Assembly (NCBI RefSeq): GCF_003367075.2
Contig: NZ_CP065936.1
Span: forward strand, 3,360,001-3,392,000
DNA from: Cylindrospermopsis raciborskii Cr2010
GTDB lineage: Bacteria; Cyanobacteriota; Cyanobacteriia; Cyanobacteriales; Nostocaceae
DNA length: 32,000 nucleotides
Direction: 5' to 3'
Shown: positions 1-32,000 of the stretch, in pieces
Layout: every line of letters begins with the position of its first letter
How positions within the stretch are numbered: position 1 is the stretch's first letter
Notes under the pieces: model-generated
Told to the model about the DNA's origin: nothing
What the model saw: the letters and a program-made list of their open reading frames with translations, nothing else
Databases searched by the model: none
Position numbers and translations under genes: made by a program

Positions 1-1107
1 ATAGCCAACGAAATTCTTAACAAATCAGCTCATGTAATTAAACATAAACACCCTAATTGTCATGTAGTTTCCATTAATTGGGGTCCTTGGGATAGTGGTA
101 TGGTTTCTCCAGAATTACAGACAGCATTTGCACAACGAGGAATTAAAACCATTCCCCAAGAACTGGGTAGTAGTATCTTAGTTGATCAACTAAGAAATAG
201 TGATTCAACTATGACCCAAGTAGTAATTGGTAGTCCCTTAGTCTATATTCCTTCTACCTTGTCTAGTGAACTAAAAACCCATCAAATTACCCGTCAATTA
301 AAGTTAAACTATAACCCATTTTTACAGGATCATGTGATTGCGGGTAATCCTGTTCTTCCCGCAACTTGTGGACTGTCCTGGATATCTAGCAGTTGTGAAC
401 AACTCTATCCTGGTTTCCAAACTTTCCACTGTCCTAACTTTAAAGTCCTTAAAGGAATTGTTTTTGACCAAAATTCCCCCCATGAATATATTCTTGAAAT
501 TCAAGAAGTTGCTAAAATTGACAATCAAGAAATTCAGCTTGCGGGCAAAATTAGTAGTGTTACCAACCATGGAAAAATCAGATATCATTTTAGTAGCAAC
601 CTAATTTTGAAAAGACAAATTCCTTTAGCTGATAACTATGAACTTTTTAACCTAACCCAAGATGGTCAATTCCTAGCGAGCAATTCCTTACTATATCAAA
701 CTGGTGGTGGTAGTTTATTTCATGGTAATACTTTTCAAGGGGTAAAATCTGTGTTAAATATCAGTCCCGGTAAACTGACTATGAAATGTGAACTACCCGA
801 ACCCACATTATACCAACAGGGACAATTTAGAGTACAGACTCTTAACCCCTATATAGCAGATGTGCAGATACATTCTCTGTGGATTTGGACTCAACACTTT
901 CATCAAGTTGGTTGTTTACCATCAGAAATTGAAAATTTTGAACAATTTGCACCCGTTCCCTTTGGAGAAACGTTTTATGTAACTTGTGAAATCAAATCCA
1001 AAACCGAATCTTATGTAGTTGCTGATGTAATTACTCACAATCAAAAAGGACAAGTTTATAATCAGATGAAGGCATCAAAAGCTACAATCTTACCCAATAG
1101 CTACTAA
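1..1107 (+). CDS. C-terminal fragment of a PfaA/HglE-like multidomain secondary-lipid/polyketide synthase: end of a ketoreductase domain plus a PKS-type dehydratase. The 5' end lies outside the window.
   Basis: Frame 1 is open from nt 1, with no stop before the listed Met at 100. Translation of nt 1-99 gives ...HVVSINWGPWDSGMV, a typical KR C-terminal edge. A hot-dog DH follows with HxxxGxxxxP (LQDHVIAGNPVLP, His codon 331-333) and DxxxH (ADVQIH). Confidence 0.8.
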   Translation: MANEILNKSAHVIKHKHPNCHVVSINWGPWDSGMVSPELQTAFAQRGIKTIPQELGSSILVDQLRNSDSTMTQVVIGSPLVYIPSTLSSELKTHQITRQLKLNYNPFLQDHVIAGNPVLPATCGLSWISSSCEQLYPGFQTFHCPNFKVLKGIVFDQNSPHEYILEIQEVAKIDNQEIQLAGKISSVTNHGKIRYHFSSNLILKRQIPLADNYELFNLTQDGQFLASNSLLYQTGGGSLFHGNTFQGVKSVLNISPGKLTMKCELPEPTLYQQGQFRVQTLNPYIADVQIHSLWIWTQHFHQVGCLPSEIENFEQFAPVPFGETFYVTCEIKSKTESYVVADVITHNQKGQVYNQMKASKATILPNSY

Positions 1108-1159
1108 TAAGCAAATTCAGTCAAGGTAAGTGGGTGGGTGGAATTAAATATAAGATGAA

Positions 1160-1200
1160 CGTAGGTTGGGTTGAAGTATGAAACCCAACACCACGGGTTA
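1160..1200. repeat. Short dispersed hairpin repeat (MITE-like 'VGWVE' element typical of filamentous cyanobacteria) in the ORF1-ORF2 spacer
   Basis: cgtaGGTTGGGTTgaagtatgaAACCCAACaccacgggttacgc. The 8-bp stem is 1165-1172 paired with 1182-1189. One frame reads VGWVE..NPT, as in the spurious peptides this repeat family generates in Nostocales genomes (from memory, not searched). Confidence 0.45.
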
Positions 1201-1275
1201 CGCTACCAAATAATTGTGCCTCCCTACTTAATTGGGCTTTGTAAGACTCGTCAAATTTAAAAATGGAGAATTGTC

Positions 1276-4083
1276 ATGCAGGAGTTAATAGAAAATCTAT
1301 TTCAGAAAATGGCAATTGTGGGGTTAGATTGCCTAGTGAGTGGTTCTCAGGAACTAGATAGTTTTGAACGTAGTATTTATGAAGGAAAGCAGAATTTTAC
1401 ACCTATTAACTATAATCTTGAGCCATCATGGAAAATTCCTTTACCACAGATAGAAAATTTATCACCACCACAAAAACTAATGTTAAAGGTGGCTGAGAAT
1501 ACTCTCAAAACTGCTAACTTAAGTCAAGAAACTCAAATAGCAGTGATATTGGTGAGTAGGTTCCAAAGTGACCACCAAAATAAATTGGCTAGTTATATTT
1601 CCCAGTTATGGAATGCAACAAGTCCAGCATTCGCTGAAGAAAAATCGGTCTTTTCAGCATTAGATTTAGCACAAAAACTACTCACTAAAAATCAAGTAAA
1701 TGCTGTTTTAATAGCAGCAATAGATTGGGATCACAAAAATTCTGAAAATTTTGAGACTCATACAGGTCAACAGACTCTCAGCTATGACCAAAATGCTACT
1801 AAGACTTTGTCAGGAGAAGGAATAGCAACAATAATTTTGCAACTGGAAGAAACGGCCAAACAACAAAATTCTCACATTTATGCAGTAATTGATGCTGTCA
1901 GTATGGTGGATCAGTATCCAGACCAAGCACAAGCAGTTACCCGCTGTTGTCAAGCAGCTTTTGAGATAGCAGAAGTTACAGCTCAAGATATTGGTTATAT
2001 AGAAGTTCATGCTAGTAGTATTGGGGAACAAGATGATGCGGAAGTTCAAGGTTTAATCACTGCTTACAAAACTCAAAAGTCTAATTTAACCTGTGCTTTA
2101 GGTAGTGTGAAGACTAATATTGGTGACACTCATATTGCATCAGGAATGATGAGTTTGATTAAAACTGCACTTTGTTTATATCATCGTTATATCCCAGCTG
2201 TTCCCCAATGGACTGGTGTGAAGAAATTAGATATTTGGCATGACACTCCTTTTTATTTTGCCACCCAATCCAAACCCTGGTTTTTAGAAATAAACACCTC
2301 TAAAAGAATAGCTGCTATTAACAGCATAGAAACTGACAGGAATATACATATAATTCTGTCAGAAACAAGCAGTGAACAAGAACGGAGTAGTAAATATTTG
2401 GCCCAAATGCCTTATTATCTATTTCCCATAGGTGGTGAAAATCAGTCCTCTCTGCTAGAAAAAATGATGAAATTGCAAGATTATCTAAAGCAAAATCATT
2501 CTTCTCTATCTCACCTAGCAAGGCAAACATTTCAAGAATTTCAAAATTACCAAAGATCCCAAAATACATACGCCATAAAAAACTATATTGTCGCAATTCT
2601 CGGCAGAAATTTAGAAGAATTAATCCAAGAAATAGACAGAGGTATTGAAGGAATAAAAGGTGCATTTGCTACTGGAAAAGATTGGCAAACTCCCCTAGGT
2701 AGTTATTTCACAATTAATCCCCTGGCCAAAAAAGGTAAAATAGCCTATGTTTATTCTGGCTCATTTACATCTTATATAGGATTAGGAAGAAGTCTGTTTC
2801 GACTATTCCCTAAAATTTACGATGACCGAGTAATTAATAATGTGTATGAACGGGTAGCTAACATCGAAAAAATTCTTTATCCTCGCACCATCAATAAGGT
2901 GACCAGTAGAGAATTAGAAGCCATAGAACAGCAACTAATAGATGACCCGGTAGCCATGCTAGAATCGGAGGTTGGCTTTGCTGGATTAATTACCGCAATT
3001 TTTAAAAACTATTTTCATCTCCAACCTCAGTGTGCTTTTGGTTATAGTCTGGGTGAAACTAGTATGATGTTAGCGCAAGGTATTTGGACTAGTTTTAAAA
3101 AAACCAGTGATTATTTAAATGCTTCCCCCCTATTTAAGACCGAACTTTCTGGACCAAAAAATGCTGTTCGTCAAGCTTGGGCATTACCCCTAGATGATAA
3201 TAACAAGAATCAAGATTTTTGGGGTAACTATATTGTTCTTTGTCCAGTTTCTCAGGTGAAAGAAGCAATCAAAGATGAAAATCGGGTTTATATTACTTTG
3301 ATTAATACACCAGATGAAGTAGTCATTGCTGGAGAAAAACAAGCCTGTCAAAGGGTGATTGAAAAACTTCAGTGTGATGCTTTTCCTGCGCCCATTGATC
3401 ATGTCATTCATTGTCCACCCATGCGATCGCAGTATGGAGAACTAGTGAAAATGAACACTTTGCCAATTCAACATATTCCGGGGATAACCTTTTACTCTGG
3501 TGCTAATTATGAACCATTTACCATAGACAGTGAAATTATTGGGAATAACATAGCAAAAAATCTTTGTTACCAACTGGATTTTCCTCGGTTAATTAACCGG
3601 GTTTATGATGACAACATTAGAATATTTATCGAAGTAGGGGTTGGTGGTAACTGTTCAAGATGGATTAGTTCAACCCTGAAGGAAAAAGAACATCTTGCTG
3701 TCTCTTTAAACAGAAGAGGTGTGGAAGACCACACTTCAATTGTGAGAGCTTTAGGTAGATTAGTTAGTCATCAAGTTTCCTTAGACCTATCACCTTTATA
3801 TGGTCTGACTAATATAGAACAGGTCAATTCTTATTCACCAACCCAATGGGATAAGAATCATGCTGTAAATTTACCAAAGTCGGCAAAAATCTTCAAGTCT
3901 ATTCTCCCCTATTCTTTGCAGTCTCAGTATAAAAAATTGAGTCAGAATCATGCAATGATAAATCAAGCCCATAGCCTTTTATTAAAATCTCGGCAAGTAG
4001 CATTCCAGCAAATGAGTTCTTTGATTGGGCAAAAAATAGAGGTTTATCAATGGAAAATTGACCAAGCTAATAGAATTAAATAG
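1276..4083 (+). CDS. PfaB/HglG-like subunit: non-condensing KS-like domain plus acyltransferase domain
   Basis: 935 aa with GGAGA 6 nt upstream of the ATG. The N-terminal half is KS-like, but the DTACSSS position reads EEKSVFSALDLA (no Cys). EVHASSIGEQDDAE keeps the first His. KTNIGDTH has Asp where the second His is expected (by-eye alignment). The C-terminal AT half has YVYSGSFTSY and the nucleophile elbow GYSLGE (Ser codon 3046-3048). Confidence 0.8.
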   Translation: MQELIENLFQKMAIVGLDCLVSGSQELDSFERSIYEGKQNFTPINYNLEPSWKIPLPQIENLSPPQKLMLKVAENTLKTANLSQETQIAVILVSRFQSDHQNKLASYISQLWNATSPAFAEEKSVFSALDLAQKLLTKNQVNAVLIAAIDWDHKNSENFETHTGQQTLSYDQNATKTLSGEGIATIILQLEETAKQQNSHIYAVIDAVSMVDQYPDQAQAVTRCCQAAFEIAEVTAQDIGYIEVHASSIGEQDDAEVQGLITAYKTQKSNLTCALGSVKTNIGDTHIASGMMSLIKTALCLYHRYIPAVPQWTGVKKLDIWHDTPFYFATQSKPWFLEINTSKRIAAINSIETDRNIHIILSETSSEQERSSKYLAQMPYYLFPIGGENQSSLLEKMMKLQDYLKQNHSSLSHLARQTFQEFQNYQRSQNTYAIKNYIVAILGRNLEELIQEIDRGIEGIKGAFATGKDWQTPLGSYFTINPLAKKGKIAYVYSGSFTSYIGLGRSLFRLFPKIYDDRVINNVYERVANIEKILYPRTINKVTSRELEAIEQQLIDDPVAMLESEVGFAGLITAIFKNYFHLQPQCAFGYSLGETSMMLAQGIWTSFKKTSDYLNASPLFKTELSGPKNAVRQAWALPLDDNNKNQDFWGNYIVLCPVSQVKEAIKDENRVYITLINTPDEVVIAGEKQACQRVIEKLQCDAFPAPIDHVIHCPPMRSQYGELVKMNTLPIQHIPGITFYSGANYEPFTIDSEIIGNNIAKNLCYQLDFPRLINRVYDDNIRIFIEVGVGGNCSRWISSTLKEKEHLAVSLNRRGVEDHTSIVRALGRLVSHQVSLDLSPLYGLTNIEQVNSYSPTQWDKNHAVNLPKSAKIFKSILPYSLQSQYKKLSQNHAMINQAHSLLLKSRQVAFQQMSSLIGQKIEVYQWKIDQANRIK

Positions 4084-4192
4084 GATCTATATCAAACAAG
4101 GGGGAGGAGTGGGTGGGAAGTATTAGCTCAATATTCTCCTGCTCGCAGGTTTCCCCAATCACTTACATCACTTACAACAAAGGTTTTCCACA

Positions 4193-5857
4193 ATGTTAGT
4201 CAGAGAAAATATCATCAATCTAGACATTAATCGAGATAATTATCTGAGAGTTTCTAATTTATTTATTAATCATCTTATTAACCATCGCCCATGGCAAGGT
4301 GATTTTAATACGGTTGCATTCGACGCAAAAGAAATCAAATCAAAGTTGAGACTCTTAGAAAAACCTTGTTATGTAGTCAGACATGAAAATAAAATCGGTA
4401 TTACCAATGAAGAAAGTGTATCTGGGGGTAGCACCCAGCTAGAAATGTTAATGACAGTTCCTTCCCTAACAACTGCACAACTAGGGGATGAAAATTTTCT
4501 CAAGTCTTATGGTGTAAAATATGCTTATATGACTGGAGCAATGGCCCAGGGAATAGCATCAGAAGAAATGGTAATTGCATTGGGGAGAGCGGGAATTTTA
4601 AGCGTATTTGGTGCAGGTGGTTTATCTCCCTCTCGTGTGGAAAAAGCCATTGCTAAAATTCAACATTCCCTAAATAAAAAACCTTACGGTTTTAACTTAC
4701 TCCATAGTCCTAGTGAACCAGCAATAGAACGACATAGCGTAGATTTGTACCTAAAACACCATGTGAAAGTAGTTGAAGCATCAGCCTTTTTAGATTTAAC
4801 TGACAACATAGTTTATTATCGAGCTGCGGGATTGAGTTTAAATTCAGCCAATGAAATTGAAATCCGAAATAAAGTTATTGCTAAAATTTCCCGTCAAGAG
4901 GTAGCAGCAAAATTTTTACATCCTGCTCCCACTCAAATTCTCAAACAACTAGTAGCACAAGGTTTAATTAGTGAACTACAAGCTAATCTTGCCAGTCAAA
5001 TTCCTATGGCCGATGATATCACGGTAGAAGCTGATTCGGGAGGACATACGGATAATCGTCCCCTAATTTGTTTATTACCTTCTATCTTGGAACTAAGAAA
5101 TGAAATTCAAAATCAATACAATTATAAACATCCAGTAAGAATTGGCGTAGCTGGGGGAATTTCCACACCTAAATCAGCTCTAGCTGCTTTTATTATGGGT
5201 GCTGCTTATGTTGTTACCGGTTCCATAAATCAATCTTGTATTGAAGCTGGAACTTCTGCACACACAAAGCAATTATTAGCCCAAGCTCAAATGGCTGATG
5301 TGATGATGGCTCCAGCAGCTGATATGTTTGAAATGGGTGTGAAATTACAAGTTCTCAAACGAGGAACTCTTTTTCCCCTCCGCGCTCAAAAATTATATGA
5401 GTTATACAAAACCTATCAATCAATAGAGGAAATTCCCGACTCAGAAAGAGATAAATTAGAAAAACAAGTTTTTAAAAAATCTTGGCAAGAAGTTTGGCAA
5501 GAGACAATTAATTATTTATCTCAAAGAAATCCAGAAAAGTTAACCAAAGCAGCAAACAATCCTAAATTGAAAATGGCATTAATTTTCCGTTGGTATTTAG
5601 GACTCTCTTCTCGTTGGTCTAATACTGGAGAAAAGGGTAGAGAAATTGATTATCAAATTTGGTGCGGACCAGCTATGGGTAGCTTTAATGATTGGGTGCG
5701 AGGTTCTTATTTAGCTGAAACTCAAAAACGTCAAGTTGTTGAAGTTGCTAACCATATTATGACGGGAGCAGCATTTCTATATCGTGTCCAAAACCTAAAA
5801 ATTCAAGGATTACAAATTCCCAATGAGTATACTCAATATATTCCAGAAAAACTCTAA
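4193..5857 (+). CDS. PfaD/HglD-family trans-acting enoyl reductase (FMN, nitronate-monooxygenase-like fold)
   Basis: 554 aa. MTGAMAQGIAS, VEADSGGHTDNRP and VAGGISTP are motifs I recognise from PfaD and trans-AT PKS enoyl reductases. It sits directly after the KS-like/AT gene, as in pfa and hgl loci. Confidence 0.85.
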   Translation: MLVRENIINLDINRDNYLRVSNLFINHLINHRPWQGDFNTVAFDAKEIKSKLRLLEKPCYVVRHENKIGITNEESVSGGSTQLEMLMTVPSLTTAQLGDENFLKSYGVKYAYMTGAMAQGIASEEMVIALGRAGILSVFGAGGLSPSRVEKAIAKIQHSLNKKPYGFNLLHSPSEPAIERHSVDLYLKHHVKVVEASAFLDLTDNIVYYRAAGLSLNSANEIEIRNKVIAKISRQEVAAKFLHPAPTQILKQLVAQGLISELQANLASQIPMADDITVEADSGGHTDNRPLICLLPSILELRNEIQNQYNYKHPVRIGVAGGISTPKSALAAFIMGAAYVVTGSINQSCIEAGTSAHTKQLLAQAQMADVMMAPAADMFEMGVKLQVLKRGTLFPLRAQKLYELYKTYQSIEEIPDSERDKLEKQVFKKSWQEVWQETINYLSQRNPEKLTKAANNPKLKMALIFRWYLGLSSRWSNTGEKGREIDYQIWCGPAMGSFNDWVRGSYLAETQKRQVVEVANHIMTGAAFLYRVQNLKIQGLQIPNEYTQYIPEKL

Positions 5858-7196
5858 ATATTTTTTTAATCCTGTCAATAAAAGACAATTGAGTAGTTTA
5901 GAAACTACTATGGAACTTCTCAACCAACGCGCTAAAACTTGGAATTTGGTTACTATTAGTCGCATTCGAGGCCATATCCAAAAACCAGTTTTGAGAGAAG
6001 CTCTAGATCTTTTGCAGTATGGTCATTTAGTTCTGAATTCTCATATTGTTACCCATCAGCATAATTTTCAAAATCGGTTTTATTTGCAAACAGGTACTAC
6101 AGAAGAAATACCTTTACGGATGGTAATTAATTCGGAGGAGAAACAATGGCAAGAAGTTGTTAATCAGGAAATGAATCAACCAATTGATAGTGGTAGATAC
6201 CTGATGCGAGTGGTACTAATTATTAATCGGGAAAACCCAAAGGTTAATTATCTAGTGACTACCCTACATCATGCAATTGCTGATGGGTTATCAAGTGTTA
6301 ATCTACATTCGGAAATATTCACCTATTATGAACAAATCACCTCCGGTAATATGTTAAACCCGGTTAGTACTTTACCCCCATTACCACCACCAGAAAAACT
6401 ATTGGGTCATTTACAAGGAGCAAAGTTAAATGGATGGATATTACTGTTAAAGATCGCCTGGGAGAAACTGACTAACCCTCCACAAACTTTAAAAGTGGAA
6501 AAATATGTTCCCATTTCCCAGAGGAACTCCCAAATAATTCATAGACAAATATTATCAGATACAGCTGAAAAGTTTTTTGCCCAATGTCGAGCAGAAAATG
6601 CTACGGTGCAGAGCGTCTTATCTGCTGCTATGCTATTGACAGTAGCTAAAAAAATTCTCAACCAGCAGCGTAAGTCCATTCGATTAAATTGTCTATCCTA
6701 CTTTGATTTAAGAAGACGGTTACAACCACCCATCAATGAACAGAATATTGGTCTATTAGCCACATCCCAGATGAGTTTTCACACTGTCACAACCAACACC
6801 TATTTTTGGGATCTGGCCAGGAGGATTAAACAAACCCTAGCAGCAAGTATCCACAGAGGGGATATTTTTAAAATGGTATTTCTTGCTAAACATCTGATTA
6901 ACTTTTGCTTTCTATTTCCTCATCAAATTGCTGCTAGTGTTTCCGTTTCTAACATTGGTAAGGTTAACATCCCTGGAATATATGGTGAATTACAACTAGA
7001 AGAAATCAGTTTTGCGGGTTCTCATGCACTATATGCAGGTATGTTTATCCTTCATGTTGCCACTTTTCAAGGCAAGATGTTATTAAATTTCGTCTTTTCC
7101 CAACCTTCCCTCAGTCAAGACACTATGGAAAAACTAGTGAATGAATTTATGGAAATGATTGAACAAATTTCCCATTTACCATCTCAGGTATCATGA
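5823..7196 (+). CDS. Stand-alone condensation-domain protein (HHxxxDG acyltransferase, VibH/PapA5-like architecture)
   Basis: 457 aa. The catalytic motif HHAIADG lies at codons 149-155 (nt 6267-6287). The size and N-terminal RQLSSLE...LL segment fit an NRPS C domain. The ATG at 5823 overlaps the upstream stop by 35 nt. An alternative TTG at 5886 cannot be excluded. Confidence 0.7.
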   Translation: MSILNIFQKNSKYFFNPVNKRQLSSLETTMELLNQRAKTWNLVTISRIRGHIQKPVLREALDLLQYGHLVLNSHIVTHQHNFQNRFYLQTGTTEEIPLRMVINSEEKQWQEVVNQEMNQPIDSGRYLMRVVLIINRENPKVNYLVTTLHHAIADGLSSVNLHSEIFTYYEQITSGNMLNPVSTLPPLPPPEKLLGHLQGAKLNGWILLLKIAWEKLTNPPQTLKVEKYVPISQRNSQIIHRQILSDTAEKFFAQCRAENATVQSVLSAAMLLTVAKKILNQQRKSIRLNCLSYFDLRRRLQPPINEQNIGLLATSQMSFHTVTTNTYFWDLARRIKQTLAASIHRGDIFKMVFLAKHLINFCFLFPHQIAASVSVSNIGKVNIPGIYGELQLEEISFAGSHALYAGMFILHVATFQGKMLLNFVFSQPSLSQDTMEKLVNEFMEMIEQISHLPSQVS

Positions 7197-7235
7197 ATTC
7201 AAGATTTTAATGATTAAGAAACTGGAGGTAAATAG

Positions 7236-7523
7236 ATGAGTCAAATGACTAAGCTAAATAGTGCTGGGGATATTGAACAATGGCTAGTTAACAACATTGC
7301 TTTTATATTAGGAGTAAATCCAGAAGAAATAGATATTAAACAACCTTTAGATAGTTACGGTTTAGATTCACAACAAGCTATGATTTTAGCAAGTAAAGCC
7401 GAAAAACTTTTGGGGTTTAAATTGTCCCTGATGTACTTGTGGTACTATCCCACCATTCAACAATTAGCACAACGATTAGCTCAAGAATTAGAAAATTCCT
7501 CCTCAGAAATATTGCAAATTTAA
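7236..7523 (+). CDS. Discrete acyl/peptidyl carrier protein (PP-binding)
   Basis: 95 aa. The phosphopantetheine attachment motif is DSYGLDSQQAM (Ser codon 7368-7370), followed by YPTIQQLAQRL as in PKS/NRPS carrier domains. GGAGG lies 7 nt upstream of the ATG. Confidence 0.8.
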   Translation: MSQMTKLNSAGDIEQWLVNNIAFILGVNPEEIDIKQPLDSYGLDSQQAMILASKAEKLLGFKLSLMYLWYYPTIQQLAQRLAQELENSSSEILQI

Positions 7524-7551
7524 GATTTTCCAGTTTTCCTCCTCTAAGACT

Positions 7552-7607
7552 GACACTGGGACTGAATGGAGGACTATACAATCCGTTCAGCCAAGTGTCT
7601 TTTTTTT
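7552..7607 (+). terminator. Rho-independent terminator or attenuator between the carrier-protein gene and the docking-domain gene
   Basis: Composite stem: gacact (7552-7557) pairs with agtgtc (7594-7599), gg (7559-7560) with cc (7591-7592), and ctgaatgga (7562-7570) with tccgttcag (7582-7590, one G-U). The loop is 11 nt. The stem is followed immediately by T8 (7600-7607). Confidence 0.65.
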
Positions 7608-7657
7608 CTCTCAGCTTTTTATCATTAATCACTTTTTTTCATATTGGAGACTTAGTC

Positions 7658-7819
7658 ATGAACGCATCGGAAATCTTAGCACTTCTAACTAAGCAAGGTG
7701 TGGAATTTTGGATCGAGAATCACCAACTAAATATCCGCTCTCCCAAAGGAATAATTACACCAGAAATGCAAGCGGAAATTGCTAGCCACAAAGGAGATAT
7801 TTTGGCCTTATTGCAAGAA
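7658..7819 (+). other. N-terminal beta-hairpin docking domain (TubC_N-like)
   Basis: EILALLTKQGVEFWIENHQLNIRSPKGIITPEMQAEIASHKGDILALL fits the TubC_N pattern ELLxxLxxxGVxLWxEGDxLRxxAPKGxLTPELxxxLxxxKxEILxxL almost position for position. Confidence 0.75.
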
Positions 7820-9535
7820 ATGGATATCTGTAGCAACTCTACCCCAGAAAATCCCATTTCTGGTATTAGTATACAAACCATTGGTAAATTGATTGGGGGT
7901 TTCACAAGTGAACTACCTATAGAATATCAACCCCCCATTATTAACCCACACATTATGGCTAAAAACCTCAGTGTCACCTTTAGACCCTTACCCAATGGGT
8001 ATGATAATCATAGAATTATTAAATTCCGTCAGGACTTAGCCATTAAATTAAAAAATTTGGGTGTTGCTGTGGTTCCTTGGCAAGATTCTATTAGGGACTT
8101 TTGTTATAGAATTAATGTTCCCATTGTTAATTGGCATTATTCTTTTACCATTAAGGGGGTAAGGTCAGAAATTGATGCAGTAATAGATGTAGCAAGGCCC
8201 AATTCATGGTTGAGAAAGTTGGGTATATTTGTCGCTGAAAGTATTTACACTTTATTTTATCGTTGGTTAATCAAGAAACAAAATATGTCTGTTGTACAAA
8301 TTGCTAGACTAAGTAGTTGGGCCGAAGACCATGCTGCTAAATACGTTGAAGATCCCACCAATACTCAAGTGATCATTCTTAGCGACATCGATGATAAATT
8401 TGTGAGTCCATTAACTCACTATCAAGAGAAAATTAGTATTGGGATTAACACCTTGATTCAAACGTTTTCTGAAATAGTAATTGGGGTGTCTAAAGAACAA
8501 ATCTCTATCCTAAATATGAATTTATCTGATTCTATTTTTCCTAGGACAGAAATTGATGATTTTATATTAAAATCCCTAATTCCTAAAATTTATGTTCCCA
8601 TTACCCCCCTATTAATGAATAGATTTGAACTGGGAGTCTATAATCCCTATCTATCTCCCTATGCTCATAAATTAGCAAAGTTAGGCAAGGAACTGACCTC
8701 AACAGGTTTGTTTCCACCAGGTTTTAAATTGGCGGAGGTGATTAAAAGAAAATCCCATAGGGATATAGTTAATGTTATCGTTAATGGGAGAACGGGGGTT
8801 TCCTATGGTTTTATAGCCTATATAGAACCACCTTCCTATGTGGGAGAAAGGGAAATAAGTGCCACCCAATGGGAAGATTTATTGGCAATTCCTGGATTGA
8901 ATAGTGATGAAGTGCGCAAAAATCAATCAGGTAGACGGTTTTTAAAAACACGGATTGGTGGAGATTATATATTTAAGCAAATTCCCGATATTTGGTTAGT
9001 TAGTTCCCGCTCAGGTTCCAATAAAACAGACCTGAGTCTGGAACAGGATGTTCTTCGCATTGGACTAACCAATAATTTACATCTCCAATTACCTCCAGCA
9101 CATAATTCCCACAAATCCGACATTAAACCTTCTTACGATATTTATGTCATGCTGGCAATTAGTTTGTCTGCTGCTTTATACGCACCAGAACTAATTGAAA
9201 ATGGAGCCCCCATCATTCACTTTCATGGTTATCCCGCTTTTGATTGGTTTCAAGAGGATGAATTTTGTTTTGGTGTTGATAATCCTTCTGTACCCTGTGG
9301 TACTTATGAGTCGGGTGTGTTTAATTTTCTAGGTCTTGCCAATTTCTCCGCTCAACCAACAAAACATATCAAACTAGTCAGTTTAATAGAACCAGACCAT
9401 GGTACTAATTTAATTGCTCGAGACACAGAATATTTAATTGATAGGTTGAAACATGGTTGTATCGCTGATAAAATTGAACTTGGTGGTCAGCATTTTGCTT
9501 CTTTAAGAACTAATTTGACCAGGAATATCCAATAA
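7658..9535 (+). CDS. TubC_N-type docking domain fused to a domain of about 570 aa of unknown function
   Basis: Start chosen at ATG 7658 (MNASEILALL...), 625 aa, with tGGAGa 8 nt upstream. The track ORF start at 7439 lies inside the ACP gene and spans the terminator. The rest is a long uninterrupted ORF with no motifs I can assign. It has no A-domain, C-domain (HHxxxDG), TE, reductase or methyltransferase signatures. Confidence 0.65.
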   Translation: MNASEILALLTKQGVEFWIENHQLNIRSPKGIITPEMQAEIASHKGDILALLQEMDICSNSTPENPISGISIQTIGKLIGGFTSELPIEYQPPIINPHIMAKNLSVTFRPLPNGYDNHRIIKFRQDLAIKLKNLGVAVVPWQDSIRDFCYRINVPIVNWHYSFTIKGVRSEIDAVIDVARPNSWLRKLGIFVAESIYTLFYRWLIKKQNMSVVQIARLSSWAEDHAAKYVEDPTNTQVIILSDIDDKFVSPLTHYQEKISIGINTLIQTFSEIVIGVSKEQISILNMNLSDSIFPRTEIDDFILKSLIPKIYVPITPLLMNRFELGVYNPYLSPYAHKLAKLGKELTSTGLFPPGFKLAEVIKRKSHRDIVNVIVNGRTGVSYGFIAYIEPPSYVGEREISATQWEDLLAIPGLNSDEVRKNQSGRRFLKTRIGGDYIFKQIPDIWLVSSRSGSNKTDLSLEQDVLRIGLTNNLHLQLPPAHNSHKSDIKPSYDIYVMLAISLSAALYAPELIENGAPIIHFHGYPAFDWFQEDEFCFGVDNPSVPCGTYESGVFNFLGLANFSAQPTKHIKLVSLIEPDHGTNLIARDTEYLIDRLKHGCIADKIELGGQHFASLRTNLTRNIQ

Positions 9536-9620
9536 ATAACTCAACGCACCCCATCTAAGTATAAGACTATAGATGGGTACTCAATTCAATAAGCAACTAG
9601 GAGAATAGAAATAGTATAAG

Positions 9621-10133
9621 CTATTGTTGAACTACTACAGGTGTACCTACACTAGCCCAGTTAAATATTAACTTAGCACGGTTAGGAGGGAGATTTATAC
9701 AACCATGACTTACCGGTGTACCAAAACGTTTATGCCAGTATGCTCCATGAATAGCATAACTACCATGATAATATAGAGTATAGGGCACATTGCCAATATT
9801 ATATCCCCTACCCCGCATGCGAGTAGTTTTATGTTTACTTTGAACCCTGAATCTACCCACAGGAGTGGGAGTTGACTTTTTACCAGAGGAAACTTTAAAT
9901 GTGTAGACGCGTCTTTTACCTTCCCAAGCAGTCAACTTTTGCTGTGATAGGTCCACCTGAATCCATCGCTCTGAAGATTTTTTAGGAATAGCTATAGCTA
10001 TATTCTGAGATGGTTTGTTTACCAGAGTTTGATCTGGTAAAGGAGTAAGAACACCAATGGTTAGGGTCAATAGTATGATCTTTAATCTATTTACCCAATT
10101 GAGATCATGTAGCTTGGACTTGTTCCTATTCAT
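9621..10133 (-). CDS. Secreted L,D-transpeptidase (YkuD domain)
   Basis: 170 aa with an N-terminal signal/anchor (LKIILLTLTIGVL). The catalytic motif is HGAYWHKRFGTPVSHGCINLP. Confidence 0.8.
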   Translation of the reverse strand: MNRNKSKLHDLNWVNRLKIILLTLTIGVLTPLPDQTLVNKPSQNIAIAIPKKSSERWIQVDLSQQKLTAWEGKRRVYTFKVSSGKKSTPTPVGRFRVQSKHKTTRMRGRGYNIGNVPYTLYYHGSYAIHGAYWHKRFGTPVSHGCINLPPNRAKLIFNWASVGTPVVVQQ

Positions 10134-10246
10134 GGGATGGTCCTCTAGTTTGTAGAATTCTGCTTTACATATATTTGAGTTAACCTTTTGAAAACTGCTT
10201 GTAACCCCATTCCCCCCAAGCTAATACTAGACTAATGCTTTCTAGG

Positions 10247-11509
10247 TTAAACTGCTGCTAGTTCACGGTATATCCGATCAACTTTGCTCTCTTCTATATC
10301 TCTAGCATAAATTTCGCAGGAATTGTTGGGACTTTCAATTAGTTTAACCTTGTGCAGTTTTGCTCCTAATTCTTCAATGGGCGATCGCACTACATTGGTA
10401 ATATAAACAGCAATATTTTCTGCAGTTGGTACAACCTCGGTAAAATAGGGGAGGTCTTGATTTAAGAAACTATGATCCATAGGTTCAATGACATAGTGTT
10501 GAATTATCTGATTTAATCCCACCAAATCAACACTCATTCCCGTGACTGAATCTATCTCCCCTTGAACCGTCACTTCCAAATAATAATTGTGTCCGTGACC
10601 ATTAATGCGAGAGCATTTGCCATAAATAGTCTGATTTTTCTCCAAACTAAGGGTAGGATCGGCCAACCGGTGTGCTGCGCTAAAACCCGTAGCTACACTG
10701 AAAAATATTTCTGAGTCCTTACCTTCATACTCTACCCACAAGTGGTCACTTTCAAATAATTTTACCCGGGACAATTTCACCCCCAGTTGACTAATGGGGA
10801 ATTGCAGCAAATCACTCATGTATCGGGCAATATTTTCCGTAGTAGGAACTATATGGGATGTAGAAAAGTAGGGAATATCTTCATTAATACAGGAATGGTC
10901 AAATAATTCCAGGATCTCCCGTTCTACAATTTCATGTAAACAGCCAAGGTCCACAATCATTCCCGTGCGTCCATCCATTTCTCCTTCCACAGTCACTTCT
11001 AAATGATAATTATGTCCATGGGTACGGGTACATTTGCCATATTTTTCTGCACTTAGATTGGGTGCTAACCGATGTGCAGCGCTGAAATGACTTCTCACGG
11101 TTAAGGAACTTTTTTCCCCTTCATATTCTGTCCACAGTTGGGGATGTTCAAATAGCTGCACGCGCACCAAGGGTAAATGAGGTGCCAGACGGTTCCAAAT
11201 TACCCTAGCAATATTCTCCGTGGTGGGTAGGGTGGCTTGAAATTCCTCCCACACCTCATTGAGGTAAGAAAAGTCCAGCTCGCTGGTAACTTCACTCTTA
11301 ATTACCTGTTTCACATCAGATAGATTAAGTACCATTCCATATTCATCCAGTTCACCCGACATGGAAATGAATAGCACGTAATTATGTCCATGTCCAGGAA
11401 ATTTCGCACACAGACCAAATTTTTCCACATTTTGCGCTTCACCAAGTTCTGGCAACCAATACCGACGACTTGCCGAAAATTGGGCGCGCCTATTTATGAT
11501 ACATTCCAT
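10247..11509 (-). CDS. Triple-tandem 6-pyruvoyl-tetrahydropterin synthase/QueD (COG0720, T-fold) fusion protein
   Basis: 420 aa made of three units of about 132 aa: nt 11117-11509, 10721-11116 and 10304-10720. Each has Cys-(x3 or x5)-HGHNY and P(T/-)T(E/A)ENIA. FSAAHRL and DH are present in units 2 and 3 only. Confidence 0.8.
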   Translation of the reverse strand: MECIINRRAQFSASRRYWLPELGEAQNVEKFGLCAKFPGHGHNYVLFISMSGELDEYGMVLNLSDVKQVIKSEVTSELDFSYLNEVWEEFQATLPTTENIARVIWNRLAPHLPLVRVQLFEHPQLWTEYEGEKSSLTVRSHFSAAHRLAPNLSAEKYGKCTRTHGHNYHLEVTVEGEMDGRTGMIVDLGCLHEIVEREILELFDHSCINEDIPYFSTSHIVPTTENIARYMSDLLQFPISQLGVKLSRVKLFESDHLWVEYEGKDSEIFFSVATGFSAAHRLADPTLSLEKNQTIYGKCSRINGHGHNYYLEVTVQGEIDSVTGMSVDLVGLNQIIQHYVIEPMDHSFLNQDLPYFTEVVPTAENIAVYITNVVRSPIEELGAKLHKVKLIESPNNSCEIYARDIEESKVDRIYRELAAV

Positions 11510-11593
11510 GATTGCACTAAGAACGGATTTTAATATTTCTTTATCTTTGACTGCTTTCAGTGTAGTCTAATTTGTTGCAGGTTGACAACTTAC

Positions 11594-11624
11594 CAAGAAA
11601 AAGGGTAGGACTTTATTCCTACCC
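11594..11624 (-). terminator. Rho-independent terminator of tkt
   Basis: The minus-strand RNA reads GGGUAGGA-AUAAAG-UCCUACCC followed by UUUUUCUU. The stem is 11603-11610 paired with 11617-11624. It lies 30 nt downstream of the tkt stop. Confidence 0.7.
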
Positions 11625-11653
11625 TGCATATAACCATTAAATATCTCAGGTGA

Positions 11654-13666
11654 CTAACCTAACAATGCTTGAGCTTTAGCTACCACATTGTCAACGGTAA
11701 ATCCAAATTTCTCCAGACAAATGCCACCTGGCGCAGAAGCACCAAATCTGTCAATACTAACAGCATCACCTTCAATTCCAATATATTTGTGCCAGCCAAA
11801 ACTGCTTCCAGCTTCTACAACTAGACGCTTGGTTACTGCCTTTGGTAACACCGACTCTTTATAGGAACTATCTTGCTCTTCAAACAAGTCTGTAGAAGGC
11901 ATAGAAACTACGCGCACCTTATTACCTGTAGCAGTTAGTTTTTCAGCAGCACCTACACACAGGCTTAATTCCGAACCTGTGCCAATAAGGATGATATCTG
12001 GTGTACCTTGAGAATCTAAAATGATATAACCACCCTTGGTCACACCTTCCACAGATGTACCTGCTAAGTTGGGAACATTTTGTCTAGTGAAAGCCAACAG
12101 GGTAGGAGCATTTTGTTTAGCTCTGGTAATAGCTACAGTGTAAGCTCCAGAAGATTCATTGCCATCAGCAGGACGAATCACTGTCAGGTTAGGAATCGCA
12201 CGAAGAGAAGCTAAGGTTTCAATCGGTTGGTGGGTTGGACCATCTTCCCCCTGACCAATGGAGTCGTGAGTCATTACCCAAATTACTCCAGCTTCAGACA
12301 AAGCAGACAGGCGAATAGCAGCCCGCATATAGTCAGTGAAAATTAGGAAGGTCGCACCATAAGGAATTAAACCTGAGCCATGTAAAGCCATGCCATTACA
12401 GATGGCACCCATAGCATGTTCTCTGACCCCGAAGTGAATATTACGGTTTTGGAATTGACCCTTTTGGAAGTCTCCTTCACCCTTAATTTCCGTTAGGTTG
12501 GAGTGGGTGAGGTCAGCAGAACCACCAATCAGCTCTGGTAAAACCCCAGCCAATTTATTCAGACAGGTTTCCGAATGCTTCCGGGTGGGTAATGCTTTGT
12601 CTGCTGCTGTGTAGGTGGGAAGAACTTGATTCCAACCATCGGGCAATTTACCACTGACCAGACGTTCAAATTCTGCTGCTTCTTGGGGATATTTAGCTTT
12701 GTAGTCTGCAAAAGCCTTATTCCATTCCTTCTCATAATCAGCACCACGACCTACTGCTTTACCTAGGTGACTAATTACATCTTGGGGAACCACAAAAGGT
12801 TCATATTCCCAACCTAGGTTTTTGCGGGTTAAAGCTACTTCATCACCGCCCAAAGCCGCACCATGAACACCCGCTGTATTGGCCTTATTAGGAGAACCAT
12901 AACCAATGGTAGTTGTTACCTTAATCATGGTTGGTTTGTCCTTAACCGACTTTGCTGATTCTATAGCTGCTGCGATCGCATTTATGTCGGTATTACCATT
13001 TTCCACATGCAGGACGTGCCATCCATAAGCTTCAAAACGTTTGGAAACATCCTCAGTAAAAGCAACATCTGTGGAGCCATCGATGGAGATATGGTTATCG
13101 TCATAGAGAGCAATTAGCTTACCTAACCCGTAGTGACCAGCCAAGGAAGCTGCTTCACCGGAAACACCTTCCATATTACATCCATCACCAAGGATAACAT
13201 AAGTGTAGTGGTCTACAATAGTGGATCCGGGTTTGTTAAATTTAGCAGCTAGGTGAGCTTCCGCCATAGCCAAACCAACTGCATTGGCAATTCCCTGACC
13301 CAAAGGACCAGTAGTTACCTCTACACCAGCTGTTTCAAAATTTTCTGGGTGTCCAGGAGTTCTAGAACCCCATTGACGAAATTGTTTAATATCCTCAATG
13401 GTGACGCTATCATAACCTGTAAGATACAGCATAGCATACTGCAACATACAACCATGACCAGCGGATAAGACAAAACGATCCCTATTAAACCAGCGAGGAT
13501 TTTTAGGGTTGTAGCGCATGAACTTATCCCACAGCACAAAAGCCATAGGAGCTGCTCCCATGGGGAGTCCAGGGTGTCCAGACTTAGATTTTTCTATAGC
13601 ATCAACAGCTAAGAAACGAATTGAGTTAATACAAAGTTCTTCGAGGGATTGGGTTACAACAGCCAT
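11654..13666 (-). CDS. tkt: Transketolase
   Basis: 670 aa. Motifs: [20 protein letters not shown] (TPP site), [18 protein letters not shown]. Confidence 0.95.
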
Positions 13667-13835
13667 AATCTCTTGTTTTTAAGGATGGGTGAGGAATTTT
13701 TGATAGCTTGGCTTTTTGCTTGGGGGACATTATTTAATGATCCCAGCACTTATATCATCCCATTTTGGCTGTAGATGGACAAGCGGGATCTGATGAGTTT
13801 TTAGTAGTTCTTGGTGATGAATCTGAGCTGGGTTC

Positions 13836-15083
13836 CTAATGGTACTTCCTAAAGGCAATAGTCACATTATGACCTCCAAAACCAAAGGAGTTAGATAGGG
13901 CCACTTCTACCCTTACTTCACGGCTTTTATGGGGCACATAATCTAAATCACACCCCGGATCTGGATTATCCAAGTGTATTGTAGGGGGGACTCGATCATT
14001 GGCGATCGCCAGAATTGTAGCCACAGCTTCTATTCCTCCCGAACCACCCAATAGATGACCGGTCATAGATTTAGTGGAACTAATTGGGATATTATAAGCA
14101 TAATCACCCAAAGCTTTTTTAATAGCCGCCGTTTCTGTGACATCATTAGCTGGGGTGCTAGTACCATGAGCATTGATATAACTAATCATAGCTGGTGTTA
14201 GTTCACCATCTCTCATGGCCAATTCCATAGCTTTAGCAGCACCCAAACCACCTGGTACAGGAGAGGTAATATGATAAGCATCACAGGTCATGCCATAGCC
14301 TACCATTTCCCCATATATTCGCGCACCCCTAGTCAAAGCATGTTCTAACTCTTCCAGAATTAGAATTCCTGAACCTTCCCCCATTACAAACCCATCCCTG
14401 TCCCGATCAAATGGACGACAGGCCGTTTCAGGATCATTTTTAGTAGATAAAGCCCTAGCAGCAGCAAATCCAGCCACAGAAAGAGGTGTAATTGCTGCCT
14501 CCGTACCCCCACAAATCATTGCTTGGGCATATCCATTTTGAATAATCCGAAAAGCATCACCAATAGCATTAGACCCAGCAGCACAGGCAGTAACCGCACA
14601 GGAATTGGGACCTTTAGCACCCGTATGGATTGCTGTTAACCCTGCGGCCATATTGGCAATCATCATTGGGATCATAAATGGACTACAGCGATCTGGACCT
14701 TTATTCAGGTACACAGTCTGCTGATCCTCCAACACCTTAATTCCCCCCACGCCCGAACCGATCATGACACCTATATGTTCGGCATTGAGGTCATTGATAA
14801 CTAATTGCGCGTCCGAAAGAGCTTGTTTGGCCGCCCCAATGCCAAATTGAGCAAACCGGTCTGTACGTTTAGCTTCCTTCTTCTCCATGTAATCACAGGG
14901 GTCAAATTTCTTCACCTCTCCCGCGATTCGGCAGTCGTGCTTGGACGGATCAAATGCTGTGATGTAGTCTATCCCATTCCTTCCGTCTAAGAGTCCTTCC
15001 CAATATTCCCAGGGTGTTTTACCAATAGGTGTAATCGCGCCAACACCTGTTACAACAACGCGATTACGTTTATAGTCTGTCAT
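13836..15083 (-). CDS. fabF: 3-oxoacyl-ACP synthase II
   Basis: 415 aa. Motifs: active-site VTACAAGSNAIG, NAHGTSTPANDVTE, SSTKSMTGHLLGGSG, NSFGFGGHN. It lies directly downstream of acpP. Confidence 0.95.
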   Translation of the reverse strand: MTDYKRNRVVVTGVGAITPIGKTPWEYWEGLLDGRNGIDYITAFDPSKHDCRIAGEVKKFDPCDYMEKKEAKRTDRFAQFGIGAAKQALSDAQLVINDLNAEHIGVMIGSGVGGIKVLEDQQTVYLNKGPDRCSPFMIPMMIANMAAGLTAIHTGAKGPNSCAVTACAAGSNAIGDAFRIIQNGYAQAMICGGTEAAITPLSVAGFAAARALSTKNDPETACRPFDRDRDGFVMGEGSGILILEELEHALTRGARIYGEMVGYGMTCDAYHITSPVPGGLGAAKAMELAMRDGELTPAMISYINAHGTSTPANDVTETAAIKKALGDYAYNIPISSTKSMTGHLLGGSGGIEAVATILAIANDRVPPTIHLDNPDPGCDLDYVPHKSREVRVEVALSNSFGFGGHNVTIAFRKYH

Positions 15084-15100
15084 GATTCAGTATCCAAGAC

Positions 15101-15367
15101 CTATAATGCGGACTCAGGAGCATTATTTATGATGTAATCTACTGCTTCCTGAACTGTAGTAATTTTTTCAGCAGCTTCATCGGGAATTTCCACCCCAAAT
15201 TCCTCTTCCAGGGCCATTACCAATTCCACCGTATCCAAAGAATCCGCCGACAAGTCATTGGCAAAACTTGCCTCGGGGATAACTGTTTCAGCATCAACAC
15301 TTAGTTGGTCAACCACAATTTTCTTTACTCTCTGAAAAGTTTTGTCAAAAATTTCATTCGCGCTCAT
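15101..15367 (-). CDS. acpP: Acyl carrier protein (type II FAS)
   Basis: [20 protein letters not shown]. Start placed at the internal Met (MSANEIF..., ATG complement at 15365-15367). The 16-codon extension in the track is atypical for AcpP. Confidence 0.9.
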
Positions 15368-15483
15368 ATAACAAACATTCCTTAACTTCTTGCTAGATCT
15401 GCTCACCGTGGACAATTTTTCCTGAGCATATACATCTTATCGGAAAGGGTGGTAACTAGCTAGTATTTTTCCAACTATCCACG

Positions 15484-15492
15484 TGCTATAAT
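15484..15492 (+). promoter_or_regulatory. Extended -10 element (TGcTATAAT), candidate promoter for the HdrB-like gene
   Basis: tgcTATAAT at 15484-15492, about 55 nt upstream of ATG 15548, in the divergent acpP spacer. The -35 is poor (tatttt). Confidence 0.3.
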
Positions 15493-15547
15493 TTCGCATA
15501 AGGCAATCCCCTGGGGAAACGCCAATTATTTATTGCTTCTTACACTC

Positions 15548-16438
15548 ATGCTCAAATACGCCTACTACCCTGGTTGTGTAGCCCAGGGCGCTTGTCGGGA
15601 GCTGGATATTTCCACTCGTGCTCTGACCCAATCTTTAGGGATCGAACTGGTAGAAATTAAAAAGGCCGCCTGCTGCGGTTCAGGAACCTTTAAGGAAGAT
15701 TCCCAATTGTTAGAGGACACTGTTAATGCTCGCAATATAGCTTTAGCAGAGGAATTAAACCTACCTTTGTTAACCCACTGTAGCACTTGCCAGGGTGTGA
15801 TCGGTCGTGTAAATGAACGACTTAAACACTGTCAAGAAAATAATCCGGTCTATTTAAACCAAGTTAATGGACTATTAACAAAAGAAAACTGTTCCCCTTA
15901 CCAGGGTAACACAGAAGTAAAACACATTTTATATGCTCTGATTCAAGACTATGGTTTGGAGAAAATAGGTCAGCGTCTGACTCGTAAATTAAGTAATCTT
16001 AAATGTGCTGCATTTTATGGTTGTTATTTACTGCGTTCAGAAAAACATCCTAATGAAGATCCCTTTCGCCCTGAAGGAATGGAAAACATATTTAGGGTTT
16101 TAGGTGCTACCCCAATATATTATCGTGGTAGAAATCAATGTTGTGGTTGGCCCCTTTCCAGCTACGGGACAAATGAGTCTTTTAAAATGGCAGGAATGCA
16201 CATTGAAGAAGCTATATCCCAAGGTGCGGATTGTATTGTGACACCTTGTCCCCTTTGTCATTTGAACCTAGATTCTCGTCAACCAGAAATAGAAAAAGTG
16301 ATATCGAAAAAACTACAACTGCCTATTTTACATTTACCCCAATTAATTGCCCTAGGTCTGGGAATTAGTCCCCAATTACTAGGTTTGGAACGTCATATTG
16401 TTTCCACTAAACCGGTTTTGGAAAAATTAGGAATCTGA
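15548..16438 (+). CDS. Cysteine-rich CCG-domain Fe-S protein (HdrB / type-E succinate dehydrogenase SdhE-like)
   Basis: There are two CCG-type motifs (KKAACCGSG...HCSTCQG and NQCCGWP...CPLCHLN). Start placed at ATG 15548 (MLKYAYYPGC) rather than TTG 15533. Confidence 0.7.
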   Translation: MLKYAYYPGCVAQGACRELDISTRALTQSLGIELVEIKKAACCGSGTFKEDSQLLEDTVNARNIALAEELNLPLLTHCSTCQGVIGRVNERLKHCQENNPVYLNQVNGLLTKENCSPYQGNTEVKHILYALIQDYGLEKIGQRLTRKLSNLKCAAFYGCYLLRSEKHPNEDPFRPEGMENIFRVLGATPIYYRGRNQCCGWPLSSYGTNESFKMAGMHIEEAISQGADCIVTPCPLCHLNLDSRQPEIEKVISKKLQLPILHLPQLIALGLGISPQLLGLERHIVSTKPVLEKLGI

Positions 16439-16444
16439 TTACTA

Positions 16445-17236
16445 TTATTGCGGAGAAACCTGCGGTAATTTTGCACCACACCTTTTACAAAATAGAGCGT
16501 CACCATCATGAAAAGCTAAACCACAACTTGAACAAGTGTTCTCTACCTGATTAGAGGTTTTTAAAAATCTTTTAATCAAATCCCCCACTTGCCAAGGAAT
16601 CAAGGCCACACCGGTTAAAATCATGAACACAGTTAATAACCGTCCCCACTCAGAAACAGGTGTCACATCCCCAAATCCTACAGTTGTCATGGTGACTACC
16701 GAGAAATAAAAAGCATCTAAAAAGGTGTTAAACCTTTCATGGTTAATCGGATGTTCAACCTGATAAATCAAACCTGAATACACAAAAATGATGGCAAATA
16801 AGGTAAATAATATCCGGGCAAAAATTACACTATCTTCACTAATACTAAAAAATAGGAACTTTTTATCGATGAATCTCAGTAATCTTAAAATTCTTAACCA
16901 TCTCAATAATCGAATAAATCTAATATCCACAAACCCAATAAAGTATGGAATGATTGCCATCAGGTCAATGATTGAATAAATACTAAAAAAATATTTCCCT
17001 TTCTGCTTTGCGCTCCATAAACGCAATAAGTACTCTCCGGTAAATATGGCTAGTATACAGGTGTTTAAGATGCTCAGTTCCGTGCGAGCATCAGGAGAAA
17101 TATTATAGGTTTCTACTACAAATATTGCCGATGACAACAAGACCAATAATGCTATTACGAAATTAACTATCTGGCCAACAGGGGTTGTTAAATCTGTTAA
17201 GTAAAATTGGATTTTCTCCCTATTGAATAGGTTCAT
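16445..17236 (-). CDS. 6-TM voltage-gated-type K+ channel with a C-terminal zinc ribbon
   Basis: The S4-like segment is RFIRLLRWLRILRLLRF. The selectivity filter is TTVGFGD (nt 16667-16687). The C-terminal CSSC-x12-CKRC lies at nt 16478-16534. Confidence 0.8.
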   Translation of the reverse strand: MNLFNREKIQFYLTDLTTPVGQIVNFVIALLVLLSSAIFVVETYNISPDARTELSILNTCILAIFTGEYLLRLWSAKQKGKYFFSIYSIIDLMAIIPYFIGFVDIRFIRLLRWLRILRLLRFIDKKFLFFSISEDSVIFARILFTLFAIIFVYSGLIYQVEHPINHERFNTFLDAFYFSVVTMTTVGFGDVTPVSEWGRLLTVFMILTGVALIPWQVGDLIKRFLKTSNQVENTCSSCGLAFHDGDALFCKRCGAKLPQVSPQ

Positions 17237-17321
17237 AATAAATTATGATTTAAGGTAAGTAAGGTAAGCAAGTCGATTTGGTATGTCCCCATTGTACCAC
17301 CAAAAATGCTACCTATTACCA

Positions 17322-17819
17322 TCACCTATATTGACGACGATTCCTTTGTTGGAATTGCTGCCATTGTGCTCTTTGTTCAGGAGTTAATACGGACTGTATT
17401 TTTTGTCTGGATGATGCTCTGATTTCTCGAATTTGATTTTTTTGCCCATCTGTTAAACCCAAAGAACGCAAAACATCACCCATGTGACCACGTCTTCCAT
17501 AGTATCTTGGTTTTGACTCACTAGGGTTGGGATATTCTGTCTCACGTTGTTTCACTGCTGCTTGGAATTTAATCTTTTGTTCCGGTGTGAGAACACCCTC
17601 AATTTTACTATGGGTATCACGACGGATATCTCGTATTTTAGCTTGTTGCTCTGAGGTCAAATTCAACCTTTGAAATGAATTTCGTTTTTCTCTGGTTTGA
17701 TTAACTGGTGTTCCTGTTAATAGTGTCCTTTCACTAGCAAAAGCACTCTGAGAAACTCCACCCACCACTAACAAAGTGATCAGCCCAAAGCTAAAAAGTT
17801 TTTTAGAGTTAACTCTCAT
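17322..17819 (-). CDS. Secreted Spy/CpxP-family (LTXXQ repeat) protein
   Basis: The signal peptide ends AFA/SE. There are four LTxxQ motifs in two duplicated halves (LTSEQQAKIRDIRR...LTPEQKIKFQ and LTDGQKNQIREIRA...LTPEQRAQWQ). Confidence 0.6.
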   Translation of the reverse strand: MRVNSKKLFSFGLITLLVVGGVSQSAFASERTLLTGTPVNQTREKRNSFQRLNLTSEQQAKIRDIRRDTHSKIEGVLTPEQKIKFQAAVKQRETEYPNPSESKPRYYGRRGHMGDVLRSLGLTDGQKNQIREIRASSRQKIQSVLTPEQRAQWQQFQQRNRRQYR

Positions 17820-17930
17820 CGTTTTTCACCTCAATAAAATCAATTTCTATTCTATCTTTCCAGGTTGACCCTGTTAACCAGAGATTGGTTCCCACCCTTG
17901 CGGATATTTTTCGGTCATTTTGAAACTGCT

Positions 17931-17955
17931 GGGGGGTTTAAGTCCTAAACCCCCT
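17931..17955 (-). terminator. Perfect 9-bp GC-rich hairpin just downstream of the glmM stop (possible terminator or RNA-stability element)
   Basis: gggggttta (17932-17940), loop agtcc, taaaccccc (17946-17954). No adjacent U-tract on either strand. Confidence 0.35.
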
Positions 17956-17965
17956 TAGATTGGTC

Positions 17966-19420
17966 TTAACCCAAATGCTTCTGCACTTGTAAAACTATTT
18001 CCCTAGTCCAGTAGTTAACCAATTCCCTATCCCTAGCTTCCACCATTACTCTAATAACCGGTTCTGTACCAGATGCACGAACCAATATTCTACCACTATC
18101 TCCCATTGCTACTTCAGCAAGAGCGATCGCCTGTTGTATAGGTTGACATTTTTCCCATCCCAAGCGTTGTTCCCTATCTTCCACGCGGACATTTTGTAAC
18201 ACTTGGGGATAGGTTTGAAAACTCTCATCTACCATCTGTGCTAGAGAAACTCCCCCTATTTTGACTATGGAGGCTAAATGCAATGCTGTCAATAGTCCAT
18301 CTCCAGTCATACCATAATGACGACAAAGAATATGTCCGGACTGCTCCCCTCCTAACATTCCCCCTGTTTTTAGCATTTCTGCTTGCACGTATTGGTCCCC
18401 AACTGCTGTGCGAATTAATTTACCACCTTGCTGTTCCCACGCTCTTTCAAATCCTAGGTTGGCCATGACTGTGGAAATAATTAGGTTGTCTGGCAATTTT
18501 CTTTCCCCCTGCAACTGACAACCCCAAAGGTACAAAATATAGTCCCCATTAACTTGTCTACCTAAATTATCCACCGCCAATACCCGATCCGCATCCCCAT
18601 CAAAGGCGAATCCTATATGCGCTCCATATTCTTTTACAGCATCCGCTAAAATGTCCAAATGGGTAGAACCACAATTCACATTAATGCGATCGCCATCCGG
18701 TTGGTTATGTAAACAAATTACGTCAGCTCCCATCTGGGTAAATATGGTTGGTGCTATTCCCACAGCAGCTCCCCAGGCCACATCTAAAACTATCTTCATT
18801 CCTGAAAGATTTACCTGATTTTGTAATGGATGTTGCAGTGCTTTACCGTAATTTCCGATTAAGTCTGTTCTCAGGTAGTGTTTACCCCATTGTTTAGGAC
18901 TACTACTAGGTGTAGTTTTACCACGCAGTCCCGATTCTATTGCGACCTGTAGTTCCTTGGATAATTTTGTACCCTCGGAACCGAAAATCTTAATACCGTT
19001 GTCTTCCGGTGGATTGTGACTCGCAGAAATCATTACCCCACCCATGGCGGAGGTAATGCTAGTCAGATAAGCTACACAAGGCGTGGGGCATAAACCCAAG
19101 TACCACACTTCTAAACCCGCTGCAGTTAAACCTGCACTCAAAGCCATGGCCAGCATATCACTGGAATTTCTGGAATCTTGACCCAGAATAATCGGTCCAT
19201 CATCCACACTGTGATCCCGCAGAACCATACCCGCCCAAAAACCTATTTGTAAAGCCAGAGGTGCGCTTAATAGCTCTCCTACCTTGCCCCGAATACCATC
19301 AGTGCCAAATAAAGGTGTTGCAGGTAAAGGTATGAGGTTCAGAGCAAAACTACTTTCTGTTTTCAATTCTTTTGACACCAAGCTTTGAGTCCGATTCATA
19401 GAAGAAACCATTTTTAACAC
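17966..19420 (-). CDS. glmM: Phosphoglucosamine mutase
   Basis: Motifs: LFGTDGIRG, the phosphoserine loop [27 protein letters not shown]. The exact start is uncertain (Met at 19420, 19411 or 19399). Confidence 0.9.
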
Positions 19421-19659
19421 TCCACACCATCACCAAAAATCAGCAGAATTTTGATTACACTTATAACACGTTAATATTTATCCCACAATTGTTTCTCTTA
19501 CCAGAAGTACTGAGTATAAACTATTTTACGGCATTCCCAACTTAATGAATTTTAATATAAATTCTCATCATAAAGTTCTAATGTAACTTTTTAGTGGGAT
19601 TTTTGACAATTTGTTGTAAAAACCCCAACAGTTGACTTTTTAAAGTAGAGAAATTTAAC

Positions 19660-20376
19660 ATGAGCAGTAATTTAGCCTCCAAGTTACGAGTAGGAACCAA
19701 AAAAGCACACACCATGGCAGAAAACGTAGGTTTTGTCAAGTGTTTTCTCAAAGGAGTTGTAGAAAAAAACTCATATCGCAAGTTAGTTGCTAACTTTTAT
19801 TTCATTTACTCAGCAATGGAAGAGGAAATGGAAAAACATAAAACCCACCCGGTTGTGGGCAAAATTTATTTTCCAGAACTGAACCGCAAGCGCAGTTTAG
19901 AACAGGATTTAGCCTACTACTATGGTTATAACTGGCGAGAGCAGATTCAATTATCCTCTGCTGGTGAAGCATACGTAAAACGTATTCGGGAAATTTCCGC
20001 CACAGCACCAGAATTATTAGTTGCACACTCCTACACCCGTTATTTAGGAGATCTCTCCGGTGGACAAATTCTCAAAAACATTGCCGTAACCGCAATGAAC
20101 CTCACAGCAGGTGAAGGTACTAGTTTTTATGAATTTGCAGATATTAGCGATGAGAAGTCATTTAAAACTCAATATAGACAAAATCTAGACGCTATGCCCA
20201 TTGATAATCAAACAGGCGATCGCATTGTAGAGGAAGCCAATGCAGCTTTTGGTGTGAACATGAAAATGTTCCAAGAATTGGAAGGGAATTTGATTAAGGC
20301 CATTGGTATCATGGTTTACAATGCCTTAACCCGGAAACGGTCAAAAGGTAGCACGGAACTAGTAATTGCTGAGTAG
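19660..20376 (+). CDS. ho1: Heme oxygenase
   Basis: 238 aa. Motifs: LRVGTKKAHTMAENVGF, YTRYLGDLSGGQIL. Confidence 0.9.
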   Translation: MSSNLASKLRVGTKKAHTMAENVGFVKCFLKGVVEKNSYRKLVANFYFIYSAMEEEMEKHKTHPVVGKIYFPELNRKRSLEQDLAYYYGYNWREQIQLSSAGEAYVKRIREISATAPELLVAHSYTRYLGDLSGGQILKNIAVTAMNLTAGEGTSFYEFADISDEKSFKTQYRQNLDAMPIDNQTGDRIVEEANAAFGVNMKMFQELEGNLIKAIGIMVYNALTRKRSKGSTELVIAE

Positions 20377-20406
20377 TAGTTGACTTCTTCCCATTGCAGG
20401 TGGCCA

Positions 20407-20706
20407 CTAGCTCCCTGCAGAACTATCAGCCAATTCCGATGTAACGCCCTTTACTCTTCGAATGGGCAAGTTGGCGATCAAAGCAGTGGTACGTTGGTCA
20501 CTTTCTAAAGAAAACTCGGAGCCATTAGTGTCAATTTCTACATACTTACAGACAACCTCCAAAATTTCCTGACGCATTTTATCCAGGGTTTGGGGGTCTA
20601 TGCTAGCGCGGTCATGGGCGATAACCACTTGCAGTCTACGCTTCACCTGATTGCGACTGGTGTCGGTTGTGCGGACAAAAAGTTTTTCTAAAAGTTCAAC
20701 AATCAT
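20407..20706 (-). CDS. minE: Cell division topological specificity factor MinE
   Basis: Start placed at the internal Met ([10 protein letters not shown]..., complement ATG 20704-20706), giving 99 aa. [10 protein letters not shown] fits MinE, and the gene lies downstream of minD. Confidence 0.85.
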
Positions 20707-20848
20707 TGCTAGTACTTGCCGAGAATTGAAAAATAAGTTATGTGTAACAAGATACCTGATAAAGTATTGAAAACACACTATAAGGATTGTCTTGTTTTTC
20801 AGCCCCTGATTTAAAAAGTTGGTAAATATTCTTGTGTCCTGGTTGAGT

Positions 20849-21646
20849 TTATTTCCACAACAATTTACGCAAGCGCAGTAGGAGGTTGTCATTACTCGAA
20901 TCAAGGTCGAGAAATTCCACAGTTCCCCCTTCTAATCTGCGAGCAATGTTTTCGAATGCTACAGAGGCCATAGAAGGTGTTTCTGACAACACCAGTGGTT
21001 CCCCCTTGTTGGTGGAGACTATCACACGTTCATCATCGGGAATGACTCCGATTAGGGGAATAGCAAGAATTTCTTGTACGTCCTCCACTGACATCATATC
21101 ATTAGCTCTCACCATTGCTGGTCTAATCCGGTTGACTATTAAATGAATTTTTTTAATATCTTGTGCTTCTAGTAGTCCCACCACTCGGTCAGCATCACGA
21201 ACAGAAGAAATCTCCGGTGTGGTGACAATAAGAGCTTCGCGAGCAGCATTAATAGCGTTTTTGAACCCCATTTCAATCCCTGCTGGACTGTCTATCAATA
21301 CATACTCATATTTTCGCGCCAGTTCATCTACCAGCAATTTCATTTGTTCTGGTGTAACAGCATCTTTAGTACGATTTTGAGCTGCTGGGAGCAACACCAG
21401 ATTTGGTTGTCGCTTATCCTTCACTAAAGCTTGCTCTAGGCGACATTCTCCCCCTAGAACTTCCAGTGCTGTATAAACTATGCGGTTTTCTAGTCCTAAT
21501 AACAGATCTAAATTTCTCAGTCCAAAATCCGCATCCACCAGGGCTACCTTGCGCCCAGTCTTGGCTAAGGCCATGCCTAGATTTGCGGAAACTGTGGTTT
21601 TACCCACTCCTCCTTTACCGGAGGTAGTTACAATAATACGACTCAT
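20849..21646 (-). CDS. minD: Septum site-determining ATPase MinD
   Basis: The deviant Walker A is GKGGVGKTT. Start placed at [13 protein letters not shown] (complement ATG 21644-21646), giving 265 aa. Confidence 0.9.
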
Positions 21647-21717
21647 GATAGCAACGGATTTAATTGAGTTAGGCAGCAACAGCAGTCAATCAATAGCACT
21701 TAACTTTCTGGCTAAAG

Positions 21718-22620
21718 CTATATTTTACTTAGCTGATTCCTAGAAAAGCTAGTGGCTCTGGCAATACGAATACCATTATTAGTGATATACGCAACCTCTG
21801 GAAAAAAGCTGGTTAGTGATTTTTCCGGAGACCTGGCTAAAGCATCGGCAATTCTGATTTGAGTTGGCTCCATTTGCAGGGCCATGATTAAAGATTCCCT
21901 GTTTCCCCCTGCACCAGCATGGGCCACTCCTCGTAAACGTCCCCACACCATAATGTCCCCTTTTGCCACCACAATACCACCAGGATTGATGTCTCCTAAA
22001 ATAACTACCGTTCCAGGATGGCGAATTTCCCCCCCAGATCTGATAGTTGTTTCTAAATACAAAGCATCTGCTAGAGCTTTCGGATTTTCTTGGGTGTCAT
22101 TACCAAAGGATGTTTGTATTTTCGTCTGCTCAACGGAACATCCTATTGTACAAGCTGCGATCGCAGTTTGTCTCCTGCTGGTAATTACTAGTTTTAATTC
22201 CAGTTGCAGGTCATTTAAGGTATCTTGCAGCTGTTGTAACTGCCTACTATCTAATAGGCGATCTTTTGCCACCAAATGTAATACACTATTGGGCTGACGC
22301 AGGCGATCGCTCCCTTTAAGACGCTGTTGGATTTGTTGCCAAATTTCTGACCAGGTAAACGTGGTAGCTGGTGCTTGGGATTCAGTGGGCAAGATTAATA
22401 GTATTTTACCATCCTCTGTTTTTATCTGGACTTGAACATTGTGGTTTATATTGTGATTAATACTGTAGTTAAGAGAGTCCGATGGAAGACCGTTCTCATC
22501 CAACTCAGTCTTCTCTGGGGGACTAACCTCTATATTGTTCATAACATGACCTGACTCTAGTTCCAAATTTGCTACCGACTTGCGAACATGATAATTCATA
22601 GTTTTTCCCGATTTTTGCAC
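21718..22620 (-). CDS. minC: Septum site-determining protein MinC
   Basis: The C-terminal beta-helix repeat is GTVVILGDINPGGIVVAKGDIMVWGRLRGVAHAGAGG...PTQIRIA. It lies upstream of minD. The start codon is uncertain. Confidence 0.75.
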   Translation of the reverse strand: MQKSGKTMNYHVRKSVANLELESGHVMNNIEVSPPEKTELDENGLPSDSLNYSINHNINHNVQVQIKTEDGKILLILPTESQAPATTFTWSEIWQQIQQRLKGSDRLRQPNSVLHLVAKDRLLDSRQLQQLQDTLNDLQLELKLVITSRRQTAIAACTIGCSVEQTKIQTSFGNDTQENPKALADALYLETTIRSGGEIRHPGTVVILGDINPGGIVVAKGDIMVWGRLRGVAHAGAGGNRESLIMALQMEPTQIRIADALARSPEKSLTSFFPEVAYITNNGIRIARATSFSRNQLSKI

Positions 22621-22654
22621 TGCTAACTACCAAGTATCCATCCCAAATTCCCAA

Positions 22655-23989
22655 TTACTTGGCTGGATTAGTAATGGTTAGTCGTTGACAAATTGTAGCT
22701 AATCCATCCACATTACCTACATTACCTGGAAATAAAACCAGCGGTAGATTAGGGAAATGAGGATGATCAGATGGGGTAATGACCATGGAGCACCCGGGCA
22801 AGATTTGACCCAATAACCTAGCGGAGGTCAGGGCAAGTCCCGTACTCAACACATCGTTAGAAGTTATACCTCCTTTACTGATAAGAAATCCTATGTCCCT
22901 GGGTAGTCCCCGGACGATATCCATTAACAAAGCTGAAACCCTAAGTCCAAAGTCTAACCTGGTTTTAACATCTGGAAAAGTCAATTCTTGACGACTGGTG
23001 AAGACCACTGGTATTTTGTCTGCATGATGTACCTGTTCTACCTGCTCCAGAATTTCTTTTAAAAGTTCCCCAGATTCATTTACCGATTCATAGAGGAGTT
23101 TGGCCACATTCACTTCTATTCCCACCGTTTGAGGAATTTTTAACAATGACTCCAATTGTTGGGTGGTTTTTTTCACGTGGGATCCTACAATTACTGCTCC
23201 TGGCTTACCACCGCGCACGTACCTAGCCATATTTTCTGGGGCGATGGGTTGGGGAGGTAAATTGGCTAAAGCGGTTAATATACTAGCAGCAGAACGGAAC
23301 AAAAAGCGTTTACCCTGAGTAGCGGCGGTCAATATGTCCCTCGCAAACATGTTGAGGTCTTCCTGGGTTTCTCCATCAACTACTCCACACTGATTATTGT
23401 GTAGTGTTAATAATCTACTCAAACTCCCCTGACGCATATCTTCCAGGGTAAATTTGGTGACTGCACTTTCCGGTATGCGCCCTTGAGTTTTTTCCTCAAC
23501 ATATTTAGGTAGATAACTGTAATTGTAACCAAATACTGAATCACGGGCAAATTCCGTTTCATGTACGGGGGTGGGAATACCATCAACAATTAGGTAATGG
23601 ATGGCATCACGAGTGATTCTACCACCTTCAAAAAATGCCGGAATCAAAAAATGGGCATCAAAGGGTCCTAGTTCCTCAGCTATCACATCCGTTTCTATGG
23701 GGTAATGACCACGCAATGTGGAGTCAGAACGACTTACTACCAGAAAATCTGCCACATTTTCTTCTGCTAGGGCAATTTTGAGGTTATGACACACTTCTCG
23801 AGTGGTTTTATCCGCTGCTTCTGGGGTAAGGGAGCGCGTGTTGGTCAAAACAAAGAAAATAGGGGCATGATCCTGGAGACCTAAACGAAGAGTTTCCACA
23901 TCCCATTGCATTAGCAGTAGACAACTGTGAACCGTTTGGGAACCTGTGGGATCATCATCTAAAACAATTATCTTGAGTCTTTTATTCAT
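22655..23989 (-). CDS. Four-carbon acid sugar kinase family protein (DUF1537 type)
   Basis: 444 aa. The N terminus IIVLDDDPTGSQTV and the overall size resemble the DUF1537/OtnK-DtnK family. This assignment is from memory only. Confidence 0.55.
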   Translation of the reverse strand: MNKRLKIIVLDDDPTGSQTVHSCLLLMQWDVETLRLGLQDHAPIFFVLTNTRSLTPEAADKTTREVCHNLKIALAEENVADFLVVSRSDSTLRGHYPIETDVIAEELGPFDAHFLIPAFFEGGRITRDAIHYLIVDGIPTPVHETEFARDSVFGYNYSYLPKYVEEKTQGRIPESAVTKFTLEDMRQGSLSRLLTLHNNQCGVVDGETQEDLNMFARDILTAATQGKRFLFRSAASILTALANLPPQPIAPENMARYVRGGKPGAVIVGSHVKKTTQQLESLLKIPQTVGIEVNVAKLLYESVNESGELLKEILEQVEQVHHADKIPVVFTSRQELTFPDVKTRLDFGLRVSALLMDIVRGLPRDIGFLISKGGITSNDVLSTGLALTSARLLGQILPGCSMVITPSDHPHFPNLPLVLFPGNVGNVDGLATICQRLTITNPAK

Positions 23990-24380
23990 TGAGATTGGCT
24001 AATACTAACAAATATTTTATATTTAGAAGTTCCACAAATATTATCTATTATATCATCGCCAACTTGCTAATTTCCAGTATTGAGCAAGAATGGGGGCGTT
24101 TCTTGACACCCCCTTAACCTATGCAATCTCAAGACCTTTCCTCAACCTAAGTCCAATGGTTCCATGGTTTTGGCAAATTGGCACACAAAATTTTCGTGCC
24201 ACCGGTCTAATGAAAATATAACCAATAAAAAAGGTTAGCCTTCTAGGGGAAGGATGGTACCCAACCCCTGGAACTCAAACTCTTGGGGAATATGCTTGCA
24301 TAAAAACAAACATATACTGCACAGCCGTGACTTGTTTTTTGAACTAGCATTGTTTTTCAAGGATTCACTATATTTGATCA

Positions 24381-24761
24381 TTAATCATTGATTAATTGAG
24401 AGATAACTCTATCAGCTTCTAACCTCTGATAAGTTAAACTAACTAAACTGGCAATATTGCGTGAACCTTGTTTTTGACAAGCGAAAGCAAAAGCGTCTAA
24501 TAGCATACCAATGTTAGTAGACTCATTTGCTAAAGATAAGATAAATTCAGTAACACCTGGTGCTGTTGTATCCACTGGTATGGCTTTCATGAGAAAATGT
24601 AAACACTCGGTGGAAAACATGGTACCTTCTAATTCATGGCTCTGGGTGGCAAGAAGAATAATACCAGACATAATTTGATTTGGTGTTATTCCCCCTTCCA
24701 TCAGAAGGATAAATAAAGAGGCCACACTGCTGGGGGTATATTTGTCGAGCTTGATATTCAT
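24381..24761 (-). CDS. Hypothetical protein (126 aa), no recognisable motif
   Basis: It is the only long ORF in the interval and its composition is not repeat-like. No signal peptide or catalytic motif was recognised. Confidence 0.45.
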   Translation of the reverse strand: MNIKLDKYTPSSVASLFILLMEGGITPNQIMSGIILLATQSHELEGTMFSTECLHFLMKAIPVDTTAPGVTEFILSLANESTNIGMLLDAFAFACQKQGSRNIASLVSLTYQRLEADRVISQLIND

Positions 24762-24874
24762 AACGCCTATATAATTAGGTGTAACAATAAACCTGGAATT
24801 TTTGGCTCATCCGGAAAATTTAACTGATTTTTTTACTCTATTATTTTATTTATTTATTTTTCAGTAGGTGTAAT

Positions 24875-26101
24875 GTGAATAAGCAGCTAAAATCAGGTTT
24901 ACTGGTGCTGATCTTTAGCATCACCATGATGATAGTATTGATATCATCCTTAACTTTGAGAGCGGAAGTGGTTGTTTCCCAAGAAAAAAGATTGGGAACA
25001 ATGGGAATATCGGAGTCAAGAGGTGTGTGGTTAACCAATATTGACAGTGATGTTTTATTTACCAGGGAGCGGCTAAAAAAATCACTCAAAACCTTGAGAA
25101 AGTTGAACTTTAATACGGTTTACCCCACGGTCTGGAATTGGGGTTATACACTTTATCCCAGCCAAATAGCCAGTCGGGTAATTGGTAAATCCTTAGACCC
25201 TACACCGGGGTTAAAAAACCGAGATATACTGAAGGAAATAACTGCTCAAGGACATAAACAAGGTCTAACAGTTATTCCTTGGTTTGAATTTGGGTTTATG
25301 GCTCCTGCTGATTCCCTACTAGCCCAAGCAAGACCAGAATGGATTACTACCCGCAGGGACGGTACTAAAATCGTAAAAGAAGGGATACATGACCGAGTGT
25401 GGTTAAATCCATTTCATCCCGAGGTGCAAAAATTCATGGAGAATTTAATTGTAGAAATCGTCAAAAATTATGACATTGACGGTATTCAGTTTGACGATCA
25501 TTTTGGATTGCCTTCGGAACTGGGATATGATCCCTATACTGTAGGGTTATACAAACAGGAGCACCAAGGGAAAGCACCGTCTGAAAATTTCCAAGATCCA
25601 GAATGGGTAAAGTGGAGAGCAGATAAAATTACTAACTTGATGAAGCGAGTGTTTTTTGCCATTAAAGCCAACAAAAAGAACTGTCTAGTTTCTGTTGCAC
25701 CCAATCCCCAAAGATTTTCCTACGAATATTATTTAGCAGATTGGCAAAAATGGGAACGGATGGGACTAATAGAAGAACTCGTATTACAAGTGTATAGGGA
25801 TGATTTAAAGGTTTTTATCAGTGAATTAGAATACCCAGAAGTAAAAGCTGCCCAAAAACATATACCCGTGAGCATAGGAATTTTAACCGGTTTAAAAAAT
25901 CGTTCTGTTCCCATAGAGCAGATTGCAACCCAGGTAGAAAAAACACGCGATCGCAATTTTGCCGGGGTTGCTTTCTTCTTTTATGAAACCCTATGGAACA
26001 TGAGTCAAGAAACAGTTGCTAAACGACAAGGTAGTTTTCAAAAACTATTTCCCAGGACTGTTCAAAGGAACACCCGACTTCCAAGTCGGGTGTCACCCTA
26101 A
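24875..26101 (+). CDS. Secreted glycoside-hydrolase-like family 10 (GHL10/DUF187, YngK-like) protein
   Basis: GTG start with an N-terminal signal/anchor (LLVLIFSITMMIVLISS). RGVWLTN...FNTVYPTVW...GIQFDDHF is reminiscent of GHL10 TIM-barrel proteins. Confidence 0.6.
   Translation: MNKQLKSGLLVLIFSITMMIVLISSLTLRAEVVVSQEKRLGTMGISESRGVWLTNIDSDVLFTRERLKKSLKTLRKLNFNTVYPTVWNWGYTLYPSQIASRVIGKSLDPTPGLKNRDILKEITAQGHKQGLTVIPWFEFGFMAPADSLLAQARPEWITTRRDGTKIVKEGIHDRVWLNPFHPEVQKFMENLIVEIVKNYDIDGIQFDDHFGLPSELGYDPYTVGLYKQEHQGKAPSENFQDPEWVKWRADKITNLMKRVFFAIKANKKNCLVSVAPNPQRFSYEYYLADWQKWERMGLIEELVLQVYRDDLKVFISELEYPEVKAAQKHIPVSIGILTGLKNRSVPIEQIATQVEKTRDRNFAGVAFFFYETLWNMSQETVAKRQGSFQKLFPRTVQRNTRLPSRVSP
26070..26091 (-). 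terminator. Hairpin likely terminating the M50 protease transcript, embedded in the last codons of the convergent GHL10-like gene
   Basis: cacccgact (26070-26078), loop tcca, agtcgggtg (26083-26091). The minus-strand RNA continues UUCCUUUG after the stem. Confidence 0.4.
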
Positions 26102-26108
26102 AAAATTA

Positions 26109-27593
26109 CTAACCTATGCCCAATTTTCCAGCTAGAGCAGGGGTAAGGGGTAAGAGGGTACTAATCATTAAAAACAAGGCCAAAAGACCTAGAGCTGCTC
26201 TTGCATCATCAGGTTCGGTAATTTCATTTAAACTGGGACGTTCCCCATCCCGTTGCAAAAAGAAAATCACAATTGCCCAATAAAAGGCCGTGGTATTACC
26301 TAAAGAAACCAAAGCTAAAACCGCTAGGGTGGCGATTGTGGTTGTCCGTGCGGTTTTACGTCCATAAATTGCTTGAACAATACGCCCCCCATCCAGTTGT
26401 CCTGCTGGCATTAAATTTAAAGCTGTGATGACCAGTCCTAACCAACCAATAATTACTAGGGGATGAATATTAACTACGGGTGCTTGTAGGGTGGATCCTA
26501 AAATCACTCGTGCTAAACTACCCACTAGAATTGAACCCTGGAAGAATTTATTAGGTATTTGAAATAAACTCCCAGGGTGAGAAAGTAATAACCCGGTCAC
26601 CAACATCACCAGGGAGACTAGACCACCAAAACCAGGACCTGCTAAAGCAATGTCAAATAAAGCCTTACGGTCAGGTAGGAGGGACTGAAAGCGAGTAATT
26701 GCTCCAAAGGAGCCAATTTGCACCGCTGGTAAGAAAAAAGGCCAGGTCAGTTGAACTTGATGTTTTTTGGCAAATAACCAATGTCCCAGTTCATGAGCTA
26801 CCAAAATTGCCAATATTCCTAGAGCTATGGGTAGAGCTTCCGTAATCCGTGATGGGGTGGTAAATAAGTCAAAATTCAACAGCAAACCCCCAGTTTCTAA
26901 ACTGGTAGCAATGGTTGCCAGTAATAAAATTACGGCAAATACCTTTTGTCCTAACTGCATGGGTCGTGGATCGCTGCGACTGGGTAAAATGATTACTACG
27001 GGTTTACCATCCGTGTTCTCTACTAAAAAAAGACGGTATTTGTCTCCTAATTGTCCCGCTAAATTTTTAGTCAGTCGCTTATGAACCTCTTGTGCATCAC
27101 CCCGTAGGTTACCTTTAAAAACTACTCCTTCCTGATAGGGAATGGTTTCCGTGGCAAAGAATGTATCAATGCCAAAAATCCCCTTGATGGTGTTTAAATC
27201 TTCTTCTGGGATGGTTATGGGCTCTAGTTTGACCACTGGTGGACCGCCATTTTCTGTCTGACTTACTGTTGGTGAAGTTTCCTTGGCAATTCTTTCTGTG
27301 GCCTTTGTTTTGAGAATTACATCTTGACCAGCTTTCCGTAACTGCCAACCTAAGAAGATATATATACTTGTTGAAATAACCAGTAGTAACAGTACACCTG
27401 CTATATTGATATAAATTCCAACTGCAAACAGACCAAAGAACACCAACCACGGAGCCATTAAGACAACAGATTGCAACCAAGCCAGGATCCCTAGTTTGCC
27501 AAAGGGTCTGGAACGGTAAAAGCCCCAAGCCAAAATACCTAAGGCGACTAATATTACAGCCGCAATTATAGGAGTTTCTGATGAAGTTAACAT
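26109..27593 (-). CDS. Site-2 protease family (M50) membrane metalloprotease
   Basis: 494 aa and polytopic. It has the HELGHW zinc motif and the second motif NLMPAGQLDGG. Confidence 0.8.
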   Translation of the reverse strand: MLTSSETPIIAAVILVALGILAWGFYRSRPFGKLGILAWLQSVVLMAPWLVFFGLFAVGIYINIAGVLLLLVISTSIYIFLGWQLRKAGQDVILKTKATERIAKETSPTVSQTENGGPPVVKLEPITIPEEDLNTIKGIFGIDTFFATETIPYQEGVVFKGNLRGDAQEVHKRLTKNLAGQLGDKYRLFLVENTDGKPVVIILPSRSDPRPMQLGQKVFAVILLLATIATSLETGGLLLNFDLFTTPSRITEALPIALGILAILVAHELGHWLFAKKHQVQLTWPFFLPAVQIGSFGAITRFQSLLPDRKALFDIALAGPGFGGLVSLVMLVTGLLLSHPGSLFQIPNKFFQGSILVGSLARVILGSTLQAPVVNIHPLVIIGWLGLVITALNLMPAGQLDGGRIVQAIYGRKTARTTTIATLAVLALVSLGNTTAFYWAIVIFFLQRDGERPSLNEITEPDDARAALGLLALFLMISTLLPLTPALAGKLGIG

Positions 27594-27721
27594 CGCTAAA
27601 CCTTGGTTTTTGAACTACATTAACTACTGTACAACCTACTTTCGGTATATTTGGCTGAAACGGAAGCACTTCCGTGCCAAAGTCGGAGCTGGGAAAAGTT
27701 AACAATCTCTATTCAATTTGC

Positions 27722-29125
27722 CTAAGCTGCTTTCAGTTCTAATTCCAGTGGTGGTAATCCATAAATAGAACGATATAGGTCTTCATACTTTTTGGCAGAT
27801 TCATACCAACTAAAGTTTTGACTCATACCGCGTTTTTGTAGTTCTTGCCATTGAGGTTTGTAACGAAAACCTTCCCAAGCACGAATCATACAAGTAAACA
27901 GATCTAAGGGTTCATAGCGGTCAAAACAATACCCAGTACCTGCTTGATTTATGGGATCATGATGGGTCACAGTGTCAACCAATCCTCCCGTCCGCCGCAC
28001 AATGGGAACTGAACCATAGCGCAAAGCCATCATTTGACTAATACCACAAGGCTCAAAACGACTGGGCATGAGAAAAGTATCAGTTCCTGCATAAATACGA
28101 CGAGAAAGAGCTTCATTGTAAAGCAAGTAGGTTGCTATACGTCCAGGATAGCGGGATGCTAACTGCCACATTTGAGTTTCGTAATAGCGATCGCCTGTTC
28201 CTAAGAGTATAAATTGAGCATCCGTGTAAGCTAGGAACCGGTCAAGCATTTGGATGATTAAATCTAAACCCTTTTGCTCCACCAGTCTACTGACCATACC
28301 CATTAAAAAGGCATTGGAGTTGACCTCCAAACCCATTTCCTCTTGCAGGGCAATTTTATTAGCCTTGCGTTTGTCTAAGGTATTGGCATTAAAGGTTTGA
28401 GTTATATATTTATCACTGGCTGGATTATACAGTTCCGTGTCTATACCATTGATAATCCCTGATAATTTACCACTGATAAAAGATAACAAACCCTCTATTT
28501 GTTCACCATAGGCAGCGGTTTTGATTTGCTCTGCATAAGTTGGCGAAACCGTATTAACTCTATCAGCATACTGAACTGCTGCGGCCATGGTATTATGTCC
28601 TTCCATATACCAAGGACACCAAGTAATTTTCTCTAAATACCACCGCCATGGACCCTGGTAAGCTAGGTTATGAATGGTGAAAACCGTGGTGATATCAGGA
28701 TCTTGGTGCATCCACACAGGAATCATGCCTGTGTGCCAATCATGACAGTGAATTATTTCCGGTTTCCAGTAATTCCAGGCAAACTCCGCAGCTCCATTAG
28801 CAAATAGGGTGAACCTCCAGTCTTCATCTTCCCCTGAATAAATACGCCGAGGCAAAAAAGATGGATGTCCAAATAGATATAAGGGAACATCTGTTCCTGG
28901 CAGAAGAGTTTCATAAACAGAAAAGTCTTGAAACATGGCAAAGCCCTTCCATACAGGATCTTTGGGAATTTCCATCTTGTCGGGTAAAAAGCCGTAGTAA
29001 GGTAGGAAGATCCGTACATCATGTCCCATTTGTCTAAGGAATTTTGGTAATGCACCTACAACGTCTCCCATACCTCCCGCTTTAGCAATGGGGGCAGCCT
29101 CTGCTGCTACAAATAGAATTCGCAT
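27722..29125 (-). CDS. glgA: Glycogen synthase
   Basis: Motifs: [33 protein letters not shown]. 467 aa. Confidence 0.9.
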
Positions 29126-29273
29126 AATTAGTTGGTGATTGGTGATTGTTTAATCATGGAGGGTTAATAAGAGAAAAGTAAGCATTTTTTCTCATTTTAA
29201 CAGGAACGATAGATAGGGAATGGCTATTTATAGCTCTGTTTCTATTCTCCTATGAAAGGTTCTCAACCAGTCT

Positions 29274-30242
29274 TTAAGACCCACGTTGAATTTGAGTGAA
29301 TATTTCCTCCAGAATTTCCGTTGCTCCCTGTTCCCTGAGAATATTTGCTAACTGGGTACCTAATTTTTCCGCATCAGTAGCAGCACCGGTAATTGTATTT
29401 TTTACTAGGTTTTCACCATTCACACTGGCAACAATTCCCGTTAGGGTGAGGGTTTCTCCGTCTATTTCTGTGTTTACACCAATGGGAACTTGACAACCTC
29501 CTTCTAAAGAGCGCAAGAAAGAACGTTCAGCTAAACAGCGATCGCGTGTTTGTGGATGTTCAATTGCTTTCAGAATGGTAATTAGTTCCAGGTCATTTTC
29601 TCGACATTCTATGCCCAAAGCGCCTTGACCAACCGCATGAAGGGAAATATCCGGGGGTAAAATTTCATGAATACGATGGTGCATATTGAGTCTTTCTAGA
29701 CCAGCAACAGCTAGAATTAGAGCATCATATTCACCTGCATCAAGTTTGGTCATACGAGTGTTGAGATTACCTCGTACATCCTTAAAGGTGAAATAGGAGA
29801 ATTTATGGCGCAACTGTGCCAGTCTTCTCAGGGAGGAAGTACCAATTACCGATCCTGGAGGTAGGGTGTCCAGGGTTTGTCCCAGATGGTTTTGGTGGAA
29901 TACCACTGCATCAGCTGGGTTTTCCCGTTCTGTGATTGCTGCTAAGGTCAAACCTTCTGGCAAATTGGTGGGCAAATCCTTGAGAGAGTGAACAGCAAAA
30001 TCGATTTCCTGATTAATCATTCCCAGTTCCAGTTCTTTGGTAAATAAACCCTTATCACCAATTTTGGCCAATGCTACATCCAGGATCTTATCCCCCTGGG
30101 TGGACATGGTATGAACTTGAAAATCAATATCCGGATAGCTTTTCTGTAGTTGCTCTTGCACCCAATAGGTTTGCACTAGAGCAAGTTCACTTTTGCGAGA
30201 ACCAATACGAATGATGCGTGAAGGGCTAGAAACTGAGGTCAT
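29274..30242 (-). CDS. hemC: Hydroxymethylbilane synthase (porphobilinogen deaminase)
   Basis: Motifs: [37 protein letters not shown]. Confidence 0.95.
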
Positions 30243-30325
30243 AAAAATAATTTGTCAAACCAGGTGATAAATTCACATTTATCTAGACTACCTCAGTAAG
30301 TGACCCACCGGACACAATTCTCATG

Positions 30326-30350
30326 TTGACATCCTTTACGGTTTTCTATA

Positions 30351-30354
<4 letters not shown>
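30326..30354 (+). promoter_or_regulatory. Consensus sigma70-type promoter for hemB
   Basis: TTGACA (30326-30331), a 17-nt spacer, then TATAAT (30349-30354). The predicted TSS near 30361 is about 20 nt upstream of ATG 30381. Confidence 0.55.
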
Positions 30355-31379
<1,025 letters not shown>

Positions 31380-31454
31380 GTACACCCAGAGGCTAAAACT
31401 AGAATTGCTTTTGCTCATTTTGGTGTTACACTATTTACATCCAATTTATAAACT

Positions 31455-32000
31455 ATGCAAAATATCCCGCTTACATCAAAGAACGTAGACGTAGAAATTC
31501 CTAAATTAGGAATGCCAGTCAGCATCATAACTGGTTTTTTAGGTAGTGGTAAAACCACATTGTTAAATCAAATTCTGCAAAACAAGCAAGATTTAAAAAT
31601 AGCGGTTTTGGTAAATGAATTTGGGGATATTGACATTGACAGTCAATTACTGGTGACTGTGGAACAAGACATGCTAGAGCTGACGAACGGTTGTATATGC
31701 TGTACCATCAATGATGGTTTAGTGGATGCGGTGTATAGAATATTGGAGCGAGAGCAGCTGGTTGATTATTTAGTCATTGAAACCACAGGAGTAGCGGATC
31801 CCCTACCAATCATCTTAACTTTTTTAGGCACAGAGCTCAGAGACTTAACCAATTTGGACTCGATTATCACAGTTGTGGATGCTGAAACATTTGATGAAAA
31901 CCACTTTAATAGTGAAGCAGCTTTGCAGCAGATCACTTACGGTGATTTTATTCTATTAAACAAGATAGATCTTGTGAACGTAAGCAAATTGGAAGAAATC
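31455..32000 (+). CDS. COG0523-family (CobW/YjiA-like) metallochaperone GTPase. The 3' end lies outside the window.
   Basis: Own translation from ATG 31455 is open to the window end. Walker A is GFLGSGKTTLLN. The metal motif is NGCICCT. The motif ETTGVADP is also present. An alternative start at Met20 (31512) is possible. Confidence 0.85.
   Translation, partial: MQNIPLTSKNVDVEIPKLGMPVSIITGFLGSGKTTLLNQILQNKQDLKIAVLVNEFGDIDIDSQLLVTVEQDMLELTNGCICCTINDGLVDAVYRILEREQLVDYLVIETTGVADPLPIILTFLGTELRDLTNLDSIITVVDAETFDENHFNSEAALQQITYGDFILLNKIDLVNVSKLEEI

Follow-up and report, generated by a model that had tools for sequence, protein, structure and literature searches.

A conserved carrier protein and TubX as a candidate chain-terminating pair in the hgl-like island of Cylindrospermopsis raciborskii

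How does a lipid assembly line end its product when the usual release genes are missing? The question is raised by a 32,000-nucleotide stretch of Cylindrospermopsis raciborskii Cr2010 (contig NZ_CP065936.1, positions 3,360,001 to 3,392,000; hereafter the window), in which three genes of Pfa/Hgl type are followed by genes for a stand-alone condensation-family protein (the C protein), a discrete acyl carrier protein (ACP) and a docking-domain protein, here called TubX (Table 1). The original prediction read this tail as NRPS-style release by the C protein of a chain made by a PUFA-synthase-like factory.

The island and its synthase genes

We verified six plus-strand genes at their coordinates in the window, except for the start of the last. 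GTG 7439 was ruled out as that start in favour of ATG 7658, which is preceded by GGAG and agrees with the length of homologues (619-633 aa) and of public annotations (625 aa); the gap between ACP and TubX is thus 134 nt. The tight spacing described earlier is real: the PfaD and C genes overlap by 35 nt (5823-5857), and 39 nt (7197-7235) separate C from ACP. All operon genes run on one strand, overlapping or closely spaced, in support of a single functional unit. This locus is the 'hgl-like island' of Cylindrospermopsis (Raphidiopsis) raciborskii, of which the window contains the 3' two-thirds: a secondary-lipid operon of compact build, pfaA-pfaB-pfaD-C-ACP-tubX, that is divergent from a devB/devC-type exporter. 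Exact matches to the island proteins occur in C. raciborskii, and matches at 91-96% in R. brookii D9. The same gene set was found again in dozens of genomes, so the arrangement is not due to chance.

Table 1 Features of the operon, by position in the window
Feature	Position	Strand	Evidence
3' end of pfaA/hglE-F-like gene: end of KR and PKS-type (PS-DH) dehydratase	1..1107	+	Pfam PS-DH, PKS_DH_N; TIGR02813 positions 2191-2573
PfaB-family protein: N-terminal KS-like and acyltransferase domains	1276..4083	+	TIGR02816, 166 bits (cutoff 144)
PfaD-type enoyl reductase (HglD equivalent)	4193..5857	+	TIGR02814, 678 bits (cutoff 449); PfaD_N, NMO
Stand-alone condensation-family protein, PapA5-like	5823..7196	+	PapA_C and Condensation matches; HHAIADG intact
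Discrete 95-aa acyl carrier protein	7236..7523	+	PP-binding, E 1.7e-13
TubX, whole gene, 625 aa, stop codon included	7658..9535	+	Homologue lengths, public annotation
TubX N-terminal beta-hairpin docking domain (TubC_N), aa 1-55	7658..7822	+	Pfam, 54 bits (cutoff 26); structure match
TubX linker and middle alpha/beta region, aa 56-354	7823..8719	+	No fold match; control hhalign E 0.66
TubX C-terminal domain, predicted class II aldolase/adducin fold, aa 355-615	8720..9502	+	AF2, Foldseek, hhalign

Family models bear out the Pfa/Hgl domain logic proposed for the first three genes. Extending the contig upstream revealed a single complete pfaA that starts 5.7 kb before the window and encodes 2280 aa in the order KS-AT-ACPx2-KR-DH; the full-length protein scores 2170 bits against TIGR02813 (cutoff 1010) and has two LGIDS ACP motifs. 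Alignment of PfaB with PfaA-KS and FabF places Glu122 (codon 1639-1641) at the catalytic Cys and Asp at the second catalytic His, which marks its KS-like domain as CLF-like, while the AT motif GYSLG is intact (Ser591). Past pfaA come a divergent ORF of 107 aa, a membrane-fusion protein of the DevB family (TIGR02971, 357 bits, cutoff 129) and a devC-type permease. Genes for pfaC, hglC, hglA, hglB and a PPTase are absent from the window and also from the 10 kb upstream, where the original prediction had supposed that a PfaC-like gene and a PPTase might sit.

Like the heterocyst glycolipid synthase (hglEA-hglF-hglG-hglD-hglC-hglA-hglB, hglT, devBCA/hgdBC), the cluster pairs an iterative Pfa-type synthase (KS-AT-ACP-KR, DH, CLF/AT, PfaD-type ER) with a DevB/DevC-type exporter. 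However, hglE and hglF are here fused in one 2280-aa gene, and C, ACP and TubX stand at the presumed termination step in place of hglC, hglA, hglB (ACP-thioester reductase) and hglT. The proteins also pass the models for the PUFA synthase PfaABCD(E) of marine gamma-proteobacteria (TIGR02813, TIGR02816, TIGR02814), but the cluster has only two tandem ACPs and no PPTase nearby. It also lacks PfaC, the subunit with KS-CLF and a FabA-type DH/isomerase, and its product is therefore not expected to have cis double bonds.

Whether the locus is orthologous to a cluster with a known product was an early concern, and the answer is divided: the cluster has been named, but without a known product. The text of Pérez Gallego et al. 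(2025, PNAS, PMC11804610) describes hgl-like islands as compact, with hgdCB and hglEA/F/G/C/A homologues in five ORFs, and as conserved across Nostocales. There, no other island is left in R. brookii D9, R. curvata NIES-932 or non-diazotrophic C. raciborskii (CENA303), and the function of the hgl-like island is called 'unclear'. It is the same locus as that in the window, with the hgdCB/devBC-type exporter and hglEA/F/G-type synthase genes. That survey scored homologues of Anabaena hgl genes only, and neither its main text nor its supplement text mentions a C protein, a discrete ACP or a docking-domain protein. What the present analysis adds is an account of the tail, of the pairing of ACP with TubX and of the TubX fold.

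Homology to hglE/F/G/D and devBC might instead mean that the cluster makes heterocyst or akinete glycolipids, as a redundant or a specialised synthase; antiSMASH-style 'hglE-KS' calls imply as much, and pipelines label a second Dolichospermum hglE-KS region heterocyst glycolipid. We find this scarcely credible, given the missing hglC/A/B and hglT glycosyltransferase and the retention of the island by R. brookii D9 (L058), a strain without heterocysts. Moreover, the text of PMC11804610 reports no correlation of the island with any heterocyst-glycolipid type, and its absence from the akinete-former A. variabilis.

A constant ACP-TubX pair with variable partners

The three tail genes were predicted to co-occur with pfa-like genes across cyanobacteria, and they do. 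Of the 71 genome loci whose upstream sequence reaches 9 kb or more, all have an ACP no further than 2 kb upstream of TubX, 58 have PfaD upstream and 55 have C within 10 kb, at variable positions. A survey of tails in 80 genomes places the ACP upstream of TubX every time, either directly or with the C gene alone intervening. In 16 of the 71 loci no C lies within 10 kb; loci without it have a thioester reductase (TR), thioesterase (TE), SDR or glycosyltransferases (GTs) instead, and C and/or SDR adjoins ACP-TubX in 64 of 65 loci with adequate flanks. In other variants a TR is added (Symploca), a TE is fused to TubX (P0136), or C proteins number one to two; no C gene lies on the 11-kb contig of a TubX relative with a fused TE (L088). 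Four Scytonema-type loci have the tail and exporter without pfa genes within 10 kb. Because C is absent or variable while ACP-TubX is constant, release by C represents one variant and not the core logic. ACP and TubX together, rather than the C domain, make up what is invariant in the tail.

Two cluster types whose flanks are complete show none of the familiar release enzymes close by. L079 runs pfaABD-ACP-TubX-SDR-GT28-UGM-ABC-MFP-FtsX-PPTase, and six L080-type loci comprise KS-AT-KR-ACP, KS-AT-ACP, TubX, SDR, GTs and MFS. No TE, TR or C lies within the 10-kb flanks of these seven loci, which makes TubX the best candidate for the terminating enzyme. The alternative closest to the original prediction has C off-load the chain from the discrete ACP to an alcohol or amine, with TubX as an accessory tailoring enzyme brought to the ACP much as the AerJ halogenase is brought to its carrier protein. 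C is indeed PapA5-like with an intact HHxxxDG motif; C, TR and TE alternate beside the constant pair, as expected of interchangeable release enzymes; and trans-acting enzymes with docking domains have precedent (AerJ, 8aqq; enacyloxin C domain, 6cgo). L079, the L080-type loci and the 16 loci lacking C all speak against it, as does the lack of a docking domain on the C protein itself, and we consider it possible but rather unlikely. The TE fusion of P0136 and the TR of Symploca hint that the part of TubX may be confined to tailoring, while another enzyme releases the chain.

Docking and fold of TubX

The ACP, whose Ser45 is codon 7368-7370, ends in the tail ENSSSEILQI (7491-7520). This tail is conserved in all 80 related loci with the consensus ...S-E/D-x-hydrophobic-Q/E-I/L (elsewhere written ...SE-I/F-L/F-Q/E-I/L), including ACPs fused to modular PKS. 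The TubC_N domain of TubX matches AerJ (8aqq) at E 6e-11, as well as EpoB, TubC and Kj12, and its structure agrees with that of 8aqq at TM 0.85 and rmsd 0.8 A. Where TubX relatives lack the docking domain, no ACP is encoded nearby. Strict co-occurrence and tail conservation suggest that the ACP tail, presumably a short linear motif, recruits TubX through this domain. In enacyloxin release (PCP Bamb_5917, C domain Bamb_5915, PDB 6CGO) and in the AerJ halogenase (PDB 8AQQ), a C-terminal carrier motif likewise recruits a separate enzyme to an assembly line's end via a TubC_N-type beta-hairpin domain, but here the domain would serve a class II aldolase-fold enzyme rather than a C domain or halogenase.

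The ~560 aa that follow TubC_N have no Pfam or NCBIfam match, and a search at E <= 5 with the Pfam Aldolase_II model misses TubX. An AF2 model of aa 340-625 (pLDDT 93, pTM 0.90) allowed structural comparison. The top 24 Foldseek PDB matches of the C-terminal domain all belong to the class II aldolase/adducin superfamily (best 1pvt, E 9.6e-6; 13 with E <= 1e-3), at TM-scores of only 0.31-0.51. Using hhalign, we aligned the C-terminal half with E. coli AraD, FucA, RhaD, YgbL and UlaF at E 4.8e-4 over 182 columns; the N-terminal half served as control (Table 1). The alignment pairs [KR]PS[FY]D494 with PSS[DE], H521xH523 with HxH and H581G with HG. Asp494 (9137-9139), His521 (9218-9220), His523 (9224-9226), Cys547 (9296-9298), Glu578 (9389-9391) and His581 (9398-9400) are invariant, and the site residues remain so down to 24% identity. 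These results point to the fold of class II aldolases, with a putative metal site formed by an invariant Asp/His/His/His set. The protein first described as docking but of unknown function is not fold-less.

TubX appears to share its fold and four metal-ligand positions (Asp/Glu, HxH, H-G), at similar spacing, with FucA, RhaD, AraD, TM1072, YgbL/OtnC and the HMPDdc decarboxylases. It differs in a 70-residue insertion, the invariant Cys547, extra invariant Arg/Lys, fusion to the docking domain and a 290-aa region of no identified fold, and a substrate that is presumably ACP-bound instead of a free sugar phosphate. A limited literature search found no carrier-protein-linked member of the superfamily.

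The ligands of class II aldolases are small sugar or triose phosphates, and TubX might accordingly load the ACP with a C3 unit from a phosphorylated metabolite, using a sugar-phosphate-type site and Cys547 (FkbH-like), for C to esterify with the PfaA chain. Conservation of S452-G453 and P491-S492 (part of phosphate-pocket motifs), of the basic residues R378, R451 and K456, which are invariant, and of Cys547 would fit, as would the translational coupling of distant TubX relatives to PlsC/GPAT-family acyltransferases, users of phosphorylated glycerol-type acceptors. Loading is nevertheless improbable: C is dispensable in many loci, and the tailed ACP of L080-type loci is the terminal domain of a KS-AT-ACP module, so it must carry a polyketide chain and not a separately loaded unit.

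The C protein and a proposed pathway

The C protein scores 69 bits against PapA_C (cutoff 30) and 50.5 against Condensation (cutoff 30.6), and its HHAIADG motif occupies codons 6267-6287. Matches to the NCBIfam PapA5-subfamily and WS/DGAT models are weak; with 76 bits against a PapA5 cutoff of 396, it is not a PapA5 orthologue. Placement on the PapA5-like, ester-forming side of the condensation superfamily is supported by this sequence evidence. Of the ester- or amide-linked lipid first predicted, the ester is likely but not secure, and the amide has no specific support.

The nearest solved relative is AzeD (8S6L, E 8.4e-23, full length), whereas PapA5 (1Q9J) reaches only E 9.4e-5. AzeD, which acts on a free substrate, has been shown to be a dehydratase, with the function of the rest of its clade left open (bioRxiv 10.64898/2026.07.17.738954). 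The C protein could then be a dehydratase or another non-condensing member, and the product a free acid, ketone or alcohol. We give this little credence: AzeD has PHxxxDG where the window's protein keeps both His, the PapA_C and PapA5-subfamily matches fall at E 1e-19 to 1e-21 beside the WS/DGAT match, and interchange of C with TR and GT fits a capping or release role. The PDIM system of mycobacteria (PapA5 with mycocerosic acid synthase) offers a parallel: its envelope ester lipid comes from a stand-alone condensation-family acyltransferase, which resembles the C protein in its PapA_C domain and HHxxxDG, working with an iterative type I synthase and its own exporter.

Taken as a whole, the explanation that we favour, with somewhat better than even confidence, is an hgl-like island that builds a chain with PfaABD, terminates it with ACP-TubX, esterifies it with C and exports it through DevBC. 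By family membership, PfaA (KS-AT-2xACP-KR-DH), the PfaB-like CLF/AT and PfaD would iteratively make a long, largely saturated acyl chain. The last intermediate would sit on the discrete ACP, whose tail would bring in TubX, a putative metal-dependent enzyme, for the step that ends the assembly line. Its chemistry would most likely be of enolate type on a beta-oxygenated thioester end, for example hydrolysis with decarboxylation that leaves a ketone, or joining of the chain to a small phosphorylated unit. The PapA5-like C protein could cap the resulting hydroxyl, or pass the chain straight from the ACP to an alcohol; the result would be a neutral lipid with an ester link, which the DevBC-type pump would export to the cell envelope. 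The SDR that comes after TubX in many other loci is absent from the window's cluster, and an alcohol acceptor is likewise not evident there. We infer that ACP-TubX is a new chain-terminating cassette in place of the usual heterocyst-glycolipid release genes HglC/HglA/HglB, with C as its variable ester-forming partner. The product is most probably not a heterocyst glycolipid, and the function of the island would be independent of heterocysts.

Gene content and identity of the locus

Extending the contig 10 kb upstream of the window (locus L001) revealed one full pfaA of 2280 aa (TIGR02813, 2170 bits vs 1010), with a KS, an AT, a tandem pair of ACPs, a KR and a DH of PKS type. Beyond pfaA, in divergent orientation, come a 107-aa ORF, a membrane-fusion protein of the DevB family (TIGR02971, 357 bits vs 129) and a permease of devC type, the devC identification in L001 resting on a fragment match. 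Aligning the KS-like domain of the PfaB-family protein to the PfaA KS and the housekeeping FabF placed Glu122 at the active-site Cys and Asp at the second catalytic His; from these substitutions, the domain is predicted to be CLF-like and non-condensing. The AT motif GYSLG of this protein is intact. Its sequence is identical on 14 public Cylindrospermopsis raciborskii contigs, and the window proteins match C. raciborskii exactly. We set the start of tubX at ATG 7658, not GTG 7439 (GGAG upstream; homologues of 619-633 aa). The tight spacing described in the original prediction, a 35-nt overlap followed by a 39-nt gap, is exact in both figures. Its fallback, that a missing PPTase or PfaC-like gene may sit upstream, is excluded within 10 kb: no pfaC, hglC, hglA, hglB, hglT or PPTase gene was found in the window or the 10 kb upstream.

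Coordinates of features in the window and in variant loci bearing TubX relatives
Feature	Position	Strand	Content or model match
End of PfaA-type protein	1-1107	+	Pfam PS-DH, PKS_DH_N; TIGR02813 positions 2191-2573
PfaB-family protein	1276-4083	+	TIGR02816, 166 bits vs cutoff 144
PfaD enoyl reductase	4193-5857	+	TIGR02814, 678 bits vs 449
C, stand-alone condensation-family protein	5823-7196	+	PapA_C 69 bits vs 30; Condensation 50.5 vs 30.6; HHAIADG at aa 149-155
ACP, 95 aa, Ser45	7236-7523	+	
TubX, 625 aa	7658-9535	+	TubC_N docking domain and ~560 residues
420-aa PTPS-repeat protein	10247-11509	-	Three PTPS repeats
Transketolase, fabF, acpP	11654-15415	-	Primary fatty-acid synthesis
Ion-channel gene	16445-17236	-	Strong Pfam match
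hemB (ALAD)	30381-31379	+	Strong Pfam match
L079 (MAG labelled Gloeobacterales)	1-19590		pfaA-pfaB-pfaD-ACP-TubX-SDR-GT28-UGM-ABC-MFP-FtsX-PPTase
L080 (Nostoc sp. DedSLP01)	597-20217		AurF-like ORF, KS-AT-KR-ACP, KS-AT-ACP, TubX, adh_short SDR, GT4, GMC oxidoreductase, GT28/MGDG-synthase-like, UDP-galactopyranose mutase, MFS
L088 (Logan SRR10018917)	2-10180		PfaC-like (KS, AT, FabA-type DH), PfaD, fatty-acid desaturase, ACP, TubX::thioesterase fusion
L033 (Fischerella sp. PCC 9431)	652-16346		PfaD, unknown 305-aa, FabH-like, SBBP beta-propeller, unknown 410-aa, tryptophan-halogenase-like flavoenzyme, ACP, TubX, two PapA5-like C, extended SDR, DUF2141
L069 (Scytonema sp. NIES-4073)	5181-13364		Divergent FtsX and MFP, TetR regulator, ACP, TubX, C
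L089 (distant TubX relative)	1073-3438		PlsC/GPAT-family acyltransferase (PF01553) upstream
L092 (distant TubX relative)	5021-7398		PlsC/GPAT-family acyltransferase (PF01553) upstream

Past position 9535, housekeeping genes follow on the opposite strand: YkuD, a protein with an unusual triplicated architecture of 6-pyruvoyl-tetrahydropterin-synthase (PTPS) repeats, transketolase, fabF and acpP. The last three are just 2-6 kb away from the secondary-lipid operon; R. brookii D9 has this flank too, and conserved synteny is the probable explanation. AT content is markedly higher in the cluster than in most of this flank, with a GC content of 0.35-0.37 in 1-9535 vs mostly 0.39-0.47 (local dips to 0.36) in 10000-32000. 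Because the published phylogeny favours vertical inheritance, codon or expression bias, not recent transfer, may lie behind the difference. Scanning 1-10300 for promoters and terminators returned counts equal to shuffled expectation. Two clear ORFs further along, the ion-channel gene and hemB, are missing at the same place from the gene table of a sister assembly, probably an index gap rather than biology.

We compared the locus with known lipid synthase clusters. The heterocyst glycolipid (hgl) island carries hglC (KS-CLF), hglA (KR) and hglB (ACP-thioester reductase) after hglD, whereas here C, ACP and TubX follow pfaD, and neither the window nor the 10 kb upstream holds a TR, KR or KS-CLF gene of that kind. 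Similarly, the hgl island includes the glycosyltransferase hglT, whereas the sole glycosyltransferase in the window is a glycogen synthase (GT5) 20 kb away. The window proteins pass the PfaA, PfaB and PfaD models of PUFA synthase (pfaABCD) at curated cutoffs, but PfaC, with its KS-CLF and FabA-type DH/isomerase, is absent from L001 and the window; the sole dehydratase at the locus is a PKS-type PS-DH. We rejected identity with hglE2 (Type G of Shulse & Allen) on architecture. In Type G and clade II clusters, unlike this locus, pfaA is split, pfaBC is fused and includes DH/I domains, and PKS/NRPS genes flank the set, and A. variabilis has Type G but no hgl-like island. A literature search for 'all1646' gave no match.

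The locus corresponds instead to an orphan described in the text of Pérez Gallego et al. 2025 (PMC11804610), who screened ~3,600 cyanobacterial genomes with a gene search restricted to homologues of Anabaena hgl genes. They define hgl-like islands as compact sets of five ORFs (hgdCB plus hglEA/F/G/C/A homologues), widespread among heterocytous cyanobacteria, uncorrelated with any heterocyst-glycolipid type and of a role termed 'unclear'. This type is the sole island remaining in R. brookii D9, R. curvata NIES-932 and C. raciborskii CENA303 (PMC11804610). We found devB/devC (hgdB/C)-type genes beside hglEA/F/G-type synthase genes in a compact arrangement of about five ORFs. Because the locus of R. 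brookii D9 (L058) shares 91-96% identity with the window and is fully syntenic, flanks included, we place the window locus, on sequence grounds, among the hgl-like islands that PMC11804610 defines. The akinete-former A. variabilis lacks an hgl-like island (PMC11804610), and we rejected an akinete-lipid role for the island on literature. The main text and supplement text of PMC11804610 make no mention of a condensation domain, a docking domain or TubC, and our literature search found no use of the term 'hgl-like island' in later papers. In antiSMASH-based studies, Dolichospermum has a second 'hglE-KS' region, which they label heterocyst glycolipid; this region is probably the same island, and the label probably wrong. 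A Nostoc PCC 7524 'NRPS-PUFA synthase-like' cluster, called striking and unstudied in the text of PMC13291983 (JACS Au 2026), may be the orthologue of the window locus in that strain (L087).

Conservation of an ACP-TubX pair

We scanned one genome per species and recovered 80 loci with TubX relatives at 53-96% identity, which we compared with the window proteins by tblastn. Nearly all are Nostocales; a few records, several of them MAGs, carry the labels of non-heterocystous lineages such as Symploca, Leptolyngbya and Microcoleus. Of the loci whose upstream sequence spans 9 kb or more, 71 of 71 have an ACP no more than 2 kb upstream of TubX; PfaD lies upstream in 58 of 71 and C lies within 10 kb in 55 of 71. 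The commonest order, PfaA-PfaB-PfaD-C-ACP-TubX (33 loci), is that of the window. The position of C shifts: Nostoc has it between ACP and TubX, Fischerella and Scytonema have it after TubX, sometimes in duplicate, and elsewhere it is missing. With adequate flanks on both sides (65 loci), C occurs alone in 34, C and a short-chain dehydrogenase/reductase (SDR) together in 17, an SDR alone in 13 and neither in 1. From these counts and the mobility of C, it follows that the tail is part of the cluster and that its constant core is ACP-TubX, not C. Conserved co-occurrence thus rejects the reading of the tail genes as unrelated neighbours. The original prediction was correct in regarding the arrangement as non-random, and the co-occurrence of the tail genes with pfa-like genes across cyanobacterial genomes, which it set as a test, is borne out. 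Its interpretation holds in part: a non-canonical ending is grafted onto an Hgl/Pfa core and an ester product is plausible, but what is conserved as a unit is ACP with TubX.

The two partners look like a docking pair. PDB profiles pair the first 55 residues of TubX with the beta-hairpin docking domains of AerJ, EpoB, TubC and Kj12 (Pfam TubC_N, 54 bits vs 26), and Foldseek superposes them on the AerJ structure 8aqq with a TM-score of 0.85 and an rmsd of 0.8 Å. The ACP tail, which reads ENSSSEILQI-COOH in the window, is near-identical at every one of the 80 loci (79 with sequence upstream of TubX), and ACPs fused to modular PKSs share it; the consensus is S-E/D-x-hydrophobic-Q/E-I/L. TubX relatives lacking the docking domain have no ACP neighbour. 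Together, these patterns suggest that the ACP tail binds the TubX docking domain.

Variant loci place the pair in different settings. The C-less L079 has an SDR, a glycosyltransferase (GT28) and UDP-galactopyranose mutase, together with an exporter of DevBCA type and a PPTase; it is a self-contained version of the cluster that parallels heterocyst-glycolipid logic, ACP-TubX-SDR replacing HglB/HglA. In six Nostoc loci (L080; also L077 and L083-L086), TubX directly follows a modular PKS that ends in a KS-AT-ACP module, and in L080 the ACP of that module bears the docking tail. Behind TubX in these six loci come an SDR, two glycosyltransferases, a GMC oxidoreductase, UGM and an MFS transporter. 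By gene content, the L080 type looks like an orphan galactofuranosyl glycolipid cluster. Neither L079 nor the L080-type clusters contain a TE, TR or C within their full 10-kb flanks. The expanded Fischerella cluster L033 points to a halogenated, doubly acylated product. At Scytonema NIES-4073-type loci (L069, L062, L073, L075), exporter genes, a TetR regulator, ACP, TubX and C stand together and no pfa or PKS gene lies within 10 kb; tail and exporter are apparently separable from the synthase.

A predicted class II aldolase fold in TubX

TubX belongs to a rare family, with 132 clusters at 50% identity among 1.84 billion representative proteins. Sequence searches against Pfam, NCBIfam and PDB profiles matched only its docking domain, and neither Pfam nor NCBIfam had a match for the remaining ~560 residues. 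An initial model of the whole protein (pLDDT 77) yielded only weak class II aldolase matches in the PDB (E ~0.01-0.08), and a first hhalign comparison with a shallow alignment was insignificant (probability 0.5%). Profile and structure matches improved only with a diverse alignment and a domain-only model. We aligned 69 members, down to 24% identity, and found near-invariant residues at R378, G380, S382, G384, S452, G453, K456, D464, P491-S492-[FY]-D494, H521-x-H523-G, C547 and E578-P-x-H581-G; D494, H521, H523 and H581 are invariant in 63-69 family members.

Using an alignment of E. coli AraD, FucA, RhaD, YgbL and UlaF as the profile reference, hhalign matched the TubX C-terminal region at E 4.8e-4 over 182 columns (aldolase positions 5-226), and the N-terminal half, taken as control, at E 0.66. 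D494 pairs with the PSS[DE] acid, H521 and H523 with HxH, and H581 with the third His of the H-G motif. The domain-only model (aa 340-625, diverse alignment) reached pLDDT 93 and pTM 0.90. Its top 24 Foldseek matches in the PDB all belong to the class II aldolase/adducin superfamily, 13 of them at E <= 1e-3; they include TM1072 (best, E 9.6e-6), RhaD, FucA, AraD, the HMPDdc decarboxylase, adducin and 3m4r. TM-scores to class II aldolases are modest (0.31-0.51), and Pfam Aldolase_II matched none of 38 family members at E <= 5. We consider it very probable from the models that aa 355-615 form a divergent domain of class II aldolase fold whose predicted metal site is complete. A limited literature search found no carrier-protein-linked member of this superfamily.

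Candidate roles in chain release and export

We propose a scheme in which PfaA, PfaB and PfaD would build a long chain, mostly saturated because no FabA-type isomerase is present and an enoyl reductase is. The last intermediate would be carried on the discrete ACP, TubX would dock on the ACP tail for a terminal step, the PapA5-like C would yield an ester and the DevBC-type pump would export the lipid. C combines Condensation and PapA_C domains with the HHxxxDG motif of PapA5-type acyltransferases, whose reaction, putative for C, is O-acyl transfer from an acyl group on a carrier protein to an alcohol; the NCBIfam PapA5 subfamily model NF006787 scored 76 bits, below its cutoff of 396, and the best solved relative is the dehydratase AzeD (8S6L).

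A terminating role for TubX is suggested by L079 and the L080-type clusters, because they have no TE, TR or C in their 10-kb flanks. Enolate chemistry at a beta-oxygenated end is suggested because the terminal module of the L080 type, a KS-AT-ACP that lacks a KR, has to present a beta-ketoacyl-ACP, because an SDR so often follows TubX, and because the superfamily also includes beta-keto-acid decarboxylases. The extended-type SDR after TubX is closest to OleD/HpnA-like reductases, below their cutoffs. We tentatively propose that ACP-TubX is an unrecognised chain-termination module for PKS and fatty-acid megasynthases, in which the ACP tail recruits a class II aldolase-fold metalloenzyme for metal-enolate off-loading and which would lead to a new class of exported envelope lipids. 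Off-loading could, for example, free a beta-ketoacyl chain by decarboxylation, giving a ketone, or proceed by C-C/C-O coupling with a triose phosphate.

Other roles fit part of the evidence. TubX might serve in tailoring only, as would suit the C-less Symploca locus, which has a genuine thioester reductase (TIGR01746, 367 bits) and an SDR, and the more distant relative P0136 (L088), in which a thioesterase is fused to TubX. The latter came from a representative-protein search, not the genome scan; no C gene was called on its 11-kb contig, where the ACP-TubX cassette also joins a FabA-type (unsaturating) synthase. These two cases, the lack of an SDR in the window cluster and the dehydratase nature of AzeD make the proposed mechanism less certain. 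Alternatively, TubX could deliver a phosphorylated C3 unit. Its phosphate-pocket residues are conserved, and distant relatives (24-29% identity) without the docking domain are coupled to PlsC-type acyltransferases, although the PKS-fused ACPs speak against this role. These relatives lie on metagenome contigs whose gene context is not cyanobacterial (L089 and L092); each overlaps the upstream acyltransferase gene by 4 nt, forming a conserved two-gene lipid module, and a 7TM histidine kinase and trpS follow.

The hgl-like island is already known as an orphan. What appears new is the make-up of its tail, the pairing of ACP tail and docking domain over 80 genomes, the way the ACP-TubX cassette has spread as a module and the class II aldolase fold predicted for TubX, a rare family uniting such a fold with a docking domain. 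The island ranks among the most widely conserved orphan lipid clusters of heterocytous cyanobacteria, and its carriers include the toxic bloom-formers Cylindrospermopsis, Dolichospermum, Aphanizomenon and Nodularia. Present evidence does not support the pipeline label 'heterocyst-glycolipid cluster' for this island. The real operon comprises synthase, C, ACP, TubX and exporter, and the product to seek is a non-glycosylated ester or neutral lipid, not a heterocyst glycolipid. If TubX does terminate chains, it would add a new release chemistry to the PKS/FAS toolbox, and its cassette, already fused to modular PKSs, may be portable. It would also mean new exported envelope lipids in most Nostocales, including bloom-formers that have lost heterocysts.

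Follow-up and report, generated by a model that had tools for sequence, protein, structure and literature searches.

The window examined here, a 32,000-nucleotide stretch of Cylindrospermopsis raciborskii Cr2010 DNA, opens inside an operon in which genes for a KR-DH protein, a KS/CLF-AT protein, a PfaD-type enoyl reductase, a PapA5-like C domain and an ACP are followed by a last gene, here termed X. The gene next after X is convergent. The operon and its surroundings comprise the following features.

1–1107, + strand: 3′ part of the KR-DH gene, HglF/PfaA C-terminus-like; frame open from nt 1, running off the window start
1276–4083, + strand: KS/CLF-AT protein of the PfaB family, HglC-like (TIGR02816 pfaB_fam, 166 bits versus a cut-off of 144; Ketoacyl-synt_C)
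4193–5857, + strand: PfaD-type enoyl reductase (TIGR02814 pfaD_fam, E 4e-204; PfaD_N, NMO, FabD_helical_ins)
5823–7196, + strand: PapA5-like condensation / O-acyltransferase protein (HHAIADG; PapA_C 4.8e-19; Condensation 1.7e-13)
7236–7523, + strand: free-standing ACP, 95 aa, with a GLDS phosphopantetheine site (PP-binding, E 1.7e-13, Pfam)
7491–7520, + strand: ACP C-terminal tail ENSSSEILQI-COOH, candidate short linear motif for the X docking domain
7646–7649, + strand: Shine-Dalgarno-like GGAG, 8 nt upstream of the X ATG, read from the sequence
7658–9535, + strand: gene X, 625 aa; docking domain followed by a core of two domains, family uncharacterised

The KR-DH gene matched PS-DH and PKS_DH_N in Pfam and a PfaA C-terminus-like entry in NCBIfam, and its orthologue at locus L001 encodes a 567-aa KR+DH protein; the C-domain protein matched PapA5 (NF006787, NCBIfam) at 2.4e-21, which is below the cut-off of that entry. 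The original prediction had described a C domain and a free-standing ACP in front of X, and both were found at the positions listed. The operon that X closes is an 'hgl-like', PUFA-synthase-type one. The hgl-like island has been described as a compact Pfa-like operon with HglE/F/G/C/A homologues and without hglB, hglD and hglT; numerous heterocytous cyanobacteria have it, and Raphidiopsis brookii D9, which is non-heterocytous, has no other island of this kind (PMC11804610). X was 96% identical to a protein of R. brookii D9, where the gene order was as here (locus L071) and the neighbours were 91% to 96% identical. Part of the island is covered by the window, and its upstream part falls outside. 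Identification of the cluster with the Anabaena 'HglE2' cluster was rejected, as HglE2 / Type G is flanked by PKS-NRPS genes (PMC3098273, PMC13291983).

Heterocyst glycolipid synthesis ends with the ACP-thioester reductase HglB and the glycosyltransferase HglT (PMC11804610). X, present in the same organisms, would likewise belong to the last steps of a Pfa-like synthase, one paralogous to theirs; where the hgl-like island lacks hglB, hglD and hglT homologues, C, ACP and X are present instead, and unlike HglB, X has no NAD(P)-binding motif by regular-expression search. Because PMC11804610 tracked only Anabaena hgl homologues, the tail-end genes C, ACP and X were not addressed there. As far as gene order tells, X sits where a chain-release enzyme normally sits.

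The start of X was placed at 7658, since M1 was invariant and all homologues began at this Met in the alignment; the mechanical ORF opens earlier, at a GTG at 7439, and that start overlaps the ACP gene. TubC_N, at residues 5–54, was the only Pfam match in the protein. The following ~570 aa gave no match in Pfam, nothing in NCBIfam at E ≤ 1 and no PDB sequence match by phmmer, and nothing was found when a 65-sequence X family profile was run against the PDB. Regular expressions detected none of HHxxxDG, SGTTGxPK, YRTGD and GxGxxG in X, and the sole GxSxG string was GVSYG at residues 380–384 (nt 8795–8809). In the structural model, a beta-strand (385–389) rather than a helix comes after GVSYG, indicating that this string is not the nucleophile elbow of an alpha/beta-hydrolase. 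The predicted lack of C, adenylation, Rossmann and thioesterase signatures thus agreed with the motif and Pfam searches.

Known families were rejected one after another. For an alpha/beta-hydrolase TE (PF00975), there was no Pfam match, GVSYG precedes a strand, and no hydrolase occurred among the Foldseek matches; for an NRPS condensation domain (PF00668), both HHxxxDG and a Pfam match were missing. Foldseek matches to EpoB and 6cgo fell on the docking domain of X (6cgo_A, 70 columns, rmsd 3.2 Å; 5t7z, 51 columns with the first model), and longer alignments to these entries had rmsd >20 Å and low probability. An adenylate-forming enzyme (PF00501) would carry SGTTGxPKG and YRTGD, which were absent, as was any Pfam match, and neither a Rossmann reductase nor an FkbH-like loader had a supporting motif, HMM or fold match. 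No characterisation of the X gene family, of TubC-fused unknown enzymes or of class II aldolase-like enzymes acting in PKS lines turned up in literature searches. The view of X as an enzyme conserved in cyanobacteria whose family is uncharacterised, with none recognisable, holds at the sequence level. The parts of X referred to below are these.

7670–7819, + strand: TubC_N / beta-hairpin docking domain, residues 5–54 (Pfam, PDB and Foldseek matches)
7943–8647, + strand: N-terminal alpha/beta domain of the core, residues ~96–330, alternating strands and helices in the model
8648–9493, + strand: putative C-terminal catalytic domain, residues ~331–612, class II aldolase-like fold by Foldseek
8789–8812, + strand: motif R378-T-G-V-S382-Y-G384-F385, which includes GVSYG (conservation)
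9008–9025, + strand: motif R451-S452-G453-S-N-K456, with S452, G453 and K456 invariant
9128–9139, + strand: motif P491-S492-Y-D494, with S492 and D494 invariant
9218–9226, + strand: H521-F-H523, both His invariant, candidate metal ligands where strand 517–522 ends
9296–9298, + strand: C547, invariant cysteine of a PCG / SCS motif (conservation)
9389–9403, + strand: E578-P-D-H581-G582, a beta-hairpin turn between strands 573–578 and 582–587, with E578, H581 and G582 invariant

The TubC_N (PF18563) match had an E value of 1.1e-14 and 54.7 bits, versus a cut-off of 26, and spanned profile positions 3–52 of 52. By phmmer against the PDB, the N terminus of X matched the AerJ bHD (9.3e-7), TubC (1.9e-6) and EpoB; by Foldseek, it matched 8aqq with TM 0.84–0.85 and rmsd 0.8–0.9 Å, and 2jug and 6ews/6ewt/6ewu at probability 1.0. 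The elements of the domain in the model are H3–12, E16–20, E23–27, H35–43 and H45–59, and the linker behind it (residues ~55–70) is of low confidence, with pLDDT <50 at 58–62. The docking pattern originally read over the first ~54 residues was thereby confirmed.

A candidate partner for this domain is offered by the ACP, whose tail ...RLAEEL.xSxSE[IT][FL][QE][IL]-COOH was kept at the extreme C terminus in ~60 distinct ACP sequences. Because such a conserved tail fits the paradigm of short linear motifs (SLiMs) and beta-hairpin docking domains (PMC9113145), it may be the SLiM ligand of the X docking domain. Reported bHD partner types are C, E, Cy, TE, MT, thioester reductase and halogenase; tailoring enzymes that carry the domain, among them the halogenase AerJ (8aqq), are known (PMC9113145). 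Like AerJ and the enacyloxin bHD-C domain Bamb_5915, which pairs with the PCP Bamb_5917 (6cgo), X has an N-terminal bHD of ~50 aa and then a flexible linker; as in known bHD systems, its partner would be a small free-standing carrier whose C terminus ends in a conserved stretch of <15 residues, and X would act in trans at the end of the assembly line. X departs from those systems in that its bHD is followed by a two-domain core of ~530 aa that is assigned to no family and matches no reported partner type, and in that the partner would be an ACP from a PUFA-synthase-like lipid line instead of a PCP from an NRPS.

Conservation in the core was assessed in an alignment of 65 X superfamily sequences with a mean identity of 27%. 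All 15 invariant residues (R378, G384, S452, G453, K456, D464, S492, D494, H521, H523, G539, C547, E578, H581 and G582) fall in the C-terminal domain. In the RxGxSxGF motif, G380, S382 and F385 were nearly invariant beside R378 and G384. N288, K310 and P317 were near-invariant in the N-terminal core domain, for which Foldseek gave no significant fold match, the weak flavodoxin-like and ribokinase-like matches having E >0.1. Among 92 loci, the motifs were intact in all but L088, apart from single-motif regular-expression misses at L013 and L085/L086.

The AF2 model of X had a pLDDT of 91.4 and a pTM of 0.88. Its Foldseek PDB matches ranked 1–8 were RhaD and AraD (E 4.5e-4 to 4.6e-3, probability 1.0), with TM scores of 0.45–0.52 that are normalised on the target and borderline. 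For the C-terminal ~290 aa, RhaD 1gt7 matched best (E 4.5e-4, probability 1.0, TMt 0.48); AraD 1jdi was found at E 4.6e-3 and TMt 0.52, the decarboxylase HMPDdc 2z7b had a probability of 0.95, and the class II aldolase-like matches together spanned E values of 4.5e-4 to 5e-2. A first, poorer model matched the same fold family (AraD, RhaD, YgbL and pyruvic oxime dioxygenase). These results suggest that the catalytic domain probably adopts a class II aldolase-like fold, though a very divergent one. The original statement that X has no recognisable family stood at the sequence level and is probably to be refined at the fold level for the C-terminal ~290 aa, and the profile and structure searches set beforehand returned no well-characterised family, the resemblance to class II aldolases being one of fold only. 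The link to aldolases rests on the above TM range at ~10% identity, which also counts against offloading by X, the role discussed below.

Sequence and profile comparisons between X and class II aldolases gave no significant signal. X did not match the PF00596 HMM; a Pfam scan of the 65 superfamily members at E ≤ 10 yielded Aldolase_II once, at the noise-level E of 0.2, and an aldolase HMM scored X-family sequences the same as shuffled controls. Alignment of the X family to an aldolase profile by hhalign gave non-significant P values of 0.02 (local), 0.014 (sub-region) and 0.005 (global) with probabilities of 2% to 3%, the profile set consisting almost entirely of Enterobacteriaceae FucA, AraD and RhaD (Neff 2.7), and the real local score was reached in 4 of 150 block-shuffle trials. 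Given the non-significant profile scores and the HMM scores equal to those of shuffled sequences, we claim no homology to class II aldolases from sequence.

Motif order was compared between X and the aldolases as well. The motifs were first mapped by eye, and global hhalign reproduced the mapping, but it changed once insert columns were stripped; against the single FucA sequence, the X family reached a probability of 0.15%, with HWHG put on FucA HHG in a different register. In non-significant alignments, hhalign paired RSG..K with the P-T/S-G motif of FucA/AraD and PSYD with PSSE of FucA and PSSD of AraD, and the global alignment, which was not robust, paired H521/H523 with FucA H92/H94 and H581-G582 with FucA H155-G156. 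The H523-to-H581 spacing is 58 residues, versus 61 for FucA H94 to H155, and the HxH...H positions were invariant in the FucA/AraD/RhaD alignment. In FucA, RhaD and AraD, the HxH...H triad binds Zn or Fe, and P-T/S-G and PSSE/PSSD form the phosphate pocket of canonical class II aldolases, whose ligands are DHAP or ketose phosphates. The colinearity of RSG, PSxD, HxH, PC and HG in X with PTG/PSG, PSSE/D, HxH, PC and HG in FucA/AraD is suggestive only. Like members of the class II aldolase / adducin superfamily (PF00596: RhaD, AraD, FucA, HMPDdc, YgbL/OtnC, pyruvic oxime dioxygenase, NovR and TqaM), the C-terminal ~290 aa of X have their secondary-structure elements in the same order. Unlike them, X has a ~55-aa insertion, an extra N-terminal domain of ~235 aa and a docking domain, and its presumed substrate is an acyl-ACP instead of a sugar phosphate.

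Relatives of X were found in ~201 species genomes, mostly Nostocales. A same-strand ACP gene lay ≤2.5 kb upstream of X in all 83 cyanobacterial loci with enough upstream DNA, and PfaD was present in 66 of 72, the remainder being other PKS lines; homologues thus almost always stand beside PKS/FAS-type genes, and this check, set beforehand, did not refute the original prediction. A C domain was present at 67 of 83 loci and not detected at 16, and its position varied (C-ACP-X in 40 loci, ACP-C-X in 17 and ACP-X-C in 10) around a constant ACP-X. At L068, a KS-AT-DH-ER-KR-ACP module without a TE ends in a stop codon that the X gene overlaps. The L079 cluster reads FAAL...KS/AT-ACP-X-SDR-GT and carries three MGDG-synthase-like glycosyltransferases; its scanned ORFs contained neither a TE nor a TR nor a C domain. 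An SDR often comes after X. TE-like sequence occurred at 2 of 92 X loci. At L074, a TE-like gene lies near an intact X, and at L066 a thioester-reductase-like gene lies upstream of the ACP; both observations speak against offloading by X. Protein P0136 (L088), a single cluster representative, is the sole X fused to a thioesterase; it keeps 35% overall identity and carries H521→R, H523→P, H581→R, C547→P and S492→F as well as a changed RSG..K motif. Like PF00975 TE domains, X stands directly after the last carrier protein, and X and TE almost exclude each other, the only fusion protein bearing a degenerate X; unlike them, X lacks both the alpha/beta-hydrolase fold and the Ser-His-Asp elbow. Stand-alone homologues of Patescibacteria type form a conserved trio of a PlsC-like acyltransferase, the X-like protein and HisKA_7TM, which suggests an association of the superfamily with acyl groups. 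The ACP tail, the 15 invariant residues, the position after the last ACP and the TE-fused pseudo-enzyme support the prediction that X is a carrier-protein-dependent enzyme.

We tentatively favor, at somewhat below an even chance, that X is a docked, probably metal-dependent chain-offloading enzyme of the hgl-like PUFA-synthase-type lipid line. In the mechanism that we infer, the docking domain would bind the conserved C-terminal tail of the free-standing ACP and bring the two-domain core to the phosphopantetheine-tethered acyl thioester. H521, H523 and H581, with D494 and/or E578, may hold a divalent metal that polarises the carbonyl of the thioester or beta-keto-thioester, and the acyl-S-ACP bond would be cleaved by C547 or by a nucleophile that the metal activates. 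Hydrolysis, with decarboxylation if the chain is beta-keto, or transfer to an acceptor would then take the chain off the ACP, and the released lipid would be processed by the PapA5-like C domain here and by the adjacent SDR in clusters without a C domain. A place at chain termination is suggested because X is the last gene here, follows the last ACP in L068 and L079 and is rarely accompanied by a TE, and the loss of the conserved motifs in the X that is fused to a TE points to offloading in particular. The C domain of the present cluster could, however, perform release by itself, which counts against offloading, and we know of no class II aldolase-fold enzyme that acts as a thioesterase or acyltransferase.

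A special form of offloading, to which we give a small chance, is transfer of the ACP-bound chain to a metal- and phosphate-bound C3 acceptor of DHAP or glycerol-3-phosphate type; X would then be an ACP-dependent acyltransferase on an aldolase-derived scaffold, unrelated to PlsB, PlsY, PlsC and C domains. This is suggested by the motifs that hhalign places on the aldolase phosphate-pocket motifs, by the SDR immediately behind X, a possible counterpart of an acyl-DHAP reductase, by the three glycosyltransferases of L079 and by the PlsC-like pairing in Patescibacteria. The same motifs (S452-G453 and S492, with the invariant basic residues R378 and K456), the DHAP or ketose phosphate ligands of canonical aldolases and the invariant C547 are also compatible with X as an ATP-independent ACP loader: C and ACP would form an NRPS-like module, C-[A missing]-T, with X in place of the A domain. 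At the aldolase-like site, DHAP or another phosphorylated C3 metabolite would be turned into a hydroxyacyl thioester, via C547 or directly on the phosphopantetheine thiol, and the ester-forming PapA5-like C domain would then acylate the C3 unit with a long chain. The C-ACP-X order of 40 loci, the lack of an A domain, FAAL and FkbH in the cluster of the window and the ester formation by PapA5-type C domains (NCBIfam names) fit this scheme. In L088, L079 and L068, however, the ACP is a terminal PKS carrier or stands in a line without a C domain and has to bear the whole chain; the C domain is not a constant part and its place in the gene order varies, the AT of the KS/CLF-AT protein could load the ACP, and the chemistry is speculative, with no precedent found. 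We therefore consider loading improbable.

On-carrier tailoring, in which X would perform metal-enolate chemistry on an ACP-tethered 3-oxo- or 3-hydroxy-acyl chain while another enzyme, here the PapA5-like C domain, released it, appears unlikely to us, though deserving serious attention. The reaction could be an epimerisation, a dehydration, a decarboxylation, retro-aldol/aldol C-C chemistry or an O2-dependent oxidation as in pyruvic oxime dioxygenase and NovR/CloR. Enzymes of this fold carry out enolate, decarboxylase and dioxygenase reactions, HMPDdc, YgbL and pyruvic oxime dioxygenase being among the matches of X, and the PDB includes the natural-product enzymes NovR and TqaM of the same fold. 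The frequent C domain beside X, the use of bHDs by tailoring enzymes such as AerJ and the SDR after X, consistent with a carbonyl-bearing product, agree with tailoring. Nevertheless, the last module of L068 is fully reducing (DH-ER-KR), so that no beta-carbonyl is left to chelate, and X is the sole candidate release enzyme there; L079 likewise showed no other release domain in the ORFs scanned, and motif loss exactly at the TE fusion better fits replacement by a release enzyme. Finally, X could be no enzyme at all but a docked scaffold, a lipid-binding or -transfer protein, or an adaptor to membrane or export machinery. The survival of the TE-fused version after motif loss indicates that the fold has structural or adaptor value, and hgl-type islands include exporter genes (PMC11804610). 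With 15 invariant residues of polar or catalytic type (three His, Cys, Asp, Glu, Arg, Lys and Ser) at such low mean identity, and with motifs kept nearly throughout the 92 loci, we regard this as very improbable.

As X belongs to an uncharacterised family, it is a worthwhile experimental target, and since no tail-end parts of the cluster are more constant than X and the ACP, X offers an obvious route to the product. The product and function of hgl-like islands are unknown according to PMC11804610, and X makes this question testable; if the transfer to a C3 acceptor is true, the islands are predicted to make an unusual very-long-chain glycerolipid. X would add a new catalytic fold to the enzymes recruited by beta-hairpin docking domains, and, if it releases chains, would represent a thioesterase-independent release mechanism usable in PKS engineering. 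Since the same core also stands beside a PlsC-like acyltransferase in Patescibacteria, a lipid-handling enzyme family that has so far gone unrecognised may extend beyond cyanobacteria.

The window holds the 3′ part of a PUFA-synthase-like operon, in which all genes lie on the plus strand in the order KR-DH, KS/CLF-AT, PfaD, C domain, ACP and X, the last being the gene for the docking-domain protein studied here:

extends past the window start, +, KR-DH gene
within the operon, +, PfaB-family KS/CLF-AT (Pfam/NCBIfam match)
within the operon, +, PfaD enoyl reductase (Pfam/NCBIfam match)
5823-7196, +, PapA5-like C domain, HHAIADG present
7236-7523, +, free-standing ACP, 95 aa
7658-9535, +, X, ORF of 625 aa

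The gene after X is convergent, the remainder of the window consists of housekeeping genes, and scanning the window for tRNA and Rfam families gave no match. It is worth mentioning that the C-domain ORF start at 5823 overlaps the PfaD gene end by 35 nt (5823-5857), reflecting either translational coupling or a true C start further downstream. On the minus strand, 10247-11509 encodes a 420-aa protein with three tandem PTPS/QueD-like (6-pyruvoyl-tetrahydropterin-synthase) stretches (Pfam E 1.4e-97), an unusual triple fusion, and 13836-15415 carries the primary fatty-acid synthesis genes fabF and acpP, on the strand opposite to the hgl-like operon and ~4-6 kb from its end, with a transketolase in between.

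X shared 96% identity with a protein of Raphidiopsis brookii D9, and the D9 locus has the same gene order as the window, with neighbors 91-96% identical. A 2025 study of heterocyte-glycolipid genes named this kind of compact paralogous cluster the "hgl-like island," found it widespread among heterocytous cyanobacteria and retained as the sole island in the non-heterocytous R. brookii D9, and reported no link to heterocyst glycolipid production and no assigned product (PMC11804610). Because that study followed only homologues of Anabaena hgl genes, C, ACP and X are absent from its discussion (PMC11804610). Assignment of the window cluster to the HglE2/Type G clusters was rejected; those have PKS-NRPS genes as flanks.

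A mechanical ORF call opened the X frame at GTG 7439. Given that this GTG overlaps the ACP gene and that the Met at 7658 is where all homologues begin (invariant M1), 7658 was taken as the start of X; a GGAG lies 8 nt 5′ of this Met. Pfam detected TubC_N, a beta-hairpin docking domain (bHD), at residues 5-54 (E 1.1e-14, 54.7 bits, cut-off 26), and phmmer of X against all PDB sequences retrieved docking domains only, namely those of AerJ, TubC and EpoB, bearing out the original prediction of an N-terminal TubC_N domain. The Pfam scan found no other family in the rest of X, and NCBIfam gave no match at E<=1. Regular-expression searches agreed that X contains no HHxxxDG, adenylation core motif or GxGxxG and that GVSYG (residues 380-384, nt 8795-8809) is its sole GxSxG. 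With the C domain and free-standing ACP also located as first described, the sequence observation on X as a whole was confirmed. In databases, members of the X family are named "hypothetical," "TubC N-terminal docking domain-related" or, for many NCBI orthologues, "non-ribosomal peptide synthase," and JGI names a 625-aa orthologue (P0040) "desulfoferrodoxin (superoxide reductase-like protein)"; no domain found supports either of the last two names.

Relatives of X are encoded in 201 species-level genomes, and Nostocales account for most of the 80 loci listed, with a few outside, e.g., Symploca. Genomic context was surveyed in 84 fetched loci, with the ACP count restricted to the 83 having enough upstream DNA. 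An ACP occurred on the same strand within 2.5 kb upstream of X in 83/83 loci, immediately adjoining X in 65, and PfaD was found in 66/72; thus, homologues do sit beside carrier-protein/PKS-type genes. A C domain was found in 67 loci, and the gene orders were C-ACP-X (40), ACP-C-X (17) and ACP-X-C (10). Several Pfa-type loci have no C domain; in the five scanned, X is followed by an SDR (L073, L083, L084 and L066) or by a glyoxalase-family protein (L058). This replacement indicates that the ACP-X pair is constant, with C as an accessory. The C-terminal tail of the ACP is always conserved, ...RLAEEL.xSxSE[IT][FL][QE][IL]-COOH; in the window ACP it ends in ENSSSEILQI. Since bHDs bind short linear motifs (SLiMs) (PMC9113145), the conserved tail is what is expected of a bHD-bound SLiM and is a candidate ligand of the X docking domain. 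Additional genes occurred in two lineages. The island of Fischerella thermalis (L003 and L004) has four genes inserted between PfaD and ACP, for a 305-aa ORF without assignment, a KASIII-like protein, an SBBP-repeat protein and a CylC-like halogenase, while X is followed by the C domain, an extended SDR and a DUF2141 protein; this arrangement suggests that the product there is a halogenated variant. In Symploca (L066), a gene (7881-9251) for a 457-aa NAD_binding_4 protein ("male sterility"/thioester-reductase-like) sits immediately upstream of ACP-X, so a reductase and an intact X occur together in at least one lineage.

An exhaustive search with X residues 60-625 yielded 132 representative clusters, many of them ~500-550 aa long and lacking the docking domain; outside that domain, the superfamily proteins matched no Pfam family. 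An alignment of 65 sequences (27% mean identity) revealed 15 invariant residues (R378, G384, S452, G453, K456, D464, S492, D494, H521, H523, G539, C547, E578, H581 and G582), all in the C-terminal half of X. One stand-alone X-like protein came from Candidatus Campbellbacteria. Stand-alone homologues from low-GC uncultured bacteria (L085, L089, L094 and L095; partially L093) occur in a trio of a PlsC-like acyltransferase (PF01553), the X-like gene and a HisKA_7TM kinase, with intergenic gaps of 3 to 162 nt or overlaps and often a ~156-161-aa ORF upstream; contexts of other stand-alone X-like genes differ. With the PKS/lipid clusters counted as well, the X core is linked to the metabolism of acyl groups in two unrelated contexts. 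The trio-bearing low-GC bacteria are not known to have fatty-acid synthesis of their own; the trio suggests a lipid-handling module there.

An AF2 model built from 28 close homologues was of moderate quality (pLDDT 75), and one from the 65-sequence alignment was confident (pLDDT 91.4, pTM 0.88). From the N terminus, the confident model runs through the docking domain (1-59), a flexible linker, a domain of alpha/beta type (N-domain, ~96-330) and a last domain (C-domain, ~331-612). A Foldseek search of the PDB with this model gave the following:

Ranks 1-7, RhaD (L-rhamnulose-1-phosphate aldolase), E from 4.5e-4, prob 1.0, TM on target ~0.48
Rank 8, AraD (L-ribulose-5-phosphate 4-epimerase), E 4.6e-3, prob 1.0, TM on target 0.52
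Rank 13, HMPDdc decarboxylase, E 5.0e-2, prob 0.95, TM on target 0.45

The first, poorer model had matched AraD, RhaD, YgbL and pyruvic oxime dioxygenase; all these matches have the class II aldolase fold. For the N-domain, Foldseek found no significant match in the PDB. Structure prediction, proposed for the region originally described as having no recognizable family, therefore provided a fold resemblance for the C-domain and nothing significant for the N-domain.

At the sequence level, PF00596 did not match X, and only 1 of the 65 superfamily members reached E 0.2; aldolase HMM scores on the X family equaled those of shuffled controls. Aligning the X family with aldolases by hhalign gave P 0.005-0.02 and a probability of 2-3%, and 4 of 150 block-shuffle trials reached the real local score. 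Even so, the invariant X motifs come in the same order along the chain as the hallmark motifs of FucA, AraD and RhaD (FucA and AraD query sequences were confirmed against the PDB before use):

Motifs of X and their counterparts in FucA/AraD
RSGxxK...D: PTG / PSG...D
PSYD: PSSE / PSSD
HFH: HNH / HTH
VPC: IPC
DHG: HHG / SHG

H523 and H581 are 58 residues apart in X, compared with 61 for H94 and H155 in FucA. One global hhalign run gave exactly this motif mapping, which changed with the treatment of inserts. The predicted model thus supports a resemblance of the C-domain to the class II aldolase fold, and X may plausibly have kept the His3 metal site; membership of X in PF00596 is not established, the link being undetectable at the sequence level.

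X also occurs in other assembly lines. In L068, it overlaps the stop codon of a modular PKS ending in a KS-AT-DH-ER-KR-ACP module, and no thioesterase (TE) is present. In L079 (1893-21335), FAAL, a fatty-acid desaturase, ACP, AurF/CylC-like, KS/AT and ACP genes precede X, which is followed by SDR, MGDG-synthase-like GT28, SDR, GMC oxidoreductase, Glf (UDP-galactopyranose mutase), methyltransferase and two GT28 genes; the scanned ORFs of this line include no TE, thioester reductase or C domain. Similar contexts occur in L075, L078 and L082, and this second type of cyanobacterial cluster, built around a paralogous ACP-X pair, looks like an uncharacterized glycolipid pathway. A TE probe matched only 2 of 92 X-bearing loci. 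One (L074) has a TE-like gene near an intact X. The other (L088, 7667-10180) encodes P0136, an 837-aa fusion of TubC_N, X and thioesterase behind PKS, PfaD, fatty-acid desaturase and ACP genes. Its X part keeps 35% identity, yet RSG..K is altered and the changes H521->R, H523->P, H581->R, C547->P and S492->F are present. None of the six conserved motifs survives, making P0136 an apparent pseudo-enzyme adaptor, as judged from its sequence. X appears inactivated exactly where a TE was added, as expected if X normally does the job of a TE.

On the basis of its docking domain, its fold and its invariant residues of catalytic type, of the adjacent ACP with its conserved tail, and of its terminal position, we propose, tentatively, that X is a docked offloading enzyme. 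It would dock on the ACP tail and cleave the acyl-S-phosphopantetheine bond at a metal/Cys site, and the chain offloaded in this way would then be processed by the C domain or an SDR. On-carrier tailoring by enolate or oxygenase chemistry, which is the usual chemistry of the fold and would suit the frequent C domain beside X, appears rather unlikely given the L068 and L079 contexts and the TE-fused P0136. We consider it improbable that X is an ATP-independent loader of ACP standing in for an A domain; the C-ACP-X order makes this attractive, but lines in which the ACP closes a PKS module as its terminal carrier contradict it. That X is a non-catalytic adaptor is hardly credible, since its invariant residues contradict this.

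A literature search found no characterization of the X family. The recruiting principle of bHD plus SLiM is already known, but the reported bHD partners include no catalytic core of the type seen in X (PMC9113145). X is a strong experimental target because it is a constant enzyme at the tail end of a lipid cluster that is widespread in cyanobacteria and has no assigned product.
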